DNA of 64,000 bases. Origin: a virus. Both the position numbers and the translations under genes were made by a program. Location of the stretch: the IMG/VR virus record IMGVR_UViG_3300022555_000024, positions 48,340-112,339 of that record; one strand, given 5' to 3'. The notes beneath the pieces are model-generated. The model saw only the letters and a list, made by a program, of their open reading frames with translations, was not told where the DNA came from and made no database searches. Of this stretch, positions 1 through 64,000 are shown piece after piece. How positions within the stretch are numbered: position 1 is the stretch's first letter; each line of letters opens with the position of its first letter.

Positions 1-1
1 T

Positions 2-220
2 GAAGGCGATAAAATAAGATTTACATATCTTAAGATGCCTAATCCTTTAAATTCAAATGTAATAGGGTTTGTTTCTTTAATGCCAAAAGAATTTGAGTTA
101 GAGGAGTATATAGATTATGAATTGCAGTTTCAAAAGGCGTTTGTTGCACCTATTTCTAATATTCTTGATGCAGTAGGATGGCAAGTAAAACCAAGTGTGA
201 ATTTGATAGATTTATTTTAA
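2..220 (+). CDS. 43: C-terminus of family B DNA polymerase (T4 gp43-like), partial
   Basis: Frame open from base 2: EGDKIRFTYLKMPNP...IDYELQFQKAFVAPISNILDAVGW...LIDLF, typical gp43 C-terminus; lies upstream of uvsX and 41. Confidence 0.85.
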   Translation, partial: EGDKIRFTYLKMPNPLNSNVIGFVSLMPKEFELEEYIDYELQFQKAFVAPISNILDAVGWQVKPSVNLIDLF

Positions 221-239
221 TTAAAAACGAGGAAAAACA

Positions 240-476
240 ATGGCAATAGTAGAAAAGACATCTTATGAGGTAACAGTAAGGATCCCGAACACCAATAGCG
301 AGAAAGGTGTAGAAGTTTTGCCTAATTCTTTAGGCATTGTTTCTGGAAATTTATCTGAATATAAGTGGGAAACTTATTTAGTAGTTGGAAGCAGTATTGT
401 CAAAATACTTAAGCATTTTGGCGAAGACAACATAGAAAATATTTCTGTTAGAGGAAAAGGAATCTATATTTCATAA
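240..476 (+). CDS. hypothetical protein
   Basis: ORF with GAGG RBS; leader cgaggaaaaacaatggcaata is repeated before the next gene. Confidence 0.6.
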   Translation: MAIVEKTSYEVTVRIPNTNSEKGVEVLPNSLGIVSGNLSEYKWETYLVVGSSIVKILKHFGEDNIENISVRGKGIYIS

Positions 477-502
477 ATAAATAATTAAACCGAGGAAAAA
501 CA

Positions 503-691
503 ATGGCAATAACAATTGAACAAGTAGAATCGAGACTAAAGGAAATTCAAAATGAGGTTGCAAAAGAGAATCAGACGATCAACAATTTGTCTACAGAGTT
601 TCAACAGTTGCTGGGCTATAAGCAAGCATTGATAGATAATTCAACCGTAGCAGAAGAAAACTCATCTGATAAAACTCTTTTAACTGAGTAA
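503..691 (+). CDS. small coiled-coil hypothetical protein
   Basis: ORF with the same RBS leader as 240..476. Confidence 0.6.
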   Translation: MAITIEQVESRLKEIQNEVAKENQTINNLSTEFQQLLGYKQALIDNSTVAEENSSDKTLLTE

Positions 692-705
692 CTAGTTGTA
701 ATAAT

Positions 706-1071
706 GGGGGTGACGGGATTTTGCCAGTCAAATAGTTAAATAGGAGTGCAGTTCGAGTTTCAGCATGGATGGACTCGTTAAAGAAGTCTATGTAAACAAT
801 AAATGCAGACACTTTCGAGTATCGCATGGCTGCTTGATCTTAACAGACAAACACCAAATTTGATAACTATATAGACGCTGAGTAGTTATCATCTAAAAAT
901 ATTAGCAGTCGTCTTTGGTCCGAAGTTTCATCTCACCAATGTACTAAATTTGAAACTAGGTATATCTCTTCCTGTTTGTGGGAAGTCAATTACCGAACAA
1001 TAACACAAACATGACTGTAACACTTTTATTTTTCGTTTGGTTGTACGAGGGTTCGACTCCCTCCACTTCCA
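706..1071 (+). ncRNA. ssrA: tmRNA; tag peptide (A)ADTFEYRMAA encoded at 805-837
   Basis: 5' GGGGGTG pairs with 3' CACTTCC-A (G3:U wobble); T-arm GAGGG-TTCGACT-CCCTC; internal frame GCA GAC ACT TTC GAG TAT CGC ATG GCT GCT TGA ending in AA; 366 nt. Confidence 0.9.
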
Positions 1072-1077
1072 CAAAAT

Positions 1078-1222
1078 GGGGTAACACAGGTTAGAAATAA
1101 TTAGCGAAAAACAGAACTGGTTATAACTCTACAATGATCGCAACATTGGAGGACTTGATGAACAGAGAATGTTCTTTAGTAATACCGTGATTATTTATTG
1201 GGTTCGAACCCCATTTACTCCA
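1078..1222 (+). ncRNA. mini tmRNA-like / tRNA-Ala-like structured RNA
   Basis: GGGGTAA/TTACTCC-A acceptor stem with G3:U; T-arm TGGG-TTCGAAC-CCCA; helix 1095-1106/1185-1196; no D stem or anticodon arm. Confidence 0.7.
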
Positions 1223-1267
1223 CAAATTAATATATAACATCCTTCCTAATAATACAAATACTACACA

Positions 1268-2383
1268 ATGGCAAAAGCAGAAGTAACAAAAAATAGCAAA
1301 GCATATGATATCCTAAAAAGAATGAAGAAGACGTCTTCTGTTGAAGAATCGTCAGTTTTTTCAGATTCTGATCTTTATATGATAAAGGAATCCATCCCAA
1401 CTCCTATCCCAGTAATAAATTTAGCACTATCTGGTAAATTTTTTGAAGGAGGAATAACACGAGGTTTAACTGTATTTGCGGGACTGTCAAAAACCTTTAA
1501 GACTAACATTTGCCTTCTTTGTTTAAAGGCATATATGGACGCACATGAAGACGCGATAGGAATGCTTTATGATTCAGAGTTCTCATTTACCCCAGAGTAT
1601 TTAGCTTCATTTGGGATAGATATTAACAGAATATTCATAACACCTATAGTTGATATAGACAAACTTAAGAACGATATTATAAGTCAGGTAGATTCCATTA
1701 ATAATGGAGAACACATCTTCATTTTAATAGATAGTATTGGAAATTTGGCATCTCTTAAAGAAGTATCTGATGCACAGGATGGAAAATCAACTCAAGATAT
1801 GTCCCGCGCAAAAATGTTAAAAAGCTTTTTTAGAATGATAACGCCAAGAGTAAATCTGAAAAATATTCCACTTTTTGTTGTTAATCACATTTATATGACT
1901 CAGGAAATCTATAGCAAAGCAGTAATAAGTGGTGGAACAGGAGTACTCCTATCTGCAAATTCTGCACTCATCATGTCTCGTCGTAAGAATGATAATAAGG
2001 AAGAAGCTGGGTTCGATTTTATGATTAAAGCAGAGAAATCTAGATTTATAAAAGAAGGAATTAAATTTCCAATTACAATACCTGAAGGTGGACAGATTAA
2101 GAAATATTCAGGCCTGTTTGATCTTGCATTAGAGACTGGCTTTTTAATGAAAGAAGGAATGATGTATGCTGTCCCTGAATTACCAGAATTTAAAAAGGCA
2201 TGGAAAAAAGATATAGAGGATTCTGAAGAATTCTGGACAAATATTTTTGAGAATACTACATTTGTTAAAACTATAGAGGAAGGACTTAAAGTATCTGTAG
2301 ATCAATCAGAATTATTTAAAATAGGTGCTAATGTTAGTGATATCTCCAATACAGTTGAAGATTTCAAAGAGTTTGAAGAATAA
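1268..2383 (+). CDS. uvsX: RecA-like recombinase UvsX
   Basis: INLALSG, AGLSKTFKT P-loop variant, YDSEF, IDSIGNLAS, VVNHIY, SGGTG motifs. Confidence 0.93.
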   Translation: MAKAEVTKNSKAYDILKRMKKTSSVEESSVFSDSDLYMIKESIPTPIPVINLALSGKFFEGGITRGLTVFAGLSKTFKTNICLLCLKAYMDAHEDAIGMLYDSEFSFTPEYLASFGIDINRIFITPIVDIDKLKNDIISQVDSINNGEHIFILIDSIGNLASLKEVSDAQDGKSTQDMSRAKMLKSFFRMITPRVNLKNIPLFVVNHIYMTQEIYSKAVISGGTGVLLSANSALIMSRRKNDNKEEAGFDFMIKAEKSRFIKEGIKFPITIPEGGQIKKYSGLFDLALETGFLMKEGMMYAVPELPEFKKAWKKDIEDSEEFWTNIFENTTFVKTIEEGLKVSVDQSELFKIGANVSDISNTVEDFKEFEE

Positions 2384-2443
2384 AATGTGAAAATTGTTGT
2401 TATATATTATTTTATACTATCAAATAAAGGATTAAACAAAAAA

Positions 2444-3847
2444 ATGAATCGAATTGAAATAATTATACTTTCCGGATTAATTACACAAGCAGAATTTTCT
2501 AGAAAAGTTCTCCCATTTATAAAAACAGAATATTTTGCTTCTTTGGAGGAACGTTATCTCTTTGACACAATACACAAATATATAACAACATATGGACAAT
2601 TACCATCTATTTCAGCTTTATCGATAGAGATAGAAAATATCGTAGATATTAATGAAAGTGCTTTCAAATCGTTGAAAGAACTTCTTATTACAGTCGGGGA
2701 TTCTACTGTAGATAATAAAGAGTTAGAATGGCTGTTAATAAATACAGAGAAATTTTGTCAGGATAAAGCACTCTATAATGCAATTATGGAGTCTATAGAG
2801 ATCATGAATGCAGACAAAAATTCTACAACACACAAAAACCTTTCTAAAACTTCCATTCCATCAGTTCTCACAAAGGCTCTAGCTGTTACTTTTGATAGTA
2901 AGGTAGGTCATGATTACATAGGTGATTCTGATTCTAGATATGAACATTATCATGAGAAAGATGAGAAGATCCCATTTGACATAGAACTACTCAATACCAT
3001 AACTAATGGTGGACTTCCAAAGAAAGCACTTTCTATTATTCTTGGTGGAACTGGAACTGGAAAGTCTATGGTAATGTGTCATTTTGCTGCTAACAATCTA
3101 ATGGATGGTAATAACGTTCTCTATATAACTTTAGAAATGTCTGAGTTAGAGACAGCAAAAAGAATAGATGCAAATGTCTTTGACGTTGACATTAAAGATA
3201 TATCTTCTATGTCTAAAACTGAATATCATAATCATGTAGATGATATAAAAAGAAAAACTATGGGTAGACTTATTATTAAGGAATACCCAACTGCATCAGC
3301 ACATGCCGGTCATTTTAGATTTCTCTTAGATGAATTGAAATTAAAAGAGAAGTTTATACCAGATATTATCTATATAGATTATATAAACATATGTCTAAGT
3401 ATGAGAATGAAAATGGATGGAAATTCTTATTCATACATAAAATCTATAGCAGAAGAAATAAGAGGAATGGCAGTAGAATTCAATGTACCAATAGTTTCTG
3501 CTACTCAAACTAATAGAAATGCGCAAAATTCATCTGATGTAGATCTTACCAACGTTTCAGAATCGACAGGCCTCTCTTCAACGTGTGATCTTATGCTCGC
3601 AATCATATCTTCAGAGCAATTGTCAGAACTTGGACAGCTTCAGTTCAAACAACTTAAAAATAGATATAATGATGTTAATTCACCAACAAGGTTTTTAGTT
3701 GGTGTCAACAAATCAAAGATGAAACTTTTTGATTTAGAAACAAGTGTTCAAAACACTATCATTCAATCAGGGCAAAGTCAAGTAACAAAACCAGCTGGAG
3801 GATTTTTTGGTACATCTAAAAACAAATTTTCTTCTATAAACGTCTAA
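2444..3847 (+). CDS. 41: replicative DNA helicase (T4 gp41-like)
   Basis: GGTGTGKS Walker A, LYITLEM, IIKEYPT, IDYINI, SATQTNR, KQLKNRY; ATG 2444 preferred over upstream GTG. Confidence 0.93.
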   Translation: MNRIEIIILSGLITQAEFSRKVLPFIKTEYFASLEERYLFDTIHKYITTYGQLPSISALSIEIENIVDINESAFKSLKELLITVGDSTVDNKELEWLLINTEKFCQDKALYNAIMESIEIMNADKNSTTHKNLSKTSIPSVLTKALAVTFDSKVGHDYIGDSDSRYEHYHEKDEKIPFDIELLNTITNGGLPKKALSIILGGTGTGKSMVMCHFAANNLMDGNNVLYITLEMSELETAKRIDANVFDVDIKDISSMSKTEYHNHVDDIKRKTMGRLIIKEYPTASAHAGHFRFLLDELKLKEKFIPDIIYIDYINICLSMRMKMDGNSYSYIKSIAEEIRGMAVEFNVPIVSATQTNRNAQNSSDVDLTNVSESTGLSSTCDLMLAIISSEQLSELGQLQFKQLKNRYNDVNSPTRFLVGVNKSKMKLFDLETSVQNTIIQSGQSQVTKPAGGFFGTSKNKFSSINV

Positions 3848-3910
3848 TTGGTATAAATATTTTTTTAATTTTGGGAAAAAGATTATATTTAATAAGTAAT
3901 AAAATAAGCA

Positions 3911-4186
3911 ATGCTAAGTACAAAACATTTCGAATATCAAAAAAATCCTCCAACTCTTTTCGCTTATAAATCAGATTTGAGCAACGTAGATAAAGGATTT
4001 ATAACATCTGTTAATAAGAATTTTGAAAAAGGATTATTAATCCAAAGTCACGTTACGGGAAAAAAGATGCACTTCTTACTTCATGAATTTGAATTTGAAG
4101 AAGGTACTAATAAAATTCAATCGTGGATTCTTAATTCTAGGTCAAAAGATAATAAGCTTATAACAATAATTATATACAACAAATGA
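3911..4186 (+). CDS. hypothetical protein, probable paralogue of 35550..35798
   Basis: Shared pattern F-x-Y...TL-x-A-x-x-S-[DE]-L...I-x-S-x-x-T...I-[YF]-N. Confidence 0.6.
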   Translation: MLSTKHFEYQKNPPTLFAYKSDLSNVDKGFITSVNKNFEKGLLIQSHVTGKKMHFLLHEFEFEEGTNKIQSWILNSRSKDNKLITIIIYNK

Positions 4187-4461
4187 CAAATAAACAAAAG
4201 GAAGCAGTAGAACATCCTGCACATTATGCCGAGGGTAGATCGTATGAACCAATTGATGTTATTAGAGATTGGGATCTCAATTTTAACCTTGGAAGTTCTT
4301 TAAAATATATTGCTCGTATGGGAAGAAAAGATGATGCAGTTCAGGATTTAAAAAAAGCTGTATATTATATTCAACATGAAATAAAATCAATAGAAAAAAT
4401 AAAAAATGAAACAAGTGAAACGAAAAAAATTACAAGCTCCACACAGCAGGAAACTTACTGA
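4183..4461 (+). CDS. DUF3310-family protein
   Basis: VEHPAHY...EPIDVI...FNLGSSLKYIARMGRK...QDLKKAVYY. Confidence 0.85.
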   Translation: MTNKQKEAVEHPAHYAEGRSYEPIDVIRDWDLNFNLGSSLKYIARMGRKDDAVQDLKKAVYYIQHEIKSIEKIKNETSETKKITSSTQQETY

Positions 4462-4834
4462 CCCTGATCATTACCCACAAGTAGATTCTCCATTTTTATT
4501 AGATAGAATACCAGAGAAGAAGACAAAGTATATACCAATTCCAGCAGATCAAAGAAAATTTGTTAATTATAAGCATCCCGGTAATAATGAAAATTCTAAA
4601 AAACCTGTTTACGAAGATGTAGATAAATTTTTTGAATGTCCTCATTGTGGTAGTACTATAGACAATTATACTTGGAGATGTTATATGTGTAGATATGAAG
4701 CTTCAGTTTATAATGAACCAATAGATGGAGTTATTGATTATAGACATTGGACAAACATCGAAGAAACGAAGGAATTGAGAAAAAATTTAATTCGTGTTAA
4801 TCCTTGGACTGGAGAAAAGTGGAATGGAAAATAA
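4406..4834 (+). CDS. hypothetical zinc-ribbon protein
   Basis: CPHC...CYMC pairs. Confidence 0.6.
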   Translation: MKQVKRKKLQAPHSRKLTDPDHYPQVDSPFLLDRIPEKKTKYIPIPADQRKFVNYKHPGNNENSKKPVYEDVDKFFECPHCGSTIDNYTWRCYMCRYEASVYNEPIDGVIDYRHWTNIEETKELRKNLIRVNPWTGEKWNGK

Positions 4835-5210
4835 AGAAATTATAAATAATACAGAACCTTTAGAATGGTGGCAAACATTTCAAGGTATACTTGATAAAAT
4901 GCAAGAAATAAAAGACGAAAATGATTTTATAAAGGCAGAAAATGCAAAATTAATGGAGGATTTAGTTGAAAAGAAATCAGTTCGAAGAAGTAATGGAAGA
5001 TCTAAGAAAATTTGATCCTCTTAGTGCAAATTGTATAGAATCTAGTATAGAAGGTATTATTCTAGCAATAGAAAGAGATCTTACAGAAGATGAAAAGATG
5101 ATAGCATACAGTATGTTTTTATCTGGACTTATATTCGAAAAATTTAATCAAGTACAAGAATCATTAACGTTTTCTAAGATATCATTAAATTAAATTTGTC
5201 AACACTGTAA

Positions 5211-5240
5211 AATGGCCCTGGTGAATTCACCAGGGCCATT
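5211..5240. terminator. perfect 30-bp GC-rich palindrome, probable terminator
   Basis: AATGGCCCTGGTGAA/TTCACCAGGGCCATT, intergenic, followed by T-rich sequence. Confidence 0.7.
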
Positions 5241-5317
5241 GTTGTTTATTAAATAAGTCTCCGATATATCATAAATAAGTTTATAAACCTCTCTTTTTAT
5301 AAATATTCTTATGATAA

Positions 5318-5710
5318 ATGACAATCGAATTATTAAACGAAGATAATTTTGAACCATATGCTATGCGAAATTATCGAAATGACTTTTGTTTTGATTTAAC
5401 AGAATTTCACGATGATCTTAGAAGTATACGGTACATTAAAATTTTAATTAATCGCTACAAAAATACAGGATCTTTACAAGAAAGATTAATCTTGAATCAT
5501 CTTATAACTATGAGTAACGTGTTTACTGTTGATGCTGTGGTAAAAATGTTATTTTATAAATTAGATGAAATGGATTATCCTATTCTAAAATCATTTCTAT
5601 CGTACCTTAATTATATGCCTGATATAATATATGGCATTAGAGGTCATAATATATGGAGTTCAGAAATTAAAGAAGATACATTAATTACACAAAGACTAAA
5701 ACAATTATGA
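5318..5710 (+). CDS. conserved T4-like hypothetical protein
   Basis: NF...YAM.NY.N...EF.DDL.....IK...RY...G.L.ERLILNH pattern recalled from T4-like phages; TATAAATA at 5298. Confidence 0.7.
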   Translation: MTIELLNEDNFEPYAMRNYRNDFCFDLTEFHDDLRSIRYIKILINRYKNTGSLQERLILNHLITMSNVFTVDAVVKMLFYKLDEMDYPILKSFLSYLNYMPDIIYGIRGHNIWSSEIKEDTLITQRLKQL

Positions 5711-6858
5711 CAATAAATTTCAAAAATGTCTGGGAAACTATAGACAAAAAGGCATCTGAACCTTTACAAGAACTTTTTATAAGACCAGATGGAGATTTGG
5801 AACAGGGAGCAGCAGAAGTTGCATCAGATATAGCAGTTCTTTTTGTAAGAACAATAAGTCCTTACATCTCTAATTTAATGACGAAGAGAAGAGTTAAAAG
5901 AGAAGAAATACAGAAAGCTCATACAATATTAACAGGAGCAGAGGAACAAATAGCTACCATTATAAACAAAAGTGTTCAAGATAGATATCAACATCAGTGC
6001 GATGTGTGGGAAACTGAACTAGAAAAACTCGAAAGAAATTTAAAAGAAAGTAAAGATGTAGATACCCTTATTGGTAATATTACAGAATCTTTAAAAAAGG
6101 GATCTGAATATAGAACATTCTTTAAGAATGCGCTAAAAAAATTCGGTGTTGAATCACAAGATGAATTAACAGGAGATAAAAAGAAAAAATTCTTTGATTA
6201 TGTTGATTCTAATTGGGAATCTGATGACGAAATCGAAGAATCGATTTCAGAGGAATCGTTAGATGAATTATTTATGACTCCCGAAAACAAGAAAGAAGAA
6301 TTAGTTGCAGATGCTGCTATATTTTTAGTTAGAGTTGTTGGACCATATATTAGTAAATTGATTAAAGAATTTAATGAAAGACGTTGTGTTGAAAAGAAAG
6401 AATTGATTACTGCTACTAGATATCTTAATAAAGCAGAACATGAAATAGAACTGATTAAAGAACCCGCTACACAACTCGTTTTTAAGAAAATTCTATCTAA
6501 ATGGTGGTCTCAAATCAAAAAATTCAAAAATTGTGGAATTAACGAAGAATCTGGCACAGCATCTAAAGAATTTGTTGACTCAGAGGTCGAAGGACTTACA
6601 GGCGGTGCAAAAAAGGCATACGATATGGGCTTAAACCATGGTATGAATAATAGAAAACCATTAGATAGTCCTGACGCTTCATTTGGTAGATTTGGCGATC
6701 ACTATACGTATGGTTATAATGTTGGTAAGAATCATAGAAAAATAGATTCTGATGGTGTAGAATGGCACAATAAGCAGAAAGGTAGAGTAAACTCATCTTA
6801 TAGACCACTTCAACATGAGAGTGTTGATATTATAAAATCAAAGAAGAATTCTAACTAA
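5707..6858 (+). CDS. modular protein with internal duplication, possible internal head protein
   Basis: Two copies of ELF...A.D.A...VR...PYIS.L...RR; modules separated by I/L-x-E-[ES] motifs. Confidence 0.6.
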   Translation: MTINFKNVWETIDKKASEPLQELFIRPDGDLEQGAAEVASDIAVLFVRTISPYISNLMTKRRVKREEIQKAHTILTGAEEQIATIINKSVQDRYQHQCDVWETELEKLERNLKESKDVDTLIGNITESLKKGSEYRTFFKNALKKFGVESQDELTGDKKKKFFDYVDSNWESDDEIEESISEESLDELFMTPENKKEELVADAAIFLVRVVGPYISKLIKEFNERRCVEKKELITATRYLNKAEHEIELIKEPATQLVFKKILSKWWSQIKKFKNCGINEESGTASKEFVDSEVEGLTGGAKKAYDMGLNHGMNNRKPLDSPDASFGRFGDHYTYGYNVGKNHRKIDSDGVEWHNKQKGRVNSSYRPLQHESVDIIKSKKNSN

Positions 6859-7694
6859 TGACTCAGTTTTTATTTGAAGGGAAATACTGGGATTTGCTAT
6901 ATGCATATCAATTTATTAAACGTCTTGTTATTCCATTTGATAAAACAGACGCATTTAAACTTGGTATTATAGATAAATATGGCAATAATTTAATTCCTAG
7001 AAAAGATTTCACAACAGATGAGCAAAAAAATGCATATACCTATTTTACAGTGATGGTATTTAACTTAAAGAAACTTTTAGGTAAACTTCCTGCGGGCAAA
7101 ACGATGATGGCTTCTTTAATTGCAGCATTGCTTTTACTTAAAGAGGAAAAGAATAGAACTTTTCATATAGAACAAGAAAATGATGAAAAACTTCTTATAG
7201 AAAAATATAAACAAATATACGATAAAGTTCATTCATCTAATACAAATTTCATACCAATATTAACAGAGATTCATTGTCTCATTAAAGAAGATAAAATGAT
7301 AAATGAAGAAGTAACTGGAGATCTGCCTACGTTACAAATACCAACTTCAACTGTTGGTGCATTAAGAAGAAAACAGAAAAAGGATGCTATGATTAGAAGA
7401 GCTCCAGTTGTTTATGCAATACCAGAAGGCAATGGAGTCGAATCACATGGTGATTTTAAAGTTTTCACTGTTGATACCCCAACATTTATAGAAGCAAAGT
7501 CTGCAAAGAATAGATATAACAAATATGATAAATATGTAGGAAGAGCTGAGTTGGGAGAACAAATTAGATCATATGCAATTAGTAACCCAAACATGCCAGT
7601 TATCTTGAAGTGTGAGACTACAGGTCAAATATGTTTTTTAAAATATGGTAAAGTATCATTAGATTCTATAACAGAATTTAAAAATAAAAAATGA
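6858..7694 (+). CDS. conserved T4-like hypothetical protein
   Basis: YAYQFIKRLVIPFDKTDAFKLGIIDKYGN...NLKKLL N-terminal domain. Confidence 0.7.
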   Translation: MTQFLFEGKYWDLLYAYQFIKRLVIPFDKTDAFKLGIIDKYGNNLIPRKDFTTDEQKNAYTYFTVMVFNLKKLLGKLPAGKTMMASLIAALLLLKEEKNRTFHIEQENDEKLLIEKYKQIYDKVHSSNTNFIPILTEIHCLIKEDKMINEEVTGDLPTLQIPTSTVGALRRKQKKDAMIRRAPVVYAIPEGNGVESHGDFKVFTVDTPTFIEAKSAKNRYNKYDKYVGRAELGEQIRSYAISNPNMPVILKCETTGQICFLKYGKVSLDSITEFKNKK

Positions 7695-8827
7695 AATCAT
7701 TTAAGACATACATAACAGAGAAGAAGGACCACCTGATAGATAAGCTAGCGATTACCGATCACCAAAAGAAGGAACTTAAGGATTTTTTTGCAAAGAAACC
7801 AAACCTAGAGAACAAGATTGACTGGCAAAAGAAGGGTCTTGCCTTTAAGGATTTTGCGGATGTCATGGCCACGACGAAGACCGAAAGAACCAGGATGGTA
7901 AAGAAGCAGGGCATCGCCGGGCTCAAAGATGGCAAGGATTATCTTGAACTAAAGGTACCTGCAGATTTTCCATTCCAGGCCTACATCCCACTTACCTGGG
8001 AAGCTAGCAAACTAATCGCATCAAACAAGATAGGTAAAGGTACTGCCAAGTGGTGCACTGCCCATCATAGCTTATATAAACATTGGTATGAATATGCAGA
8101 TAATCTAGATGTTCTCATTTATCTCATAGGAAAAGATACCAAAATAGCAATGGTACTAGATGGTAATTATATAGATGATGTTTATGATATAGAAGACAAT
8201 ACTATTGAGATTGAAGCCGAATATCGTATTCTAGTGGATATCAACAAATCTTTAATAAATAAAGCCAGAGGTATTATAGAGAAAGGTTTAAAGGACAGAG
8301 TTTGGGATGGAGGCACGTGGCTAGGCGGCACTTGGACTGGTAGATTATGGAAAGGCGGAAACTGGAAAGATGGCAACTGGAAAGATGGAACATGGGAAGC
8401 CGGCAGTTGGGACCATGGAACATGGGAAGGTGGAATTTGGGAAGGCGGACTTTGGAGAAACGGCACCTGGGAAAAGGGTATTTGGCAAAACGGAATTTGG
8501 AAAGATGGCAACTGGAAAGGCGGCACTTGGAAAAACGGTGTCTGGGAAGGCGGAACCTGGCAATACGGGCTTTGGCGAAATGGCATCTGGAAAGGAGGTG
8601 ATTGGTGGGACGGCACTTGGTGGAACGGCACTTGGGAAGCAGGCACCTGGCAAGGCGGTACTTGGCAAGCAGGCACCTGGCAAGGCGGTACCTGGGAAGC
8701 CGGCCTCTGGGAACGCGGAGATTGGTTGGGTGGAACTTGGAAAGGCGGAGATTGGTGGGGTGGTTATGATATAAATGGCAATTATCATGAAATGGGTGAT
8801 TCACCAGATAAATGGAAACTAAAATGA
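7691..8827 (+). CDS. GxWxx-repeat family protein 1 (CTS + WCT domain + Trp pentapeptide repeats)
   Basis: MKSFKTYITE start, GTAKWCTAHH domain, about 30 GxWxx repeats, GGYD..GNYH..GDSPDKWKLK cap. Confidence 0.9.
   Translation: MKSFKTYITEKKDHLIDKLAITDHQKKELKDFFAKKPNLENKIDWQKKGLAFKDFADVMATTKTERTRMVKKQGIAGLKDGKDYLELKVPADFPFQAYIPLTWEASKLIASNKIGKGTAKWCTAHHSLYKHWYEYADNLDVLIYLIGKDTKIAMVLDGNYIDDVYDIEDNTIEIEAEYRILVDINKSLINKARGIIEKGLKDRVWDGGTWLGGTWTGRLWKGGNWKDGNWKDGTWEAGSWDHGTWEGGIWEGGLWRNGTWEKGIWQNGIWKDGNWKGGTWKNGVWEGGTWQYGLWRNGIWKGGDWWDGTWWNGTWEAGTWQGGTWQAGTWQGGTWEAGLWERGDWLGGTWKGGDWWGGYDINGNYHEMGDSPDKWKLK
8303..8763 (+). repeat. 15-nt imperfect tandem coding repeat (GGN-NNN-TGG-NNN-NNN)
   Basis: TGG every 15 nt. 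Confidence 0.9.
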
Positions 8828-9396
8828 AATCATTCAAGACATTTATAATAGAATCAAAAATAAGAAAAAGTTACTTCGATTCATCCATTCCAGTTGTCAT
8901 TCTTTATAAAACAGACGAGGAATATAACATTTGGGAACCGCGTTTTAAGAAATATGGATGGGCAATAGGTATCCTAGATAAGAAAATTATTATAGAAGAT
9001 GGCGAGATTATAAAAAATTTAACAAAAACACAAATCTTATTTGTAGAATCTCATGAATGTTCTCATTTTATACTTGGGGAAAAAGCTACAGAAGTAGAAT
9101 GTGATTGGCTTGCTATAGCAAATCTTTGGAAAAAAGGATTTAAAAACGCAGCAAAATTAGGAATAGACACCTTTGAGGAAAGAAATAATGTACTATTTGA
9201 TACTTCAGATCTTCCGGGTTATGATTCTTGGATAAAAAGAAATAAACATTTGGGCGAATGCTTTATTTTAGAATGCAAAGAAAAAAATATAGAGATATTA
9301 AAAGCTTTAAAGAATTCACAAAAATTTAATATTTACCCATCAAAAAGCACTTTAGAAAGTGCTTGGGAAATATACACAGAATCTATTATACATTAA
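8824..9396 (+). CDS. CTS-bearing putative zinc metallopeptidase
   Basis: MKSFKTFIIE start; HECSH (HExxH) followed by EVECD. Confidence 0.65.
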   Translation: MKSFKTFIIESKIRKSYFDSSIPVVILYKTDEEYNIWEPRFKKYGWAIGILDKKIIIEDGEIIKNLTKTQILFVESHECSHFILGEKATEVECDWLAIANLWKKGFKNAAKLGIDTFEERNNVLFDTSDLPGYDSWIKRNKHLGECFILECKEKNIEILKALKNSQKFNIYPSKSTLESAWEIYTESIIH

Positions 9397-9431
9397 AATT
9401 TTAAATTTATAATACTTTAATTATATTAAAA

Positions 9432-10322
9432 ATGAAAACGTATAAACATTTATTAGAAGAAATATCAATGTTTGAAAATAATGGTGAAGGTGGTGGAACT
9501 TGGAAAGATGGTATTTGGAGAGGTGGCACTTGGTTAGGCGGCACCTGGAAATACGGAATTTGGAAAGATGGAATTTGGAAAGACGGAATTTGGAAAGACG
9601 GAATTTGGAAAGATGGAACATGGAAACGCGGAGTATGGAGTGGCGGTACTTGGAAAGATGGAACTTGGATTAGTGGCACTTGGAAAGGCGGAAATTGGTG
9701 GGACGGTACTTGGAAAGGTGGCATCTGGGAAAATGGTACTTGGAATAAAGGAACTTGGATTAGTGGCACTTGGAAAGGTGGAACATGGTTTGACGGTATC
9801 TGGAACGGCGGAACATGGGAAAAGGGTATTTGGAAAGGTGGAACATTGGAACGCGGTGATTGGTGGGACGGTACTTGGCAAGGTGGTACTTGGAAAGATG
9901 GCACTTGGAAAGGCGGAACCTGGCAATACGGGCTTTGGCGAAATGGCAAATGGAATGGTGGCAAATGGAATGGTGGAACCTGGGAAGGCGGAACCTGGGA
10001 AGGCGGTACCTGGGAAGGCGGAACCTGGGAAAAGGGTATTTGGAAAGGTGGAACATGGGAACGCGGTGATTGGTGGGACGGTACTTGGCAAGGTGGCACT
10101 TGGAAAGGCGGCATCTGGAAAGGTGGAACATGGGAACGCGGTGATTGGTGGGACGGTATCTGGAAAGGCGGCACTTGGGAACGCGGCATCTGGAAAGGAG
10201 GTGATTGGTGGGACGGTACTTGGGAAGGCGGAGATTGGTGGGGTGGTTATGATAAATACGGCCGTTATCATGCAGCAGGCGATTCACCGGATAAATGGAA
10301 ACTAAAAAACAAACTAAAATGA
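9432..10322 (+). CDS. GxWxx-repeat family protein 2 (CTS + about 50 repeats, no WCT domain)
   Basis: MKTYKHLLEE start, nearly pure GxWxx repeat, same GDSPDKWKLK cap. Confidence 0.88.
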   Translation: MKTYKHLLEEISMFENNGEGGGTWKDGIWRGGTWLGGTWKYGIWKDGIWKDGIWKDGIWKDGTWKRGVWSGGTWKDGTWISGTWKGGNWWDGTWKGGIWENGTWNKGTWISGTWKGGTWFDGIWNGGTWEKGIWKGGTLERGDWWDGTWQGGTWKDGTWKGGTWQYGLWRNGKWNGGKWNGGTWEGGTWEGGTWEGGTWEKGIWKGGTWERGDWWDGTWQGGTWKGGIWKGGTWERGDWWDGIWKGGTWERGIWKGGDWWDGTWEGGDWWGGYDKYGRYHAAGDSPDKWKLKNKLK

Positions 10323-10597
10323 AAACGTATAAAGAATTTCGTACAGAAATAGGGTCTAAAACTTGGGACGATATTGCTGAAAATCCTAAATTAGTAGGAC
10401 ATATTCCTAGTAATATAAATAAAGAAATTTTAGATGATCCTAAAGATAGAAAATATTTGAAGTCTATTGGAAAAGCAAGGTTAAAGAAAGCAGAAGATCA
10501 ATGGAAAAAGATTATAGATGATCCAGAAGAAGTAGGTAGTATTCCAAGTAACTATCCTGGGAAATTTAAAGGTGGTAATTTTGCAAACACAATTTGA
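10319..10597 (+). CDS. small CTS-bearing protein with internal duplication
   Basis: MKTYKEFRTE start; W..I...P..VG.IPSN occurs twice. Confidence 0.7.
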   Translation: MKTYKEFRTEIGSKTWDDIAENPKLVGHIPSNINKEILDDPKDRKYLKSIGKARLKKAEDQWKKIIDDPEEVGSIPSNYPGKFKGGNFANTI

Positions 10598-11718
10598 TGA
10601 AATCATTCAAGACATACATAACGGAGAAGAAGGACCATCTTATAGATAAGCTAGCGATTACCGATCACCAGAAGAAGGAATTGAAGTCGTTTTTTGCAAA
10701 GAAGCCAAACCTAGAGAACAAGATTGACTGGCAAAAGAAGGGCCTGGCATTTGCCGATTTTGCAGATGTCATGGCCACGACGAAGACCGAAAGAACTAGG
10801 ATGGTAAAGAAGCAGGGTATTGCCGGGCTCAAAGATGGCAAGGATTATCTTGAATTGAAGTCACCTGCAGATTTTCCATTCCATGCCTACATCCCACTTA
10901 CCTGGGAAGCTAGCAAACTAATCGCATCAAACAAGATAGGTAACGGAACAGCCAAGTGGTGCACAGCACACCACAGCTTATATAAACATTGGTATGAATA
11001 TGCCGAGAATTTTCGTGTTCTCATTTATCTCATAGGAAAAGATACCAAAATAGCAATGGTACTAGATGGTAATTATATAGATGATGTTTATGATATAGAA
11101 GACAATATCACCACGGTTAAACCAGAATACCATACCCTAGTGGATATCAACAAATCTTTAATAAATAAAGCCAGGGGTATTATAGAGAAAGGTTTAAAGG
11201 ACAGAGTTTGGGATGGAGGCACGTGGCTAGGCGGCACTTGGACTGGTAGATTATGGAAAGATGGAACATGGTATCGCGGAACCTGGGAAGCCGGAATTTG
11301 GAAAGATGGAATTTGGAAAGACGGAATTTGGAAAGACGGAATTTGGAAAGATGGAACATGGGAAGCCGGCCTCTGGGAACGCGGAGATTGGTTGGGTGGA
11401 ACTTGGAAAGGCGGAGTCTGGGAAGATGGTGTTTGGGCCAGAGGTAGATGGGAAAGTGGTATTTGGCGAGGCGGCACTTGGGAAGACGGTCATTGGTATA
11501 GTGGCACTTGGATTAGTGGCACTTGGTTGGACGGCACTTGGGACGGCGGAACCTGGCGAAATGGCAACTGGAAAGGAGGTGATTGGTGGGACGGCACTTG
11601 GGAACGCGGTACCTGGAGAGGTGGCACTTGGTTAGGCGGCACCTGGTATGGTGGTTATGACATAGATGGCAATTATCATGTAGCGGGCGATTCACCAGAT
11701 AAATGGAAACTAAAATGA
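10597..11718 (+). CDS. GxWxx-repeat family protein 3
   Basis: Near-identical N-domain to 7691..8827; about 30 repeats in a different order. Confidence 0.9.
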   Translation: MKSFKTYITEKKDHLIDKLAITDHQKKELKSFFAKKPNLENKIDWQKKGLAFADFADVMATTKTERTRMVKKQGIAGLKDGKDYLELKSPADFPFHAYIPLTWEASKLIASNKIGNGTAKWCTAHHSLYKHWYEYAENFRVLIYLIGKDTKIAMVLDGNYIDDVYDIEDNITTVKPEYHTLVDINKSLINKARGIIEKGLKDRVWDGGTWLGGTWTGRLWKDGTWYRGTWEAGIWKDGIWKDGIWKDGIWKDGTWEAGLWERGDWLGGTWKGGVWEDGVWARGRWESGIWRGGTWEDGHWYSGTWISGTWLDGTWDGGTWRNGNWKGGDWWDGTWERGTWRGGTWLGGTWYGGYDIDGNYHVAGDSPDKWKLK

Positions 11719-12403
11719 AATCATTCAAGACGTGCATAACGGAGAAGAAGGATCACCTGATAGATAAATTGAAAATGACTGATTTTGAAAAAGCACAATT
11801 AAAAGACTTTTTCAAAAGGAAACCAAACCTAGAAAACAAGATTGACTGGCAAAAGAAAGATCTGGCCTTTAAGGATTTTGCGGATGTCATGTCCACAACG
11901 AAGACCGAAAGAACCAGGGCAGTCAGGAAGTCTGGCATCACAGGTCTCAAGAAAGGCATAGACTATCTAGAGGTCAAAACTCCAGCAGATTCGCCGTTCC
12001 AGGCCTACATCCCACTTACCTGGAAGCTAGCAAACTAATTGCATCCAACAAGATAGGACCCTGTACAGGTGAATGGTGCATATCTCATCATAGTGAAAAC
12101 AATGATTGGAATGTATATACAAAAGAAGGAGATGTATTTATTATGCTTATAGGACAAAGAACAAAATTAGCAATAAAAATAAATAAAAAAGATGTATTTC
12201 ATGTCTGGGATAGTGATGATAATCACTTAATTAAACATAATAGAGTTTGGGACTCAAACATATTTGGTGATAGTGCTGGTCATCATTTAGATATAGATAA
12301 ATTAATATCGGATAATAAGAATATTATAGATAATGCAAGAAAAATTGTAACACCTCAGATTAGAACAACTCCGATAAGAATTACACCTTATTTTGAGATA
12401 TAA
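11715..12403 (+). pseudogene. WCT-domain family member without Trp repeats; 1-nt frameshift at about 12021
   Basis: acctggaagct versus acctgggaagct in paralogues; adding one G reads TWEASKLIASNKIGPCTGEWCISHH and joins ORF 12143..12403; may be a sequencing error. Confidence 0.75.
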
Positions 12404-12692
12404 CGAAGATAGTACTATCAATGAAGTAGATTATCCACGTGCAATAGAAGAATGTATAGATCTCGGCTTGGGTTGGAGATTACCTACATATGATGAACTT
12501 AATAAATTGCGTTTGATATATCAAAATACCGATATTGTTGATAATTTTGATTTGCATCCATATGGTTTGTATTGGTCTTCGTCTTATGATAATAAAAGAC
12601 AATCTGTTAGATGTATTATAATGCGGGGTGTAGTTGAATGGTCTAATATAACAATGGGTTTAGCTAGAGTAAGAGCAGTAAGAAGTGTCTAA
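12393..12692 (+). CDS. DUF1566/Lcl-C-like domain protein
   Basis: GWRLPTYDEL...YWSSS...ARVRAVR. Confidence 0.7.
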   Translation: MRYNEDSTINEVDYPRAIEECIDLGLGWRLPTYDELNKLRLIYQNTDIVDNFDLHPYGLYWSSSYDNKRQSVRCIIMRGVVEWSNITMGLARVRAVRSV

Positions 12693-12720
12693 ATCACTAA
12701 TTTTTTGTTATATTTTTATT

Positions 12721-13764
12721 ATGAATTACATTGATCAAAAATTTATTTCTACTCTATCTTCACGTTTAGAAGGATTTCATAGAGTTGGCGCGAATGTGAA
12801 TTTTCGATGTCCAGTATGTGGGGACTCAAAGGAAAATAAATCAAAACGAAGAGGTTGGCTTCTAGCAGGAAAATCTCATCCCGTATTTTTCTGTCATAAT
12901 TGCCCAGTATCTATGTCTTTTAGCAACTTTATAAAATTTATAGATCCAACTCTTTATAGGGAATATATTTTTGAGCTTATGCAGGAGAAAAATCAATCTT
13001 CTCCAGAAAAAACAGTACAAAAAGTAAAGGTAGAAATAGAAGAAATACCAGAAGTAAATGATTATATAAAAGATTTTTTAGATGCATTTACACCAATTTT
13101 ATCTTTACAAGAAGATCATCCAGCAAGAACGTATCTTCTTGATAGAAAAATACCAGAAGATAAACTAAAATATTTATATTTTGCAGAAAATATGCAAGAT
13201 GTACATAAGATTGATAAATTAGGGAAGTATAAAAAAAGAATCTTAGATAAAGATTCTAGAATTATTCTTCCAATATGGGGTAAAAATTCTCTTATAGGAA
13301 TATCATGTAGATCATTAGATCCTTGTTCTTCAAAAAGATATCTAATCTATAAGTTTGAGGAAGAAATGCCTCTTGTTTTCGGACTTTATGATATTAATGG
13401 GAACTTGATAATAGATCCAAAGAAACCTATTATTGTAGTGGAAGGAGCTATAGATTCTCTTTTTCTAGACAATGGTATTTCTGTAAATGGGGCGGACTTA
13501 AAGAGAGTTATGAAAATGCTTTCGGGTTTGCAATTAATTTTTAGTCCAGATAATGAACCCCGCAATAAACAAATTTGTAAAGTGTATAAGCAAATAATTC
13601 AATCTAATAACAATATTGTCATTTTTCCAGATTTTATAGAACAGAAGGACATTAATGATATGGTAAAGAATATGGGACTTGATAAAGTAAAAGAATTGAT
13701 AAATAGTAGTATATATAAAGGACCTGCAAGTATGTTAAGGTTCAATTCATGGAAGAAATGTTAA
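12721..13764 (+). CDS. 61: DNA primase (T4 gp61-like)
   Basis: NFRCPVCGDS...FFCHNC zinc finger, VEGAIDSLFL TOPRIM, DNEPRN, KDINDM. Confidence 0.93.
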   Translation: MNYIDQKFISTLSSRLEGFHRVGANVNFRCPVCGDSKENKSKRRGWLLAGKSHPVFFCHNCPVSMSFSNFIKFIDPTLYREYIFELMQEKNQSSPEKTVQKVKVEIEEIPEVNDYIKDFLDAFTPILSLQEDHPARTYLLDRKIPEDKLKYLYFAENMQDVHKIDKLGKYKKRILDKDSRIILPIWGKNSLIGISCRSLDPCSSKRYLIYKFEEEMPLVFGLYDINGNLIIDPKKPIIVVEGAIDSLFLDNGISVNGADLKRVMKMLSGLQLIFSPDNEPRNKQICKVYKQIIQSNNNIVIFPDFIEQKDINDMVKNMGLDKVKELINSSIYKGPASMLRFNSWKKC

Positions 13765-13774
13765 TAACATAAAA

Positions 13775-13993
13775 ATGTCAATAATAACACCACCCGAAGA
13801 ACAACAAATTAGGATGCAGATTTGTAAAACCTGTTCTAATTTTAATCCAATAGGCAAGCGATGTAAACTTTGCGGATGTATAATGCCAGTAAAAAGTAGA
13901 TTGGCTTCAGCTACATGCAAAATAGGTCTTTGGAAAAATCCTGAAGTAGTAGAAAATGCGAAGGAAAGTATAAAAAGAGATTATATGGGTTAA
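13775..13993 (+). CDS. small Cys-rich protein
   Basis: CKTC...CKLCGC.M.VK...C..G.W. Confidence 0.7.
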   Translation: MSIITPPEEQQIRMQICKTCSNFNPIGKRCKLCGCIMPVKSRLASATCKIGLWKNPEVVENAKESIKRDYMG

Positions 13994-14520
13994 GTACATC
14001 TTGCTATAAAGAATGCATCTATCAAATCAGAGTAAGGAGACTTCCCGATTTTATTTTCTTTGGGAACTAATTTAATTTTAGTTTGTTCTTCAAATGCCGT
14101 ATTCATAATGATTTTGTTAGCGTTTCCTTTACCAGAAGCAAATTTTTTTATAGTGCCAGGTGATAGTATATTATATTCTATATGATTTTTATGTAACAAA
14201 TACTTTAAGATTCCAGTATGTTCTGCTATAGTGAAAACTCTACCAGATGCAGCAAACGCATACCCTTCTAAATTTACACTTTTAATATTATATTCAATCA
14301 GTTTATTAATAAAAAACATAGCAATAGTTTCAAATCTTGTTATATCTGTTTCATAATCTATTGGAAGTTCCTCTACAGTTATATTTGAAAATGTTCTAAG
14401 ATGATCAGAATCTTTTGATTCCTTTGTCATAGTAAAGAGTTTACATTCTTCAAAAGAACCATTACCAATACATAATGCCGGTCCACTTATTGAATAATCA
14501 ATTCCTGCAGAAATATACAT
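13990..14520 (-). CDS. RuvC-like Holliday junction resolvase/nuclease
   Basis: GIDYS, EGYAF, IKKFASGKGNANK, SDLIDAFF; the only clear minus-strand gene. Confidence 0.8.
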   Translation of the reverse strand: MYISAGIDYSISGPALCIGNGSFEECKLFTMTKESKDSDHLRTFSNITVEELPIDYETDITRFETIAMFFINKLIEYNIKSVNLEGYAFAASGRVFTIAEHTGILKYLLHKNHIEYNILSPGTIKKFASGKGNANKIIMNTAFEEQTKIKLVPKENKIGKSPYSDLIDAFFIARCT

Positions 14521-14563
14521 AAATATTTTTAATTTTTTATTATTTATAACAAAAATCAATATT

Positions 14564-14974
14564 ATGTTCGAAGAACCAGCAAAATTTAAACTAGTATATG
14601 AAGTTCCCAGTGTAGAAAGCATATATTCATTTATAGTTAAAACTTCTTCTTATAATGTATATTTCAAACATATAGGGAATAATGTATATACTTCTAATTT
14701 TTTATTATATAGTCATAATGGTGAAATATTGATTACTATGGATAAGATAGATGTCGGCTTAGATGTTTCTATAGTTGTGTTTATAACATTCATAAATATA
14801 ATGAAAGATTTTGCTTCTAGAATAAACCCTAGCGCAATAGAATTTAGAGCAAATGATGCAGATAGTGAGAAACGAGCGTCTTTATATAAAACATTAACAA
14901 AGAAATTTATACCAGATGAGTATGAATTTTCTACAGTTTACATAATAACACCAAAAAATAAAATACATGAATAA
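14564..14974 (+). CDS. paralogue of 62891/63328 family
   Basis: VFITF..I.KDF.....P..I.F.A...R.SLY....KKFIP..YE shared with 63328..63771. Confidence 0.7.
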   Translation: MFEEPAKFKLVYEVPSVESIYSFIVKTSSYNVYFKHIGNNVYTSNFLLYSHNGEILITMDKIDVGLDVSIVVFITFINIMKDFASRINPSAIEFRANDADSEKRASLYKTLTKKFIPDEYEFSTVYIITPKNKIHE

Positions 14975-15932
14975 GTTATCAAAAAATGAAGTCAATGCAA
15001 CAGCAAGAGGCGGTTCTGAGTTACAAGCAGAGTATTTACAAAAATATGTTGCAAAAGAACTTCTAGATCAATTTCAAATAATAATAACAAGAGTTAGAGA
15101 ACTCGAAGACAAACCACGTTTACTCTGGTGTAAGGAAGTTGTTTCTGAACCAGAATCTCAGAGGTTAAAAGAACCTGCATTCCGTGATAATTTTAGATAT
15201 ATCATACACAATTCTGATTATCAGAGAAATCAGTTTAGAGATTATCTTGGAGTTCCATTTGAAAAATCACACGTCTTGAAAAATGCAATAGAACCATCGA
15301 ATATAGACATTTCTAAAAAATTTTTTCCAGAGAAGGTAAAACTTATTTATTCTTCTACTCCACAAAGGGGCCTTAATATTTTATATTCTGTTTTTGACGA
15401 GCTTTATAAGGATGACAAAAACATAGAACTAAATGTGTATTCTTCTTTTGATATCTATGGTCATCATGAAAGAAATAAACCATTTTTGCCACTGTTTGAT
15501 CAATGTAAATCTCATCCAGGGATAAATTATTATGGTTCAGTTTCTCATGAAGAATTGAAAGATGCTACAAAAGAAAATCACATTTTAGCATACCCTTCAA
15601 TCTGGGAAGAAAGTAGTTGCACTACTATCATGGAAAACATGAGTGCAGGAAATCTTATAGTGACTAATAACTTAGGAGCATTGCCCGAAACCAGTGCAGG
15701 TTTCTCCTTAATGTATGATTATCAATCTAACCTTAATCTACACGCACAGAATTTCTATAATACGTTAAAAGAAGGTATTGACAGTATAAGGGGCAACGGG
15801 ATAGGAAAAAAAATAAATGGAATGAGTATTACTAGCCTTTTAGAAGAACAAAAAAAATACGCAGACATTTTCTATAATTGGGAATTCAGAGGGCAACAAT
15901 GGACAGAATTCTTAACTAAATTGTTAAAATGA
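14967..15932 (+). CDS. GT-B (GT4-like) glycosyltransferase
   Basis: GGSE, YSSTPQRGL, YPSIWEESSC...E.MSAG...GALPET. Confidence 0.85.
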   Translation: MNKLSKNEVNATARGGSELQAEYLQKYVAKELLDQFQIIITRVRELEDKPRLLWCKEVVSEPESQRLKEPAFRDNFRYIIHNSDYQRNQFRDYLGVPFEKSHVLKNAIEPSNIDISKKFFPEKVKLIYSSTPQRGLNILYSVFDELYKDDKNIELNVYSSFDIYGHHERNKPFLPLFDQCKSHPGINYYGSVSHEELKDATKENHILAYPSIWEESSCTTIMENMSAGNLIVTNNLGALPETSAGFSLMYDYQSNLNLHAQNFYNTLKEGIDSIRGNGIGKKINGMSITSLLEEQKKYADIFYNWEFRGQQWTEFLTKLLK

Positions 15933-16192
15933 AAATATACAGCACACTTATAACGGAACTTTATAATACACCCAGCCAGTTACAATATACATATAAATCA
16001 GAAAAGGCTGTTAGTACAAAAGATACACACCCCGACTCTAGAACATCTTTGTATATAAAAATGGCAAAAAGTTTACCCCTGATAACTATGAACTTAGTAT
16101 CGAAGATGAGGGTTGGAGAAGTATATTTATTTTTACAAGAGTTAAAAAATAGTTTCATAGTTAGTAGAAAATGTTTATATTATTCTATCTGA
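15929..16192 (+). CDS. truncated/internally deleted member of the ITELF family
   Basis: MKIYSTLITELY start, RTSLYIKMAK motif. Confidence 0.45.
   Translation: MKIYSTLITELYNTPSQLQYTYKSEKAVSTKDTHPDSRTSLYIKMAKSLPLITMNLVSKMRVGEVYLFLQELKNSFIVSRKCLYYSI
16152..16181 (+). promoter_or_regulatory. putative early promoter GTTTCATAGTTA...TATATT
   Basis: TTTCAT-17nt-TATATT; recurs at 28705, 35473, 38513 upstream of gene starts. Confidence 0.7.
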
Positions 16193-16529
16193 AAAACTAA
16201 ACAAAAGGAACTACACATTGAAAAACACCACATTTGCAGGATTTTACAATTATCAGCAGAACGATCTTCCTATGACAAAGATGATCTCCAATGAGGAAAA
16301 TTTCAAAGATGTCGTCTCTGCACTTCAGGAACACTCCTATGAGCATCAAAAACAGTTTTCTAATTATCACATATCGGAATATGTTGATATGCCTAATGGT
16401 AGCCGTGAGAAAGTAAAACAGTTTGATCTTGGTTCTTACAGGTTCTGATAAAATAATTAAAAATATTTTTTTTGTTAATGAAAAATAATTATATTGTATT
16501 ATCTGAATAACTAAAATTATATTTATATC

Positions 16530-17693
16530 ATGGAAATACAGGCATTTGAACAGCAATTGATTGAGAAATTTGGCGGCGAAACAGTAACTAACAAAATGCT
16601 TCGTGAAGCATTTGGAAAAACGAACAAAAATTGGTATAATTATTTGCGTGCATATCGGCCAGAAACTGTTGTTGCGCGTGGATCATTTAGTATTCCAATG
16701 GAATTTGATATGGTTATTCCAACAACCCGTCAGAAAAAGGTTACTGTAACAAAAACAAAGCCAACCGCAAATTTATCACCAGAGATCTGTAGTACTGATG
16801 TTGCAGAAACTACATTCGGAGTCATTCCTGATATAGATCCTCTTTATGTACCATTCGGGTTTCACGCCTCTCTCAAAAAAATATTGAAGAAAAACTTTTT
16901 TTATCCAATATTTATCACCGGGCTTTCAGGAAACGGTAAAACAAAAAGTGTAGAGCAAGCTTGTGCAGAAATCTCAAGAAAACTGTATCGTGTTAATATT
17001 ACAGTTGAGACAGATGAAGATGATCTTATTGGTGGATTTAGACTTTTTGACGGAAATACCGTGTTTGAGCATGGACCTGTTATTAATGCAATGAAAGATG
17101 GAGCAGTGTTGCTGCTAGACGAATGTGATCTGGCTAGTTCTAAAATTATGTGTCTGCAGTCTATTCTTGAAGGAGGTTCGTATTATATTAAGAAAACAGG
17201 TGAAACTGTGAAGCCAGCACAGGGATTCACCATTGTAGCTACCGCAAATACCAAAGGACGCGGTTCTGAAGATGGTCGATTTGTTGGAACAAACATACTT
17301 AACGAAGCTTTCTTGGAGAGGTTTGTTATTACAGTTGAACAGGAATATCCTTCATCTATTGTAGAGAAGAATATTTTGACAAAACTCTTTACGAAATATG
17401 ATATTGATGACGATGATTTTGCAGACAAACTTACGAAGTGGGCAAAATGCATTCGTGATAGTTTCCTCAATGGATCAATGGATGAAATTATTACTACACG
17501 TCGTTTAGTACATATCGCAAAAACTTATAGCATTTTTTCGAATAAATTGGAATCTATTAAACTATGTCTTGCTAGATTCGATGAACAGTCTAAAATAGCA
17601 TTTTTAGACGCTTATACAAAAATTGATGCTACTGTAACAGAAGAAGAACCTGCGACAGAGAAATGTGAAGAAACAATCGAAACGCCTTTCTAA
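16530..17693 (+). CDS. MoxR/CobS-like AAA+ ATPase
   Basis: GLSGNGKT, DEDDLIGG, LLLDE, TANTKGRGS, NEAFLERF. Confidence 0.88.
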   Translation: MEIQAFEQQLIEKFGGETVTNKMLREAFGKTNKNWYNYLRAYRPETVVARGSFSIPMEFDMVIPTTRQKKVTVTKTKPTANLSPEICSTDVAETTFGVIPDIDPLYVPFGFHASLKKILKKNFFYPIFITGLSGNGKTKSVEQACAEISRKLYRVNITVETDEDDLIGGFRLFDGNTVFEHGPVINAMKDGAVLLLDECDLASSKIMCLQSILEGGSYYIKKTGETVKPAQGFTIVATANTKGRGSEDGRFVGTNILNEAFLERFVITVEQEYPSSIVEKNILTKLFTKYDIDDDDFADKLTKWAKCIRDSFLNGSMDEIITTRRLVHIAKTYSIFSNKLESIKLCLARFDEQSKIAFLDAYTKIDATVTEEEPATEKCEETIETPF

Positions 17694-17728
17694 TAATATC
17701 TATACATACTATATAGAAAAGGGTTCGT

Positions 17729-17791
17729 TTTCTTGTGGCGTAATTGGTTAACGCTTTTGTAAATATGCAGGTTCGAATCCTGCCAAGAAAA
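17729..17791 (+). ncRNA. tRNA-like RNA lacking a normal anticodon arm
   Basis: Acceptor TTTCTTG/CAAGAAA, D arm GCGT-AATTGGTTA-ACGC, T arm GCAGG-TTCGAAT-CCTGC; only 12 nt between D and T arms. Confidence 0.7.
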
Positions 17792-17900
17792 CAAAAATAT
17801 TTTAAATGATATAATTGAAAAGGCATTTTTGCAAAGTCTTTATAATATATAGGCGCGAAACATACGCCTAGGTTTAAGTATTAAGTATAAAACTTCATAC

Positions 17901-18152
17901 ATGACAAATTCTGTTATAATAGAACAAGATTTTATAGTAACAAATCCTACTATTAATAGAAAATATCATATATCATGGGCTTCTAGAAAAGGTATGGTAT
18001 GGATATTATTAGGATTTAATGATGAAAGAGCATATTTAATGACTCCTAAAACAAAAAAGTCTATAAGTTGTAGATTGAACGAATTAAGAGAAATTAATTA
18101 TTATGCTCAAATAAACGCGAGTAAAAGAGAAAAGAATACTTCCAACAAATAA
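17901..18152 (+). CDS. hypothetical protein
   Basis: ORF track, same strand as neighbours. Confidence 0.55.
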   Translation: MTNSVIIEQDFIVTNPTINRKYHISWASRKGMVWILLGFNDERAYLMTPKTKKSISCRLNELREINYYAQINASKREKNTSNK

Positions 18153-18357
18153 TTTTATAAACTAGTAAAAAGATAAAGTTATTCCATATGAATTGTAGTT
18201 ATAATAAAATTCAAGATCCGGTTTTTAAAATAGGGGATAAAGTTATTCTTATTAGTAATGAATATGAATATGAGATAATAAATATTACTTATGATTGGCA
18301 AGGATACAGATACATTTTATTGGGTGGTTTGCATGTATATGAATCTCATTTAAAAAA

Positions 18358-18430
18358 GGCCTTATAGCTCAACTGGTTAGAGCAGTAGACTGTCGATCTA
18401 CAGGTTTGGAGTTCGATTCTCCTAAGGTCG
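18358..18430 (+). tRNA. tRNA-Asp (GTC)
   Basis: GGCCTTA/TAAGGTC-G; GCTC/GAGC D stem; GTAGA-CTGTCGA-TCTAC anticodon arm; 4-bp T stem. Confidence 0.85.
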
Positions 18431-18585
18431 CTAATAAATCCCTCCATCAAACATCTCAATTATCGAGAGAGTTAATGTTATTCAAAATTTTATAATTTCA
18501 AGTTTATTCAAGTAATAAAATTATTTTTACTTTTAAAGAAAAATGGTTATATTATACTATATGAATAACTAAACAATATTATATT

Positions 18586-20844
18586 ATGTCTATAGCACTT
18601 AGAGAAACAAAATCACTATTGGCTAAACTTTTGGCTGGTGAGAATATTTCTATTGAACATCGTAAAGTTCGTACTGCAGCATTTGATGTTAAAAACCGCG
18701 TATTGATTCTTCCCATTTACAAAAAAGATATTGAACCATCAGTGTATGATGTGTTTGTTGCACATGAAGTTGGTCATGCTCTTTTCACTCCTTTAGACGA
18801 GAATATAGTAAAAAATAGAGCGCTATTTCAGTATGTTAATATGGTAGAAGACATCAGAATAGAAAAACTTATGAAAAATAAGTACGAAGGTCTTACTAAA
18901 GCGTTTTTTAAAGGATATTCGTACTTGGCCGCAGATGATTTTTTTGGTATAGCCAACGAAGATATTTCAACATTGAGTCTTTTTGATAGACTCAATCTTC
19001 ATTCGAAAATTTCTACACCTGGTTATTTTAATGAAATAGAACAGGGTTTTGCTGATCGTTCTAAAAAACTTCTTACTTTTTCTGAAGTTGTTCAATTAGC
19101 AAAGGAAATTAAGGAATATGATAATAGACCAGACGAAAAAGAATCAGATGATTCTGAGTCAGAGGTTACTGAAGTAGAAAATGGAGAAGATGGCGAAAAT
19201 ACTAATGGTTCTAAGGATAAAAACAAAGATAAGAAGAAATCTGACAAAAAGGAAAAGTCCGAAGAAGGAGACAGTGAAGGTGAAGGAGACAGTGAAGGTG
19301 AAGGAGACAGTGAAGGAGACGACGAAGGCGATAGCGAAGGCGATAGCGAAGGTGACGACGAAGGAGACGACGAAGGCGATAGCGAAGGAGACGACGACGA
19401 TTCTGGAAAAACATCAAATAGAAAACCACGAAATAGAGAAAGAGTTACTGCAGACAATGCAAAGAATAAATTGAACGATTTTATTGATAACAATGCTACA
19501 GAATTAAAATATGTAAAAATTTCGAATTTTAATATAACTTCATTCATAGACAGTCATGATGAAATTCTAAATGAACTGAATAAAGTTTTTGAAGAAACTC
19601 CTCTTAATATAGATAATTTTGCTCTGTTTAAAACGCAAAATCAGAATGTAGTTAATTATCTTCATAAAGAATTTGAAATGAAGAAAAATGCAGAACAGTA
19701 TAAGAGAGAACAATTTGCTACATCAGGTTCTATTGACTGTAATTTGGTGCATAAATATAAATATGATGATAATATATTCAAAAGAATAGCAACAGTTCCT
19801 AATGGAAAATCTCACGGTCTTGTTATGCTATTGGATTTTTCTGGATCTATGTCTCATATAATCTCAGATACCATAAAACAAATCATCACTTTGGTATTAT
19901 TTTGTAAGAGAGCTGGAATTGCATTCGAGGTATACGCATTTAGAGATAGTAGCGATACCCTAAACGAATTTGATAAATATCAAAATCTTAAGGAAAATGA
20001 AGTTGTTTTGTGCTCAGGGTTTAAACTTTTAAATTTTATTTCAAGTAAACAAAGTGGACTAAAATTTACACAAGCACTTGCTAATCTATGGAGAATTGGA
20101 TTAATTGTAGGAAGAGAAGCTTGGGCTTGGCAGCAAGATAATTTTAAAAGTAAAGTTAGAATTTCTGGAAAATATACTCTTTCTGGAACACCTTTAAACT
20201 CTGCTTTAATAGCAAGCCCGAAATTGATAGAAAAATTTCGTCATGATCATAAATCACAGGTTGTTCATTTGGTAGTTCTTACAGATGGTCAAGCTACAGA
20301 TGATATGAGAGTTGTGAAAGGATTACCCGGCAGTTATTATGGTTCAAAGTATACAACGTCATACATTTCAAACGCTATTATTAAACATGGGCATAAAAAC
20401 TATCCTACATTAATAGAAATGCCGCATGGTAATAGAGACAGTAGAGACTCTATTACTAATGCCTTAATATTATACGTAAAAGAAATTTCTAATGTTAGAG
20501 TTGTTGGTTTTTCTCTAATATCAAGATTGAGTGAATTTTCCAGCGTTCATTCATATTCTAAAATAGAAAGTAGCAATAACTATTACGAAGAGCATCAGAA
20601 ATTGTCTAAAGATGGAAGTATAGCACTTACGGGATGCGCGTATAATGAATTATATGTTATTAGAACTGATAAAAGTAATTTTAGTTTTGATACTGAAAGC
20701 CCAAATTTTACACCAAATAACATGAAAGATGCAATTAAAGATGTAAAAGGAATGTTTTCGAGACAAGCGAATTCAATAAAGAAGCAGAGAGTTGTTTTAA
20801 ATAAATTTATTACAATGATCTCCAATCCTATTCTAAACTTTTAA
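18586..20844 (+). CDS. CobT-like metallopeptidase-vWA protein, partner of the AAA ATPase
   Basis: HEVGH, acidic linker, DFSGSM MIDAS, GTPL, LTDG. Confidence 0.85.
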   Translation: MSIALRETKSLLAKLLAGENISIEHRKVRTAAFDVKNRVLILPIYKKDIEPSVYDVFVAHEVGHALFTPLDENIVKNRALFQYVNMVEDIRIEKLMKNKYEGLTKAFFKGYSYLAADDFFGIANEDISTLSLFDRLNLHSKISTPGYFNEIEQGFADRSKKLLTFSEVVQLAKEIKEYDNRPDEKESDDSESEVTEVENGEDGENTNGSKDKNKDKKKSDKKEKSEEGDSEGEGDSEGEGDSEGDDEGDSEGDSEGDDEGDDEGDSEGDDDDSGKTSNRKPRNRERVTADNAKNKLNDFIDNNATELKYVKISNFNITSFIDSHDEILNELNKVFEETPLNIDNFALFKTQNQNVVNYLHKEFEMKKNAEQYKREQFATSGSIDCNLVHKYKYDDNIFKRIATVPNGKSHGLVMLLDFSGSMSHIISDTIKQIITLVLFCKRAGIAFEVYAFRDSSDTLNEFDKYQNLKENEVVLCSGFKLLNFISSKQSGLKFTQALANLWRIGLIVGREAWAWQQDNFKSKVRISGKYTLSGTPLNSALIASPKLIEKFRHDHKSQVVHLVVLTDGQATDDMRVVKGLPGSYYGSKYTTSYISNAIIKHGHKNYPTLIEMPHGNRDSRDSITNALILYVKEISNVRVVGFSLISRLSEFSSVHSYSKIESSNNYYEEHQKLSKDGSIALTGCAYNELYVIRTDKSNFSFDTESPNFTPNNMKDAIKDVKGMFSRQANSIKKQRVVLNKFITMISNPILNF
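19266..19400 (+). repeat. acidic coding repeat (GDSEGE/GDDEG)n
   Basis: ggagacagtgaaggtgaa and related tandem units. Confidence 0.8.
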
Positions 20845-21576
20845 AAAAGGAGTATGTGATAAATCCATTTTACGAATTCACCTTAACAACTACAGGTGCC
20901 CCTCTCTTTATAGATGTAACTCAGATAGGGGCATTTTATCGTTATATTCCATCTCAAATCCCTGAGGATGAAGATGATGTAGAAACTACAATAGTAAGGA
21001 TAGATGAAGAATGTTCATGGTCTATAGTAGAATCTCCAAAATACATAAACGATTGTATTAATGAATTAATAACAGCAAACAATTACGGTTTTAAAAACGA
21101 TTAAAAACAAATAAAACAAAATGGTATCATTATTTTATAATCAGGATTATAAGGTTACGTGGTGGTCTACAACTCCGCTAGGTGAATTTAGACTCGTTTG
21201 TTGGAGTGGAATATGGAATATATTCTTAAATAAAGTTTTTTTTGATGATGCTTACTCTTTTAATGAGGGTTTGGCTAAAATAGAAGCCCACATTAAAGAA
21301 AATTGTCCCAGAGAAAATGTTGAACAATGACATTATCAGAATGCAAACATGGCCAATGGTATGAAATTGTAGATGGATTAGGTTTTATAAAAAATGAAAC
21401 TACCATCTTATATGAATATTTACGAGAAGATAATACTCATTTTGTTGTAGGGGAAAGCCCCTATGATGAAATGGGAATTGTTGTTTCTATGGAAAACGCA
21501 AAGAAAATAATCGTTTCAGAACTCTTCTTTTAAAGTCACGCTTTTATTTTTGATTTATTTTTCTATATTAATGTAT

Positions 21577-22011
21577 ATGGAAAATAAATCAAAAGTTGGA
21601 AAAATTGGTGAACTCTTGTGGATTAGAGAATTTGGTGGAAAGCAATTAGATGATGCTTTTGATCAAGAATGTGATGTTTTTTTGGATGACAAAAAAATAG
21701 AAATTAAAACACAAGTTAGATTTTACAAAGAAAATGCCTTCACTGTAGATAAAAATCAACTTCAAAAATGCCTAGGCTGGCCAAATCTTAAAAAGGGATT
21801 CGGTGCTCAGTTTCTACATTTCGTTGAATACGATTTGTGCACTCCTATTATTACATTTTGGGAATGTTCAGATAGATTCGATTATAGGGAATTAAGTAAT
21901 GGGAGAATAGCTTGGGATATTAGTAAAATGACAAAAATCAAGGAAATACAAGATGTCGAATCATCAATGCAGTTGCAACAAAACACGAGCTCAAGATATA
22001 GAGCAAACTGA
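21577..22011 (+). CDS. PD-(D/E)xK nuclease-like protein
   Basis: GKIGE...CDV...IEIKT. Confidence 0.5.
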   Translation: MENKSKVGKIGELLWIREFGGKQLDDAFDQECDVFLDDKKIEIKTQVRFYKENAFTVDKNQLQKCLGWPNLKKGFGAQFLHFVEYDLCTPIITFWECSDRFDYRELSNGRIAWDISKMTKIKEIQDVESSMQLQQNTSSRYRAN

Positions 22012-22339
22012 ATCTATTAAAGTACTTTTAGAAGCTTTAGATATTCAGCGTAAAAAATCTACAGATTATCAAAATCCAAATTCTAGTATACATCAAGCAG
22101 ATTATTATCCCAGAGGAGTATCTTCCATATTAGATATAATTCAAGGTAAAGCACTTCGCATCAGATCTGTTATAGAAGCTATGGAAAATGATGTTAATTA
22201 TACTCCAAATTTCGAGTCTATAGAAGATTCATGTATAGATTTAATAAATTATGCATCTTTTGCGGTATCTTATTGTAGAGGAAAAATGGATGGTCAGAAA
22301 GCTGACAAAGATTTTTTGAATAGAAAAATAAAAAAATAA
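21953..22339 (+). CDS. nucleotide-modification-associated domain 1 (DUF1599/MazG-like) protein
   Basis: KKSTDY...DYYPRG...SIEDSCIDLINYASF; adjacent to gp42-like gene. Confidence 0.7.
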   Translation: MSNHQCSCNKTRAQDIEQTESIKVLLEALDIQRKKSTDYQNPNSSIHQADYYPRGVSSILDIIQGKALRIRSVIEAMENDVNYTPNFESIEDSCIDLINYASFAVSYCRGKMDGQKADKDFLNRKIKK

Positions 22340-22343
22340 AAAA

Positions 22344-22994
22344 ATGATTTCTACAATAGATAAAATACGCGATGAGTTTCGTATTAAATTATTATCTGGA
22401 ACATTTGTTATAGACAAAACCGGGGTAAAAACAGTAGATATTATAGGTGCAAAATTTTTAGCTAATGAACCGTTTATTTTTGGTACACCAAATCAAGATT
22501 ATATAAGAAGAGAATTAGCATGGTATGAATCTCAGAGCAGAAATGTTTATGATATTGAAGAACCAGTACCATTAATTTGGAAAAAATGTGCAAGCCCGGA
22601 AGGTCTTATTAATTCTAACTATGGTTGGTGTATTTATTCTAAAGAAAATGGATCACAATATGATAACGTTTTAAAGGAACTTCGGCAAAATTCTGAATCT
22701 AGACGGGGCCAGATGATATATACGAGACCCAGTATGCATTCCGATTTTAATACAGATGGAATGTCTGATTTTATGTGTTGTAGCAACACAACTCATTTTA
22801 TAAGATCGGGAGAATTAGAAACAACTGTAAATTTTAGAAGTCAGGATGCTGTATTCGGTTATAATAATGACTATGCATTTATGAAATATGTTCACGATAA
22901 ATTGGCTAATGATTTAAATATAAGACCTGGAAATATTCATTGGTTTGCATCTTCACTCCACATTTATGAACGACACTTTAAATTTATAAAATGA
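22344..22994 (+). CDS. 42: dCMP hydroxymethylase (T4 gp42-like, thymidylate synthase fold)
   Basis: NSNYGW, IYTRPSMH, DFMC catalytic Cys, RSQDAVFGYNNDY with Asp at the dCMP-specificity position, SLHIYERHF. Confidence 0.85.
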   Translation: MISTIDKIRDEFRIKLLSGTFVIDKTGVKTVDIIGAKFLANEPFIFGTPNQDYIRRELAWYESQSRNVYDIEEPVPLIWKKCASPEGLINSNYGWCIYSKENGSQYDNVLKELRQNSESRRGQMIYTRPSMHSDFNTDGMSDFMCCSNTTHFIRSGELETTVNFRSQDAVFGYNNDYAFMKYVHDKLANDLNIRPGNIHWFASSLHIYERHFKFIK

Positions 22995-23440
22995 CAGAAA
23001 AAGAACTTTATTGGGCAAAAAGATACTTAGGAATAGCTAAAGAAGTGTCAACGTGGTCAAAGGATCCATCAACAAAAGTTGGTGCTGTTGCTGTTGGTTC
23101 AAAGGGCCAAATATTATCTCAGGGTTTTAATGGTTTTGCTCGGGGTATTAAAGATACCACCGAAAGATTAAATAACAGAGAAATGAAATATTCTCTGATG
23201 GTTCATGCAGAAATGAATACTATTTATAATGCAACTTATAATGGAGTATCTCTCGATGGAGCTTCTCTATACGTTTATGGTCTTCCTGTATGTAGTGAAT
23301 GTGCAAAGGGAATTATACAGGTTGGGATACGTTCTGTTTATATGAACATAGAATCAGAATGGCCTGAAAAATGGAAAGATTCTTGGGAATTTACCAAGAC
23401 AGTATTTACAGAATGTGGTGTTAAATTTTATTTAATATGA
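22991..23440 (+). CDS. cd: dCMP deaminase
   Basis: SKDPSTKVGA, HAEMN, PVCSECAK. Confidence 0.9.
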   Translation: MTEKELYWAKRYLGIAKEVSTWSKDPSTKVGAVAVGSKGQILSQGFNGFARGIKDTTERLNNREMKYSLMVHAEMNTIYNATYNGVSLDGASLYVYGLPVCSECAKGIIQVGIRSVYMNIESEWPEKWKDSWEFTKTVFTECGVKFYLI

Positions 23441-24540
23441 AAATAGCTGTTATTAAGTTAGGGGCACGGTTAGTATTTGGCGATAAGGTTGGTTCTAGTG
23501 GCGGCAGTGGTGAAGCTCAATCATTGGTAAATATGTTATCAGAAGCTGGAGCAGAAGTTCATTGTTTTACAAAGATACTTAAGGATGATTATATACCAAA
23601 TGATATTAATATACATCAAATAGAAGAAGAATATTCAACAGTGAACACTTATGATATACTTATTGTTATAAACGGAACTGTGAACTTTTTTGGAGGTGTT
23701 GCTGATAATTCACAGATTTTAAATTATCATATGATAAACAATTTTTCTAAGAAAGTTATATACATTCATTGTGATCCCAATCTTCCTTTGAAACAACTTT
23801 GGCCTTCTATAAAGAATAGAACATGGGCTTCTGATTGGAAAGAATCTGATATAGTTATTGTTAAGAAAATAGATGTAGTTACTCAATCAACAAACATAAC
23901 AAAAGTACTGACAGCATTTAAGGACATACATATAGATAAGATTTTTCAATACGATTTCCAGAAATTTCCTATGATGTTTGTAAAACCACAAATATCAGAA
24001 GAAAGAATTTATACATCTGACTTATCTTATGGCGGAACATTTAGAGCAGGCCGCAGAGAAAAGAAATTAATAGAATTTTACTTTGGGTATCCCGAAGATT
24101 TAAAAGTAGAATTGTTTGGGAAAATTAAAGAAGAAAAATTTAACCCCCAAAAAGTAGGAACTCTTAGATCTCCAAACTTTTCTGGCCCAGTTGATTACAA
24201 TAAAATGCTTCATAAAATGTCAGAATCCAAAGCACATGTTGCTATAGGGGATGGACATTACCCAGAGTTTGGGATGATTTCTCAGAGAGTATATGAGTCA
24301 ATCATGTCTGATTGCGTTACGTTTATAGATATAGATTTTGATAGAAATAAAAGAGTTTTTGGAGACACTGAATTAGGTAAATTTCTTTATGTAACAAATA
24401 GAGATCAAGTTTATAAAAGGTTAAAAATGTTAACTAATTCTGAGCTAAATACTATAATAAAATTACAACATAAAATAGTAGATTTTAATAGAGATACATA
24501 TTGCTCCGATTTTTATAAACTAATTCAAAATTTAGCATGA
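23437..24540 (+). CDS. DNA beta-glucosyltransferase-like enzyme
   Basis: MKIAVI, YDILIVINGTVNFFGG, LPLKQLWPSIKNRTWA, YGGTFRAGRREKK, RVYESIMSD..FID.DFD; collinear with T4 Bgt as recalled. Confidence 0.85.
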   Translation: MKIAVIKLGARLVFGDKVGSSGGSGEAQSLVNMLSEAGAEVHCFTKILKDDYIPNDINIHQIEEEYSTVNTYDILIVINGTVNFFGGVADNSQILNYHMINNFSKKVIYIHCDPNLPLKQLWPSIKNRTWASDWKESDIVIVKKIDVVTQSTNITKVLTAFKDIHIDKIFQYDFQKFPMMFVKPQISEERIYTSDLSYGGTFRAGRREKKLIEFYFGYPEDLKVELFGKIKEEKFNPQKVGTLRSPNFSGPVDYNKMLHKMSESKAHVAIGDGHYPEFGMISQRVYESIMSDCVTFIDIDFDRNKRVFGDTELGKFLYVTNRDQVYKRLKMLTNSELNTIIKLQHKIVDFNRDTYCSDFYKLIQNLA

Positions 24541-25343
24541 CACAAATAAAAGATACATTCGATGATTCATCATCCATGTTTTTTAATAATAATTATTTTG
24601 GGAATGCAAAGTTTTCCAACGGGTGGCACATGTCGTTTGCCTTTAGATATACTACAACATGTACAGAAATTTTAAGAGTAAAGAGAGAAAATCAACAAGA
24701 CTCACTAAAAATATTAGATATTGGGTGTGGTAACAAGACATTTTACAGATTTTGGATGTGCAATTTTGACTCCCATTGTAGACCTAGAATTAATTATGTC
24801 GGTTTAGAGTACCTTAAGGATGTTGTGGAAGAAGCAAATAAGACCTCCAGCGAGACTTTTGCCAATTCAAATGAAGTAATTCAATATGATTTGAATACAC
24901 AATCACTGCATGACATAGGAAAATTTGAAAAATATGATGTTATACTTTTACAGGAAATTCTAGAACATGTTACAGAAGAAACTGGTAAATCTCTTTTAAA
25001 AGAAGCAAAAGAAATTTTATCAGATCGAGGTTTCATAATTGTTTCGTCTCCTAATCCAAAAAAATCTCAAGGACAAGAATTTGTCTGGCCGGAAAATCAT
25101 ATTCAGGAGTTTACTTTAGACGAAATGAAAGCTATGATTCAGGAAGCAGGATTTTCTATTAAACGTGTGAATGGTTGGTTGGGTAAAGCTAAATATTTTA
25201 AGAAATTGCTAGATAAAGAAACTTTAGATTTGTATAATAATGTTAAAGATGTATCTCAAGGTTTAGCTGCTAGTATTATAGCATTCATGAAACCAGAGAT
25301 AGCTGAATGCTATATTATAGTTGCCGAAAACAATAAAAAATAA
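24537..25343 (+). CDS. class I SAM-dependent methyltransferase
   Basis: ILDIGCG, YDVILLQEILEHV, SSPN, H..EFT. Confidence 0.85.
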   Translation: MTQIKDTFDDSSSMFFNNNYFGNAKFSNGWHMSFAFRYTTTCTEILRVKRENQQDSLKILDIGCGNKTFYRFWMCNFDSHCRPRINYVGLEYLKDVVEEANKTSSETFANSNEVIQYDLNTQSLHDIGKFEKYDVILLQEILEHVTEETGKSLLKEAKEILSDRGFIIVSSPNPKKSQGQEFVWPENHIQEFTLDEMKAMIQEAGFSIKRVNGWLGKAKYFKKLLDKETLDLYNNVKDVSQGLAASIIAFMKPEIAECYIIVAENNKK

Positions 25344-25347
25344 TAGT

Positions 25348-25753
25348 ATGCAAAAATACGTTTTGGGTTTTATATTTGATACTGGATTGGAACACGTAGT
25401 ATTAATAGAAAAAAAACAGACCTGATTGGCAAAAAGGAAAACTCAACGGAATAGGAGGTAAGATAGAATATAATGAATCTCCTTTAGATGCTATGATAAG
25501 AGAAGCACATGAAGAAACAAACGTAACGTCGGATCTTTGGCTTTACGTTGCTACTTTATATTTTACAGAATGCGAATTGCATGTATTTGCTGTAAGTGGA
25601 TTGGAGTATTATCAAGCAATTTCGATGACCGATGAAAAAATCCAAAAGTTAAGAATAAAAGATCTTGGTATTACTACTATTAAACCAATAGAAAATGTTC
25701 CATCATTGATAACTTTAGCTAAACAATCTTTAATAACAGAATTTTATACATAA
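25348..25753 (+). CDS. Nudix hydrolase, apparent extra A in A8 run at 25409-25416
   Basis: Removing one A gives MQKYVLGF...RPDWQKGKLNGIGGKIEYNESPLDAMIREAHEET (Nudix box). Confidence 0.8.
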
Positions 25754-25756
25754 AAT

Positions 25757-27538
25757 ATGAAAATTGTAATATTCTCTGGTGGCACCGGATCTGTTGGTTT
25801 ACAACGAGGACTTTATAAAGTTTTTGGTCCTGATTGTTTAGATTATTCTGTTATAATTAATTGTTATGATAATGGAAAAAGTACTGGTACTTGCCGCCAA
25901 GTTTTTGACGGAAAAATATTAGGACCATCAGACTTAAGAAAAAATCAACTTCTTAGACACGAATTATCTCATGGTAATAATAAGCTTTTAGAATTTTTAG
26001 AACAACGTCTTACTTTTTCTTATTCTGATATAGAAGATGCGATAACTGATCAGTTGGTAGATTTATTAGACAAAAATGATGAGCATGAACTCGATTTGTA
26101 TTCTATTTGTATGGAAGGAACCCAACTTTTTTTTAACTCAGAAAATGCTACTAATGTAGAGTATAAAGACTTTTCTGTAGCTAATATAATATATTCGGGT
26201 TTAGCATCAAAGTATGGTATGAACGGAGCAGCGAAACAAATGTCTAGAGTTCTTGGAATATATCCGGACGATGTTATTTGCAACGATGATACCTCACTCT
26301 TTTTACAAGCCAAAACCAAATCGGGTCATATAATATCAGATGAAGGAGATTTGGTAGAATGGAATAATGCGGAAGATAAAATAACAGAATGTTTTTTGTT
26401 AGATGTAGATGGAAATCAAGCAACACCAATCTTAACAACTGAATGTAAAGATTTAATAGACAATGCAGATGTTTTAATATTTTCATCAGGAACTCAATGG
26501 TCTTCTCTTATCCCAACTTATATGTCTATAGGATTTACAGAAGCTATATCTAAGAGTAAAGCTAAGAAATATGTAGTTTTAAATACGTCTCAGGATAAAG
26601 ATATTAAAGGCCTGTCTGGTTTAGAACTTCTTGATCTAATAACAACTCATCTTAAAGTTGATACCAAGACACTTATCCCAGTTATTTCTAGTAATGCATC
26701 TGATGATATTTTAATAACACCCGATCAAGTAGAACAAGTAAAACAAAAATTTGCAGATGTTGTTTATTCCGAAATGAGTGAAGGGAATAAACACAATCCA
26801 AATAAACTAGTTCTTTCTATATTTGGGAATTATTTTGGAATTAAAACTATTTTAGATAGAAATAATTTAGTCTTTGATTTAGATGACACTGTAATAGCAA
26901 GAAATCTAAATTTTGAGTGGATTTCGAGAGAAAATTGTGCAATGTTTGACTTTATTAACAGATCAAACAAACTTTCTTTGTTTATCTGTACAGGAAACGA
27001 TGTTAGCAAATTGAAAGGACATTTCGAAACATCTATAAACACCTTTGCGGATGGCGGCGTTAATGAATATCTAGTATCTAAAGAAAACATAACATTTATA
27101 AAGCATTTAGATAATGATATGCTTATCGAAAAATCCACAATGGAAACTCTTATAGAACTCTTAGATGTTCATGGAATACCAAAGCGTATGATACAGAATA
27201 GAAACAATTCTATTTTATCTATTAGACCTATATTACCTGAATATAGATATTCAATTTTTAATTTAATTTTCTATATTCTAATAATAAATAATTTGAATGA
27301 TAGGATAGAAGTAAAAATGACAGGAAATAGTACGGTAGAATTGTCTACCATATCGTTATCTAAAACTGTTATTATGAACACTATATTTAAGGATAAGGAA
27401 ATTTCTTACGTTGGGGACGAGCCTATTGGAAACGATAAGGATATGTTTTCTAATCCAAAAATTCATGGAATAAAAGTTAAGGGAGCTTTTGACACAAATA
27501 TGTTATTAAAAATATTATGCATTCACTCATTATCGTAG
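25757..27538 (+). CDS. CofD/YvcK (UPF0052)-like domain fused to HAD phosphatase
   Basis: N-term FSGGTG, DNGKSTG, GPSDLRK, ADVLIFSSGTQWSSLIP; C-term FDLDDT, CTGN, YVGD...GND. Confidence 0.8.
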   Translation: MKIVIFSGGTGSVGLQRGLYKVFGPDCLDYSVIINCYDNGKSTGTCRQVFDGKILGPSDLRKNQLLRHELSHGNNKLLEFLEQRLTFSYSDIEDAITDQLVDLLDKNDEHELDLYSICMEGTQLFFNSENATNVEYKDFSVANIIYSGLASKYGMNGAAKQMSRVLGIYPDDVICNDDTSLFLQAKTKSGHIISDEGDLVEWNNAEDKITECFLLDVDGNQATPILTTECKDLIDNADVLIFSSGTQWSSLIPTYMSIGFTEAISKSKAKKYVVLNTSQDKDIKGLSGLELLDLITTHLKVDTKTLIPVISSNASDDILITPDQVEQVKQKFADVVYSEMSEGNKHNPNKLVLSIFGNYFGIKTILDRNNLVFDLDDTVIARNLNFEWISRENCAMFDFINRSNKLSLFICTGNDVSKLKGHFETSINTFADGGVNEYLVSKENITFIKHLDNDMLIEKSTMETLIELLDVHGIPKRMIQNRNNSILSIRPILPEYRYSIFNLIFYILIINNLNDRIEVKMTGNSTVELSTISLSKTVIMNTIFKDKEISYVGDEPIGNDKDMFSNPKIHGIKVKGAFDTNMLLKILCIHSLS

Positions 27539-28254
27539 CAGCTGGAAATGGTAGTAGGATGGGCAGTATTCCCATTCCTAAGGCTTTATTTCCAATTAAT
27601 GGAAAACCAAATATAGAATGGATTATAGAAAGTGCTAGAGGTTATTTTGATGATATTATTATTGTAGCAAGAAATGGGTTTGGATTTCATTTTAACTATT
27701 TAAAAAATTCAAAAGAAACTCCAATAAGTATTCTAGAAATAAGTTCAGGATTAGGTGACGGCCATGCAGTTCTTTCTACTCTTCAAATTCTAAAGGATCA
27801 AGGGAAATTGGATGAAAGAATAATAACAATAATATGGGGAGATTTATATTGTCCTACTTCTATACTTTTTGTCGAATTAAAATCTCACATTTCAAATATA
27901 TCTAGACAGCCAATAATAGTTCCTGTAGCATACGAGAAAGATCCATATGTACATTTTTCTATAGATCCTGATGGAAAAATACGAGCAGCAAATTTTAGTA
28001 AATTTGGAGAAATTATAACAGAAGGTCTTCATGATCAATCAGTATTTATGGGCAGTGCGAGAGTGTTTCTTAAATTTTTAACAGATTTGCATAATTCTTT
28101 ATGGAAAGATGGCAAATATGTATCAAATTCGGGTGAACTCAACATGCTTCATATCTTCCATCTTATGTATAACGTAGGTTCTCCAGCCATAGTTCATATA
28201 ACAGAAAATATTTTATCATCCTATAACTCGGTCAAGGAGGCCGAAAAAATATGA
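27517..28254 (+). CDS. sugar-phosphate nucleotidyltransferase (NTP_transferase)
   Basis: IIVAAGNGSRMG...PKAL, GDGHAV, IWGD. Confidence 0.85.
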   Translation: MHSLIIVAAGNGSRMGSIPIPKALFPINGKPNIEWIIESARGYFDDIIIVARNGFGFHFNYLKNSKETPISILEISSGLGDGHAVLSTLQILKDQGKLDERIITIIWGDLYCPTSILFVELKSHISNISRQPIIVPVAYEKDPYVHFSIDPDGKIRAANFSKFGEIITEGLHDQSVFMGSARVFLKFLTDLHNSLWKDGKYVSNSGELNMLHIFHLMYNVGSPAIVHITENILSSYNSVKEAEKI

Positions 28255-28703
28255 CACCTCAATTGAAATTTTGTAAAGTAGCAGATGTAAAATCACCAAC
28301 AAGAGCACATAGTACAGATGCGGGAATTGATTTTTTTGTACCAAATGATTTTATAGAAACCTTATTAAAACCTGGTTGTTCTATTCTTATTCCATCTGGA
28401 ATTAAGGTCGATGTACCTATTGGGTGGGCTTTAGTATTCTTTAATAAATCTGGTGTTGCCGTTAAGAAGAATCTTTTGGTAGGAGCGGAAGTTGTAGATT
28501 CTGGATATGAGGGTCAAGTACACATACATCTTATCAACGTGGGTACAGGAATTACTACAATATCATCAGGAGAAAAGATAATTCAAGGTATTATGTTACC
28601 TATAGGTTCTCACTTTCCCATTGAAACTTTAGAAGAAGATATGTGGAAGGATTCTAAATCTGATAGAGCAGAAGGCGGTTTTGGTTCTTCTGGTGTAAAA
28701 TAA
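28251..28703 (+). CDS. dut: trimeric dUTPase
   Basis: AGIDF, KSG, VVDSGYEG, R.EGGFGSSG. Confidence 0.92.
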   Translation: MTPQLKFCKVADVKSPTRAHSTDAGIDFFVPNDFIETLLKPGCSILIPSGIKVDVPIGWALVFFNKSGVAVKKNLLVGAEVVDSGYEGQVHIHLINVGTGITTISSGEKIIQGIMLPIGSHFPIETLEEDMWKDSKSDRAEGGFGSSGVK

Positions 28704-28704
28704 A

Positions 28705-28734
28705 GTTTCATAGTTAATGGAAAATGATTATATT
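28705..28734 (+). promoter_or_regulatory. putative early promoter
   Basis: GTTTCATAGTTA...TATATT copy. Confidence 0.7.
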
Positions 28735-28766
28735 GTACTATAAGAAAAATAAACGATGAAAAATAG

Positions 28767-29738
28767 ATGAATAAAATCATTATCCCTATTAGTATTTCTG
28801 GCTCAGGTAAATCTACTTGGGCTAAGAATTATGTAAAAAATTCTGAAGATAAATCCGTGATAGTTTCTAGAGATGCTATCCGTATGTCTCTTTTTGGTCT
28901 TACTGACGTAACATACGACGAGTATTATGCGCAACCACAAGAAGTTATACGTAAGCGCGAGGAAATAGTAACAAATTTTTCTACACAGCAAATTTGGTAT
29001 GCACTTCAAAATGGGTTTAATGTAATAGCAGACAACACTCATCTTCGTAAATGCTACATTAATATGTATAAAGTATTTGGTGTAGAACTTGAACTTATTT
29101 TTGATACAAATCTTAATGAATGTAAAATTTGCCAAGGGAATAGACAAAGACATACCAGTGAAGAAGTAATTCTTGCGCAGAATAAATCATTAAAATCTCT
29201 TCTAGATACAAATATTATTAATGAAATTGATGAATATAATAAATTCGTAAATGATATACAGATAAATTTTAGAAAAGAACCATATTCTGTATCTAAGCAA
29301 GATGCTGTGGTTGTTGATATAGATGGTACTGTTGCTTTGAAGGGAGATAGAGGAATCCATGATCTTAGTAAAGTAAAACTAGATACACCAAACAAAGGTA
29401 TCACAGAAATTGTTAAAGTATTGCATGAAGGCACAACTAATATTATCTTTTGTTCTGGTCGGGAAGATAATTGTCGTGAAGAAACTCTTGCATGGTTAAA
29501 TGATCCTAAAAATGGAATAGTTAGTTCTGCTTTTCCTGAGGATCAATTCAGGAACTTTCATCTTAGAATGAGGAAAGCAGGTGATAATAGAAAAGATTGG
29601 AAAATTAAAGCAGAACTCTGGAATAACATTCAACAGGATTTTAATATCGTTGCAATGATCGACGACAGAGATCAAGTAGTTCATATTGGTCGTCGTCTTG
29701 GTTATACGATGATTCAAGTAAATTACGGAGACTTTTGA
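28767..29738 (+). CDS. pseT: polynucleotide 5'-kinase/3'-phosphatase
   Basis: SGSGKSTWA + VSRD kinase; DIDGT, SGR, DDR HAD domain. Confidence 0.88.
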   Translation: MNKIIIPISISGSGKSTWAKNYVKNSEDKSVIVSRDAIRMSLFGLTDVTYDEYYAQPQEVIRKREEIVTNFSTQQIWYALQNGFNVIADNTHLRKCYINMYKVFGVELELIFDTNLNECKICQGNRQRHTSEEVILAQNKSLKSLLDTNIINEIDEYNKFVNDIQINFRKEPYSVSKQDAVVVDIDGTVALKGDRGIHDLSKVKLDTPNKGITEIVKVLHEGTTNIIFCSGREDNCREETLAWLNDPKNGIVSSAFPEDQFRNFHLRMRKAGDNRKDWKIKAELWNNIQQDFNIVAMIDDRDQVVHIGRRLGYTMIQVNYGDF

Positions 29739-31772
29739 TGTTATATAAAATAAATGAGATTGATATATTTACACATTGGGGTTTAAGCTGTACTGATATA
29801 ATTCCATTAATTCCACCGGAAATCAGTGATGATCTGCATAGTTTTGTTTATATCATGTATATAGAATTGCGATATTCGTTATTATCATTAATAAGAATTG
29901 ATGAATATGAAAATTTTGAAATAGAATGAAACATTACAATTTAAATTTTGTAGTTGGAATACCAACGATTCCAAGTTTTTTCCCTATTTTTGAAATAGAA
30001 AATAAGAGTAAAATGTGGTATATTACTAAAAATATTCTAGTAAAAATTAATTCAACTTATATTAATATTATATTATGAATAAGAAAATTAAAGAACTTTT
30101 AGAAAAATCTCGATATCGGTGTGAAACATCATCTGGAGATGCTGTAATAATTCCGTATGATAATATAGAAAAATTTGCAAATCTTATTATATTAGAATGT
30201 ATAAAGGAAGCAAAAGATGATATCTTGCTATGGTCAGAAAGAGATCAATGTCTTGTTGGTCAAGTATTGGATAGAATTATAAAACATTTTGGACTCATTG
30301 AAGCAACATTAGATGTGTATGAAAAAGAGATTTGAAAGGGTTTTAAATATGCTATTTGCGCATTTTGAAATGTTGTGTTTTACTGAAAATACTTTGCCTT
30401 GGTATATGTTAGTATACAAATGGTGTTTATATGTATTTTTTGCATTATATCAACGTATTTTCTTATAATTTGAAAAAATGCAATCTAAAAGCGGGATAAA
30501 TTATATCAATGATAACTAAAAAGGATTGGAAGGAATTTCTTACATTTGCAACAAAATTACAGGAATATGGTTCTTTATCTTTTGATTGTGAAGTTATAGC
30601 ATCGATAAAAAATGATGCAATGTATGGAATATTAAAAAGAAAAACTGTTTTTGATGAACCAACAATATTCATTTTAAAACATCCAGATAGTTTCGTTGAC
30701 GGTAAAATAACAAAGAAAAGATTATACGAAAGAATTAAATTTGAAACTGACCTTTCTACAATAAAACAACTTTTAAGCAATGAAAAATAGTATATACAAA
30801 GAATTAGCAGTAAAAGCAGGATTTTATTTAGAAAAATCCGGAGAAATATATTCTCCTATTATTGAGGATGAGGATATTTCTAGTTATTTGGAAAAATTTG
30901 CAGAATTAGTTAGAAACCACACCGCGGAAAATTGTGCAGAACTTGTCGGAGAGTTTGAGAACAATAGAACATTTCAATATGCAGGAGTTTTATTAGAGAT
31001 TATTACGGAATAAATGAAACTGTATAACATAAGAAATATTTCTAACAGATTCCGGGTATGGGAATTTGACGGTCATTTAAATCGTCTTAATTTAAGTTGG
31101 TTATTTGCTACTGATTATACATGTCTTGAAGGGACTTTTGAACCTGTCTATAATAAAATGAATTTCATTAAAATATTAGCATGAATAAACAAATAGAAGA
31201 ATATAAGAAAGCACAATATCTAATAGAATTAGAGAGGAAACAGTTGAATAATGAACCTTTATCTTATTGTAATTGCTGTGGAGCACCTTATTTCTATCAA
31301 AAAGATATTGATCATGATCCAGAATGTATTTATTATAATTAAAAACTTATATCAATCAAACATTTAAAATTATGAATAATAAAGTAAATTTGGGAATAAT
31401 ACAATTAATTGTAGCAACAATGCTATTTAGTACCCTATTTATAATTCACGATATATGGTTACTTTGTATAAATGTAATACTTGGAATAATTAACTTTTTA
31501 TATGGTATATATAATTTAATAAAAAATCAAGACTAAACGTAAATGTTTTCAGTAGAACAAAAAAAGAACAATATCAAGCGAAATTCAGAGAATACTTAGG
31601 GCAACAAATCACCCAGAATTACCTATAGGCGAAATTCAATTTAAACTTCACGTTGACAGTGTAGAAGATTGGTCATTCGCGGATATTATTAATAATGGAT
31701 CGTGTCCGAATCCGGGAGTAAATCTTTATAATGAAATGGTTGCAATAAAAATGAAATCTAAGAGGAGAAAAA

Positions 31773-31979
31773 ATGAGCAGTAGTAAAAATAATAGTTCGA
31801 GTATAGGATTCTTTGGACTCCTAGCAATTGTATTTATAACTCTAAAACTGATCGGTTATATAACTTGGTCATGGTGGTGGGTTCTTGGTCCACTATGGAT
31901 GCCACTGGCAGTAGTTATATCATGTGGCATTATTTATCTAATTGTTTATGTTTTATTCCACTTATTCACAGACAAATGA
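31773..31979 (+). CDS. small membrane protein
   Basis: GLLAIVFITLKLIGYITWSWWWVLGPLW. Confidence 0.7.
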   Translation: MSSSKNNSSSIGFFGLLAIVFITLKLIGYITWSWWWVLGPLWMPLAVVISCGIIYLIVYVLFHLFTDK

Positions 31980-32204
31980 TTAATATAGAAGAAATAAAAG
32001 AAACGGGAATTAGACAGTCTCTACAAGAAAAGAGAGATCAACTTTTTTGGAAAATTAAGAAAGGTACTGATCGAGGTACCGGTAAGTTCTCTTTAACATC
32101 TCTTAACAATATTCTCGATGAAATGGATGTTACTATTGTAGACATTAGACATCTTATCGAAGAGGAAACAAAATTTTATCAATCATTAAATTAAAAAGGT
32201 AAAT

Positions 32205-32681
32205 ATGGCAAAGATAGATGTATTGAGCACTACAGAATATAAAAATGGAAGCATTTCAGTAGAATTGGAACTAGATGATGATGCTAAGAAACTTCTTTTA
32301 GAAGCAGGATTTAATTCTATTTTATTAGATTCTCTAAAGAATTTTCAGACAGATGTAGAGACAAAGATAGAAGACAAAGTTTCTACTGCTTTTTATATAG
32401 GAAATTTACTTATATACGGAGAAAATTTGTCTAGTGTATATACTCCAGAAGAAGCAATAGCAGAATGTGATAAATTAGGGAAAGGTTGGAGATTGCCAAC
32501 CTTGGATGAAATGATTATTTTATTCAAAAATAAAAAGGAAATTGGAAATTTAAAAGAACTAAGTTTTTGGACGAGTGACATTTTTTCGGGTACAATGTTT
32601 TTTACGGGAGATGGAACTGTTTGGGTTAACACAACTCCACAATCAACGTATTATTTTGTGCGTCCAGTAAAAAGCATTTAA
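32205..32681 (+). CDS. protein with C-terminal DUF1566-like domain
   Basis: GWRLPTLDEM...FWTS...FVRPVK. Confidence 0.65.
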   Translation: MAKIDVLSTTEYKNGSISVELELDDDAKKLLLEAGFNSILLDSLKNFQTDVETKIEDKVSTAFYIGNLLIYGENLSSVYTPEEAIAECDKLGKGWRLPTLDEMIILFKNKKEIGNLKELSFWTSDIFSGTMFFTGDGTVWVNTTPQSTYYFVRPVKSI

Positions 32682-32713
32682 TAGTTATTTTTCGTTAAAT
32701 TAAAAATGAAAAT

Positions 32714-33004
32714 ATGGGAGAATTAAAAACAACAGGAAACAGCAAAATAGATAATGCATTGGAAATCGCATTAAATTATGCAGGATTTGATGGAGAACAC
32801 CGTAAAAGTTGGTGTATAGATCAAATGGTTATTGCATTATATGGTGGGGAAGATAGTGATGCATATAAGGAGTTTGTTTACGTTTATGAAAACCCCGAAG
32901 AAGACAATACAGAAGAAACATTAAATTCAGAAGAAGATGAAGATGAGTTTGGTTATGATGCTGGGTATTCGATATACGAATGGGACAAAGGAATTGCTCC
33001 TTGA
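32714..33004 (+). CDS. conserved phage hypothetical protein
   Basis: DGEHRKSWCIDQMV...WDKGIAP. Confidence 0.65.
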   Translation: MGELKTTGNSKIDNALEIALNYAGFDGEHRKSWCIDQMVIALYGGEDSDAYKEFVYVYENPEEDNTEETLNSEEDEDEFGYDAGYSIYEWDKGIAP

Positions 33005-34016
33005 TAAAACAGCATCACTTTCTGTTTGTTATAATTGCATACAATTTCTGAAACCCATAGTTCCAGGCACAAATTCTAGATGTAATGAATTTGGACATGA
33101 AATAACGGTTAATAATGAAGCAAGTGCCGAAAACTGCAAGTTGTATTGGAACAAATATATTAATGTAGAAAACATATTAAATTGGATAAAAAAATGACGC
33201 AAGTAATTGATTATGGTCAATATGAACAAAGTGACCATAGAAGAACATCTATCAATTTTCATAACAATAAATCTATTACTGGAGTGTTTAGAAAAATTGC
33301 AGATGCACCTAAGCCATGTTTAGATCCCGCTCATAATCCGCCTGCTCATATTGCTTTGGAACCTGGAGCAATTTATAAATATATTTGTCCTAGTTGTGGC
33401 AGTAAAAGTGTTATTAGCTCTCCTATAATTCTTTGATTTTATTTTTTAAAAATCAAATAAAGCAAAGAAAAATTTTAGCATTTAAATACAGTAGGAGAAT
33501 ATAGATTGAATAATTGGGAAATAGAAGCAGATAAGATATCATCAAATTCATGTGAAACGATAAATCTTAATGTTACATATAAAGCTACTTTTAATTCGAT
33601 AGAGATACTTTCTTCTATACCTAGTTTATACGTTAAAAGTTTCTTTGTAACAAATTATATAGACACTCCTACTATAAGAACAAATTATATAGAAATTGGA
33701 GGAAAATCATTTGACCCAGAAATGTACGTTAAACGTGATGAGTATCATGATTTGTTAGAACGTGTAAAAAATTTAGAAAATGAATTAAAACTACTAAAAA
33801 CATGAAATTTACAGTTCTTAATGTAACGTCTGCAACTGAACCTTATTTTCTTAATCATATAAGAAATATATCATTAGAATATCAAGTTGATGAAAAAACG
33901 CAGTTCGAAACAATTAAGAAGAAGAAAATAACAACTCAAGATGAATATGATCTGGAAGTTGGCCGGGCATTTAGAATTGCAATGACAGAATTTTTGAAAA
34001 CAAAAAAATAAAAACA

Positions 34017-34811
34017 ATGAAAAAATTACTAATTATTCTTGGGATACTTTTAACATCTGCAACTGCTTATTCTAAACCTATTATAATTGATGGCTCAACA
34101 ACAGTAGGTCCAATAGCAAAATCTTTTGCATCAGAATTCCAAAAGAATGGAATTGAGGTTTCAGTGTCAGAATCTGGCTCTGGAAACGGTGTAAAGTCAC
34201 TACTCAATGGAACTTGTGACGTTGCAACTTCTTCAAGACATTTAAAACAAGAAGAAATTACCGCAGCAAGTACGAAGGGAGTGCATCCTGTTCTAACAAT
34301 AGTAGCTCTTGATGGATTGTCAGTTATAGTTCATCCAAGTAATCCAATAAAGAATCTTACTATTCAACAAGTAAGTGATATCTATACCGGAAAAATAACA
34401 AATTGGAATCAAGTAGGTGGTCCATTTGCTATTATTAATGTTATTCAACGAGAATCTAATTCTGGTACACAGGAAGCGTTCCACGAGTTGGTTATCGGAA
34501 AGGATAATCATACTAAACAAGGTGCAGAAACTCAATCATCATCTGGTGCTGTTAAGAATAGAGTAGCATCAACACCTTCTGCGATTGGTTATGATGGTCT
34601 TGGATTTGTTGATAAATCTGTTAAAGCATTAACAATAAATGGAATCAAGGCATCCTCTATAACAGTTAAAAGTAATCAATATAAGATATCTAGGCCTTTA
34701 TATTTTATAACAAATGGTGCACCAGTAGGAAATGTTAAATTGTTTGTTGATTATGCAAAAAGTGTTTCAGGAAAAAAAATAATTACCGAACTAGGATTCA
34801 TAGTAAAATAA
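34017..34811 (+). CDS. pstS: phosphate ABC transporter substrate-binding protein
   Basis: Signal peptide, DGSTTV, GSGNG, SSR, VALDG, RESNSGT, AIGY, SRPLY. Confidence 0.92.
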   Translation: MKKLLIILGILLTSATAYSKPIIIDGSTTVGPIAKSFASEFQKNGIEVSVSESGSGNGVKSLLNGTCDVATSSRHLKQEEITAASTKGVHPVLTIVALDGLSVIVHPSNPIKNLTIQQVSDIYTGKITNWNQVGGPFAIINVIQRESNSGTQEAFHELVIGKDNHTKQGAETQSSSGAVKNRVASTPSAIGYDGLGFVDKSVKALTINGIKASSITVKSNQYKISRPLYFITNGAPVGNVKLFVDYAKSVSGKKIITELGFIVK

Positions 34812-34842
34812 ATTTATTTCTTTCTTAACCAAACATTATAAC

Positions 34843-35469
34843 ATGAGTACTAATTCAACTATTTCTATTGAAAATCAAGATGGTTCAATAAAATCTATTT
34901 ATTGTCATTGGGATGGTTATACAGAACATAATGGTAAAATTCTCCAAAAGAATTATACTACTAGTGAAAAAATTGAGGAATTGCTTAATCTTGGGTCATT
35001 GAGTTTTCTTGGAGAAAGTACAGAGAAACCTGTGGGTCATACCTTTGATAATCCCGTAAAAGGATATTGCATTGCATATGGTCGTGATAGAGGCACTGAT
35101 GGTTATGATGCTGTTACTTACAAAACAATAAAAGAAATGATTGAGAAAGCTGGGCAGTCCTATAATTATCTTTTTAAGAATGATTGTTGGTTTGTTCAGA
35201 GTGGATATGGTAGTTTTACTATGATAGAAGAAATTTTACAACTAGAAGAGGAAAATAAAAAAATGATTGAAAGAGATACGCTGATACTAGGTGTTCGTTG
35301 GTTTGCAGGCAAAATTGGAATTGCAAAATTAGACGTTCCATACGAAGGAATAAAGTATTTTATAGCAATTGTTCCAGGTTACAACGAGGAATCAGATAAA
35401 CAACATATTGCAGATTGGGGTAACACCTTCCCAAGTGATGTTGGAGATTTATTATTTAAGAATCACTAA
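34843..35469 (+). CDS. conserved phage hypothetical protein
   Basis: SIYCHWDGY...G..L...Y. Confidence 0.7.
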   Translation: MSTNSTISIENQDGSIKSIYCHWDGYTEHNGKILQKNYTTSEKIEELLNLGSLSFLGESTEKPVGHTFDNPVKGYCIAYGRDRGTDGYDAVTYKTIKEMIEKAGQSYNYLFKNDCWFVQSGYGSFTMIEEILQLEEENKKMIERDTLILGVRWFAGKIGIAKLDVPYEGIKYFIAIVPGYNEESDKQHIADWGNTFPSDVGDLLFKNH

Positions 35470-35472
35470 AAA

Positions 35473-35502
35473 GTTTCATAGTTAGTAAAAATTGTTTATA
35501 TT
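35473..35502 (+). promoter_or_regulatory. putative early promoter
   Basis: GTTTCATAGTTA...TATATT copy. Confidence 0.7.
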
Positions 35503-35549
35503 ATACTAGTTGAATAATTAAACTAATATCATAAATTTTAATTTTTGCT

Positions 35550-35798
35550 ATGTTAACACTTAATAGTAAAAGATTCAGGTATCACCCAGAGTCAAAAACT
35601 CTCTCTGCAGAAATTTCTGAATTAAATGTTGGTGCATTTCCAACTGTGTTTCAGATAAAGAGTGAAAAAACTCTAAAAATAGCAAAATTTGGTTATATAA
35701 AGGGTACATATGATAAATGGGGTGACCTATTATATTATACATATACGTCGAAAGATACTATTGCTTATGGAGTTAAAGTGAAAATTTTTAATGACTGA
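35550..35798 (+). CDS. hypothetical protein, probable paralogue of 3911..4186
   Basis: See 3911. Confidence 0.6.
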   Translation: MLTLNSKRFRYHPESKTLSAEISELNVGAFPTVFQIKSEKTLKIAKFGYIKGTYDKWGDLLYYTYTSKDTIAYGVKVKIFND

Positions 35799-36237
35799 TG
35801 TTAATAGTTGCAGAAACTACTAATTTTATGTTGATAATAACTTTTTAAAGGAGTGTAATATGGAAGAACAAATTTTAGAATTAACAAATGAGATAAGGTA
35901 CAACATCGCAACACTCTATGGAGCTATTTCTCTTTCAATTGGTTTTTCTGAGAATGAATTGAAAGATGGTATATTGCATATTGAACAACTTTTAGAATCT
36001 TTAGTAGAATTACTCGATACCGAAGAAAATAAAGAATATATGCGTGAAGGTCAAGAATCTTTAGTAGAGGTTCTTATTAATTTTGATAGATTAAAAGAAA
36101 CTTTATTATAAATAATTATGACTATAATTGATATTTGAGATCTTCTAGCAGAACCAATTTCCTGTCTAATCTTCAGATTTCTTATTTCCAAAGTAATTAT
36201 TTTACTACTAGAATAAAAAGTAACAAAAAAGGAGTTG

Positions 36238-37236
36238 ATGAAAACTTTCGTAGAATATTTTAACGAAAAAATAATAAAAAATTCATTTGGTTTAGAATCC
36301 GAAAAGCAAACTTTTGCTATAAAAGAATTGAATAAAAGGTCTGAGAAGATAGATGAAATGTTCTCAGATCATGATGCATTTTGTATTATGGAAGATTCTA
36401 TGCTTTTAGAAAAGTTAATGACGTTTGGTGGAAAAGCATATCCAAAATTTGGTAATGTTGTTATAATGTGTGGAGGTACTGGAAGTGGAAAAGGATTTAC
36501 TATAAAAAATCTTTTAGGTATAGAAGGAAAAATATTTGATGTTGATAAACTCAAATCTCTATCTATAAATTCTACCAATCTTGCTGCAAAGATATTAAAA
36601 GAGACTGGATATGATATTAAGACGTTTGATTTAAGGAAATCAGAAGAGGTTTCAAAGTTACATTTAATCATAAAAAACATTTATCATTTCCAAGATAAGA
36701 ACGAACGACAGTTTTTTAATAGTTTAGTTACTATTATGTTTTCTAAAGAAGAGATGAAACCAAATATTATTTTTGATGTTACTTTAAATTCTGTTAAAAA
36801 ACTTCATGAAATATCAGTAAAAGTAGTTGATATGGGTTATAAAAAGGAAAATATTCATATCGTATGGGTTTTAACTGACATAGAAGTAGCAATTGAGCAA
36901 AATGCTAAAAGAAAAAGAGTTGTAGATAATGATATACTTCTACAGAATCATCAAGGAGTTTCTATTACAATGAAGAAACTATTGAGTAATTCTGAGTCCT
37001 TAAGAAAATGGATTGATGGAGATTTTTATATAAGTGCTAGTGTTACTGGAGATGATATAGAGAGTAAAAGCTCCAATAATGGAGGACATTTTATATCGAA
37101 AGCTTCGTATTTTAAGATAAAGAAGCAAGGCGAAGAACCAAAATCTATAAAGCAACTATCTAAAATAATCATTGGAAAAACAAATCTTTTAAATAAGATA
37201 AAATCTTACACTCCTAAAATTGATACTTGGGAGTAA
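36238..37236 (+). CDS. P-loop kinase-like (zeta toxin/AAA_33-like) protein with CTS-like N-terminus
   Basis: MKTFVEYFNE; GGTGSGKG, DVD, IIFDVT, QNAKRKR; TATAAATA at 36107. Confidence 0.7.
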   Translation: MKTFVEYFNEKIIKNSFGLESEKQTFAIKELNKRSEKIDEMFSDHDAFCIMEDSMLLEKLMTFGGKAYPKFGNVVIMCGGTGSGKGFTIKNLLGIEGKIFDVDKLKSLSINSTNLAAKILKETGYDIKTFDLRKSEEVSKLHLIIKNIYHFQDKNERQFFNSLVTIMFSKEEMKPNIIFDVTLNSVKKLHEISVKVVDMGYKKENIHIVWVLTDIEVAIEQNAKRKRVVDNDILLQNHQGVSITMKKLLSNSESLRKWIDGDFYISASVTGDDIESKSSNNGGHFISKASYFKIKKQGEEPKSIKQLSKIIIGKTNLLNKIKSYTPKIDTWE

Positions 37237-37251
37237 TATTATATAAAAATT

Positions 37252-37746
37252 ATGAATGTTCTATTATTAAATGTAGATTACACTCCCCTAGACACTATAA
37301 GTGTTGAAAGGGCTCTTATTCTATACTTCACAGAAAAGGTAGAAATTGTTCATGCTAAAGTTGATCAATTTATTCATACTATTACAAAGACGTTTCCTTT
37401 TCCTGAGGTTGTTCGTTTAAAACATTACATTTATCTTCGTAAAAAACAGATGAGTCCTACCAAAAGGAATATTTTTGAAAGAGATATGCATATGTGTCAG
37501 TATTGTGGATCTACAAAGCATCTTACACTAGATCATATTATCCCCGTTTCTAAGGGAGGTCAAAACACTTGGAAAAATCTTACTACTGCATGTTTTAAAT
37601 GTAATAATAAAAAGGGTGATAGAACAGCAGAAGAAGCAAAAATGGTACTAAAAAGAGAACCCGCATTGCCTACTCATATTCATATAATTAAAAAGTATTC
37701 AGATGATAATAAACTGAAGACTTGGGAACCTTATATTTTTATGTAG
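37252..37746 (+). CDS. HNH endonuclease
   Basis: RD..CQYCG...TLDHIIP.SKGG...W.NL..AC..CNNKKG. Confidence 0.92.
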   Translation: MNVLLLNVDYTPLDTISVERALILYFTEKVEIVHAKVDQFIHTITKTFPFPEVVRLKHYIYLRKKQMSPTKRNIFERDMHMCQYCGSTKHLTLDHIIPVSKGGQNTWKNLTTACFKCNNKKGDRTAEEAKMVLKREPALPTHIHIIKKYSDDNKLKTWEPYIFM

Positions 37747-37759
37747 GTGCAATTTTTTA

Positions 37760-37809
37760 TATCGCAGTTCTATTCTTGTTAGTTTACAATGATTAATAGA
37801 ACTGCGATA
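37760..37809. terminator. 15-bp inverted repeat after HNH gene
   Basis: TATCGCAGTTCTATT ... AATAGAACTGCGATA. Confidence 0.6.
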
Positions 37810-38512
37810 GTTTATAACAATAATTTATAAATGAAATATAACACACAAACAATAGATATTTTTTCGGTGGAAACAATCGTTTATACTGGAGAAAAGATCT
37901 TGAACTTGAAAACGTAAACTGGGAATATAGAATTCGTTTTCATGAATATATGCAGCCATCTTTGCTTAAATTTAATCCCTTAAAAGTTACTGCAATTGAC
38001 ATATAGTATAGAAAAAATCTCAATAAAAATAAGAATTAAAGAATACCAATTTCAACTAATAGAAATAGGTTATAGTCCTAGAATTTTGGAGATAAATGAT
38101 ATTACACTGAGAAGACTAAAATTTATGATAAATTGTAAAGTAAAAGAAGATGAAATATAATACCAGTGATGTTTGTGGGTATATAAGTTACAGACATTAT
38201 AATATATTACAGGTAGTTAGTTTAGATACATCGAAATCCCTTTCTAAATATATAAAAGATATAGGAGGACTTATAATACTACAAAAGCTCTTTTTAGATC
38301 CAATGTAGTTTTATCTTATATTTTTCGAATCTCAAAAAAATAATTTAACACAATATTATTATGTATATTTTAACATTAGCATTTGGTATAATTATAGGAT
38401 ATGTTTTAACTTCGTATGGAATTCTACCAGATCTTAAGAAATTTTTAAAATCTCTAGCACCCCAAAAAATCATTAAGGAAGTTGAAAAGGTTGAAATAAT
38501 TATTAAAAAATA

Positions 38513-38541
38513 GTTTCATAGTTAGTGTAAAATGTTATATT
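38513..38541 (+). promoter_or_regulatory. putative early promoter
   Basis: GTTTCATAGTTA...TATATT copy with 16-nt spacer. Confidence 0.6.
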
Positions 38542-38569
38542 GGTTAAATGATTAAACAAAAAATTTGTT

Positions 38570-39164
38570 ATGGGAATAAATGATATCCTCATCGAATTAG
38601 CATCAGAACCCTCTTCTAACGCTAAAATAAATATTTTAGAAAAACATAAGGACAATGAAATTCTTCAGTCTGTGTTGAAATACACTTATTCCCCTTTTAT
38701 TAATTATTGGGTAAAAGACTACGCAGAATCAAAACCGGAAAAACCGGCACCTGGAAATTATACTTTATCCGATGCATTGATAGATCTCGATAAAATCATC
38801 GGAAGAATTGTGACAGGAAATTCTGCAAGAGCCTTTTTAGAACAAATAGATTCTTCATTGTATAACGGTGATAGAAAAGTTTTAAGAAAAATAATTAGTA
38901 GAGATCTTTCTTGTGGATTTGGTATAGAAAGTATTAATAAAGTTTGGCCGGGTTTGGTGCCAACAGTTCCTTATATTGTAAAGCAATCAGATTAAAAGAA
39001 GGATTTGACTTTAACACGTATAGCGGAAGTATTATTACAACAATCTTCAATTAATAACAACAAAAGGTAGATACATTTATTCATTATTTTTACCAAGATT
39101 GCCTGAAATCTGTGAAGATAAAGACGTAGCAGATATGCTTGGATACATAAGACTATTTTCATGA
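38570..39164 (+). pseudogene. 30: ATP-dependent DNA ligase (gp30-like) with catalytic core deleted
   Basis: N-terminal domain ...RDLSCG...INKVWPGLVP, then out-of-frame C-terminal remnant YSLFLPRLPEICEDKDVAD (39078-39164). Confidence 0.8.
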
Positions 39165-39189
39165 CACTCAATCTAAAGGAGACGTAATT

Positions 39190-39525
39190 ATGACAAGCAC
39201 CCCAGATAAATGGATAATTCTTAAGTTTTCTGAACCTGGAAATGTGACATATAAACTATTAGCTGGTTGGAATGAAACGTATTTAGGTTCTGCTAGTTGG
39301 CGATTAAATTCCGGTATTACCAGCGTAGTAGAAGCAGGTGATTATATCCACGTATTTGGTTTTTCTGGTAATAGTTATTATTGTCATAAAAAGTCATATG
39401 GTTGGACGTCGTTGACATCAGAAATTTATAAAACGTTCCAAGATGCTATTGCTACAGATGCAAAAGTTTCTATGGATATCATTCCAGAAGAAACTGATTT
39501 TTTAAAAATACAATATACCTTATAA
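39190..39525 (+). CDS. conserved phage hypothetical protein
   Basis: TPDKW...YKLLAGW...SWRLNSGI...G.SG..Y.CHK..YG. Confidence 0.7.
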   Translation: MTSTPDKWIILKFSEPGNVTYKLLAGWNETYLGSASWRLNSGITSVVEAGDYIHVFGFSGNSYYCHKKSYGWTSLTSEIYKTFQDAIATDAKVSMDIIPEETDFLKIQYTL

Positions 39526-40282
39526 TGCTACAAGCACATAATAATACTGTAAAAGAATTATCAAATAGAATTCTTTTACTTATTCCAGATCATTTGGAAA
39601 TTTTAGAAATGAGTGATCCGCAGCTTTTGTTAAAAATTGAAGGATTTTCTAAGAAGGGAATTAATCATACTTATTTTATAACTGCATATGCTCTTTCTAA
39701 AGCAAAAGAGCTTTATAAATCTCAAAAAAATGAAACTGAATAATATTACTCAAATAGTTGAATTTCCCCCTTTAATTTATATTTTTTATTATAGTAATTA
39801 AATGTTATATTAATTATAATGAATTCACTTTTATTTAATGAATAAAGGAGAAAAAATGGAATGTAAAATTTGTTATGGTTGCGGTAAAAGATGTAGAGTA
39901 ACAGTAAAAGCATCTCCTATTATTACAGGTACCCAGATATCAATTTGTTTACTTACAGAAAAAGAAATTCTAAAGACGATGATAGAATACATGAATTATT
40001 CAATTTATTTTTAATGAACAATCTTTTTGATTTTATAGTTTTCTTTCTTATTGGGCCAATACTTCTTACATTAAGTATAACTTTTTGTTTTCAATTGTTT
40101 TATCTTTTGACATTCGAACGAATTCAAAAGAAAAAAGATAGAAACTTTACGGAAAGGGTTAGTGGGTATCATAAAAAAGAGTAAGATAAAGCCGACCAAT
40201 TTAATGAACAGTTATACTTATTTCCGTCGCAGTACACAAGTCAAGATTGGTAATATTGCAAATGCTTAATTGAAGTAAAAAT

Positions 40283-41077
40283 ATGAAATTTAGAGTAGCC
40301 AGTGATTTACATTTAGAATTTAGATCATCATATCTTGATGATGTTCTGTTTTTACCAGATCTTCAAGATGATAAAGAAACTTGTTTAATTCTTGCTGGAG
40401 ATATAGGACTTCTATATGACCCAAGAACATATGCAAAATTTATGAAACATAGTTCTGAACAATTTAAAAATATTTTTTGGATTGGAGGTAATCACGAATG
40501 GTATCATAGCAATATAGATAAAATTAATATCAAAATGGCTATAGATGATCTTGCTTTATCAAATATTTATACAGAACGTTTAGTTTTGGAAGAAGAACGC
40601 ATTTTTATAATTGGATATACTTTATGGACTAATTTTGATAATGAAGATCAAGATTCTATGCTTATTGCGCAAAGATATATGAGTGATTTTCATATTATCG
40701 AAACAAGCAACGATATTGACTCCAAAACTAGTATATTAAAGCCACGAGAAACCTTGGTATTTCATAGAGAGCAGCTAGAAAGTATATTTTATGGAGTAGA
40801 TCATTATTCTAAATTGGGATATAAGTGCATTGTGGTTTCGCATCATCAACCATCTTTAAATGGTATACAAAAAGAATTTCAAGGGGATCGAATGAATGGA
40901 GCATTTGCTTCTGATTTAGATGAAAAAATAAAAAAACATAACATAGAATATTGGATAGCAGGCCATACTCATTCTATGCAAAAATATATGATAGGTAACA
41001 CGAAGGTTATTACAAATCCACTTGGATATCCTTCAGAAGATACCGGATTTGATCCAACTTTAACGTTTGAATTATGA
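40283..41077 (+). CDS. calcineurin-like metallophosphoesterase
   Basis: SDLHLE, LAGDI, GNHE, SHH, GHTH, NPLGY. Confidence 0.9.
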   Translation: MKFRVASDLHLEFRSSYLDDVLFLPDLQDDKETCLILAGDIGLLYDPRTYAKFMKHSSEQFKNIFWIGGNHEWYHSNIDKINIKMAIDDLALSNIYTERLVLEEERIFIIGYTLWTNFDNEDQDSMLIAQRYMSDFHIIETSNDIDSKTSILKPRETLVFHREQLESIFYGVDHYSKLGYKCIVVSHHQPSLNGIQKEFQGDRMNGAFASDLDEKIKKHNIEYWIAGHTHSMQKYMIGNTKVITNPLGYPSEDTGFDPTLTFEL

Positions 41078-41650
41078 TATACTTTTTCTTGGGTACGCTT
41101 GTTGGGCTTGCAACTATTTATATGACTATAACATCATATAAAGAAGGGTTGGATAACTATTTTAAACATATTAAAGAATTCCCAAATCGACCTTAATAAT
41201 TATAAAATGAGAAGAAATATAAAATTTAGAGTTTGGGATAAAGAACTACAAGGTATGCTTTTTTGGGATAAATGCATATAATTGAAAAGGGATATGCCTA
41301 TGATGAACCCTCAAGCATTTTTTTTTACATAGTAACATATAGAATAGAAACTAATTCAGAGTATAAGGAAAGAATAGAAGAGTTGCAAAGAATAGATGAA
41401 AAGAAGAGCGAAAGAGAGAAACAAAGAGAGAAAGAAAAAAAGACACGAGAATACAATCAATACTTGATACTTAAAGAAAAATACGAATGATTATTACCAC
41501 AGGAGTAAGGAATGTAACATTGATGTTACCAATATTTGTATTGGTGTTAGAATGTGCATATCCAGTTTTAACAAAAACATTTTCTTATACAATGGACAGG
41601 ATAATTCTGTTTACAGCAATTATTGGAATTATTATTTTACTTTTTATTAA

Positions 41651-42214
41651 ATGAGAATTTTTTATGATACAGAATTTTTAGAAGATGGTAAAACCATTGA
41701 ATTAATTTCTATTGGTCTTATTAGAGAAGATGGTAAGGAACTCTATCTTATAAACAAAGAAATGGAAATAGATAGAATCTTTAGAGACGATTGGGTTCGC
41801 GAAAACGTTCTTCACGATATTTTTCATGACATGTTAATTGGTTATACAGAAGCAGGCGGCGACATAACAAATTTTTATTTTAGGAAACTTGATTTTTGGT
41901 ATCTTCTTCAGGAATATGGAAATACTAAAAATGAAATCTGTGAAGAAATATTAAAATTTGTAGGAAAGAACCCTATTTTTTATGCAGATACGTGTGCTTA
42001 TGATCACGTTGTCTTATGTCAGTTATTCGGGAAGATGATAGATATTCCAAAGGGGTGGAGATATTATACCCGAGACATTAGACAAACTATAGATGAACTT
42101 AAATTTGATACATCTAAAGTTCATAATTTAAATGAGCACAATGCATTATCTGATGCTAAGAATTGTTTTGAGATATGGAAAGAGTTGGAAAAAATTAAAA
42201 ATATAAAAATATAA
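41651..42214 (+). CDS. DEDD 3'-5' exoribonuclease (Rv2179c/DUF5051-like)
   Basis: FYDTEF, LISIG, AYDHV, HNALSDA. Confidence 0.85.
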   Translation: MRIFYDTEFLEDGKTIELISIGLIREDGKELYLINKEMEIDRIFRDDWVRENVLHDIFHDMLIGYTEAGGDITNFYFRKLDFWYLLQEYGNTKNEICEEILKFVGKNPIFYADTCAYDHVVLCQLFGKMIDIPKGWRYYTRDIRQTIDELKFDTSKVHNLNEHNALSDAKNCFEIWKELEKIKNIKI

Positions 42215-42480
42215 AAATATGGCAAACAAAGATTGGGAATTAATTTCCTACAATCAGTCTGTAGAATTCAACAAAAACGTTAATGGAATAGAGGAAGAGA
42301 GGTTTTTAACACGAGAAGAAGGAGATAGCATTGATAGATTCCTTTCGGTACTCGCTTCTTATTATATGGTACTTGCAGCAGGTAAAACGGTAGAAGAAAT
42401 ATCTGTATTTGCTAAAGTACCAAAGAAAACAGCAGAAGCAATTTTAGGCTTTGTTGATATTCTAAATGAAATTGTTGTAG

Positions 42481-43284
42481 ATGTACAATAATCAATTTGT
42501 AGTTCAATCGAATTTGATTGATATTGAAAAACAAAAATGTCTAGCACAAGCTGTTATTGATAGCGGTTTTAAATTGTTTGAAATTCAGGTGATTCCATTT
42601 ACAACAGATGTTGTTTTTCCTTTTAAAGAACCAGATCATCAATTTCCAATAATTCCTATCGGTTCAACTAAGTTGATAAAGATATCAAGGGATAATAATT
42701 GGTCTGGTCTTTTCTATAATGAAAATTTCAAAATGAGTGTTTTCAATGCTAATAGAAAAGATATGTTAAATCAGGATGCTGTATTTGTTTCTGTTAAAAC
42801 AATGAAAGAAACTACAAATATTAATGACTATAAGAAAGAAGAAAATGTGTTTGTTAAACCAGACGAAGACCTGAAGGAATTTTCTGGTGTAGTTACGACA
42901 TGTGAAGAACTCTTTGATTGGCAAAATAGTAAAGATAATAACAATCCAGATCTTAATGAGAATACTATTATTGCGGTAGCAGAACCTAAAAATATTCATT
43001 ATGAATGGAGATGTTTTGTTGTTGACGGTGAGGTCATAACTGCTACAAAGTATAAGGATCATATCAACAAGGGACATGGTACTGTCATCGGCGATGTTGA
43101 ATTTGATTTGTCGCGGTTTCAAACCTTAGCAGACGTCTGGTTACCTCATAAATGTTGTGTAATGGATATTGCTCAAGTAAAGGAAGGACTTAAAGTGATA
43201 GAATTCAACTGCTTAAACGGTGCTGGATTTTATAATAAAAACGATATTTTGCCTGTAATTAAATCAATAAATCAATACTTTTGA
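42481..43284 (+). CDS. ATP-grasp domain protein (R2K/DUF4343-like)
   Basis: FVKP...KEFSG, EWRCFVV, VMDI, IEFN...AGFY. Confidence 0.8.
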   Translation: MYNNQFVVQSNLIDIEKQKCLAQAVIDSGFKLFEIQVIPFTTDVVFPFKEPDHQFPIIPIGSTKLIKISRDNNWSGLFYNENFKMSVFNANRKDMLNQDAVFVSVKTMKETTNINDYKKEENVFVKPDEDLKEFSGVVTTCEELFDWQNSKDNNNPDLNENTIIAVAEPKNIHYEWRCFVVDGEVITATKYKDHINKGHGTVIGDVEFDLSRFQTLADVWLPHKCCVMDIAQVKEGLKVIEFNCLNGAGFYNKNDILPVIKSINQYF

Positions 43285-43334
43285 TTACTTCTTTTTTGCA
43301 TTCATAGAATTTTTTAATATTTAATGGAGATATA

Positions 43335-44219
43335 ATGATAATAATGAAGTTGAATTTAGATTCTGATTTTAATCCATCTGTAAATCTTGATATTGGGAAT
43401 GCTCAAGATACGATTACTGCCGATTTATTTCAATTTTCTGGTGGAGAGTGGCACATAAAGGTTAATAAATTTCGTCACTATAAAGACTATAAGGTCGTTA
43501 TAACAAACAGATTCAAGGATGGTAATGATTTATTGAAAGTTTTTATTGCTAAAGATGCACTTGAAAGAATGGGTGTTAAGCATTTTGAGCTTATTATGCC
43601 ATATATTCCATATGCAAGGCAGGATAGGCAATGCGCAGAAAGAGAATCTTTTAGTCTCAAAGTTTTTGCTAATCTTTTGAATACTGCTAAATTTGATAAG
43701 GTTACAGTATACGATGCTCATTCTGATGTTGCGCCAGCAATTATAGAAAATTGTGTTAATATTTCCAATACTCGTTTTGTGAGACAAATAATACCTGAAT
43801 TAAAACTCGATAAATTTTTATATCTAGTTTCGCCTGACTCTGGTGCTAATAAGAAAATGAATATTTTATATTCGAAGATGATAACACATTTTGGTATTAA
43901 TTATCCTATAGGATTAATAAAATGTGATAAAAGAAGAAACACACAAGATGGTACTATTGATGGATTTGAAGTATTCTGTGATGATATCAAGGGAGCAAAT
44001 TGTTTGATTGTAGATGACATCATAGATGGCGGAGCAACATTTATTGGAATTGCTAAAGAACTAAAGAAAAAGAATGCTGGTAATATTTATTTGTTCTGTA
44101 CTCATGGAATTTTTTCAAAGGGATTTGATCAATTAAGAATTAGTGGAATACAACATATTTTTTCAACTAATTCTTTTAGTGATAGTAAAGATGAAATTTT
44201 AACTAGATTTTCTATTTAA
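43335..44219 (+). CDS. PRPP-synthetase-like enzyme (candidate ADPR-PP synthetase, Adps)
   Basis: FSGGE, MPYIPYARQDR, DAHS, SPDSGA, IVDDIIDGGATF, THGIFSKG. Confidence 0.88.
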   Translation: MIIMKLNLDSDFNPSVNLDIGNAQDTITADLFQFSGGEWHIKVNKFRHYKDYKVVITNRFKDGNDLLKVFIAKDALERMGVKHFELIMPYIPYARQDRQCAERESFSLKVFANLLNTAKFDKVTVYDAHSDVAPAIIENCVNISNTRFVRQIIPELKLDKFLYLVSPDSGANKKMNILYSKMITHFGINYPIGLIKCDKRRNTQDGTIDGFEVFCDDIKGANCLIVDDIIDGGATFIGIAKELKKKNAGNIYLFCTHGIFSKGFDQLRISGIQHIFSTNSFSDSKDEILTRFSI

Positions 44220-44944
44220 CTCATGGTATATTTTCAAACAAATTTGAGGATTTAGCGAAGTATTTTGAGTTAATTTTTACTACAAACTCAATGAAAGATA
44301 TTAGCAATAATCTTGTTGTTCAATACAAAATCTAAAAGACATGAACTTAAAAGAAGCAATTGAAAGTTATAATGATTCAATCGAATATATTAGAACGTAT
44401 ATCGATGATAATCCTCTTCAAATAGAGGAAGCTAAAAACATTATATAGATAGACATAATTTTCTTCATCCAGATTCGGTATTGAGTGGTACGTTTCCATG
44501 GTTCCATAAAATAGATGGTGATTTGATTGTATTCCATCAGGTTAATGGAGAACATGATGAGTATCTTCATATTGATTTTGTTTATCTATTTGACGAAGAA
44601 TATAAACGGAAATCACATGACGAGCTTATTGAAATAATAAAATGTATAAAATAATGCTAACAGCAACAGAAGCAGCGGAACTAACTATCGAAGTCAAAGG
44701 GTTTACGTAAAAAGGGAAATGGAGGAGATATTAGAGGAAATAAAAGTGCTTGCAAAATATGGTAATCATGTTTATAGATCTAGTATAATATCTAGTTATG
44801 CAATTATAGAATTGAAGAAATTAGGATTTAAAGTTTCAGCTCGTGGAGAGTCTTATAATGAAATGCTTTCTGTTTCTTGGGATCATTTGATATCTACCGA
44901 CTTAAATATCATAGACACAATTAAATTTAAATAATAATAATAAA

Positions 44945-45229
44945 ATGCCATTTTTTAAAAAGAAGCTAGTAATAATAGAAGCAGTTCAATTTAAAACTTT
45001 AGATAGTATTCATGAACTACAGCATTTTATGGGAGATGCATTAATCAATTGGGGGATAGACGATAATTCTGTTGGATGGGTTGAAATTGGTACTCTTGAG
45101 GATGGTGAAGGAGATCACCAGGTTAAACATATTGCTACGGAAGGCGATTTTATTATAAAAGGTGTGGAAGGTGAATTTTATGCCTGTAAATCAGATATTT
45201 TTGAAAAAACTTATATAAATTTATATTGA
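44945..45229 (+). CDS. conserved phage hypothetical protein
   Basis: KK.VIIEAVQF...TLE...GDFIIKGVEGEFYACK.DIFEKTY. Confidence 0.75.
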   Translation: MPFFKKKLVIIEAVQFKTLDSIHELQHFMGDALINWGIDDNSVGWVEIGTLEDGEGDHQVKHIATEGDFIIKGVEGEFYACKSDIFEKTYINLY

Positions 45230-45457
45230 TAGAGAAGATTAGTAAATTCCTACACGAAGAGTGTTGGATGGTATATGCCAATAGATTGATAAAAAACATC
45301 AGAACCAATCGAGGAAACAAAAAAGAGGTGGCAAAAGGATTGCATCATGCCCTATGAGGATTTATCAGAAGTTGAAAAGGAAAAGGATCGTCAGTTCGCA
45401 AGAAAATTACTCGAATTATTGGATAAACATAAGGAAGACACGAGAACTTTAAATTAA
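45226..45457 (+). CDS. small RyR-domain-like protein with apparent homopolymer frameshift at about 45291-45297
   Basis: LHEECW... then, in the next frame, MPYEDLSEVEKEKDRQFA. Confidence 0.5.
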
Positions 45458-45470
45458 TTAACAACACAAA

Positions 45471-45982
45471 ATGATCATGAAATATTATTTCTTTTGGGCC
45501 GGTGAATTTAGCAATTGGAGCTATTCTCCTTTTAAATGTGATTCCATCACATTTAATTGTGGTGAACAGTATATGATGTGGGCTAAAGCGATGGTCTGTG
45601 GTGACGTTCTTACAGCGGGAAAAATTATGGAAGAGCAGCAGCCTATTAATCAGAAAAAGCTTGGAAGACAGATTCAAAATTATGATGAAGCTGCATGGAG
45701 TGCTAACCGATATCATCTCGTGAAGAAGGGCTTAGAGAAAAGTTCTTACAGAATTCAAAACACATGGATGCATTAAAAAATCATAATGATAAGATAATCG
45801 TAGAGGCTTCTCCGAATGATAGGATTTGGGGAATCGGTTATAGTGAAAAATACGCCATAGAAAATATTGATAATTGGGGAGAGAATTTGCTTGGAAAGAT
45901 AATTACAGAGCTTGCCTCTGAGTTGACTAAAGCTACTCCATTACCTTTAGATTGGAAAGATCGTCCTGAACTTTGTAAATAA
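45471..45982 (+). CDS. NADAR-family protein, split by 1-nt frameshift at about 45729
   Basis: FSNW, EQYMM..KA, KKLGR; corrected junction GLREKFLQN joins EASPNDRIWGIG...GENLLG. Confidence 0.85.
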
Positions 45983-46004
45983 TATCATTTAAATTGAATA
46001 AATT

Positions 46005-47612
46005 ATGAAAATAAGACCATTACACCTGATAGACGGGTACAAAGTTGGTCACCGTGATCAATACCCAGATGGAACAAACTATGTTTACTCAAATTTGACT
46101 TTCAGAAAAAGCCGTGTGAAAGATGTTAACTATGTTGTGGCATTTGGATTCCAATACCTCAAGAAAGAGTATTTAATAGATCTTTGGAACAAAGAATTCT
46201 TCTTTCAACCAAAAGCAAAGGTTGTATCAGAATACAAGCGTATACTTGCAAATTATCTTGGAAATCCTAATATTCGAGTAGATCATGTAGAAGCATTACA
46301 TGACCTAGGTTATTTGCCAATAAAGATTAAAGCTATCAAGGAAGGAACTCTAGTACCAATTGGTGTTCCATTGTTTACTATTGTTAACACTCATCCAGAT
46401 TTTTTCTGGTTAACTAACTACCTTGAGACTCTCCTGAGTAATATTCTCTGGAAGCCGATTACTTCCGCCACGACTGCATTCGAATACAGGAAGAGATTTG
46501 AGCAGTATGTGTCTCTTACCGGCTATGCAAAAGAGTTTGTTATTTGGCAGGGACATGATTTTAGCTTTCGGGGTATGTCAGGCATTGAAGATGCTGTAAT
46601 GAGTGGTGCAGGACATTTATTGTCGTTCTCAGGAACAGATACCATCCCGGCCATCGACTTCATAGAAGATTATTATGGCGCTAATTCTGATGAAGAGCTT
46701 ATAGGTGGTTCAGTCAACGCAACAGAGCATTCTGTGATGTGTTTGGGTATGAAAGATGGTGAGATAGGAACAATTAAGCGTTTGATTGATATTGTTTATC
46801 CTTCTGGAATTGTTTCTATTGTTTCTGATACATGGGATTTATGGAAAGTTTTGACTGAATATTTGCCTACTCTTAAAAACGACATTCTTGCACGCGACGG
46901 TCGTGTTGTTGTTCGTCCAGACTCTGGTGATCCTACAGAGATAATATGTGGTGTAAACATAAAGCATTTTGATAATATGAGCGGCGCAGAATTCTTTTTT
47001 TCCAATAACATGAATGGATGTCGTTTATTCTCTATTAATGGAGTTAATGGAGTTTATGAGGTTCAGTCTCATACAGGAACCGATTTTGTTGTTAAGGAAG
47101 TTGAATTGTCACCAGCAGAGAAGGGTGCATATCAGCTTCTCTGGGAAACTTTTAGTGGAACAATCAATGATAAAGGTTACAAAGAGTTGAATGGTAAGGT
47201 TGGTTTGATCTACGGAGATTCCATCACTTTGGATAGACAGAAGATGATTCTTGAAAAGTTAGAAGCAAAAGGATTCTCTGCGAGTAACTTAGTTCTTGGA
47301 ATTGGTAGCTTCACGTACGAATATGTTACCAGAGACACTTTTGGAGGCGCTATGAAGGCTACATGGGGTGTTGTCAATGGAGAAGAAAGGGAAATTTTCA
47401 AAGACCCCATCACAGATTCAGGTTTCAAGAAGTCGGCTAAAGGTCTTCTGAAGGTTTACAAAGATGAATTTGGTACATTGAAATTTAAGGATCAGTGTAC
47501 TAAAGAAGAAGAAAATGAAGGAGAGTTACAAGTTATTTTTGAGGATAGTGTTTTATATAATGACACAACTTTTAAAGAAGTCAGAGAAACACTTTTAGGA
47601 AACTTAAAATAA
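46005..47612 (+). CDS. nicotinamide phosphoribosyltransferase-like enzyme (candidate Namat)
   Basis: DGYKVGH..QYP, HDFSFRG, ATEHSVM, SIVSDTWD, RPDSGDP, IYGDSIT, KDPITD. Confidence 0.92.
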   Translation: MKIRPLHLIDGYKVGHRDQYPDGTNYVYSNLTFRKSRVKDVNYVVAFGFQYLKKEYLIDLWNKEFFFQPKAKVVSEYKRILANYLGNPNIRVDHVEALHDLGYLPIKIKAIKEGTLVPIGVPLFTIVNTHPDFFWLTNYLETLLSNILWKPITSATTAFEYRKRFEQYVSLTGYAKEFVIWQGHDFSFRGMSGIEDAVMSGAGHLLSFSGTDTIPAIDFIEDYYGANSDEELIGGSVNATEHSVMCLGMKDGEIGTIKRLIDIVYPSGIVSIVSDTWDLWKVLTEYLPTLKNDILARDGRVVVRPDSGDPTEIICGVNIKHFDNMSGAEFFFSNNMNGCRLFSINGVNGVYEVQSHTGTDFVVKEVELSPAEKGAYQLLWETFSGTINDKGYKELNGKVGLIYGDSITLDRQKMILEKLEAKGFSASNLVLGIGSFTYEYVTRDTFGGAMKATWGVVNGEEREIFKDPITDSGFKKSAKGLLKVYKDEFGTLKFKDQCTKEEENEGELQVIFEDSVLYNDTTFKEVRETLLGNLK

Positions 47613-47635
47613 TTTGAGGTAGCAGCAAAGAACAA

Positions 47636-47682
47636 AAACTAAAACGTAGTAACTATAATCAATCATTACTACGTTTTAGTTT
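47636..47682. terminator. 17-bp inverted repeat between NAMPT-like gene and tRNA-like RNA
   Basis: AAACTAAAACGTAGTAA ... TTACTACGTTTTAGTTT. Confidence 0.65.
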
Positions 47683-47684
47683 GT

Positions 47685-47801
47685 GTGAGTGTAGCATAAT
47701 GGTTATGCCTCTCTTGCCCAGGGAGCTTCAACGGTTGAAGGTAGCTAACAGCTATTAAATGGTTCGACTCCAGAATTGAGGTTCGATTCCTCTCACTCAT
47801 A
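47685..47801 (+). ncRNA. tRNA-like RNA with three extra hairpins in the variable region
   Basis: GTGAGTG/CACTCAT-A acceptor, GCAT/ATGC D stem, CTCTC-TTGCCCA-GGGAG arm, GAGG-TTCGATT-CCTC T arm. Confidence 0.7.
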
Positions 47802-47964
47802 CAATTAAACGGCAAGTCAATAAACTTGCAACATAATAAGTACAAATTTAGTTTATTATAAAAATGTCTTTTTGATTATATAAATCGTACGGGTAATAAG
47901 GACATGGAGTTTGGTTCTATAGTAAGAGATGGAAAGAAAAAAGATTGTTTTTTACGAGAAACAA

Positions 47965-48584
47965 TTAAAATAAAAAATATTTCTTTGTTACTATTTATTG
48001 TGTTATATTATACTATAAGAAAAATGTATGAACCAAACAAAATGCGATATACTATGAAATATATAATTGTTTTTTATAGGGTAGAATCAGATGGACCAAG
48101 TTATTATAAAGACAAATATCAACCCTGGCTTTTAACAAGAGAAGATGCTACTGTTTTTGATGATAATGGAAAAACATTTGATGAAGTAAATCGCAGATTA
48201 TTTAATAATTCAGAAAGAGGTTGGTTGTCAATGCGAAATTATATAACCGATGAAAACATAAAAAATGTAGTATTATGACACAATTAACAAATGGAGAAAT
48301 GACAAATCAAGAAGCTTTAGAGAAACTTGGTTATAGTTTTAATGAAACATGTTGTAGTAATTGTGGTTTTTATGACTATAGCGATGGTGGAGATCGTTAT
48401 GAACCTTCACATAACTGTTATTATTTGAGGATATCTGGGATTTATTCCGTGTTAAAGGTAAATCCTGACGGTTGTTGTAAGTTCTTCCAGAAAAAGGATA
48501 AAAATAATAATCTTATAGAAAAATTTTGGAATAGTTTAAAATAAAAAATATTTCTTTGTTACTATTTATTGTGTTATATTATAC
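47965..48584 (+). repeat. 49-bp exact direct repeat (47965-48013, 48536-48584), probable duplicated promoter
   Basis: ttaaaataaaaaatatttctttgttactatttattgtgttatattatac twice, each upstream of ORFs. Confidence 0.8.
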
Positions 48585-49506
48585 GAACTAAAACTATAAA
48601 TTATAAAAAAATGAAATTAGGTAATTGTGATGGTCTTTCAGAGACTGATATTCGTGCTCTAAGTCACGAAGAATTGATTGAAGTCGTTCTTCATATGTTA
48701 GATGTTGATGTGGTTAAAGCAGAAGATTACATTGGTTCAGTTGTTTTAGTCGATTCTGTAGTTGATGCATTAAGAAATAGAATATAATACGTAAAAATCT
48801 TTTAATCTTATAATATTATGAAAAGGTGGATCAATTTTATCATATCTAATTCCATTATTTTTTATGGAGCTTACTTAGGAATCTATGAGAATAATATTAT
48901 AGCATCTAGATTAATATTATTTTACGTATGGTTTGCGGTTATCATAGGTTCATTAGCTCTTTTATCTTATGAAGAGTCTATAAAAGTTACACCAAAAAAT
49001 ATTAGAAGCAATGTTTTTAGATATGTTGATAATTTTTCAAATGTAATTTTTATAACTTTGTTAGTTGGTGGAGGTTGGATTTGGACAGCTTCATTTTACA
49101 CATTAGTAACACTGACATTGCAAATATTGTGGTTTAATGCAGAAGAATCGTATAAAAATCCTTTAATAACAAAATAATTATTATTATATTATGTCATACA
49201 CTTCACCAGAGTACAATGAAGGTTATACCGATGCAAAACTTTCAAGACCACGAAAATATGCATATTCTATTTTACACGGAGAATATCGTAAAGGGTATAA
49301 TGCGTGGCTTGGTATTGTAGAAGATAAAGATGAATATGTTAAATCATCGTGGGAAGAATCTTGCGATGGTGAAAAATCTTCTAATATCGAAAACGAAGAA
49401 TCATCTAAAACCGTGGAAGAAGATTTTTCACCATCAGGCGGAAGCTTCGGCGGCGGTGGATCAACCGATGATTGGTCTTCCGATTCTTCTGATTCTAATG
49501 ATTAAA

Positions 49507-50235
49507 ATGAACAATACCATAAAGGATTTTTATAACGGCTATTGCTATCCAAATCCAAGTAAATATATTTGCAAGCCCGAAGCAAAATTTAAACATGGTA
49601 GCGGTACTATTGGCACTGGACATATAGGTAAGAATATTCTTGTAGTTGGATGTGGTTCTGTTTTAGCTGTTATGGCTGCAAACACAAACCCGCAATCATA
49701 TGTTGTGGGTTTAGATATATCAGAAACGCAGATAGCTATATCAAAATCTACTAAAAGAAAATATAAAATTAAGAATGTTCAGCATCATGTCGCTGATATT
49801 TGTACCATTGGCAGCCATACAAAATTTGATATTATCGATGCAACCGGCGTTCTTCATCATATAGAAGATCTATATTTAGCTTTAGATAATATAGTATCTC
49901 TTATGAATTCCAATGGTACATTTGTTGGTATGGTATATTCAGATAAAAGACCAAGAGAAATAAGACATAGAGTAGATTTCTTTAGGAAAATGGAATTCAC
50001 ACCAAAAGATGTGCGTTTATGGATGTGCAATAGAGAACATTCCCAAGCAGTTTTATCGTGGTTTAATGGATATGAAAATTCTGATCAAGAAATTGCAGAT
50101 ACTTGGTTGAACCCATATTTTAAGGAATATAGTGAGATTAAATGGAAAGAAATTTTAAATTCAGTTGGGTTTGACAAAGTTCATATTGAGTATAATAACT
50201 TAGGAACTAATTTATTGTTTAAAGCGTCAAGATGA
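49507..50235 (+). CDS. class I SAM-dependent methyltransferase
   Basis: ILVVGCGS, GLDIS, FDII.ATGVLHH, GMVYS. Confidence 0.85.
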   Translation: MNNTIKDFYNGYCYPNPSKYICKPEAKFKHGSGTIGTGHIGKNILVVGCGSVLAVMAANTNPQSYVVGLDISETQIAISKSTKRKYKIKNVQHHVADICTIGSHTKFDIIDATGVLHHIEDLYLALDNIVSLMNSNGTFVGMVYSDKRPREIRHRVDFFRKMEFTPKDVRLWMCNREHSQAVLSWFNGYENSDQEIADTWLNPYFKEYSEIKWKEILNSVGFDKVHIEYNNLGTNLLFKASR

Positions 50236-50618
50236 TTGATTTCAATATTATATTAATTATACTTATAGCGCATTTTATAGGAGACTTTGTATTACAGTCT
50301 GATAAAATTGCCTCTAATAAATCAAAAAATAGTGAAATCCTTTATGTTCATTGTTGGTTATATTCAATTCCATTTTATGTTTCGGGAACTATAATACCTA
50401 TAATTGATTCTAAATGGAATTCTAAAGAATGCATTTTATTTGGTCTATGGATTCTTTTTAATATACATTTTCATTTTGTGATTGATTACGTGACATCAAG
50501 AATAACGTCTAAGTTATGGGTAAATAATAAAAGACATTTGTTTTTTACTGCTATAGGTGCAGATCAACTCATACACTATATCGTACTTTTAGTAACGTAT
50601 AAAGAAATGTTTAAATGA
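50232..50618 (+). CDS. DUF3307 membrane protein
   Basis: AHFIGDFVLQ...H...HFVID...DQLIH. Confidence 0.85.
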   Translation: MIDFNIILIILIAHFIGDFVLQSDKIASNKSKNSEILYVHCWLYSIPFYVSGTIIPIIDSKWNSKECILFGLWILFNIHFHFVIDYVTSRITSKLWVNNKRHLFFTAIGADQLIHYIVLLVTYKEMFK

Positions 50619-50874
50619 ACGATAACAAAAATTATATCATCAAAAAAATAGAATTGCCATGGTCATTCATTTCATTCACTATTAAGAAGAGAAATGGGAT
50701 TCTTGATAAATCTATATACAAATTAGGTTTAGAATATAGACACTATCGATCTGTAAAAGAAAAGGCTATTTCTAAACCAGAGATGTGGAATACAAATTTA
50801 GCAAATAATCATCAATTTACGTTTGACCTTTTTAAAATACAGGGTTGGATAATAATTAAAATAAAAGGAAAATT

Positions 50875-51282
50875 ATGAGTGCTGGAAAAGAAGCAAGATG
50901 GGAACAAACATTTAGTTTAATGGAAAAAACTGGAAATCCATCTAAATTATTTGCAAGTTATCCTGGGATGACGTTTACAGAAAAGAGAAAAGTTTGGTTT
51001 AATATTCCAGCATTTTTGTTTGGTTTATTTTATTACATATATTTAGGAATGTGGAGGAAAGCACTTGTATATTTTGGATTCATTTTAGCTAGTTATTTCA
51101 TAACATCATTTCTATTCGGAGCAGTTTTAGGGATATTATTTGGATCTGAAGCATATTCTTATGTAAATAGTTTTGATTCTTTATGGAATATCATTGAAAC
51201 TGTATGGTGGGTTGTATTTGCTGTAAGAGTTAATTCAGATTATTACAAAAAAGTTAAATTGAGTGACGAGGGTTGGTTGTAA
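50875..51282 (+). CDS. DUF2628-like membrane protein
   Basis: FNIPAFLFGLFYYIYLGMWRKA. Confidence 0.75.
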   Translation: MSAGKEARWEQTFSLMEKTGNPSKLFASYPGMTFTEKRKVWFNIPAFLFGLFYYIYLGMWRKALVYFGFILASYFITSFLFGAVLGILFGSEAYSYVNSFDSLWNIIETVWWVVFAVRVNSDYYKKVKLSDEGWL

Positions 51283-51688
51283 TATGAGACTTGAATCTAT
51301 TATACAAAAAGAAATGTTAAAATGGACAGGCGATTTAGGTATGGATTATGCAGTTAGAAACACTTTAACAAAAATTCTTAAAGAGTATCTATTAGGAAGT
51401 TATATTTGTAACAAGTGTAATAACTTAACATATCCCGAATCAATTTATTGTAGTCAATGTGGTACAAAATTGGATTTTTTTTTAAATGAAAAAATATAAA
51501 AACAAAATCATTCATGAAAATGTTTCTAATGGGTTTATGTCTGTTCTTAATAACTTAGTAGTTCTTAATAATAAATTTTGGTTAGATAATAGACTTCGTA
51601 CATATTTATTATAATTTTCCTATACAGCAAATTAGAACAGTATATGACGGTTCATATTTATAAAAATATAAAAATATAAAAATTAATC

Positions 51689-52387
51689 ATGGAAGAAATT
51701 AAACCAACAATTACAGATATTTCTGAATATATTAAAGAGAGTTCAGAAATACGATACGATATTAACGAAAATTTACATAGCAAAGCTAGAACATATAAGA
51801 AAATTTTTGCTGGATTATTTAATAGAAAATCAAATGTTTTTACCCGTATAAAAGATTTGGAATATTATAAAGGAGGTTATCCCAAAGAAGATTCTCCATC
51901 AAAGATAGATTCTTTAGTAGACACTATCAGCGAACTTTTTATTATGCTTGATTATTTGGGTAAAGATGAACTAATTACAAAGTTTGAAGAAAAAGGAATA
52001 ACAATAAAAATTCAGGATTCTGTTAAAGAAATAGAATCTCAAATAACAGCTGATAGTAATATAGAACTCGATTCTTATTTAGTGGCAAATGAATTTGAGA
52101 AAGAAAAGTTAAAAAGAGAAGATCGACAGAGAATTATTAATGAATTGTTGGGAATGAATCTGAAAGTTCAAAAACAAATTTGTGAAAAAGCAGATATTAT
52201 TAAGTTAGAACATGCACCAAGTGCAGAAAGTTTGGTTGGAATAAATTCTAGAGATTATAGAGATTGTGTAAATTTTGCTTACAAGAAACTTAAAAACTCT
52301 AAAATTGAAAAACCGCTTGATGATTATAAGGCTGGAGTAGATTCTAAATTATTTGCTAGTAGTCTTATAGATGATATCGTTGCATGA
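51689..52387 (+). CDS. hypothetical protein
   Basis: 232-aa ORF. Confidence 0.65.
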   Translation: MEEIKPTITDISEYIKESSEIRYDINENLHSKARTYKKIFAGLFNRKSNVFTRIKDLEYYKGGYPKEDSPSKIDSLVDTISELFIMLDYLGKDELITKFEEKGITIKIQDSVKEIESQITADSNIELDSYLVANEFEKEKLKREDRQRIINELLGMNLKVQKQICEKADIIKLEHAPSAESLVGINSRDYRDCVNFAYKKLKNSKIEKPLDDYKAGVDSKLFASSLIDDIVA

Positions 52388-52753
52388 AATATAAAATTAA
52401 TTTAATAAGATGCAATATTCACATTCTTGATTGTACTGTGGCTTCTTTTCCATGGCCTCCCTATATTTTCGATAAGTACATGAAGTTGAGAAGATTATTA
52501 GGCATTGCAAGATTTATATTTTAAAATAATGGAACGATACAAAATCGATCATATTAGATGGATAAATTCAGATTTTCTTTGGATTAATAAATTTGAATTT
52601 TGGGCCGAATTGTTGGAACAACAAACACAAACTTATTGTAGATGTAGAAACTTCTTCGTGACAGGTTATTTTTATAATTTAAAATGTAAAATTTGATTAA
52701 TTTTTATTATATTATAAATAATAAAACATTATGATATAAACTATAGAATTAAA

Positions 52754-53197
52754 ATGAAAAACGGTGAACTTTTAAATAGAATGTTAACACTAGCAGTTAA
52801 TGCGCATAGTGGACAGTTTGATAAATCTGGCAATCCATATATTTTACATGTACTAAAAGTTCTTCATTATGTAAGAAGTTCTGACGAAGAATTAAATTGT
52901 ATTGCAGTTGGTCATGATTTATTTGAAGACACTTCCGTAACTGCAAATGACCTGTATAATCTTGGAATGACAAAGAGAATAGTAGATGCTATTTTTTGCT
53001 TAACAAAGATGCCTGGACAAACATACAATGAGTATAAAGATGCAGTTTTTTCAAATAAAGATGCAATGATTGTAAAAAAATCAGATCTAAGGCATAATAG
53101 TGATATAAGAAGGCTTAAGGGCATTACAGAAAAAGATATACAGAGAATGGTAAAATATCATAATTTTTATGTCGAAATAGAAGAAAAATTGATTTAG
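52754..53197 (+). CDS. HD-domain (p)ppGpp hydrolase-like protein
   Basis: AHSGQFDKSGNPYILH...HDLFED...VKKSDLRHN. Confidence 0.8.
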   Translation: MKNGELLNRMLTLAVNAHSGQFDKSGNPYILHVLKVLHYVRSSDEELNCIAVGHDLFEDTSVTANDLYNLGMTKRIVDAIFCLTKMPGQTYNEYKDAVFSNKDAMIVKKSDLRHNSDIRRLKGITEKDIQRMVKYHNFYVEIEEKLI

Positions 53198-53242
53198 TAA
53201 ATATCATAAGAAGATAACTATAATATAAAAACAATAATAAAA

Positions 53243-53605
53243 ATGAAACAAAAGATCTACAGACAGGGTGACGTTCTTGTACGTCGAATCGAAAAACTAC
53301 CGAAAGGTGTTACACTTAAGAAAGTTGAAGATAAAATTATTGCTCATGGAGAATTTTCTGGGCATGCGCATTTTTTGACTTCTGCATCAAATGAAGCTGT
53401 TCTTTTAATAGATGAATCTTCGGATAAGATGTATCTTGATATCCCCGAACATGTACTGGATGCTCAGCTTCAGCATTTGTTAGAAGGTACTGGCGTATGG
53501 ACTAAGGAACATACACCAATTGCTATTCCAGCTGGAACATATGAATGCCGTATCCATCAGCAATATGATCCATATCTAAAGGCCGTAACGCGCGTGAATG
53601 ATTAA
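53243..53605 (+). CDS. RQGDV-motif protein
   Basis: YRQGDV...HGEFSGHAH...EH...GTY. Confidence 0.75.
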   Translation: MKQKIYRQGDVLVRRIEKLPKGVTLKKVEDKIIAHGEFSGHAHFLTSASNEAVLLIDESSDKMYLDIPEHVLDAQLQHLLEGTGVWTKEHTPIAIPAGTYECRIHQQYDPYLKAVTRVND

Positions 53606-53612
53606 TTAGATT

Positions 53613-53651
53613 GGGAACTGCTATTATATTTTAGTAGTTCCCTTCCTTTTT
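53613..53651 (+). terminator. Rho-independent terminator
   Basis: GGGAACTGCTA/TAGTAGTTCCC + T tract. Confidence 0.65.
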
Positions 53652-53739
53652 AGAATTATTTCATAAAAAGATTTCTAAATGAATAAATTATTTGTTATAT
53701 TAATAACGAGTGATAAAATAACCTAAATCAAATTAAATA

Positions 53740-54774
53740 ATGAGCATTGAACTTACGCAGCAGGAAAAGCAGTTAATGGACGATATTACCAAGGAGTATC
53801 TTGGTCTTATCTGTATGAAAATCAACAAACCCGAAGCAGAAAAGGGAGTTGATTTTCTTTATGGTCTTACAGGGTTTGCTCCCCCAAAAAAGGTTTTTGT
53901 AGAAAGTCCTCTTTCGGCACAATATATTTATAATATGATTATGATGTGCATCGAGAAATTTGATGACATTAAGAAGTTTAAAACACCTGTTACTACTGAA
54001 AAAGATGTTACATGGGATGCTACATTAAAAGTTTTCTTGGAATCGTTTGCTTCAGATCTTGTTGGGATAGAATCAGAGACTGAGAATTTCCTAAAGAAAA
54101 ACTGTTACAAAGGACGTGAGAAGATTGTTTCTCAATCTTGGAATGGTAATATAAGTGATGCAGGGTACGTTGCATACTATCAGTTTTACATTGAAAATAA
54201 AACTATAGAATCAACTGAAAACTTTGAGAAGATGAAAGCTTACTTAAAGTCTGGTATTTATGATTGTATTCAGCTACAAGATATTTGTATTATTATTTCG
54301 CATCCAAATGATATCAAAACAGATTCAGAAGGAAGGCTACATAGTGAAGACGGATTTGCTATTAAGTTTAATGATGGTCATTCTTTATGTTATCATCATG
54401 GACTTCAGATTCCATCTAAGTTAATTTTCTTCCCCGAAATGATTACTAAGGAAGATATTAAAGATGTCGATAACGTCGAGGTAAAAAGAGCGTTTATGGA
54501 GATTTTGGGTGAAAAGAAATTTTTCGAATTGCTTGAAGTTGAAATTGTCGACGAAAGTACAGATAGAAGCGGTCGCCCTTTGAAATTATATAAAACAAAG
54601 GAAGTTGACGAACTAGCCGGAGAACATATTTTCTTCATACAGATCGTCGATCACAGTACGGAACGTGAATATGTTATTTGCGTAGAAGGTTCTAGTGGTG
54701 ATGCGAGAACAGAATTAGCAAAGAGTTATGCATTTGATTCATGGGATGAATATGTATTAGAAGCAGAAAGTTAA
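53740..54774 (+). CDS. DUF6745-like protein
   Basis: D.EGRLHSEDG.AI.F.DG....HHG, NVEVKR, D.STEREY. Confidence 0.7.
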   Translation: MSIELTQQEKQLMDDITKEYLGLICMKINKPEAEKGVDFLYGLTGFAPPKKVFVESPLSAQYIYNMIMMCIEKFDDIKKFKTPVTTEKDVTWDATLKVFLESFASDLVGIESETENFLKKNCYKGREKIVSQSWNGNISDAGYVAYYQFYIENKTIESTENFEKMKAYLKSGIYDCIQLQDICIIISHPNDIKTDSEGRLHSEDGFAIKFNDGHSLCYHHGLQIPSKLIFFPEMITKEDIKDVDNVEVKRAFMEILGEKKFFELLEVEIVDESTDRSGRPLKLYKTKEVDELAGEHIFFIQIVDHSTEREYVICVEGSSGDARTELAKSYAFDSWDEYVLEAES

Positions 54775-54780
54775 TAGATC

Positions 54781-54808
54781 AGGGGAATCAAGCGATTCCC
54801 CTTTTTTA
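54781..54808 (+). terminator. Rho-independent terminator
   Basis: AGGGGAATC-AAGC-GATTCCCCT + T run. Confidence 0.8.
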
Positions 54809-56282
54809 TTGTACAATGTAATAGATGGTTTATATCTTGAAATAACAAGCAGCTCAAAAAATTATGAACAAATATAGAATCTATTTCGGCTTTTATTTGG
54901 AAAATGAATCAAGCGCGAATGTATGATCTATATTACCATTCTAATATAGATAATCGTTATGAACTAAACTATTTTACTGCAATATTTCATAGAGGTCAAT
55001 TGTAATGAAAAGATGGTACGAATTTTGGAAAAAGAAATATGATATAAAACCAATTCATCGCAAAATTGGATATCATAGTTTAAAACATTATTATTTTAAT
55101 GGATATTTTGTAGAACATTCTGAAAAGAAATCCTTTGTATTTGATTCCATAACAGGAAGATTTAAAATTAGAGAAATACAAAAATCTGATTATGAAATAT
55201 AATATTGAGTGTATTACTGTCGATATAGGATGTCACGTAAGTGCAGTTACGCATCGTACATGGATAACTTCTATATTTAAAACAGAAAGACGTGGTTATA
55301 TTAGAGCCTTAGTTAGGCAAAAAATTCAAAGAGATTACCCACATATTCTTGTTAGATAATTTAGTTCAAAATAAAATTAGTTGATCAGTAAATGAAAAAG
55401 TATTGTGTTTTTAATATAATGTCATCGCATAGAGATACAATTATTGCATTATATCGTAATATTGCAAATTTAAAATCACAGGATAAAATAAATAGAGATG
55501 TTTTAGAATATGCGACTAAAAATATGCTCCGACATTTTGTTCTAAACGAACAGCGATGGAGATAATTTATGAATAATGGTACTATAAAAAGAATTGATAT
55601 AAAAGAGTTTCGCGAGTTTGGTTATCTTCAAGAAGTAAATAGACAGTTTTTTCATCCACGAGGATTGGCATTGGAAGTCAATGTTGACAATGATGGTAAT
55701 GAATCTCTTGGTGGAATTTGGGATTATAGAGACGATCCACAGGGAATAATTTATGGATTTGATGAAAGTAATAACGAGCGTTTAAATATTGCATTAGAAA
55801 AGAAGAAAAGAGTTGAAGAGGCATATAGAAAATCATCTTTAATTAGACAATTAGAATTGCAGTTCGTTCAGGAACCTATTCAAAAAGACCTTTATGAAAT
55901 ATAATATTTCTGAAATCCCTTATTTTAGATTAAAAATAACCAGTCGTTATTATGAACTTTGTACTGATGATAAATTTTTTCAATAATTGGAAAATTTAAT
56001 AAATTTTGTATAAAATGTTAAAATATAAATTCAAAACGGTTATTTTATTATGGTGTCCATATCCATACGCCATAATAAAAAAATTAGCATATATAGAAAA
56101 AATAGAAAGACATTATGAATTTATTCATACTTTTAATAATATAAAGATTCGTGTTTATTTACCATTTACCATTAATGTTTGATAATTTTATAAAATAATG
56201 GACAGACTAAAATTAGAATTGATTATTACTACTATATTATCATTTATATTCTTATTATTTTTCTATAAATTTAAAAATTAAA

Positions 56283-56849
56283 ATGAAAAAAACTTTATTT
56301 TTTGATACAGAAACAACTGGGTTAGATTCCAAAAAGAATTCTATAATACAATTTGCCAGTATAATGGAATACGACGGTAAAGAAGTTGATAGAATTAATA
56401 TCAAATTTCAACCGTTCGAAGAAGCAGAAATATCACAAGAAGCTTTAGATAAAACAGGAACGACATTAGAAGATATTCTTGGTTATATATCTCATGTAGA
56501 AGGATTTCAAAAGATTCAATTGTTTCTAGATAAGCATTGTAACAAATTTGATCGTAACGATAAAATATATCCCGCAGGATATAATTCTAAATTCGACACC
56601 GAATTTTTATCAGAAATGTTTAAGTATAATGGTGAAAGATTCGGAATAGGATCTTATTTCAATTGGAGAACAATCGACCCACTCCCTTTGTTATATTTGA
56701 TGGATTGGACAGGGAAAATATCATTAGAAAATTATAAATTAGAAACTGTGTGTAAACACTTTAAAATAACATTAACAGATGCACATGATGCTATGAGCGA
56801 TATTGAAGCAACTAGAGATTTAATTAAAAAACTCTTAAAAAATGTGTAA
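56283..56849 (+). CDS. DnaQ-like DEDDh 3'-5' exonuclease
   Basis: FDTETTG, GYN..FD, HDAMSDI. Confidence 0.9.
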   Translation: MKKTLFFDTETTGLDSKKNSIIQFASIMEYDGKEVDRINIKFQPFEEAEISQEALDKTGTTLEDILGYISHVEGFQKIQLFLDKHCNKFDRNDKIYPAGYNSKFDTEFLSEMFKYNGERFGIGSYFNWRTIDPLPLLYLMDWTGKISLENYKLETVCKHFKITLTDAHDAMSDIEATRDLIKKLLKNV

Positions 56850-57228
56850 AACTATTTTTACAGGTTATTACGCTCTTACAAATCGATATAGATCTGATGG
56901 GCTAGTTCCTGTGCAAATATCAGGAACTAGCCCAATAAAAATTCCATCTTATCATAAACTTTCTCCACCAAAACCTTTAGTGTATGATTATAAAAATGGA
57001 ATTATAGATGATATACAGTATACGAAAATATATAATGAAGTTAGATTAAAAAAGCTTGATCCTGATATTGTATATAAAGATCTGTTAGAAATAACAGATG
57101 GGAGAATTCCTATATTAATGTGTTATGAAAAGCCTGTTAATTTTTGTCATAGACAAATCGTAGCAGATTGGTTTTTAGAAGCTGGTATACACTGTTTAGA
57201 ATCAAACAATAAAATAAACAATAAATGA
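56842..57228 (+). CDS. DUF488-like protein
   Basis: LSP...Y...ILMCYEKP..FCHR. Confidence 0.75.
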   Translation: MCKTIFTGYYALTNRYRSDGLVPVQISGTSPIKIPSYHKLSPPKPLVYDYKNGIIDDIQYTKIYNEVRLKKLDPDIVYKDLLEITDGRIPILMCYEKPVNFCHRQIVADWFLEAGIHCLESNNKINNK

Positions 57229-59368
57229 TATACATAATTTTAAGTCTAATTGCAATCGTATTATTTCTTTTTTTAGTTCCTGATTTATTATCATATAGGT
57301 TTTATGGTTATTCCAAGGAAAAAATTGAAGAATTTTCTAAAAAAGATCTTTCTAACTATAACATTTATCTTTCTTCGAATAATTCTAATAAATTTTGGAT
57401 TTTATCCGATGCAGAATGCGAAGATTTTATTAGTGATAATGGAGGTTTTGCTAGCAAATATCACTCTCATAAATATGGTTTAATCCCTAGATCACATCCT
57501 ATGACAAAAAAGATTGATGAAATTTTAGCCGATATAAGGAAACAACCTGGAACTCCTTTAACATCAATTTTAAATGAGCAGAATTCCATAGAATAAGTTA
57601 AATTTATTATCTGATTTTTTTGATAAAGAGACTGGAAAATGATAGTGATGAAAAAAATAATCATAACAAATGAGACTGAGCTTAGTGATATAAAATCCTT
57701 AGAACTTGCTTCTTACTCTATAAAAAGCAGTTCATCTGTTGTACATAATTATGGTGGCTCTTTGCATGGAATTAGAGTGGACACCGAGTTCAATCAGCGT
57801 AGAAAAACTATAAAATGCAGGATTAGCAAAGAAGAAGTTGATTAACACAATACCAAACAATTAACATCAATGACACCTGAACAATTCAAAAAAGCAGTGT
57901 GGACAGAAAAGACACAAGTAACGCGCCATTCAGTACCGGGAAAGTTTTTTCCGTTAAATGTGGATTTTGAGCGTTATGAAGTGTTGCTTGACGATGGTGA
58001 CATCGTGAGACCAGAACACATTGAATCCATCATAAACCAACCTGATTACGATGCAATAATTGCTGACCTAAAAGAAGATTTATCTGAAGTATTGCAAGAT
58101 GTGATATGCTTTGCACCTGAATGCACATCATCAAAAGAGTATGCAATCAAACGATTAAAGGAACTTGAAGATGAAAGTGCACCACAAACCGGTATCGGGG
58201 GGAAATTATAAATAAGTAACAAGAAAAGATACAAAAGAGTTAAATTAGTAATAAACATAATTATGAAGTCGAATTTAAAGACCTCTGCTGAATGGAATGA
58301 TCTTTTTAGAGATTATTTTACAATAGAAAAAGAAGAGGCGTATGGTTGGAACAAAAGAAATTTCAATTATGCATGGAATAAAGAAAAGATACATATTAAT
58401 GAATTTCTTAGTCGAATGAAAAATTCTACTTGTTATTGGAAGAAAAGTTGGAATGAAGTTTCAAACGTGATAGAATACGTTAGAGAATCCTATAATTTAA
58501 GATAAAACACACAGATGGAAAAATTAGAATATTTTTTTGAAGATCATCAACACCCAGATGAAAAATTTGATATGCCCGATTTTGATAATTATACACCAAC
58601 ACCCTATTCGTCATTTGATTTTTCTATAGCATCTGTTAGAGTAGAAACTGACGATGAAGATTTTGGATTTTGTATAGAAATACTTCCTATAGAATTTAAT
58701 TCTGATAAATTTTATTATGGAGGTTCTCTTCTTTCTATAAGAAAATATTATGATGCACCTATTCAATTTGACATTATTTATTTGGGTCAACTTTTTAATA
58801 AAATCAAAAGAAAGTTATATAAACAGGTAACTCCATTTTAACTATGTCTGCAGATAATAGAATATTAGTAGTTAGGTTTAAAGATTGTACAAAATTCAAA
58901 TGCATTGGTGGAGATAAATTGTATGATCATTTTGAACCTAATATGGAAGGAATAAATTATGCATATCTTTATATAGAATTAAAATCTGAATATTCATTTG
59001 AAGATTACCGCAAAGCTTTAGAACTAGCAGGAGTTTTGAATGATGAATTAGAAACTGAATATGGAGTAAACACCTTAGAATTTGATAATACATGGGATGA
59101 GTTTAAACGTTTAGCGGTCGATAAAGCAACACGAGAATTGTTGTGGTTACAAGGAGAAATTGGGGAGAGAAGTTCTGCATGGATATGGGATCAAACACAA
59201 ATTTCAGATTTATCTATGCTTGTTCAAAATGCATATTAATTACTATTTAAGTAAATTAGTTTCTTAAATGATGAAAAGGCAACTACAGAAATGTGGTTGC
59301 CTTTTCCAATTAGAATGTTTTTTATTATAAATAGTAAAAACAATATCAATAAAATTAAAATTAAATAA

Positions 59369-60430
59369 ATGATATCATTTAAATCATTCATAACGGAAGC
59401 ATCGTATAAAGGACTTACACTCCCTGCTTTAGAGAAAGCCACGTCAGAAGCACTTAACTCTAAGTATATAACAAACCCAGATTATAATCAGTTAAAAAGT
59501 GCTATAAATTATATTATAGAAAAGGCTGCAAGAGATGTTGATAAAGTTTGGGATTCGTTGCGTAGATCCGTACCCGAATACTTAAAGCATACAAAGACTA
59601 ACAGTTTAACAGATTACGATAATTTTAATCTTCTTTCAGATTTATTTAGCATTTTTATGAGTGCAAATGATGTATTGTTTCTAAAAAAGAAGATTGAAAA
59701 GGCTAAAAGTGCTTGGGGCCCTAAAGATCAAGCTATTATTATTGCAGAAAAGTTCTATGAAGAATATTATCAAGTTTCTCAGAATCTGAAAGATTTAAAG
59801 CAATATATTGTTAAAGTAACTGTAATACGAGCAGAAAAGAAAGCATCGCAAGCTATAGAATTAAAACAAAAATTTACAGATTCTAGGACACTTATAGATG
59901 TTTTAGAAACATACAAAGAAGAATATAAGAAAAAAGCTGGGGAATTTGCAAATGACAGATACGAGTTTTTTATGAACAATCTTAAAGAGTATGGATGGGA
60001 TATAAATAAAACGGCCCCAGAACCTTCTATTAATAGCTATAATTATAGAGAAGCTAGAGAGAAAAGAACTACTCTTTTAGCAATAACTGACGATAAAGAA
60101 CCAAACAACACAGACAAATTATTAAGCACTGGTAAATTTGGATCTGGACCTCAAATACTTAGAAAACCTTCCATAATAAAGAAGAAAAAATTTGTAAAAT
60201 TAGAGATAGAAGCTGCTGGCAATAGTTATGACAATTGGGTAGGAAAGATGGTTGTTAAGATAGGTAAACCCGTTACCCAAGCAACATTCATAGGAGATCC
60301 ATGGAGAGGTTCTAATTTGAAAGTAACAACATCAGATGGGGAAATTCAGGAGTGGAAGACCAAAGTGATCATTAATTATTCTAAATATGGAACGGCATTT
60401 CATCAATTCCCAAGTCATAAACTAAAATGA
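59369..60430 (+). CDS. CTS-bearing protein, first gene of second array
   Basis: MISFKSFITEA start; TATAAATA at 59326; C-terminal N.SKYG..F.QFP. Confidence 0.75.
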   Translation: MISFKSFITEASYKGLTLPALEKATSEALNSKYITNPDYNQLKSAINYIIEKAARDVDKVWDSLRRSVPEYLKHTKTNSLTDYDNFNLLSDLFSIFMSANDVLFLKKKIEKAKSAWGPKDQAIIIAEKFYEEYYQVSQNLKDLKQYIVKVTVIRAEKKASQAIELKQKFTDSRTLIDVLETYKEEYKKKAGEFANDRYEFFMNNLKEYGWDINKTAPEPSINSYNYREAREKRTTLLAITDDKEPNNTDKLLSTGKFGSGPQILRKPSIIKKKKFVKLEIEAAGNSYDNWVGKMVVKIGKPVTQATFIGDPWRGSNLKVTTSDGEIQEWKTKVIINYSKYGTAFHQFPSHKLK

Positions 60431-61758
60431 AATCATTTAAGACATACATAACAGAGAAGAAGGATCACCTGATCGATAAGCTAGCGATTACTGATTCCCA
60501 GAAGAAGGAACTCAAGGATTTTTTTGCAAAGAAGCCAAACCTAGAGAACAAGATTGACTGGCAAAAGAAGGGCCTGGCATTTGCCGATTTTGCAGATGTC
60601 ATGGCCACGACGAAGACCGAAAGAACCAGGGCAGTCAGGAAATCTGGCATAACCGGACTCAAAGATGGCAAGGATTATCTTGAATTGAAGTCACCTGCAG
60701 ATTTTCCATTCCAGGCCTACATCCCTCTCACCTGGGAAGCTAGCAAACTAATAGCATCCAACAAGATAGGTAAAGGTACTGCCAAGTGGTGCACAGCCCA
60801 CCACAGCTTAGATCAACACTGGTACGAATATGCAGAGAATTTTTATGTTCTCATTTATCTCATAGGAAAAGATACTAAAATAGCCATATTACTAGATAGT
60901 AGGAATCATATAGAAGAAGTAAGAGATATAGAAGATAATATCACCAAGGTTAAACCAGAATACCGTACCCTAGTGGATATTAACAAGTCTTTAATAAATA
61001 AAGCCAGAGGCATTATAGGGAAAGGTTTAGAGGGCCTTGTTTGGGATGGAGGTACCTGGGAACGCGGAGATTGGTTGGGTGGAACTTGGAAAGGTGGCAT
61101 TTGGGAAGATGGTGTTTGGGCCAGAGGTAGATGGGAAAGTGGTATTTGGCGAGGCGGTACTTGGAAAGATGGCAACTGGAAAGATGGAACATGGTTAGGT
61201 GGAACATGGGAAGACGGAATCTGGAAAGATGGCAACTGGAAAGATGGAACATGGGAAGCCGGCCTCTGGGAACGCGGAGATTGGTTGGGTGGAACTTGGA
61301 AAGGCGGAGTCTGGGAAGATGGTGTTTGGGCCAGAGGTAGATGGGAAAGTGGTATTTGGCGAGGCGGCACTTGGGAAAACGGCACCTGGCAAGGCAGTAC
61401 TTGGTATAGAGGAACTTGGAAAGGCGGAACTTGGAAAGGCGGAAATTGGTGTGCAGGAATTTGGAAAGATGGAACATGGGAAACCGGCCTCTGGGAACGC
61501 GGAGATTGGTTGGGTGGAACTTGGAAAGGTGGCATCTGGGAAGATGGTGTTTGGGCCAGAGGTAGATGGGAAAGTGGTATTTGGCGAGGCGGCACTTGGG
61601 AAAACGGCACCTGGCAAGGCGGTACTTGGGGAGGTGGCACTTGGGAAAACGGCACTTGGTTAAGTGGAACTTGGAAAGGCGGAACTTGGAGAGGTGGTTA
61701 TGACATAGATGGCAATTATCATGTAGCGGGTGATTCACCGGATAAATGGAAAAAATGA
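60427..61758 (+). CDS. GxWxx-repeat family protein 4 (about 44 repeats)
   Basis: Same N-domain and cap; block WERGDWLGGTWKGG.WEDGVWARGRWESGIWRGGTW occurs three times. Confidence 0.9.
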   Translation: MKSFKTYITEKKDHLIDKLAITDSQKKELKDFFAKKPNLENKIDWQKKGLAFADFADVMATTKTERTRAVRKSGITGLKDGKDYLELKSPADFPFQAYIPLTWEASKLIASNKIGKGTAKWCTAHHSLDQHWYEYAENFYVLIYLIGKDTKIAILLDSRNHIEEVRDIEDNITKVKPEYRTLVDINKSLINKARGIIGKGLEGLVWDGGTWERGDWLGGTWKGGIWEDGVWARGRWESGIWRGGTWKDGNWKDGTWLGGTWEDGIWKDGNWKDGTWEAGLWERGDWLGGTWKGGVWEDGVWARGRWESGIWRGGTWENGTWQGSTWYRGTWKGGTWKGGNWCAGIWKDGTWETGLWERGDWLGGTWKGGIWEDGVWARGRWESGIWRGGTWENGTWQGGTWGGGTWENGTWLSGTWKGGTWRGGYDIDGNYHVAGDSPDKWKK

Positions 61759-62894
61759 AATCATTCAAAACATACATAACGGAGAAGAAGGATCACCTGA
61801 TAGATAAATTGAAAATGACTGATTTTGAAAAAGCACAATTAAAAGACTTTTTCAAAAGGAAACCGAACCTAGAAAACAAGATTGACTGGCAAAAGAAGGG
61901 TCTTGCCTTTAAGGATTTTGCAGATGTCATGGCCACGACGAAGACCGAAAGAACCCGGGCAGTCAGGAAGTCTGGTATTGCCGGGCTCAAAGATGGCAAG
62001 GATTATCTTGAACTGAAGGTACCTGCAGATTTTCCATTCCAGGCCTACATCCCACTTACCTGGGAAGCTAGCAAACTAATAGCGTCAAATAAGATAGGGC
62101 ATGGTACTGCCAAGTGGTGCACAGCACACCACAGCTTAGATAAACTTTGGTATAAATATGCCGAGAATTTTTACGTTCTTATTTATCTGATAGGAAAAGA
62201 TACCAAAATAGCTATATTACTAAATTCTGGTAATAAAATAGAAAAGGTTTATGATATAGAAGACAATATCACCACGGTTAAACCAGAATACTTTACCCTA
62301 GTGGATATTAACAAGTCTTTAATAAATAAAGCCAGGATTATTATAAAGGAAATATTAAAGGACCTTGTTTGGGATGGCGGCAAATGGGAAGGCGGAACAT
62401 GGACTGGTAGATTATGGAAAAACGGAGTCTGGGAAGGCGGCACTTGGGAAGACGGTGATTGGTATAGTGGCACTTGGATTAGTGGCACTTGGAAAGGTGG
62501 AACATGGTTTGACGGTATCTGGAACGGCGGCATCTGGAAAGGAGGTGATTGGTGGGACGGCACTTGGGAAAACGGCACTTGGCATGGCGGTACTTGGCAA
62601 GCAGGCACCTGGAAAGGCGGAACTTGGAAAGGCGGAAATTGGTGGGCAGGAACCTGGTTTGACGGTATTTGGGAAAATGGTACTTGGTGGGCAGGAATTT
62701 GGAGTTCAGGGATCTGGAAACTTGGCACGTGGCTAGGCGGCACTTGGGAAAATGGTACTTGGAAAGGCGGAACTTGGAAAGGCGGAGATTGGTGGGGTGG
62801 CACTTGGTTAGGCGGCACCTGGTATGGTGGTTATGATATAAATGGCAATTATCATGAAATGGGTGATTCACCAGATAAATGGAAACTAAAATGA
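61755..62894 (+). CDS. GxWxx-repeat family protein 5
   Basis: N-terminus like 11715, middle and cap like 7691. Confidence 0.9.
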   Translation: MKSFKTYITEKKDHLIDKLKMTDFEKAQLKDFFKRKPNLENKIDWQKKGLAFKDFADVMATTKTERTRAVRKSGIAGLKDGKDYLELKVPADFPFQAYIPLTWEASKLIASNKIGHGTAKWCTAHHSLDKLWYKYAENFYVLIYLIGKDTKIAILLNSGNKIEKVYDIEDNITTVKPEYFTLVDINKSLINKARIIIKEILKDLVWDGGKWEGGTWTGRLWKNGVWEGGTWEDGDWYSGTWISGTWKGGTWFDGIWNGGIWKGGDWWDGTWENGTWHGGTWQAGTWKGGTWKGGNWWAGTWFDGIWENGTWWAGIWSSGIWKLGTWLGGTWENGTWKGGTWKGGDWWGGTWLGGTWYGGYDINGNYHEMGDSPDKWKLK

Positions 62895-63331
62895 AATCAT
62901 TCAAGACTTACATGACTGAATTGTTTGATTTTCCTATAGATTTCAAACATGCAGGGCTTCGAGGATATCCTCATATATACGAATTTACAATAAGTGATTA
63001 TACCTATACTGCAGGATTCACGCAACCTTACGATGAACGTTGGAATATAGGTTTTGCAATGACAAAATTTAGAGGACAAAAATGCTATTTAGAAGGAATA
63101 ACAGGTGTCGGACCTGGTATTGCAATAAGGGTTCTTTCTACAATAGTAAAAATAGCGATAGATTTTGCTAAGAAAAACAATCCAGAAGTTATTACATTTA
63201 CCGCCGATAAAAAGGATGGTAAAAGATCTATTCTATACAATCAAATATTAAAAAGAAATATTACAAGCGAATACAAATATATTACAACTGATGAAGGAGA
63301 TAAAATTAGATTTACAATAGTACGAAAATGA
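62891..63331 (+). CDS. CTS-bearing ITELFD-family protein
   Basis: MKSFKTYMTELFD; paralogue of 63328 and 14564. Confidence 0.75.
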   Translation: MKSFKTYMTELFDFPIDFKHAGLRGYPHIYEFTISDYTYTAGFTQPYDERWNIGFAMTKFRGQKCYLEGITGVGPGIAIRVLSTIVKIAIDFAKKNNPEVITFTADKKDGKRSILYNQILKRNITSEYKYITTDEGDKIRFTIVRK

Positions 63332-63771
63332 AATATTATAAAGAATTTATAACAGAATTATTTGATAAAGCCGTTCCGTATAAATTGATATCTAGGAATA
63401 AATGGCATAGAGAGTATATATTTGAAATAAATGAAGTTAAATATGAATGTGATTTTTATTATAATGAAGATGACGATATTTGGGCTTTGTCATTTAGTAA
63501 TATAGATCCTTATACACAAATAACAAACTTTGGAAAAACTAATTATGGTATAGAAATTGCTTCTATCGTATTTACTACTATTTTAAAAATATCTGCAGAT
63601 TTTATAAAAGAAACAATTCCTAGATGTATAAAATTTAATGCAGATAAGAGTTGGGGAATGGGAAGAAGTAGTGTTTACGAAAAGATAGCAAAGAAATTTA
63701 TACCAAATGGATATGAATTGTCTAAAATAGAGCAACATGATGAAACAACGTTTAAAATAACGGAGAAATGA
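63328..63771 (+). CDS. CTS-bearing ITELFD-family protein
   Basis: MKYYKEFITELFD. Confidence 0.75.
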   Translation: MKYYKEFITELFDKAVPYKLISRNKWHREYIFEINEVKYECDFYYNEDDDIWALSFSNIDPYTQITNFGKTNYGIEIASIVFTTILKISADFIKETIPRCIKFNADKSWGMGRSSVYEKIAKKFIPNGYELSKIEQHDETTFKITEK

Positions 63772-64000
63772 AATCATTCAAGACATACATAACAGAGAAG
63801 AAGGATCACCTGATCGATAAGCTAGCGATTACTGATTCCCAGAAGAAGGAACTCAAGTCGTTTTTTAGCAAGAAGCCGAATCTAGAGAATAAGATTGACT
63901 AGCAAAAGAAGGGCCTGGCATTTGCCGATTTTGCAGATGTCATGGCCACGACGAAGACCGAAAGAACCAGGGCAGTCAGGAAATCTGGCATAACCGGACT
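63768..64000 (+). pseudogene. further WCT-domain family copy (partial) with TGG>TAG at 63900
   Basis: Near-identical to the start of 60427; in-frame TAG replaces W45. Confidence 0.75.

Follow-up and report, generated by a model that had tools for sequence, protein, structure and literature searches.

Interference of bacteriophages with ribosome rescue has barely been explored. The literature holds one phage RNA reduced to the tRNA-like domain (TLD) of tmRNA, that of mycobacteriophage DS6A (PMC4131195, PMC11915505), and a DS6A-like molecule is reported to be a strong inhibitor of tmRNA, an effect that may come from titration of SmpB (PMC4131195, which cites Mao et al. 2009; PMC11915505). tmRNA itself is carried by just ~2% of sequenced phages (PMC9004378). 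There is also a class of unexplained long tRNA-like stable RNAs, known since the species 1 RNA of T4, which the 145-nt RNA analysed in this work would join.

The DNA under study (the window, 64,000 nucleotides) comprises bases 48340-112339 of a 112-kb IMG/VR virus record with a CheckV completeness of 62%. It belongs to an uncultured, T4-like phage, whose UvsX is at most 48% identical to that of the nearest cultured phages. The left end of the window is a T4-type replication module with every gene on the plus strand. Its elements, together with the parts of the 145-nt RNA, are as follows.

Left end, 5' of the tmRNA, plus strand: C-terminus of DNA polymerase (PHROG 262).
Between DNA polymerase and tmRNA, plus strand: two small ORFs.
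706..1071, plus strand: phage tmRNA (ARAGORN; Rfam RF00023 at 104.8 bits, gathering score 47).
1072..1077, plus strand: 6-nt spacer CAAAAT between the tmRNA and the 145-nt RNA (sequence).
1078..1084, plus strand: 5' strand of the acceptor stem, GGGGUAA, giving G1-C72, G2-C71 and G3:U70 (sequence).
1085..1094, plus strand: stemless D-loop-like segment CACAGGUUAG, 10 nt, with GG at RNA positions 12-13 (length and GG register of the RF00023 consensus).
1095..1103, plus strand: 5' strand of the closing (P2-like) helix, AAAUAAUUA (9 contiguous pairs with 1188-1196).
1104..1187, plus strand: interior, 84 nt, AU-rich, of ambiguous fold (constrained folds, translation, local alignment).
1132..1148, plus strand: anticodon-arm mimic, 5-bp stem CAAUG/CAUUG with the 7-nt loop AUCGCAA (sequence).
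1160..1174, plus strand: second interior hairpin, GAACA-GAGAA-UGUUC (folding; weak).
1188..1196, plus strand: 3' strand of the closing helix, UGAUUAUUU, holding the UGA that ends frame 1104-1190.
1197..1197, plus strand: linker of a single nucleotide, A1197, from the closing helix to the T stem (as in the RF00023 consensus structure line).
1198..1214, plus strand: T arm, stem UUGGG/CCCAU and loop UUCGAAC (sequence, motif enrichment, tRNA-Ala HMM).
1215..1222, plus strand: 3' strand of the acceptor stem, UUACUCC, and discriminator A73 (A1222) (sequence).
1223..1226, plus strand: 3' trailer CAAA, in which C74 is encoded and C75 and A76 are not (sequence).
1268..2383, plus strand: next gene, uvsX/RecA-like recombinase (PF00154 on homologues; annotated UvsX in phage relatives).
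After uvsX, plus strand: DnaB-like helicase gene.

The phage tmRNA encodes the tag ADTFEYRMAA*; the 3' strand of its acceptor stem lies at 1064-1070, its discriminator is A1071 and its CCA is not encoded. We looked for promoters and terminators between the tmRNA, the 145-nt RNA and uvsX and found none, and we rejected the idea that the 145-nt RNA has a promoter or terminator of its own. A small protein gene was likewise rejected at this place, as there is no start context and no plus-strand ORF of at least 50 aa. No smpB was found in the 112-kb record; integrase was not found either, so that no ORF, integrase or smpB gene complicates the locus.

The original prediction had placed a second RNA, carrying a 7-bp acceptor stem with alanine identity elements, a canonical T-loop and a stemless D-loop-like segment, 6 nt behind the tmRNA, and its description of these parts proved correct. 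The tmRNA ends at A1071 and the gene occupies 1078-1222 of the plus strand, starting with G1078. Its acceptor stem (1078-1084, GGGGTAA, with 1215-1221, TTACTCC) forms all seven of its base pairs and includes G1080:T1219 as G3:U70, and A1222 stands as A73. The partner at 1078 is the sole one within 500 nt upstream; in shuffled sequences such a partner appeared with a probability of 0.038 anywhere in the 126-nt spacer and of 0.0036 within 10 nt of the tmRNA end. The T stem (1198-1202/1210-1214), made of four Watson-Crick pairs and an outer U:U, abuts the acceptor and carries the loop TTCGAAC at 1203-1209. The motif GGTTCRANNCC occurs 6 times in the 64-kb window, against 0.32 expected, each time inside a tRNA-like element. 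The D-loop-like segment has the form GGUNAG, which is also present in the IMG/VR mini-tmRNAs L244, L294, L299 and L300.

The long helix drawn in the original prediction at 1095-1106/1185-1196 was slightly generous at 12 bp: nine contiguous pairs (1095-1103/1188-1196) stand, and C1105-G1187 and G1106-C1186 can extend them only with G1104 bulged. Shuffling of the interior produced such a closing helix with a probability of 0.00015 in the fixed register and 0.0026 over 30 registers. The whole set of elements, that is a 7-bp acceptor, a 10-nt loop with G12 and G13, a helix, a 1-nt linker and a T arm, follows the consensus geometry of RF00023, and the TLD layout proposed at the outset is thereby borne out. 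Because the geometry fits this consensus and the closing helix is rare in shuffled sequences, we consider the outer architecture to be real. The acceptor stem, the T arm and the closing helix are each improbable by chance, and it is this non-randomness, together with the anatomy itself, that was directly observed. The folding z-score of the whole molecule is just -1.8.

Family models gave a different picture. The Infernal and ARAGORN searches suggested as a check turned out negative. RF00023 and RF00005 returned no match at E<=10 on 1060-1240 or 1076-1700, and RF00023 and the mitochondrial tmRNA model RF02544, run over the whole record, did not detect the 145-nt RNA. ARAGORN in default and intron modes gave nothing credible on it, and lowered thresholds led just to misregistered calls with wrong acceptor stems. 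The intron-mode result rules out an ordinary intron-containing tRNA, in agreement with the original proposal. The RNA lacks the GAC/GGAC motif that is conserved where helix P2 of tmRNA has its base. In local alignment its interior is no more similar to tmRNA than shuffled sequences are (z about 0), by which an internally deleted copy of the adjoining tmRNA is ruled out. We do not assign the 145-nt RNA to RF00023, and its kinship with tmRNA stays putative.

It had also been claimed that the interior leaves no room for pseudoknots and encodes no AA-ending tag in spite of an open frame, and we came to the same result. No pseudoknot ring PK1-PK4 was seen in the 84-nt interior, the folds of which are two weak hairpins; minimum free energy folding cannot predict pseudoknots, and four of them would not fit in 84 nt anyway. 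The sole open frame in the RNA, 1104-1190, reads AKNRTGYNSTMIATLEDLMNRECSLVIP and ends ...SLVIP, so that there is no frame for an AA-ending tag, an ending found in 21 of the 26 phage tmRNA tags printed by ARAGORN. Both hairpins proposed before, 1132-1148 and 1160-1174, are present and weak, their extended forms reaching -3.0 kcal/mol (1127-1151) and -5.5 kcal/mol (1153-1181).

Predicted nearest-neighbour energies leave the fold of the interior unsettled. The model with the closing helix has -25.8 kcal/mol; forcing the anticodon hairpin and leaving out the closing helix gives -28.3 kcal/mol; a fold constrained by the acceptor and the T arm alone reaches -30.4 kcal/mol, 4.6 better than the closing-helix model, and omits the closing helix. 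The closing helix and the anticodon hairpin are mutually compatible.

One feature of the interior had been missed earlier: the hairpin 1132-1148 has the form of an Ala(CGC) anticodon arm.

The search for relatives of the 145-nt RNA covered several collections. A blastn comparison of 600-1400 with GenBank phages gave no match. Four pattern scans of IMG/VR, for the 145-nt RNA or the tmRNA tag, led just to the contig of the locus L002, matched by its tag, and in one metagenome scan the single match was a chance one to two adjacent ordinary tRNAs. UvsX served as an anchor for gathering further loci, 64 in IMG/VR and 1 in GTDB genomes, and a covariance model of the 145-nt RNA was applied to 100 loci and 49 whole phage records, where it detected no homologue whose interior matched. 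As the pattern, blastn and covariance-model searches yielded no homologue, neither covariation nor selection is in evidence, and in consequence the function of the RNA is unproven.

The window contains five tRNA-type genes: the tmRNA, the 145-nt RNA, a tRNA-Asp, a 63-nt element (17729-17791) and a 117-nt element (47685-47801). All five encode C74 and none encodes C75 and A76. In four of them the discriminator A is followed by CAA (the tmRNA at 1071, the 145-nt RNA, the 63-nt element at 17791 and the 117-nt element at 47801), and the tRNA-Asp has the trailer G|CUAA. The shared trailer speaks for a place of the 145-nt RNA among the working tRNA-type genes of the phage. The combination of G1-C72, G2-C71, G3:U70 and A73 is found only in the tmRNA and the 145-nt RNA. 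In two loci of other phages (L191, L282) the tmRNA is followed, after a spacer of 6-7 nt, by a tRNA-like RNA of 124 nt that was not called, the CAAAAAU trailers being the same; in L232 a tmRNA is followed after 3 nt by a normal tRNA-Ala(UGC), and in L306 after 4 nt by a tRNA-Gly. Short spacers behind phage tmRNAs are common and a tandem spacing of 6 nt is normal for tmRNA/tRNA clusters. Since such spacers recur in other phages, the tandem position reflects tRNA-cluster organisation and, if T4 is taken as a guide, the cutting of multimeric precursors by RNase P.

We tentatively favour, with a probability of roughly 40%, that the 145-nt RNA is a processed, alanine-chargeable tRNA-like RNA made together with the tmRNA and acting in or against ribosome rescue; in other words, that this is the gene of a stable RNA with TLD topology, a long and divergent 'mini-tmRNA-like' RNA. 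From its anatomy we infer how it might be processed and charged, which proteins could be its partners and what biological role it may have. It would be transcribed on the same plus-strand precursor as the tmRNA. A cut by RNase P 5' of G1078 would also free the 3' trailer of the tmRNA; the 3' trailer of the 145-nt RNA would then be trimmed and its end completed by the host CCA-adding enzyme. G3:U70 and A73 in an acceptor/T minihelix are sufficient for alanylation, and AlaRS would be expected to charge the RNA. Because it has neither a conserved tag frame nor a pseudoknot ring, it would most likely act at the entry step of ribosome rescue, where it could compete with or supplement the full tmRNA for AlaRS, EF-Tu and perhaps SmpB. 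Such competition would resemble what is proposed for the TLD-only RNA of DS6A (PMC4131195, PMC11915505). That a single phage should encode a functioning tmRNA together with its competitor would be odd, and this speaks against the favoured reading. Also against it are the lack of homologues, which is the weak point of the case, the absence of the RNA from the relatives L002 and L003, the missing Rfam match and GAC/GGAC motif, the folding z-score, the more stable fold that omits the closing helix, and the outer U:U pair of the T stem. If the favoured reading is true, a full tmRNA and, from the same precursor, a second alanine-type RNA with a different body would suggest that phages divide the functions of rescue between two RNAs, and the molecule would be a natural minimal scaffold for the requirements of AlaRS, EF-Tu and SmpB.

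The alternative that survives best, though we find it unlikely, is that of a tRNA-Ala(CGC) from the phage tRNA set, remodelled by expansion of its D and variable regions, which may still decode GCG or serve another tRNA-dependent role; its tmRNA-like look would then be a by-product of tRNA-Ala ancestry. It draws on the hairpin 1132-1148, a perfect anticodon arm whose loop AUCGCAA provides U33, the anticodon CGC (Ala, codon GCG) and A37. Hairpins of this Ala type appeared in 0.275% of interior shuffles (a chance of about 0.003), and hairpins with any anticodon in 6.9%. The hairpin points to tRNA-Ala ancestry at least as much as to tmRNA ancestry. On its correct side, at 1115-1123, lies AACUGGUUA, identical to the D-loop of the phage's tRNA-Asp. 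After removal of 1085-1112 and 1155-1197 in silico, ARAGORN calls tRNA-Ala(cgc), and no such call for Ala came from 60 shuffled interiors; this variant was, however, the only one of 2646 deletion variants to be called, and it has a D stem of 2 bp. An HMM built from 45 phage tRNA-Ala genes scores 12.1 bits and is limited to 1199-1223, the T arm and the 3' acceptor strand. Taking the anticodon hairpin, the ARAGORN variant and the HMM together, we see in the body of the RNA a trace of tRNA-Ala and not a cloverleaf.

The genomic surroundings suit a remodelled tRNA-Ala as well, since the normal tRNA-Ala of L232 lies directly 3' of a phage tmRNA, the 63-nt and 117-nt elements of the window are themselves truncated or expanded tRNA-like genes, and expanded tRNAs exist elsewhere, e.g. 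in L228. Against it, a D stem is lacking, neither the tRNA covariance model nor ARAGORN in default mode found a match, the anticodon hairpin, placed beyond a 9-bp helix, has a distance to the acceptor end that does not suit decoding, and GCG is the rarest Ala codon of the phage (10.8%). The favoured reading and the remodelled tRNA-Ala overlap in that both describe an alanine-accepting tRNA-like RNA, and this common part we regard as rather probable.

Unlikely too, and less well placed again, is a decaying relic, a copy of tRNA-Ala or tmRNA that insertions or duplications have damaged in a hot spot of recombination, perhaps still transcribed and functionless. The 145-nt RNA is missing from both of the closest relatives compared. 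In the closest of them, L002 (UvsX identity 72%), the tmRNA and its tag are the same as here (RF00023, 91.2 bits); a 305-aa homing-endonuclease-like ORF takes the place of the 145-nt RNA between tmRNA and uvsX, and a second such ORF lies upstream of the tmRNA. In L003 (UvsX 70%) there is neither the tmRNA nor the 145-nt RNA, and an unrelated 66-aa ORF occupies the gp43-uvsX spacer, which is therefore plastic. The missing Rfam match, the weak folding z-score, the ambiguous AU-rich interior, the U:U pair in the T stem and an internal near-repeat (ACAGGUUAGAA at 1086, ACUGGUUAUAA at 1116) would also be expected of a relic. What a relic explains poorly is the intact acceptor with 7/7 pairs, the canonical T loop, the GG in register, the 9-bp closing helix and the trailer of working genes. 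In addition, because 117 contigs are on record with the identical UvsX protein (counted by UvsX alone), we are dealing with an established lineage and not with an assembly oddity. Further relatives have UvsX identities of 65-79%. Even as a relic, the RNA would still document interconversion of tRNA-Ala-like and tmRNA-like shapes in a recombination hot spot.

Improbable, in our opinion, is a functional hybrid in which an alanine-charged head of tmRNA type bears a closing helix carrying a tRNA-Ala anticodon arm, so that the phage would have two rescue RNAs. If this were true, the tmRNA would tag products for destruction and the 145-nt RNA would rescue ribosomes without a degron, or else it would append the peptide of frame 1104-1190 or 1140-1190, which is not a degron; the phage could in this manner protect truncated products of its own or adjust proteolysis in the host.

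It is very improbable that the element is a cis-acting processing module, a tRNA-shaped punctuation that releases the 3' end of the tmRNA and sets the 5' end of uvsX mRNA, in which case the RNA cut out would have no role: a place between tmRNA and uvsX, all on the same strand and with neither promoter nor terminator found there, would suit it, the acceptor/T minihelix is the recognition unit of RNase P, and the multimeric T4 tRNA-cluster precursors are processed by RNase P likewise, but punctuation needs neither an alanine identity set nor an 84-nt interior, and the same tmRNA matures in L002 without the 145-nt RNA. An antisense partner of the tmRNA or of the uvsX leader is ruled out by duplex z-scores of -0.45 and +0.96, and an attP-type 3' fragment of a host tRNA or tmRNA by the lack of an integrase and the presence of a perfect 5' partner.

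Returning to the favoured TLD-type RNA, we compared it with four known kinds of molecules. With the standard one-piece tmRNA (SsrA, RF00023; the phage copy at 706-1071) it has in common the TLD geometry and the alanine identity set. The phage tmRNA and the 145-nt RNA further share a non-encoded CCA, the CAAA trailer and the strand, and they are probably located on one precursor. Unlike a standard tmRNA, the 145-nt RNA has no pseudoknots and no AA-ending tag and is undetected by RF00023. It resembles tRNA-Ala in the acceptor identity elements, the T arm and the CGC anticodon-like stem-loop, and differs from it in the lack of a D arm and in the displacement of the anticodon hairpin behind a 9-bp helix.

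T4 species 1 RNA (rnaC, 139 nt; AF158101 70908-71046) is the classical analogue. Like the 145-nt RNA, it is a tRNA-like molecule, of a size typical for stable RNAs, at the edge of a T4-type tRNA cluster; its T arm is canonical and abuts an acceptor-like stem of 7 bp, and its body is long and unlike that of a tRNA. When the model of the 145-nt RNA was run on T4 (8 kb), its best match was rnaC, a partial one (16.7 bits, E 0.007), covering only the helix-plus-T-arm module: an AU-rich 9-bp helix, GCG, 2 nt and the T arm. In rnaC, however, the acceptor has two U:U mismatches and no G3:U70, and the helix adjoining the T arm forms just a simple hairpin, whereas that of the 145-nt RNA closes the whole body. 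We know of no function of rnaC.

The DS6A-type mini-tmRNAs are phage-encoded as well, and show G3:U70 and A73, a stemless D-loop with GG and a closing helix beside the T arm, with no pseudoknot ring and no usable AA-ending tag. For calibration we used phage minis from two pattern scans of IMG/VR, comprising forms of 77-87 nt (L250, L219, L244, L251, L294) and of 97-116 nt with perfect acceptor stems (L292, L296, L299, L300). RF00023 scores six of these minis at 39-69 bits (L250 at 68.9) and does not score the 145-nt RNA, which is therefore much further from the tmRNA consensus than they are. When nine other phage minis served as seeds of a model, its match had precisely the ends 1078 and 1222 (17.8 bits, E 0.18), a test that is partly circular because its seeds came from patterns derived from the 145-nt RNA. 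A covariance model from the 145-nt RNA alone places the TLD-only L250 on top (28.9 bits, E 0.0035) and tRNA-Ala genes lower. These two custom models lend modest support to a putative architecture common to the 145-nt RNA and the minis.

The 145-nt RNA also differs from the DS6A type. There the TLD is closed by a short hairpin in a molecule of about 65-90 nt (77-116 nt among the IMG/VR minis), with a GAC/AAC-type motif at the helix base and a 3-nt linker; here the RNA measures 145 nt and has instead an 84-nt interior, no such motif and a 1-nt linker, and, unlike the minis, it contains an Ala anticodon-like hairpin and adjoins a complete tmRNA. What is new in comparison with the known minis is its length, how far it diverges from the family model, the Ala anticodon arm embedded in it and its place beside a complete tmRNA.

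Inside the 145-nt alanine-type tRNA-like RNA (window 1078-1222, + strand), a D-loop-like motif is nearly repeated at a spacing of 30 nt, as ACAGGUUAGAA (window 1086-1096) and ACUGGUUAUAA (1116-1126), which may reflect an earlier duplication of part of this element. The second copy (1116-1126) and the D-loop of the phage's tRNA-Asp have AACUGGUUA in common.

Two other tRNA-like genes of unusual build were found in the window, both scored with the Rfam tRNA model RF00005:

17729-17791, + strand, tRNA-like gene of 63 nt, 49.8 bits
47685-47801, + strand, tRNA-like gene of 117 nt, 33.1 bits

Acceptor, D and T arms are all normal in both of them. In the shorter gene, which was not called by ARAGORN, just 12 nt occupy the place of the anticodon arm and variable loop, and it therefore has no anticodon; its trailer, A-CAAAA, is the same as that behind the 145-nt element. 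The longer gene carries a 63-nt insert with four hairpins: one is anticodon-like and presents GCC (Gly), one (UGG-UUCGACU-CCA) resembles a T arm and would be the gene's second, and two are of other kinds. A perfect 17-bp hairpin lies immediately upstream of the gene, at ~47638-47683.

The spacer between the DNA polymerase gene (gp43) and uvsX, which houses the tmRNA and the element, is an insertion hot spot. In the closest retrievable relative (L002), the same tmRNA has homing-endonuclease-like ORFs on both sides, at 447-1436 (-) and 2084-3001 (+), and these flanking ORFs match PHROG GIY-YIG/HNH families. In L003, a relative with neither RNA, the uvsX match at 2977-4620 stretches over 1569 nt and is broken into two ORFs (89 and 418 aa), and this split suggests that the gene is interrupted by an insertion (an intron, intein or endonuclease gene).

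Among phage tmRNAs called by ARAGORN in the comparison loci L172-L306, about 12 encode tags that are unusually long, at 20-28 aa, such as GKNTHIFNHYPMVEVSQNQYAIAA. AA is the ending of 21 out of 26 tags printed by the program.

Tandem arrangements and other unusual RNA forms were also noticed in other phages. In a separate lineage, represented by L191 (~1651-1774, -) and L282 (~9453-9576, +), a tmRNA with the tag EAEQELELAA is followed, after a 6-7-nt spacer, by an uncalled 124-nt tRNA-like RNA with a canonical T arm and a perfect 7-bp acceptor (UGACUAG/CUGGUCA) which is not of the alanine type; CAAAAAU stands directly 3' of both RNAs. In an unrelated IMG/VR phage (L300), partial matches to the Rfam tmRNA model RF00023 lie side by side at 4110-4228 (44.6 bits) and 4229-4312 (22.9 bits), with a tRNA next in line; the two are predicted to be mini-tmRNA-like RNAs in tandem. 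In a complete 161-kb T4-like relative (record G021, locus L073), two segments (1501-1595 and 1712-1765) look like a permuted two-piece tmRNA, in which the acceptor 3' piece would lie upstream of the 5' piece. A 58-nt alanine-type RNA of record G013 (L082, 1761-1818), which lacks a D arm but has a T arm and an anticodon arm with UGC, is a further non-canonical form of phage tRNA-Ala.

Follow-up and report, generated by a model that had tools for sequence, protein, structure and literature searches.

The 64-kb window analysed here is part of a 112-kb contig from an uncultured, marine, T4-like myophage that is known only from metagenomes. Its T4-like identity is evident from the genes for a portal protein, Peptidase_S77 (gp21), a gp22 scaffold and gp23 that are all encoded on the contig. 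The gp21-type prohead protease gives a PF03420 match of 127 bits, and the head genes match phrog_207 (protease), phrog_237 (scaffold) and phrog_138 (capsid protein). Two gene arrays, both located away from the structural module, including the tail/baseplate module, carry a family of paralogous genes (Table 1). The fullest copies encode a leader of about 10 residues, an N-terminal domain (N-domain), a run of five-residue units centred on tryptophan (GxWxx) and a conserved cap.

Table 1. Genes and promoter-like elements of the two arrays (window positions unless marked as contig positions).
Feature	Position	Strand	Description
Late-promoter-like box TATAAATA (T4-type)	5298..5305	+	12 nt before gene at 5318
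Family copy 1, 378 aa	7691..8827	+	Leader MKSFKTYITE (7691-7720), N-domain aa 11-202, 31 GxWxx units, cap
Candidate cargo unrelated to family, with HExxH	8824..9396	+	Leader MKSFKTFIIE; interleaved in array 1
Family copy 2, 296 aa, repeat-only	9432..10322	+	Leader MKTYKHLLEE, 52 units, cap
92-aa protein	10319..10597	+	Leader MKTYKEFRTE, 7/10 identical to T4 capsid-targeting sequence
Family copy 3, 373 aa	10597..11718	+	Leader, N-domain, 31 units, cap
Family copy 4	11715..12403	+	Leader MKSFKTCITE, diverged N-domain, no repeats, frameshifted
Late-promoter-like box TATAAATA	59326..59333	+	35 nt before first gene of array 2
Leader-bearing protein	59369..60430	+	Leader MISFKSFITE; first gene of array 2
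Family copy 5, 443 aa	60427..61758	+	Leader, N-domain, 45 units, cap
Family copy 6, 379 aa	61755..62894	+	Leader, N-domain, 32 units, cap
Two paralogous 146-147-aa proteins	62891..63771	+	Leaders MKSFKTYMTE and MKYYKEFITE; phrog_6387/16075, function unknown
Family copy 7, partial	63768..64000	+	Leader, N-domain start; in-frame TAG at codon 45; contig end
Additional repeat gene, outside window	contig 20075-20731		Between gp21 and gp22

There are six repeat genes, five in the window and one elsewhere on the same contig, and the five that were listed in an initial annotation of this DNA all proved to be ORFs with the starts proposed there. The same annotation described the gene at 11715 as a domain-only copy. 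Repeats are indeed absent from it, but the gene is not intact: one G has been lost near 12030 (TGGGAA to TGGAA), and the remainder of the N-domain lies in another frame, such that this copy is either a pseudogene or the product of a sequencing error. Similarly, the gene at 63768 runs off the contig end, as expected of the partial copy it was taken to be, but it also carries an early in-frame stop codon. Among the neighbouring genes, the product of 8824..9396 resembles Peptidase_M48 only weakly (E 0.032, short of the cut-off), and the C-terminal part of the 59369..60430 product matches phrog_4687, a PHROG without an assigned function. The gene at 5318 is the first of the overlapping operon that holds array 1. 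Boxes identical to the two in Table 1 also lie shortly ahead of several structural genes on the contig, gp21 and gp22 among them, and 16 of the 26 plus-strand copies are intergenic.

Sequence and variation of the repeat

The 213 Trp-centred units of the six repeat proteins, among which the DKWKL unit of every cap is counted, split into fives without a single indel. The Trp is replaced in only one unit (GTLER, in gene 9432) and position 0 is Gly in 198 (93%). The repeat initially observed is thereby confirmed. Position 1 is mostly T, I or V, position 3 mostly K or E, and position 4 mostly G or D, which yields the consensus unit G-T-W-K-G. Arrays comprise about 24-52 units, close to the 30-50 estimated previously, and the constant cap reported at that time (GGYD..G.YH..GDSPDKW) is found in all six proteins. 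The four N-domain copies that carry repeats all exhibit the MKSFKTYITE leader and a G.AKWCTAHH motif. Trp is so abundant that the product of gene 9432 has 56 in the 286 residues following its 10-aa leader. Also present within the repeats are many I/L-W-E triplets that resemble protease sites.

An origin of the repeats in faulty assembly can be dismissed, given that the 15-nt units are only 63-91% alike at the DNA level and that near-identical proteins occur on separate contigs (separate entries hold proteins 93-100% identical to the 7691 product, the two largest each on 5-6 contigs). Stretches of DNA as long as 141 nt recur exactly, but out of register, in different paralogues, and the 141-nt block occurs in both 10597 and 60427 at differing unit positions. 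The repeat array of copy 5 additionally contains an internal triplicated block. This pattern of variation resembles block shuffling. The hallmarks of a diversity-generating retroelement are a reverse transcriptase and a template repeat close to the target, and no match to a reverse transcriptase (RVT_1) was found on the 112-kb contig, which is about 62% complete. As for the description ‘hypervariable’, the variation seen consists only of mosaicism among paralogues and of copy-number differences, and near-identical metagenomic variants differ mostly in the N-domain.

Predicted fold of the repeat

An AlphaFold2 model of copy 1 (pLDDT 90 overall, 95-98 in the repeat) predicts that the repeat forms a right-handed, three-sided beta-solenoid in which each coil takes up three units (15 residues), in agreement with the solenoid originally suggested. 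DSSP analysis of this model gives a period of 15, and sequence matches between units peak at a lag of three (z 4.5; lag four, z -1.6), although the three-unit periodicity could stem in part from recent 45-nt duplications. From the sequence we infer that Trp would fill the core, with Gly at the corners and positions 1, 3 and 4 on the surface. The conserved GGYD..YH..DSPDKW cap would close the predicted rod. We estimate a length of about 5-9 nm for this rod and, judging from small beta-solenoids of other kinds, a thickness roughly that of DNA. AlphaFold2 can be over-confident on repeats, and the ESM Atlas model of the 9432 product has a pLDDT of 0.71.

The best structural neighbour of the model is Ag43b (Z 15.0, rmsd 2.4 A over 167 residues), and TibA and the CBA120 TSP4 tailspike are further adhesin or tailspike neighbours. 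The three-sided beta-helices of Ag43, TibA and pertactin are nearest to the model in structure but have no sequence relationship to it, and autotransporter helices have about 19-20 residues per coil rather than 15. Those proteins are secreted bacterial adhesins, and a common fold does not demonstrate a common function. Pentapeptide-repeat proteins (Qnr, MfpA, AlbG and Np275/276) likewise form right-handed beta-solenoids with a five-residue period, a large hydrophobic residue mid-unit and a small residue two positions earlier, and some of them are neighbours of the model as well (2j8k, Z 10.7; EfsQnr, Z 10.2; AlbG, Z 9.6). However, relative to their A(D/N)LXX unit, the repeat described here has Trp at the centre instead of Leu or Phe and Gly in place of Ala, and its predicted coil differs from that of the quadrilateral Rfr fold, which has four units (20 residues).

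In keeping with the initial impression of an undescribed family, profile and sequence searches for the repeat found no match in Pfam, NCBIfam, annotated PHROG or PDB sequences, and a Pfam scan of the window proteins at E<=1 returned neither the Pentapeptide HMM nor any other family covering the repeat. The same kind of five-residue repeat (G-x-W-x-S/G) is present in gp054 of the cultured, T4-like Pseudomonas phage PspYZU05. This protein is annotated as MORN-repeat or ‘PIP5K-like’, a label that has been assigned automatically to the closest ESM Atlas clusters too. We considered the MORN repeat (PF02493) and rejected it: its unit is about 23 residues rather than a strict five, and neither MORN nor another Pfam family was matched by the window proteins (E<=1) or gp054 (E<=0.01). 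The ‘PIP5K-like’ name looks like an annotation artefact.

N-domain and its partners

The N-domain is an alpha/beta domain of about 190 aa for which no match to any known fold was found. Because it has invariant Asp, Cys and Lys residues, it may be an enzyme. Comparison with PcfJ-like proteins yielded weak fold and feature leads only, and the PcfJ HMM (PF14284) matched nothing on the contig at E<=10 or in the Pfam scans. A weak fold neighbour in phage PA5oct (E 1.9e-3) is annotated as a ‘structural protein’.

At least 528 protein clusters begin with this domain, and GxWxx repeats follow it in 18 of the 150 best. Elsewhere its C-terminal partners are mostly of three kinds, LRR, DUF285 and FNIP: among 98 other members, they include LRR_5 (21), LRR_8 (15), LRR_4 (8), DUF285 (5) and FNIP (2) repeats, and hence the independent assortment of modules that had been noted within the window extends more widely than was first seen. 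These fusions suggest that a constant N-domain is joined to exchangeable solenoid binders, and they lend support to the earlier idea that the repeats are binders. A binder role is read from domain swapping only. Another, complete phage has six N-domain paralogues and two further repeat-bearing ORFs in one array, the start of which lies about 2.9 kb beyond the major capsid gene on its downstream side, and a Peptidase_S77 HMM search of this phage gave no match.

Leaders and candidate roles of the family

The T4 capsid-targeting sequence (CTS) is MKTYQEFIAE (PMC8442874), the first 10 residues of IPIII are enough for packaging (PMC9026906), and Alt is cut at ITE-6 (PMC5694885). The leaders MKYYKEFITE and MKTYKEFRTE each agree with the T4 CTS in 7 of their 10 residues, and the family leader MKSFKTYITE has the M-K, aromatic and I-x-E pattern in common with it. 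All N-domain copies carry the cleavage-type motif ITE-10, and the likeness to the CTS of T4 internal proteins that was noticed at the outset is therefore borne out. A total of 11 ORFs on the contig fit a strict leader pattern and about 20 a loose one, including genes between gp21 and gp22, and these leaders end in I/L-x-E. The codons for the leader vary at synonymous sites among unrelated genes (TCA/AGT, ACA/ACG/ACT and GAG/GAA), and because the peptide is nonetheless kept in unrelated proteins, selection acts on the peptide and not on the DNA. Across 98 diverse family members, conservation of the Glu and of its L-x-E context reaches at least 90%, and leaders of this type are present in 24-48 of 108 distant phage homologues versus none of 61 long bacterial-type repeat proteins.

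Given these attributes, we lean towards the view that the family comprises paralogous late genes whose products are cargo targeted to the prohead core, like T4 internal proteins and Alt, and delivered with the DNA. By analogy with T4, the leader would bring each protein into the scaffolding core, where the gp21-type protease would cleave after the Glu of I-T-E and the mature protein would remain in the head with the DNA until ejected into the host at infection. Since the rod is predicted to be so thin, it could fit between the packaged DNA strands and pass out by way of portal and tail while still folded. As the N-domain carries LRR, DUF285 or FNIP repeats in other proteins, we view the solenoid as the exchangeable target-recognition part. 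The multicopy arrays shuffled by recombination might then represent diversified, early-acting proteins for host takeover or counter-defence. Consistent with head delivery are the position of one copy inside the gp21-gp22 head-core cluster, the array near the capsid gene of the other phage and the late-promoter-like boxes ahead of both arrays. The lack of a Peptidase_S77 match in that other phage and the I/L-W-E triplets within the repeats speak against it. To our knowledge, CTS-tagged internal proteins provide the only well-understood route by which myophages deliver ready-made proteins with their DNA, and T4 IPI* is reportedly an example of such cargo serving as anti-restriction weaponry. If this reading is correct, marine T4-like phages would spend about a tenth of their genes on such cargo, a family of more than 500 clusters would employ a constant-domain-plus-solenoid design like that of polymorphic effectors, and the Trp-pentapeptide repeat, now unnamed or mislabelled, would be a distinct solenoid class deserving of a Pfam entry. 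Many ‘hypothetical’ proteins of viral metagenomes would also gain a testable role, and the thin, rigid and Trp-filled scaffold, as predicted, could help protein design.

The parallel with T4 is close in several respects. Both sets of proteins share the leader pattern M-K-x-aromatic-x-x-aromatic-I-x-E, ending in I/L-x-E, as in IPI, IPII, IPIII and Alt; both phages encode gp22 and gp21, which cuts at I/L-x-E; and in both the genes do not belong to the core set, vary between genomes and are dispersed at sites away from the structural module, the leader being all that their otherwise unrelated cargo has in common. Unlike in T4, the putative cargo here is of a new kind, the 190-aa N-domain plus the Trp solenoid, and this 112-kb fragment has about 20 leader genes compared with a handful in T4. 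The predicted mature proteins (286-433 aa, 40-48 kDa, pI 6.5-9.0) exceed T4 IPI-III in size and are less basic, which is no departure from CTS cargo generally, as a small, highly basic character is a feature of IPI-III only and not of Alt.

A bolder proposal, which we consider possible but doubtful, is that these genes constitute a head-delivered polymorphic effector system, with a constant N-domain that may be a new enzyme, a CTS-type leader and swappable specificity modules (LRR, DUF285, FNIP or the Trp solenoid), injected as a recombining panel of target-specific proteins against host defences, and that the Trp solenoid, with its all-Trp core and 15 residues per coil, is a new class of beta-helix. 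Effectors of the IpaH/SspH type and polymorphic toxins also combine a constant domain with an exchangeable specificity module. Like them, the present family joins a constant domain with an invariant Cys to a swappable LRR or solenoid in multicopy, recombining genes, with delivery into the target cell presumed. However, the two are unrelated in sequence and in fold, their domains come in the opposite order, and a phage head would take the place of the secretion system as the vehicle.

Several alternatives to delivered cargo merit consideration. It is unlikely, in our judgement, that the proteins use the leader to enter the prohead core like T4 gp67, gp68 and gp22, help to build or size the head instead of acting as injected effectors, and are then cut up by the protease, their fragments being expelled ahead of DNA packaging. 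The gp21-gp22 copy does sit amid small leader-bearing genes, the I/L-W-E triplets in the repeats fit the I/L-x-E cleavage pattern, and T4 core proteins are cut to fragments (PMC5694885), but a solenoid predicted to be so tightly folded should resist internal cleavage, and multicopy, mosaic, partly pseudogenised and LRR-swapped genes are unexpected for essential assembly proteins.

Quite improbable is a cytoplasmic, non-virion role, in which the shared N-terminus would be either the start of the family or a translation-initiation cassette that recombination has spread at gene junctions. The upstream 25-mers are identical at three gene junctions, and the arrays lie outside the structural module. 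In addition, L-x-E-KKDH is the conserved start of the N-domain family, so that the domain, and not targeting, could account for some of the conservation seen in the leader. Opposing this explanation are the synonymous codon differences described above, the match of leaders to an experimentally defined CTS and the late-promoter-like boxes ahead of the arrays.

We give little credence to the prospect that these are external virion proteins (receptor-binding fibres, adhesins or head decoration) whose N-domain is an anchor and whose solenoid or LRR binds host surfaces. Phage receptor-binding proteins are usually built in this way, with a conserved anchor at the N-terminus and a variable binding part at the C-terminus, and the adhesin and tailspike neighbours of the model, the frequency of BspA-type LRRs as N-domain partners and the PA5oct annotation are all in accord with it. 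Against it, the T4-type ITE leader is common to small unrelated proteins and head-core genes, the arrays sit outside the tail/baseplate module, and T4 outer head proteins join after maturation and without such leaders (PMC9026906).

Finally, although the five-residue unit, the thin predicted rod and the pentapeptide-repeat neighbours (Z 9.6-10.7) recall Qnr and MfpA, it is very improbable that the proteins are packaged DNA mimics, as was once suggested, whose likeness to B-DNA would inhibit nucleases or topoisomerases of the host, because the solenoid parts (repeat plus cap) are near-neutral (net charge -5 to +6, pI 4.9-9.2), the Pentapeptide HMM is not matched, the model has three rather than four units per coil and, in P0134 and the long proteins carrying both, the GxWxx runs are separate from the canonical Pentapeptide_4 region.

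The repeat genes and their source phage

The family encoded in the two arrays of the window is best filed as putative T4-type internal proteins with an uncatalogued Trp-pentapeptide solenoid, and it belongs to a large uncharacterised family that joins a constant domain to a solenoid. The initial observation stands, and its interpretation, with putative packaging and injection, is upheld in part. Members, named here by their start in the window, variously combine a leader of the MKSFKTYITE type, an N-terminal domain (N-domain) with a KWCT motif, and GxWxx units. The five repeat genes recognised in the initial annotation (7691, 9432, 10597, 60427 and 61755) are each an intact ORF from the start proposed there, and a genome-wide search adds a sixth, which lies beyond the window among the small genes of the protease-scaffold interval. 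The copy at 63768 is partial, as had been noted, because the contig end cuts the gene; an apparent premature TAG is also present. Gene 11715 had been called a repeat-less copy. It indeed carries no repeats, but it is not intact, since an apparent single-base deletion places its diverged remainder, up to position 12403, out of frame.

When the six proteins are cut into fives, 213 Trp-centred units are obtained in perfect register, a count that takes in the DKWKL unit of every cap. Trp is lost in only one of these units, where Leu is found instead. Gly takes up position 0 in 93% of units; at position 1, T (51%), I or V is found, and K/E predominates at position 3 and G/D at position 4. Each array comprises 24-52 units and is closed by GGYD..G.YH..GDSPDKW. 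An assembly artefact is excluded and the repeats are genuine, given that the 15-nt units are just 63-91% alike as DNA and that proteins 93-100% identical to the 7691 product are held in separate entries, the two largest on 5-6 contigs each.

The contig is linear (112,339 bp, GC 31.6%, 62% complete by CheckV), with the window as its final 64 kb. Its T4-type head genes, together with a scaffold protein whose closest cultured relatives are those of marine cyanomyophages (~40-43% identity), point to an uncultured marine T4-like myophage as the source.

Features of the contig and window, and the related array in a second phage
Feature	Location	Strand	Match or tool
Distant N-domain paralogue	contig 3593-4645		phrog_28193
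Prohead protease (gp21-type)	contig 15928-17256		Peptidase_S77/PF03420 127 bits; phrog_207
Small leader genes (~8), gp21 to gp22	contig 17259-22020		
Sixth repeat gene	contig 20075-20731		
gp22 scaffold	on contig		phrog_237
T4-type portal	on contig		phrog_213
gp23 major capsid protein	on contig		phrog_138
tmRNA, tag peptide ADTFEYRMAA	window 706-1072	+	ARAGORN
HExxH leader protein, 190 aa	window 8824-9396	+	Peptidase_M48 E 0.032 (sub-threshold)
tRNA-Asp	window 18358-18431		ARAGORN
Two tandem leader paralogues, 146-147 aa	window 62891-63771	+	phrog_6387/16075; one with weak DUF6934 match, E 7.7e-4 (below cut-off)
Array of repeat and N-domain genes	139,904-bp phage contig (L007) 8676-18243		

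Leader peptide and late-promoter-like box

The T4 capsid-targeting sequence (CTS), MKTYQEFIAE, is cut off in one step (PMC8442874), and packaging needs no more than its first 10 residues (PMC9026906); T4 Alt is cleaved at ITE-6 (PMC5694885). The resemblance of the family leader MKSFKTYITE to this sequence, proposed initially, holds, and its terminal ITE is as at the Alt cut. A strict leader pattern identifies 11 ORFs, all inside the window and in two clusters, and looser leaders are present on ~9 further genes of the head-gene region, including the protease and the genes between protease and gp22. Two leaders, MKYYKEFITE and MKTYKEFRTE, agree with the T4 CTS at 7/10 positions. The leader is common to otherwise unrelated proteins, namely the HExxH protein, members of phrog_4687 and phrog_6387, and a 92-aa protein.

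One main rival holds that these are non-virion proteins whose gene start is conserved. Synonymous codons vary among the leaders (TCA/AGT, ACA/ACG/ACT, GAG/GAA), which argues that conservation acts on the peptide and not on the DNA. A T4-type late-promoter-like box, TATAAATA, occurs immediately 5' of gp21, gp22 and further structural genes, and also in the intergenic space ahead of the first gene of both arrays. The whole-window count of this box gives no excess over chance; only its intergenic placement, found for 16 of the 26 plus-strand copies, is informative.

From the T4-CTS-like leaders, the peptide conservation and the placement of TATAAATA, we infer that prohead targeting is the best reading. 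The sequence strongly suggests late expression, as well as a leader that targets the head and a cleavage motif of the gp21 type. That the family consists of core proteins for assembly only is a second main rival to internal proteins.

In the gp21-type protease, the N-terminus is extended by ~200 aa that include an Ala/Gly-rich hydrophobic stretch and open with a CTS-like leader of their own, MKTFNEFRKEIE; TATAAATA sits 4 nt upstream of the protease gene. The small genes between gp21 and gp22 carry the CTS-like leaders MSYKSLLEE, MKTYKSLLEE, MSYKIFRE, MSYKNFRD and MKTYKEFRE, two of them encode hydrophobic segments, and taken together they resemble an enlarged complement of prohead-core proteins. 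The HExxH protein (HECSH) may be a packaged metallopeptidase, and in the two tandem paralogues ITELFD follows the leader.

Predicted fold of the Trp-pentapeptide repeat

As anticipated in the initial annotation, the repeat lies outside described families: no usable family match was obtained in Pfam, NCBIfam or annotated PHROGs, and a PDB sequence search returned zero matches at E up to 10. Membership of the MORN repeats is unsupported by the Pfam scan.

The beta-solenoid that had been proposed for the repeat is borne out by modelling. An AlphaFold2 model built from 51 homologues (pLDDT 90 for the whole, 95-98 for the repeat) has strands of 2-3 residues at positions 1-3 of the unit and a DSSP period of 15 residues. 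An exhaustive structural comparison is headed by right-handed three-sided beta-helices (Ag43b: Z 15.0, rmsd 2.4 A, 167 residues), whereas pentapeptide-repeat proteins reach Z 9.6-10.7 and left-handed hexapeptide helices align at best with an rmsd of ~11 A. Foldseek with the whole model against the PDB gave E > 0.06. In a model-independent periodicity test on the variable positions of 197 family arrays (4,080 units), residue matches were most frequent between units three apart (z 4.5; four apart, z -1.6). The peak is consistent with a coil of three units, and 45-nt duplications of recent origin could add to it. A solenoid fold is confidently predicted. Given that G and W are invariant and positions 1, 3 and 4 are charged or polar, Trp would point into the core and Gly would occupy the corners.

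DNA mimicry, also suggested earlier, is disfavoured by the near-neutral charge of the solenoid parts (net -5 to +6). An ice-binding Thr-ladder is unlikely, the motif being T-W-K and not T-x-T, and the context gives no support.

Constant domain, exchangeable modules and diversification

A model of the N-domain by itself (pLDDT 89) finds no convincing counterpart in the PDB; scores in a wide VIA search peak at Z 4.7, at noise level, and Foldseek gave E > 0.4. GNAT-like and arylamine N-acetyltransferase matches are weak and not credible, and membership of PcfJ is not supported by HMM search. BFVD neighbours of the N-domain are uncharacterised phage proteins only; four of them belong to Salicola phage SCTP-2 and three to a single uncultured myovirus, and another is annotated as a 'structural protein' of PA5oct (E 1.9e-3). 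The sole PHROG match of the family, phrog_28193, is to the N-domain and has no assigned function. An exhaustive phmmer search recovered 528 N-domain cluster representatives at E <= 0.001 (313 at E <= 1e-10), in which the domain nearly always occupies the extreme N-terminus. Asp83, Cys122 and Lys151 are invariant, and the leader Glu is kept in at least 90% of the family.

GxWxx arrays occur in only 18 of the 150 best N-domain matches. Among 98 other N-domain proteins, the recognisable C-terminal partners are nearly all repeat scaffolds (LRR_5 21, LRR_8 15, LRR_4 8, DUF285 5, FNIP 2). The phage of the window also encodes a distant paralogue with a further architecture, in which the leader MLSFKSFIIE and a distant KWCT domain (GTKWCTA) precede a different, helical-looking C-terminus. 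With a constant N-domain and varying repeat scaffolds, the family-wide design is one of a constant domain plus an exchangeable solenoid-type module. This exchangeability supports a role for the Trp solenoid in target recognition, in keeping with the earlier proposal that these proteins are binders. External adhesins are the third main rival to the internal-protein reading.

Similar repeats are found in hundreds of metagenomic phage proteins, in viral ESM Atlas clusters, in the gp054 protein (wrongly named 'PIP5K-like') of PspYZU05, a cultured T4-like phage of Pseudomonas, and in bacterial-type proteins of 1,400-2,000 aa, which intermix G-x-F units and have no leader. Where a canonical Pentapeptide_4 region co-occurs in one protein, the GxWxx runs stand separate from it. 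By tblastn, the phage collection yielded repeat-level matches only (PspYZU05 and huge uncultured phages) besides one N-domain match, in Salicola phage SCTP-2 (E 0.2). A single-protein search of the viral contig collection found no relatives of the family locus, and nothing relevant was found in the literature on the repeat, the CTS in cyanophages or LRR virion proteins. GxWxx arrays also occur in two metagenome proteins, P0115 and P0137, in fusions with a nuclease domain of the PLD-like type (PLDc_2, E 5e-21) and with a protein that matches tail-sheath Gp18 domain I.

The 139,904-bp phage is complete, with terminal repeats, and looks unrelated. A major capsid gene that is distantly T4-like lies ~2.9 kb upstream of the start of its array, which holds six tandem N-domain paralogues and two further repeat-bearing ORFs (eight in total), one of the latter with another N-terminus. 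Copies in this array bear the leader MIKIFKNLNLLE-KKDH, and their cap is of another type, KIWNP..KY.YS.KNPYECEWSLSYYKR. No match to the Peptidase_S77 HMM was obtained in this phage.

Regarding the origin of the variation, a diversity-generating retroelement (DGR) is considered unlikely because no reverse transcriptase was found on the 112-kb contig (62% complete). Identical DNA stretches as long as 141 nt recur among paralogues at non-corresponding unit positions, gene 60427 contains a triplicated block, and mosaicism extends to the N-domains. Near-identical metagenomic variants differ mainly by N-domain patches that copy a paralogue. Unequal recombination and gene conversion, and not a dedicated mutator, would appear to generate this diversity.

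Follow-up and report, generated by a model that had tools for sequence, protein, structure and literature searches.

Two gene arrays in a viral DNA window of 64,000 nucleotides, part of a 112-kb contig, repeat one 17-nucleotide sequence at gene starts, even ahead of genes that are otherwise unrelated. This raises the question of what the repeated sequence encodes, and of whether it also marks the points at which genes are exchanged. The first-pass annotation of the window had proposed both: a packaging signal whose DNA doubles as a recombination handle, so that any cargo swapped in is translationally coupled and capsid-addressed, in the manner of the hypervariable internal-protein locus of T-even phages. 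The features of the two arrays are collected in Table 1.

The 17-mer, ATGAAATCATTYAAGAC, occurs eight times in the window (at 7691, 8824, 10597, 11715, 60427, 61755, 62891 and 63768, the copy at 61755 with one mismatch), compared with 0.11 ± 0.35 copies in shuffled sequence. All eight copies are on the plus strand and each opens an ORF, at the positions listed at first pass; a count over the 112-kb contig adds none in the remaining 48 kb and none on the minus strand. The 17-mer codes for MKSFKT, the start of the ten-residue leader MKSFKTYITE, and is the longest common stretch within the 30-nt coding leader. Four additional array genes (9432, 10319, 59369 and 63328) bear the leader with other codons and, given the peptide MKSFK, the rare codons of the 17-mer have a probability of ~0.009 per gene on codon usage. 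The genes of both arrays had also been described as overlapping the upstream stop codon, which holds for ten of the 12 leader-bearing genes of the window (nine overlaps of the ATGA type and one TGATG, at 10597), while genes 9432 and 59369 follow a short intergenic gap instead. ATGA overlaps are commonplace on the contig; a crude gene set has them at 22 of its 155 junctions.

Table 1. Coordinates of array genes, junction blocks and promoter-like sites in the 64,000-nt window.
Feature	Position	Strand	Remarks
T4 late-promoter-like TATAAATA	5298..5305	+	13 nt before first gene of array-1 operon
Gene without leader, phrog_18642	6858..7694	+	stop overlaps first 17-mer
Paralogue A, 378 aa	7691..8827	+	leader MKSFKTYITE, ~205-aa conserved N-domain, GxW repeats, C-cap ...YHEMGDSPDKWKLK
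Junction block, copy 1	8759..8840	+	exact 82 nt: 3′-terminal 65 nt of paralogue A and 17-mer
Cargo gene, 190 aa	8824..9396	+	leader MKSFKTFIIE, conserved HExxH motif
GxW-repeat protein, 296 aa	9432..10322	+	without N-domain; leader MKTYKHLLEE, different codons
Small cargo gene, 92 aa	10319..10597	+	leader MKTYKEFRTE
Paralogue B, 373 aa	10597..11718	+	opens with 17-mer
Truncated paralogue, 107 aa	11715..12038	+	opens with 17-mer
TATAAATA	59326..59333	+	inside 130-nt gap preceding array 2
First array-2 gene, 353 aa, phrog_4687	59369..60430	+	leader MISFKSFITE
Paralogue C, 443 aa	60427..61758	+	opens with 17-mer
Paralogue D, 379 aa	61755..62894	+	17-mer with 1 mismatch; C-cap identical to that of paralogue A
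Junction block, copy 2	62826..62907	+	exact 82 nt, same as 8759-8840
Cargo gene, 146 aa	62891..63331	+	leader MKSFKTYMTE then LFD...; matches phrog_16075, phrog_6387
Cargo gene, 147 aa	63328..63771	+	leader MKYYKEFITE; 31%-identical paralogue of 62891 gene
Paralogue E	63768..64000	+	opens with 17-mer; cut off by contig end

Six of the eight copies open paralogues of one family, with a conserved N-domain and GxW repeats, and the similarity among them extends ~600 nt or more past the 17-mer, so leader-only matches come down to just two copies. The copy at 11715 is a frameshifted or chimeric member of the family, since the N-domain resumes in another frame from ~12020. The only true chimeric junctions in the window are those at 8824 and 62891. 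Each is preceded by the same C-cap, ...YHEMGDSPDKWKLK with its stop codon, and the two share the exact 82-nt block, inside which the unrelated genes that follow have 17 nt of leader DNA in common. Identity is ~70% upstream of the block and ~30%, the random level, downstream, so identity ends after the 17-mer; the first-pass description of one upstream end leading into unrelated genes is accurate in this respect. The block could stem from gene conversion between the arrays rather than from cargo exchange, and leader-bounded exchange is seen at the two window junctions and in one relative only.

The leader peptide points to the phage head. About 15-17 genes of the contig bear it, 12 of them in the two arrays, and a motif resembling the T4 capsid-targeting sequence (CTS) is restricted to N-termini, being found at 15 of 192 ORF starts compared with none of 525 internal Met positions. 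The same motif also opens ORFs in the head-core module beside gp21. We likened the window leaders (MKTYKEFRTE, MKYYKEFITE and MKSFKTYITE among them) to the T4 CTS, which reads MKTYQEFIAE in translations of T4 ipII and ipIII and is matched at 7/10 residues by the leaders of genes 10319 and 63328. In T4, targeting depends on residues 4 and 7 of the CTS and processing on residues 8 and 10, and the ten residues suffice to bring a foreign protein into the capsid (PMC9026906). Position 4 is aromatic in all window leaders, position 7 is Tyr, Phe, Leu or Cys, position 8 is I/L/M in 11 of the 12 and R in one, and position 10 is Glu in all 12. In homologues of the N-domain the leader varies in length and always ends in [L/I/F]-x-E just before a conserved KKDHLI, and residues 1-9 and 1-11 are disordered in the two AlphaFold2 models. 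The contig also carries a gp21-type prohead protease (Peptidase_S77/gp21 domain, PF03420, E 3e-38, 127 bits) and a gp23 capsid protein (PF07068, E 1e-113, 376 bits), the latter sharing only ~50% identity with its counterparts in cultured T4-like phages. Across IMG/VR, the different sequences that follow the leader number at least 34 and appear to be unrelated proteins.

The best explanation of the whole, crossovers within the leader included, is that the leader is a T4-type capsid-targeting sequence and propeptide of an uncultured T4-like phage, to which we assign a probability of about 0.65. The packaging signal proposed at first pass is upheld as a likeness to such a propeptide, and it is by this similarity that the leader-bearing proteins are predicted to be packaged. 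By analogy with T4, the leader would dock a newly made protein onto the prohead's scaffolding core and would then be removed by the gp21-type protease after Ile/Leu-x-Glu at positions 8-10. The mature protein would then remain in the head, presumably to be injected with the DNA.

The 8824 product had been called a HExxH peptidase, and the motif is invariant in four homologues, while the fold match is weak: the best structural match, the M48 peptidase BepA (Z 6.0, rmsd 3.6, 104 residues), lies below trust level. The protein is a candidate peptidase that may have an M48- or zincin-like fold. Its homologues all bear leaders of their own, so this cargo was not captured naked. Foldseek against the PDB returned no match for either the HExxH cargo or the N-domain, Pfam and PHROGs returned no match for the 8824 cargo, and the same two databases gave function names for none of the array proteins. 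Single-protein searches of viral contigs with the 7691, 6858 and 59369 products yielded no related loci, tblastn of the 63328 protein against phages yielded no match, and DNA searches of phage collections gave a 66-nt primase match or nothing. The 146- and 147-aa proteins, which contain ITELFD, were considered as homologues of the T4 Alt N-terminus (MELITELFDE), where BLASTP aligns 7 of 9 residues at E 0.13, a lead only.

Transcription signals were compared with expectation. A strong terminator-like hairpin at 5211-5240 lies upstream of the TATAAATA at 5298, and this T4 late-promoter-like sequence precedes both arrays; it is not enriched in the window (22 found, 18 expected), which leaves its position alone as suggestive. 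Promoter-like sites (25 against 29.7 expected, and 18 against 20.4) and terminator-like sites (2 against 3.7, and 1 against 3.2) are no more frequent than expected, and no terminator-like site lies between cargo genes. Blocks of promoter and stem-loop or terminator do not flank each ORF, and the genes overlap stop to start.

Related contigs show how far the arrangement varies. An independent contig from another metagenome record (L023) matches positions 60603-64000 at 99.7% with the same gene order, whereas in a ~79%-identical metagenomic relative (L022) the same junction leads into an orphan leader ORF of 13 codons, MKSFKTYITENIT and a stop, and then into a cargo gene different from that of the window. 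Different cargo after one junction is seen in this single relative, the comparison with close relatives having covered L022 and L023. A further contig (L029) holds a homologue of the 6858 gene and, downstream of it, a leader-bearing gene unlike that of the window. A search of viral contigs for the junction pattern of C-cap and 17-mer returned no match. An exact repeat of 82 nt could let an assembler swap the downstream arms, and array 2 is covered by the independent contig.

At synonymous positions, the conservation that the handle idea had led one to look for is absent across phages: Ser-3 of the leader is encoded by TCA, TCG, TCT, AGT or AGC in IMG/VR, and since synonymous sites vary freely, the broad conservation lies at the protein level. 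Compared with a null of leaders from unrelated contigs (5000 draws), synonymous identity among leaders of this genome (G000) is 0.60 against 0.54, a value reached in 560/5000 draws and not significant, while in another genome (G003) it is 0.73 against 0.54 (4/5000 draws). In the latter, three non-homologous genes share exact leader blocks of 32-39 nt beginning at ATG, and in T4 the leader DNA of ipII matches that of ipIII exactly for 32 nt, ahead of bodies that are unrelated.

These data support the recombination handle in part. Breakpoints in or just after the leader, at the 82-nt block, the orphan ORF of L022 and the G003 blocks, speak for it; most 17-mer copies are plain paralogy, and the leaders of this genome are not significantly homogenised. 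Repetition of the 17-mer would then have two causes, the expansion of one leader-bearing family to six copies and leader-to-leader recombination at 8824 and 62891. Recombination would have set the 3′ end of a paralogue, along with the first 17 nt of the neighbouring leader, before unrelated cargo genes; these would retain the 3′ half of their own leader, the crossovers falling inside it. Every cargo gene opens with ~30 nt of similar sequence, which makes the leader a patch of microhomology, and a crossover there always gives an in-frame product that is addressed to the capsid and coupled in translation, which would let such events survive selection. A more speculative extension, which we regard as doubtful, is that the CTS leader is where new ORFs attach in an integron-like capture process that needs no recombinase, in this lineage and G003, and perhaps in Melnitz-like phages. 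If so, an ORF placed behind a resident leader would at once be coupled, late-expressed and capsid-addressed, arrays of 6-10 unrelated injected effectors would build up, and repeated leader-to-leader exchange would keep the leader DNA of a genome uniform. Neither an integrase nor an attC-like element appears in the ORF lists of the arrays.

It could be argued that paralogy, with one gene family duplicated both in tandem and from array to array, and protein constraint account for everything, with the 17-mer at the cargo junctions arising by chance or from common leader descent and the leader having no part in recombination. The six paralogous copies fit such an account, as do the synonymous sites of the paralogues' leaders, which vary about as much as the downstream sequence, the varied Ser-3 codon and the non-significant homogenisation in this genome. 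We nevertheless consider it unlikely, because the exact 82-nt block ends abruptly inside the leader between flanks of very different identity, the codons of the 17-mer are improbable for their peptide, L022 carries an orphan leader scar, and in G003 and T4 unrelated genes have DNA identity over the leader only. An artefact of assembly, in which repeated paralogues gave chimeric joins and junctions found in no real genome, is scarcely credible. The end of the contig cuts a paralogue, at the very base where L023 also stops, and the start of L022 cuts one too, a pattern typical of repeat-induced breaks; a short-k assembler can also be misled by an exact repeat of 82 nt. Yet 3.4 kb of array 2, with the 62891 junction, recurs in L023; the identical HExxH protein is on record from 82 contigs, the 146-aa protein (62891) from 99 and the 107-aa protein (11715) from 33; and an arm swap at the block would still leave both junction sequences intact.

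The leader might instead serve as another N-terminal signal, acting as an A-rich, unstructured enhancer of (re-)initiation in coupled genes or as a signal for secretion or for the membrane. Its A/T-richness and its place at ATGA overlaps, for which re-initiation is relevant, speak for this, but its conservation is at the peptide level with synonymous change free, it is not hydrophobic, and genes 59369 and 9432 bear it in the absence of a stop/start overlap. Agreement with the T4 CTS at the determinants mapped there, leaders of variable length with a terminal [L/I/F]-x-E next to a conserved mature N-terminus, and the motif on head-core ORFs near gp21 also argue against such signals, making them very improbable. 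The T4-type capsid-targeting propeptide, with occasional crossovers inside it, remains our preferred reading.

In T4, the CTS-bearing proteins Ip1, Ip2 and Ip3 are injected anti-defence factors, each blocking a different GmrSD enzyme (PMC12373910). If the leader described here works as in T4, it is a sequence tag by which the injected proteins of environmental T4-like phages can be listed. The list would include the six-copy GxW-repeat family and a possible metallopeptidase in this window, and Nudix, cytidylyltransferase-like and ligase-like enzymes in other contigs, and the picture of the hypervariable internal-protein locus would extend beyond the T-evens. As with the T4 CTS proteins, a leader of ~10 residues precedes unrelated bodies in a genome with a gp21-family protease. 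In T4, three internal proteins (IPs) and Alt bear the leader, whereas here about 15-17 genes do, and among their products are large proteins of several domains (378-443 aa, GxW repeats) in place of the small, basic T4 IPs.

A cultured example may be Melnitz (MZ577098, Kyanoviridae), a T4-like marine phage of Methylophilales with an array of leader-bearing genes; consecutive genes near its primase and helicase begin MQGFKTFLSE, LINFSKYITE, MKKFSELTSE and MKKFSEIIEA. Its cargo is different: one product is ligase-like and another is a cytidylyltransferase fusion. No member of the GxW family is found in a 12.7-kb stretch of the genome, and the terms "internal protein" and "capsid targeting" are both absent from the genome paper.

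The comparison with T-even internal-protein loci made at first pass is apt, the identical leader DNA of T4 ipII and ipIII before unrelated bodies being the closest parallel. These hyperplastic loci (Repoila et al., 1994, as cited in PMC2839356 and PMC12373910) resemble the arrays, as far as those accounts describe them, in forming two separate loci and in holding genes that share only the leader. Such genes vary between related T-even phages and may do so here, L022 having a different cargo gene. Unrelated genes with identical leader DNA are common to both (32 nt in T4; here 17 nt plus 65 nt upstream), and shuffling by recombination at conserved flanks has been proposed for the T-evens in the same cited work. 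According to PMC2839356, which itself reports on the earlier study, the T-even IP ORFs are flanked by promoter and stem-loop elements thought to be recombination sites; the coupled genes here have no intergenic DNA, and the leader and the paralogue 3′ ends are the only shared sequences. Similarly, the PeSLs of RB49- and phi1-type phages are intergenic elements of ~100 bp with an early promoter and stem-loop, carrying their own transcription signals (PMC2839356). Like the junctions here, they are short conserved sequences at gene boundaries where homologous recombination inserts, deletes or replaces accessory ORFs with the neighbours undisrupted, but the element common to the junctions here is coding sequence inside an operon. 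We place the arrays as a distant, operon-like member of the T-even internal-protein kind, without promoter/terminator cassettes. Since the operons are coupled and lack such cassettes, what the cassette borders share is mainly the leader, and the idea of a recombination handle can thus be put to the test in Melnitz and other cultured relatives.

The 17-mer ATGAAATCATTYAAGAC, which codes for residues 1-6 (MKSFKT) of a ten-residue leader, MKSFKTYITE, occurs eight times in the window with up to two mismatches, each copy on the plus strand and at the start of an open reading frame (ORF), where shuffles predict 0.11 copies. The window is the final 64 kb of a viral contig of 112,339 bp (IMG/VR), and a search of the remaining 48 kb returned no additional copy, for a contig-wide count of eight. 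At the peptide level, a scan finds twelve leader genes in the window, named here by their start coordinates, and in ten of them the start codon overlaps the stop codon of the preceding gene, nine times as ATGA and once as TGATG. ATGA overlaps are frequent contig-wide: a crude gene set shows them at 22 of its 155 junctions, and roughly nine of these 22 fall within the two arrays of leader genes (7691-12038 and 59369-64000). An exact 82-nt block, composed of the final 65 nt of a paralogue (...GGYDINGNYHEMGDSPDKWKLK*) and the 17-mer, is common to the junctions of genes 8824 and 62891, with ∼70% identity farther upstream and ∼30% downstream. The first-pass annotation, which described a 17-mer at gene starts, overlapped stop codons, and identity that ends after the 17-mer, was therefore accurate. 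Four junctions have an additional in-frame ATG, 3-4 codons before the leader start (METK-MKSF..., MEK-MKSF...), arising from ...AAATGGAAA... of the preceding gene, and gene callers picking this codon may mask the leader. The GGAAAC in that same stretch is similar to the AGGAAAC ribosome-binding site 5′ of T4 ipII and ipIII.

Features of the leader arrays and their surroundings (window coordinates)
Feature	Position	Strand	Basis
Leader genes, first group	7691, 8824, 9432, 10319, 10597, 11715	+	peptide-level scan
Leader genes, second group	59369, 60427, 61755, 62891, 63328, 63768	+	peptide-level scan
Exact 82-nt block, two copies	8759-8840, 62826-62907		
In-frame ATG 5′ of leader start	8812, 11703, 61746, 62879		
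TATAAATA just before first gene of operon	5298		motif search
TATAAATA just before first gene of operon	59326		motif search
Strong hairpin	5211-5240		
tmRNA (tag peptide ADTFEYRMAA*)	706-1072		ARAGORN
tRNA-Asp	18358-18431		ARAGORN

The source is a distant, uncultured T4-like phage, with a contig completeness of 62% (CheckV estimate). Among its encoded proteins are one with a gp21-type prohead protease domain (PF03420, E 3e-38) and the gp23 major capsid protein (PF07068, E 1e-113); the latter is ∼50% identical to its counterparts in cyanomyophages and Pelagibacter phage HTVC008M. A gp61-like primase adjoins the first array. The ORF carrying the gp21 protease domain (442 aa, genome C1:15928-17256, L001 808-2136, outside the window) opens with the leader MKTFNEFRKE and carries ∼220 aa of additional N-terminal sequence, with a second leader-like stretch, MKLLTETFIAE, directly before the protease domain. 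Small adjoining ORFs begin MSYKSLLEE and MKTYKSLLEE, and all of these probably encode head-core proteins addressed in the same way. A tmRNA, as called here, has also been reported in the cultured T4-like phage Melnitz (PMC9004378).

Additional leader genes are present in the contig outside the window, and contig-wide the leader motif is found at 15 of 192 ORF starts (a count that leaves out 10319 and 63768) compared to 0 of 525 internal Met positions. Four window leaders differ in both codons and residues (MKTYKHLLEE, MKTYKEFRTE, MISFKSFITE, and MKYYKEFITE). The window leaders have an aromatic residue at position 4, Tyr, Phe, Leu, or Cys at 7, Ile, Leu, or Met (Arg once) at 8, and Glu at 10. 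In T4, residues 1-10 of IPIII are enough for packaging, with residues 4 and 7 of this capsid-targeting sequence (CTS) important for targeting and residues 8 and 10 for gp21 processing, and CTS fusion has brought GFP, β-galactosidase, and other proteins into heads (reviewed in PMC9026906). Metagenomic homologues of the N-domain in the paralogue family have leaders of quite different lengths, all with [L/I/F]-x-E immediately before the conserved mature start KKDHLI, as a protease-site constraint would give. The leader is also disordered in AlphaFold2 models of the HExxH cargo and the N-domain. Taken together, these features make a T4-type capsid-targeting propeptide the preferred reading of the leader, and packaging is predicted from this similarity. 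Leader “dialects” among IMG/VR relatives of the N-domain seem lineage-specific and common to adjacent unrelated genes (L145, L146, L147, L148), for example MNLxEQ[F/Y]KxLxE in L145 and MYNFEKIYEATHLxE in L147 and L148, which suggests that the leader co-evolved with the head core of each phage.

The 17-mer had been proposed as a recombination handle, which leaves most copies unexplained, since these are paralogues. Six (7691, 10597, 11715, 60427, 61755, and 63768) belong to one family with a conserved N-domain of ∼205 aa followed by GxW repeats, are 63-88% identical across hundreds of residues, and show synonymous differences about as frequently in their leaders as downstream. In these, the 17-mer is simply part of the duplicated genes. 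Unrelated bodies follow only at 8824 (190 aa, conserved HExxH motif) and 62891 (146 aa), where the first five codons match those of the family and include minority codons (contig-wide, TCA 0.24, TTC 0.18, AAG 0.28); given the peptide and this codon usage, the probability of the 17-mer codons is ∼0.009 per gene. Beyond nucleotide 17 the second half of the leader differs by gene (FIIE, YMTE, YITE), which places the breakpoint inside the leader. A crossover between two leaders would put a family-type first half before the cargo's own second half, and fits the HExxH cargo better than capture of a leaderless gene, because its three known homologues each have their own leader variant.

The paralogue at 11715 ends after 107 aa (...IPLTWKLAN*), and the N-domain resumes in another frame after the stop (EASKLIASNKIGPCTGEWCISHH...), where it is more divergent (window 11715-12692, with an ORF at 12393-12692); this looks like an out-of-frame chimeric joint inside the conserved IPLTWEASKL stretch, and no one-off error, as the identical product is recorded on 33 contigs. 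The contig end falls 232 nt into a paralogue (63768-64000). A 3.4-kb contig from another metagenome record (L023) ends at that exact base and begins inside another paralogue; a second relative, L022, likewise begins inside one. Assemblies break within the family, so the second array probably extends past the window.

L023 aligns with 60603-64000 at 99.7%, a stretch that contains the 62891 junction, and the gene order of the second array is therefore not a one-off assembly product. In L022, with paralogues ∼79% identical, the same conserved C-terminal end and leader junction leads to an orphan ORF, MKSFKTYITENIT*, followed by a 193-aa gene that differs from the cargo here and bears a leader of its own, MKNFIKFLLED, and then a further leader and paralogue. 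The orphan ORF reads as a recombination scar at the leader, and L022, the only divergent relative compared, is one case of different cargo behind this junction; L023 keeps the order. In L029, a homologue of gene 6858 is followed by a different leader-bearing gene, and the array there comprises at least ten genes of this kind.

When IMG/VR was scanned without bias for DNA that could encode MK[S/T]FKT[F/Y]IxE, 71 loci were returned. In these the leader precedes 34 distinct sequences, seemingly unrelated proteins, among them a cytidylyltransferase-like enzyme and a ligase-like protein that bears a KxDG motif. Ser-3 is encoded by TCA, TCG, TCT, AGT, and AGC. Across phages, the leader is thus conserved as a peptide. 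In G003, another contig, at least nine leader genes without mutual BLASTP similarity, one a Nudix enzyme, begin ATGAAATCCTTTAAGCAATACATTACCGAA or close variants, with exact 32-39 nt blocks starting precisely at the ATG; seven use TCC for Ser-3, although TCC accounts for just 12% of the Ser codons there. Same-codon use at identical residues is 0.73 in G003 (reached by 4 of 5000 random sets of ten), compared to a null of 0.54 ± 0.05 for ten IMG/VR leaders and 0.60 for the phage studied here (560 of 5000). Homogenisation of leader DNA is thus clear in some genomes, namely G003 and, for ipII/ipIII, T4. In the genome studied here, it is limited to paralogue-adjacent junctions and leader conservation is mainly protein-level. 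Evidence for the recombination handle comes from three specific events and from G003 and T4; the leaders of this genome, taken as a set, do not add to it.

At L141 in G003 (7935-8894), a 319-aa leader ORF has a second in-frame leader, MKSFKDFLSE, at 8673, and is possibly an in-frame fusion of two cargo units. Two enzymes bear the leader in other contigs (loci L014, L077, and L151 4368-5615). The ligase-like protein (∼410 aa, KxDG; ...GKNxHxxHxED...) has it in several from IMG/VR and in Melnitz. For the cytidylyltransferase-like enzyme it is present in eight contigs; alignments to the cyanophage homologues begin only at residue 9-15, so these may be without a leader.

Pfam and PHROGs gave no informative name for any array protein. 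The HExxH motif of the 8824 protein, annotated at first pass as a peptidase, is invariant in four homologues, and fold comparison gave the M48 peptidase BepA as a weak match (Z 6.0), with no match in Foldseek; the protein may be a peptidase. The N-domain model (pLDDT 83) had no match in the PDB. The small cargo proteins (window 62891-63771) run on after the leader with LFD (MTE-LFDFPI, ITE-LFDKAV), and the T4 Alt start, MELITELFDE, matches them at 7 of 9 positions (E 0.13), so kinship with the N-terminal region of Alt is possible, as is a shared cleavage context and nothing more.

Among cultured phages, Melnitz (Methylophilales host, Kyanoviridae) carries several consecutive leader-bearing genes next to its primase and helicase genes; the terms “internal protein” and “capsid targeting” are both absent from its genome paper. 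In T-even internal-protein loci and PeSL cassettes, intergenic promoter and stem-loop blocks are the presumed sites of recombination (PMC2839356). The arrays here differ, with no excess of promoter- or terminator-like sites inside them. TATAAATA shows no overall enrichment. The likeness to T-even internal-protein loci is correct, given a CTS-like leader, unrelated bodies, and leader DNA identity as in T4, where ipII and ipIII (translated from the T4 record) both begin MKTYQEFIAE and have leader DNA identical for 32 nt before unrelated bodies. A conserved leader with hypervariable cargo and recombination at shared flanks is an idea already known from such loci.

Follow-up and report, generated by a model that had tools for sequence, protein, structure and literature searches.

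A T4-type hydroxymethylcytosine pathway linked to a conserved, putative sugar-donor cassette in an uncultured T4-like phage

Results

The close-packed string of genes at positions 21571-28703 of a 64,000-nt stretch from an uncultured T4-like phage (the window, i.e. the whole of the DNA analysed), all on the + strand, is best read as a T4-type hydroxymethylcytosine (hmC) DNA pathway combined with a conserved cassette for sugar-donor synthesis; we assign this reading a probability of about 0.5. All of the genes that a first-pass annotation had named are present where it had placed them, all on the + strand. The tight coupling that it described holds from the Nmad1 to the dUTPase gene, over which consecutive genes overlap at their start and stop codons or have 3-5 nt between them, with ATGA overlaps at 22991, 23437, 24537 and 28251 and a 22-nt overlap between the nucleotidyltransferase start (27517) and the end of the preceding fusion gene.

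The gp42-type dCMP hydroxymethylase (5hmdCMP synthase; 22344-22994, +) matches T4 dCMP hydroxymethylase (PDB 1b49/1b5e) with an E-value of 3.5e-73. At the positions diagnostic for thymidylate synthase (TS) homologues, taken from PMC13326640, it keeps the catalytic Cys (DFMCC) and has an acidic residue at ThyA L143, while its RSQD motif retains ThyA D169 and its NND motif has Asp in place of ThyA N177; the cytosine-type Asp, the column of which is marked by the PDB D179N mutant entry, is kept. The cytosine (hmC) pathway proposed in the annotation is thus borne out by an hmC-type signature, which is present in all of the approximately 23 TS homologues of cassette-bearing phages. A 5-hydroxycytosine-type TS was considered and rejected, since the signature is of the hydroxymethyl type and not of the 5-hydroxycytosine type described in 2026 (PMC13326640).

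The adjoining GT63 DNA β-glucosyltransferase homologue (23437-24540, +) aligns over its full length with T4 BGT (1bgt, E 1.6e-45; residues 1-352 against 1-335) and keeps the equivalents of T4 E22, D100, R191, R195, R269 and E272, i.e. catalytic and UDP-binding residues, all six of which show little or no variation among 21 cassette-linked homologues. Presence of the cassette divides by GT63 subclade, being observed for 28/30 close relatives versus 0/26 distant ones, T4-like proteins included.

Between these two genes lies that of a T4 cd-like dCMP deaminase (22991-23440, +; PF00383, E 3e-17; phrog_174, E 3e-38), and the string ends with a trimeric dUTPase homologue (28251-28703, +; PF00692, TIGR00576), the best phage matches of which are annotated dUTPases of Bacteroidota phages. 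A dUTPase gene also lies 3' of the nucleotidyltransferase gene in two other loci (L076, L084), and directly after Bgt in a clade without the cassette; the dUTPase, like the deaminase, is a common enzyme of nucleotide-pool metabolism. At the 5' end, the Nmad1/DUF1599 protein (21953-22339, +; PF07659, 26.8 bits, cut-off 25; phrog_1485) belongs to a family that is virus-only in the Atlas and has a weak likeness to MazG-like proteins (TM 0.41); it is absent beside the cassette in the other loci examined. The small ORF before it (21571-22011, +; start uncertain), which overlaps it by 59 nt, is a possible, weakly supported PD-(D/E)xK nuclease. Its description as nuclease-like fits a D...EIK motif visible in the translation and the PDDEXK_14 assignment of 23% of its Atlas language-model feature neighbours, but finds no match in Pfam, PHROGs or NCBIfam, and the ORF is not conserved beside the cassette in the other loci examined.

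Two further genes precede the fusion gene. The class I SAM methyltransferase (24537-25343, +; Pfam Methyltransf_23/31/12/11; AF2 model pLDDT 84) has only 15 homologues at E≤1e-5 and occurs in approximately five cassette loci, in the same slot in L006/L007, L008 and L084 and in a different one in L024; it is a narrow, lineage-specific accessory. Foldseek matches to its model are to generic small-molecule methyltransferases, the sugar O-methyltransferase RebM appearing at rank 29, and such generic matches count against the preferred reading. The Nudix hydrolase gene (25348-25753, +; three-frame translation; PF00293, 32 bits on 25409-25753) does encode a Nudix box, but is not the intact gene previously supposed: as assembled, its start (25348-25422) and its Nudix-box part (25409-25753) are in different frames, which meet at an A8 run (25409-25416), the frameshift site. 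It is not conserved with the cassette in relatives.

The next gene (25757-27538, +; PF01933; TIGR04357/TIGR01826) encodes a protein in which a YvcK/UPF0052 (CofD superfamily) domain, approximately residues 1-345, is fused to a phosphomannomutase (PMM)/α-phosphoglucomutase (α-PGM)-like HAD-IIB domain, approximately residues 360-593. Searched against the PDB, the family profile matches, for the N-terminal domain, the YvcK-type structure 2ppv (4e-23) far better than CofD (3c3d, 0.33). The closest solved relatives of the HAD domain are phosphomannomutases (7myv, 1.8e-11) and α-phosphoglucomutase (4bnd, 1.2e-7) rather than phosphatases. The HAD motifs FDLDDTV and GDE..GND are present, with D374, D376, T378, K536 and G553-D560 invariant. 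In the YvcK-like domain, too, many polar residues are invariant; of D38 and D39, both of which are required for the uridyltransferase activity of GlmR, the family keeps the first and has Asn (N39) at the second, a point against the preferred reading. The fusion family comprises 408 cluster representatives at E≤1e-30, and natural YvcK-PMM-nucleotidyltransferase triple fusions, as well as one GT2-YvcK-PMM fusion, were found.

The following gene encodes a GlmU-like sugar-1-phosphate nucleotidyltransferase (27517-28254, +; PF12804, NTP_transf_3). The best 50 Foldseek PDB matches to its AF2 model (pLDDT 94.6) are all hexose/heptose-1-phosphate nucleotidyltransferases (TMq 0.65-0.82), with the GlmU N-domain, HddC, RmlA, GMPP and GalU among them. 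The sequence profile also matches alditol-phosphate cytidylyltransferases with similar E-values, which counts against the preferred reading.

The core trio of GT63, fusion and nucleotidyltransferase is present in approximately 30 IMG/VR phage contigs and in the Ralstonia jumbo phage RsoM2USA, the sole cultured cassette-bearing phage found. In 31/34 IMG/VR loci and in RsoM2USA the fusion gene is closely preceded by the Bgt-like gene, in the order GT63-fusion-nucleotidyltransferase, and an hmC-type TS homologue was found in every cassette-bearing record large enough to look. The fusion and nucleotidyltransferase are thus tied to Bgt and gp42 in relatives, as the annotation had predicted, and the co-occurrence is far above chance expectation. 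The annotation's set of four extra enzymes relative to T4 survives in part, the fusion and nucleotidyltransferase belonging to the conserved module and the methyltransferase and Nudix genes falling outside it. In bacterial MAGs the fusion gene adjoins that of the nucleotidyltransferase in 27/27 loci, as in most phage loci; there the neighbours are GT2/GT8 glycosyltransferases, epimerases, Bac_transf, Wzx and Wzz, and neither Bgt nor gp42 is present in the 27 loci. In several other phage loci a guanylate-kinase-family gene, not found in this record, is translationally coupled to the nucleotidyltransferase gene. The cassette is widespread but unstudied, literature searches having returned no paper that describes it.

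Discussion

Gene identities, active-site signatures and gene linkage are what the sequence shows; the enzymatic steps, the choice of sugar and any departure of the final base from β-glucosyl-hmC are inferred from them. The gp42-type enzyme would make 5hmdCMP, which after phosphorylation and replication would place hmC instead of C in the DNA, with the dCMP deaminase, dUTPase, Nudix and Nmad1 genes probably serving nucleotide pools. The PMM-like half of the fusion would convert a hexose-6-phosphate to the hexose-1-phosphate, the GlmU-like enzyme would convert this to an NDP-hexose, and the GT63 enzyme would move the hexose onto the hydroxymethyl group of hmC in DNA. Searches of the 112-kb record, itself 62% complete, turned up no homologue of the dNMP kinase (gp1) or the dCTPase (gp56), and this counts against the proposal.

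The cassette most likely makes an activated sugar, an NDP-hexose with which the phage would supply its own glycosylation of hmC. The earlier suggestion of a phage-encoded donor fits the nucleotidyltransferase fold, the PMM-like HAD domain and the bacterial contexts, and phage-encoded donor synthesis for DNA glycosylation has precedent (PMC13326640, PMC12838424). Since donor synthesis needs only a mutase and a nucleotidyltransferase, this reading leaves the YvcK-like domain unexplained; in our proposal it would be a required third function of that pathway, which could lie in accessory nucleotidyl transfer, in the sensing of NDP-sugars or in tailoring. The joining of T4-type hmC genes and transferase to a donor cassette suggests that the DNA base may differ from that of T4, and a base other than glucosyl-hmC is plausible on sequence grounds. 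In this phage lineage the target of the methyltransferase may be the sugar or a precursor of it. The annotation's final base, decorated beyond glucosyl-hmC with an O-methyl group or a phospho-adduct, is less well supported.

It is possible, though on balance rather unlikely, that the cassette product is ordinary UDP-glucose, freeing the phage from a UDP-glucose-poor host, with plain β-glucosyl-hmC in the DNA as in T4 and the methyltransferase acting on another target. The catalytic and UDP-binding residues of the GT63 protein are those of T4 BGT, a PMM/α-PGM-like mutase with a GlmU/GalU-like nucleotidyltransferase is exactly what UDP-glucose synthesis needs, and most cassette loci lack the methyltransferase. 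An always-fused, highly conserved YvcK-like domain would, however, have no role in such a scheme; the cassette accompanies a distinct GT63 subclade, never T4-like ones, as if donor or acceptor had changed, and the bacterial polysaccharide loci that bear it hold other sugar-nucleotide enzymes too.

A role for every cassette activity in one sequence arises if the YvcK/CofD-like domain moves hexose-1-phosphate from the NDP-hexose to a hydroxyl of glucosyl-hmC or hmC, with release of NMP, giving a phosphodiester-linked adduct that is methylated in this lineage. CofD does such transfer chemistry on a primary alcohol in F420 biosynthesis; the domain is in its superfamily (PF01933) and has invariant polar residues, as in an active enzyme; the always adjacent glycosyltransferase could supply the acceptor, and the coupled guanylate-kinase-family gene elsewhere fits recycling of the released NMP. 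We nonetheless consider this doubtful, slightly more so than UDP-glucose synthesis, in that the domain is far nearer to YvcK/UPF0052, a family for which we know of no phosphosugar transfer, the partner is GlmU-like rather than CofC-like, and the guanylate-kinase-like gene is missing here and may simply encode an hmdCMP kinase. It is very improbable that the cassette has no part in DNA modification and serves instead to glycosylate a surface component of the virion or host, simply neighbouring the DNA-modification genes. Bacterial cassettes do lie in cell-surface polysaccharide loci and the window has a second glycosyltransferase, of GT1/GT4 type (14967-15932), but in phages very distant from one another the cassette is nearly always directly 3' of GT63, often with codon overlap, and five further phage records with the cassette, of which three are complete, lack the GT1-type gene.

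In T4, glucosylation employs gp42, the dNMP kinase gp1, the dCTPase gp56, the cd deaminase and GT63, with host UDP-glucose as donor. In common with T4, the locus described here has the gp42 active-site signature, a neighbouring dCMP deaminase gene and a full-length GT63 homologue that keeps the catalytic and UDP-binding residues. By contrast, T4 has gp1 and gp56, homologues of which were not seen in the present partial record, and lacks the YvcK-PMM fusion, nucleotidyltransferase and methyltransferase; T4-like IMG/VR contigs are likewise without the cassette.

Phage NDP-sugar synthesis, by a HAD enzyme and a nucleotidyltransferase, is likewise encoded next to a TS homologue and DNA glycosyltransferases in the RB69 and DLP3 clusters for arabinosylation of 5-hydroxycytosine (PMC13326640) and in the pentose system of Shewanella phage Thanatos (PMC12838424). 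Their TS homologues, however, have Asn at ThyA D169 and make 5-hydroxy-dCMP, whereas Asp is kept here and in all checked cassette-bearing phages, and their donor enzymes come from other families (arabinose-5-phosphate isomerase, kinase-nucleotidyltransferase and GmhB-like phosphatase), without GT63.

Among solved structures, the fusion N-terminal domain is closest to GlmR/YvcK (UPF0052) of Firmicutes, with which it has the motifs GGTG, D-x-G-x-S-x-G-x-x-R and P-x-D-x-R in common. GlmR is reported to bind UDP-GlcNAc and to be an accessory GlcNAc-1-phosphate uridyltransferase, although its role as an enzyme in the cell is disputed. The phage domain differs in its fusion to a PMM-like domain, in having Asn at the position of the second catalytic Asp, in replacement of the TQxGET-type motif of aligned YvcK and in its gene neighbours. 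The pairing of a nucleotidyltransferase with a CofD-superfamily protein recalls CofC/CofD, but CofD proper is a marginal match, the phage partner has a GlmU and not a CofC fold, and no F420 genes lie near the cassette locus. As with the ManB/ManC or Pgm/GalU supply genes of polysaccharide loci, a mutase and a nucleotidyltransferase adjoin glycosyltransferases; the cassette mutase, however, is of the eukaryote-type HAD family, not an α-D-phosphohexomutase, and is always fused to a YvcK-like domain.

The phage and its modification cluster

The window, 64 kb long, is the 3' part of a 112-kb IMG/VR virus record (completeness 62% by CheckV); its GC content is ~30% and its + strand carries nearly all of its genes. 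Among the proteins encoded by the record is a major capsid protein of the T4 type (Gp23, 376 bits), and UvsX-like, DnaB-like, primase, RNase H, and PNKP genes are present within the window, so the phage is a T4-like myovirus. The best matches of its dUTPase homologue (28251-28703) are in Bacteroidota phages and it has a PstS phosphate-binding protein gene (34017-34811), together giving only a hint of an environmental host, possibly a member of the Bacteroidota.

Ten co-directional genes, the stop and start codons of which overlap or nearly abut, lie at 21571-28703. The first-pass annotation had read them as an extended cytosine hypermodification operon, probably making a base beyond the glucosyl-hmC of T4. 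The gene string itself is confirmed, whereas its interpretation is supported in part. Profile searches identify the predicted Nmad1/DUF1599 (21953-22339), thymidylate synthase (TS) homologue (22344-22994), dCMP deaminase, and T4 beta-glucosyltransferase family (GT63, 23437-24540) genes, as well as those for a class I SAM methyltransferase (24537-25343), a CofD/UPF0052 domain (within 25757-27538), a MobA-like NTP transferase (27517-28254), and the dUTPase. The first ORF (21571-22011), which had been called nuclease-like, is without any profile match, though it has a D...EIK motif and language-model neighbours, part of them with PDDEXK_14. Just upstream of the cluster, inside a small ORF (21327-21533), is an 18-pair hairpin with a T-rich tail (21436-21475), which may be a terminator or regulatory element; a promoter/terminator scan was uninformative, promoter-like sites being fewer than in shuffles.

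Predicted base specificity and glucosylation

The TS homologue is closely related to T4 dCMP hydroxymethylase (gp42; 1b49, E 3.5e-73) and, with motifs DFMCC, RSQD, and NND, retains the residues altered in the PDB mutants C148S and D179N, namely the catalytic Cys and the Asp that specifies cytosine. A 2026 paper describes 5-hydroxy-dCMP synthesis by close gp42 relatives from numerous phages, RB69 and DLP3 among them, with an Asn at the ThyA D169 position being proposed as diagnostic of 5hodCMP synthases; 5hmdCMP synthases, besides the TS fold and catalytic Cys, have Asp in place of ThyA N177, retain the Asp of ThyA D169, and are acidic at the position of ThyA L143 (PMC13326640). The TS homologue has all the features of the T4-type dCMP hydroxymethylases (5hmdCMP synthases); in particular the ThyA D169 position is Asp (in RSQD) and the ThyA L143 position is acidic, so the enzyme is of the hydroxymethyl type. 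The same applies more widely, in that every TS homologue checked from loci bearing the cassette described below has Asp at both diagnostic positions. A 5-hydroxycytosine pathway is ruled out, since the diagnostic Asn at ThyA D169 occurs neither here nor in any cassette-linked homologue. Hypermodification via dUMP/thymidine, as might be prompted by the presence of the deaminase and dUTPase, is likewise ruled out by the Asp specificity residue and the strong match to T4 gp42.

Alignment with T4 BGT extends along the entire GT63 homologue (1bgt, residues 1-352, E 1.6e-45). The equivalents of the T4 catalytic residues E22 and D100 and of the nucleotide-binding residues R191, R195, R269, and E272 are all retained and are invariant or nearly so across 21 homologues. 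By full-length similarity and these six residues it belongs with the GT63 DNA beta-glucosyltransferases. Its identity to the cassette-linked group is at least 38% and to T4-like enzymes 28-31%, a grouping from which neither a UDP-glucose donor nor a beta-glucosyl-hmC product can be read.

With respect to nucleotide supply, the dCMP deaminase and dUTPase are pool enzymes. No guanylate-kinase-family (dNMP kinase) match was found in the 112-kb, 62% complete record, and no hmdCMP-accepting dNMP kinase or dCTPase among the 10 ORFs scanned with PHROGs. Candidates for a dCTPase are the frameshifted Nudix gene, the dUTPase homologue, and Nmad1; assignment of the dUTPase as a T4 gp56-like dCTPase is without support, as it matches ordinary trimeric dUTPases.

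A YvcK-like/mutase-like fusion with a sugar-1-phosphate nucleotidyltransferase

Downstream of the GT63 gene is a cassette encoding a 593-residue fusion protein (25757-27538) and the nucleotidyltransferase (27517-28254). The N-terminal domain of the fusion belongs to the UPF0052 sequence family, the fusion-family profile matching the YvcK-type protein 2ppv (E 4e-23). It is not CofD (2-phospho-L-lactate transferase) proper, which would be nearer to CofD/FbiA than to the other branches of UPF0052 and would have a CofC partner and neighbouring F420 genes: the match to CofD is poor (3c3d, E 0.33) and the partner enzyme here has a GlmU-type fold. GlmR/YvcK, the cellular role of which is disputed, has been reported to be a GlcNAc-1-P uridyltransferase requiring two consecutive Asp residues (PMC10128056, PMC12637504), i.e. 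D38 and D39 in Bacillus subtilis GlmR (PMC12637504). In 23 aligned members of the fusion family the first is invariant, but the second is Asn in at least 90%; the YvcK-like domain lacks the GlmR Asp pair and is therefore not a simple GlmR. Many further polar residues are invariant in this domain, a pattern that argues for a catalytic role rather than a relic.

The last 230 residues of the fusion contain intact HAD motifs (FDLDDTV, CTGN, a conserved Lys, and GDE..GND), with D374-x-D376-x-T378, T412/G413, K536, and G553-D554-E555...N559-D560 being invariant in the family. The similarity of this domain to phosphomannomutase (PMM) is invisible with a single sequence and appears only with a family profile, by which the C-terminal half matches PMM 7myv (E 1.8e-11, positions 360-578) and Lactococcus alpha-phosphoglucomutase (E 1.2e-7). 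Possession of motifs I-IV and profile similarity over the whole domain assign it to the eukaryote-type PMM/alpha-phosphoglucomutases (HAD-IIB). Phosphatases score much lower (PfHAD1 4zev and 1nf2, E 0.11 or worse), as does an unnamed HAD-like hydrolase (4qjb, E 0.016). The HAD domain is thus predicted to be a mutase rather than a phosphatase, the only indication being that all its strong PDB matches are mutases.

The nucleotidyltransferase has an N-terminal AAGNGSRMG loop, with G10, R14, and K22 invariant. All 50 of the best PDB neighbours of its predicted structure (pLDDT 94.6) are hexose/heptose-1-phosphate nucleotidyltransferases, i.e. the GlmU N-domain, HddC, RmlA, GMPP, and GalU (Foldseek, TMq 0.65-0.82), with CofC, MobA, and IspD being absent from these 50; IspD and TarI rank just slightly lower by sequence profile. 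The G-x-G-x-R loop, the Lys, and the fold over the full domain identify it as a sugar-1-phosphate nucleotidyltransferase of the GlmU N-domain/RmlA type.

Distribution of the cassette in phages and bacteria

When used as a single protein, the fusion retrieved no match from viral contigs; an alignment query was needed to recover loci. A word-indexed search gave full-length relatives by the hundreds, many on contigs of 100-345 kb, and an exhaustive profile search gave 408 representatives of 50% identity clusters (E<=1e-30), almost all spanning both domains. Gene 1 of the cultured Ralstonia jumbo phage RsoM2USA is a full-length relative, and the order there of Bgt-like (gene 2), fusion (gene 1), and NTP transferase (gene 486, across the record start) genes is that observed here, with an hmC-type TS homologue (gene 10) 6 kb away. 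The paper on RsoM2USA contains no discussion of DNA modification.

Among 34 IMG/VR loci recovered by the family-alignment search, a Bgt-like gene is located 0-2.7 kb upstream of the fusion gene in 31, the nucleotidyltransferase gene adjoins it in 28, mostly directly downstream, and a gp42 homologue is within 10 kb in 20. Where gp42 is outside the flank, it was found elsewhere on the record in four of five cases, the exception being a 20-kb fragment. The first-pass annotation would have been refuted had the extra genes not co-occurred with gp42/Bgt in relatives; for the fusion and nucleotidyltransferase these loci show that they do. The methyltransferase gene, by contrast, is found in about five cassette loci, and the Nudix gene is not conserved with the cassette.

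The reverse test covered 56 non-redundant Bgt-like loci, with search patterns that had been built from cassette-linked sequences. The fusion was present in 28 of the 30 with at least 38% identity to the window Bgt, but in none of the 26 more distant loci; the cassette therefore accompanies a single GT63 subclade. The distant, cassette-free loci include T4-like contigs of ~170 kb and a clade with gp42, Bgt, and dUTPase genes. The latter (loci L114-L133 and L136) is a separate phage clade, with a compact gp42-like, Bgt-like, dUTPase order and no cassette. Together with the nucleotidyltransferase, dUTPase order in loci L076, L084, and here, the Bgt, dUTPase order in this clade suggests, we infer, that an older gp42...Bgt-dUTPase arrangement received the cassette by insertion. 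The steady pairing of Bgt and dUTPase hints at a role for the dUTPase homologue in the hmC pathway, perhaps in dCTP removal. Several other cassette phages carry a guanylate-kinase-family gene that overlaps the 3' end of the nucleotidyltransferase gene (L013:12602-13261, L023:12678-13343, and equivalents in L015, L018, L021, and L030); its product could recycle NMP, or could simply be the hmdCMP kinase.

The cassette also occurs in bacteria, the fusion and nucleotidyltransferase genes being adjacent in 27/27 loci from metagenome-assembled genomes, with neither Bgt nor gp42 there. These are polysaccharide loci, encoding GT2 and GT8 glycosyltransferases, NDP-sugar epimerases/dehydratases, and Bac_transf, Wzx-like, and Wzz-like proteins; the immediate neighbour of the cassette is usually a glycosyltransferase. 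Single-chain proteins of 715-807 residues (P0219, P0224, P0229, P0249, P0251, and P0214) combine YvcK-like, PMM-like, and NTP-transferase domains, and in P0236 (1007 residues) a GT2 domain precedes the YvcK-like and PMM-like part.

Accessory genes and other features of the window

The Nudix gene reported in the first-pass annotation is present, but not as an intact reading frame: its first 24 codons (25348-25422) and the part with the Nudix box (25409-25753; PF00293, 32 bits) are read in different frames, which meet in an A8 run (25409-25416). Either a homopolymer assembly error or real inactivation, i.e. a pseudogene, may be responsible; exact-pattern scans of viral and metagenome contigs gave no other copies of the region. 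The closest relatives (L006/L007, L008, and L084) have the methyltransferase gene in the same place as here, between the Bgt and fusion genes, and L024 has it elsewhere; just 15 homologues were found among 5.8 billion clustered proteins. As a guide to its substrate, its predicted structure gives just generic small-molecule class I methyltransferases; that it methylates a sugar is a reasonable guess, no more. For Nmad1 there was no PDB match and a MazG-like likeness of just TM 0.41. Other cassette loci conserve neither it nor the Nudix gene nor the nuclease-like ORF. A second glycosyltransferase gene (14967-15932; GT1/GT4-type, phrog_2170), 6.5 kb upstream of the cluster, is missing from five other cassette phages and was rejected as part of the module.

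Elsewhere, an HNH endonuclease gene and a nearby 141-residue ORF (37252-37746 and 38570-38995) were observed, the latter matching positions 91-223 of 634 in an ATP-dependent DNA ligase profile; the ligase gene may have been split or invaded by a homing element. ARAGORN predicts a tmRNA-like gene at 706-1072 (tag ADTFEYRMAA) and a tRNA-Asp at 18358-18431. There are also genes for a CobS-like AAA ATPase and its large partner (16530-20844), and NAD salvage-type genes for a ribose-phosphate pyrophosphokinase-like protein and a nicotinamide phosphoribosyltransferase (43335-44219 and 46005-47612). Two stretches (8000-12000 and 60000-63000) have raised GC (0.40-0.44), strong GC skew, and long ORFs open in several frames, as is typical of repetitive coding sequence.

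Possible roles of the cassette and comparison with known systems

Taken together, the natural fusions and gene neighbourhoods suggest a single pathway in which all three activities of the cassette take part and which feeds a Leloir-type glycosyltransferase. The transferase family, and hence the acceptor, varies between loci, which is how a unit for donor synthesis would be expected to behave. To make an NDP-hexose, a mutase plus a nucleotidyltransferase is enough, so this reading gives the YvcK-like domain no part. Were the domain to move hexose-1-phosphate from the NDP-hexose onto a sugar hydroxyl in the manner of CofD, all three activities would be used in turn, with a phosphodiester-linked adduct as the result. 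It is conceivable, though we consider it unlikely, that the YvcK/CofD-like domain puts hexose-1-phosphate from the NDP-hexose supplied by its partner enzymes onto glucosyl-hmC in DNA, with the sugar being O-methylated in this lineage; if so, the product would be a phosphodiester-bridged, methylated disaccharide on cytosine, a DNA base of an undescribed kind, and the reaction would be the first defined for this branch of the YvcK family. That the base differs in some way from plain glucosyl-hmC is plausible, with about even odds.

Whether a phage can be cut by a given restriction, CRISPR, or type IV system is determined by its DNA hypermodifications, which are also a source of enzymes for biotechnology. 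The module is widespread, occurring in T4-like phages, jumbo phages, and bacterial glycan loci, and is tied to one DNA glucosyltransferase clade; since RsoM2USA is a cultured phage that has it, the question is directly testable. For the YvcK/GlmR family, long a matter of debate, the fusions also serve as a Rosetta-stone clue, in that the YvcK-like domain is joined to a sugar-phosphate mutase, and sometimes to a sugar-1-phosphate nucleotidyltransferase or glycosyltransferase, placing the family firmly in sugar-nucleotide metabolism. In the open-access literature we found no paper linking a CofD/YvcK-family protein to phage DNA modification.

The predicted pathway is similar to hmC glucosylation by T4, with a self-made donor as an addition. 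For phage-encoded donor synthesis in DNA glycosylation there is precedent in the arabinose clusters of RB69/DLP3 and in Thanatos. These systems use enzyme families other than those of the cassette and, in the case of RB69 and DLP3, also another base.
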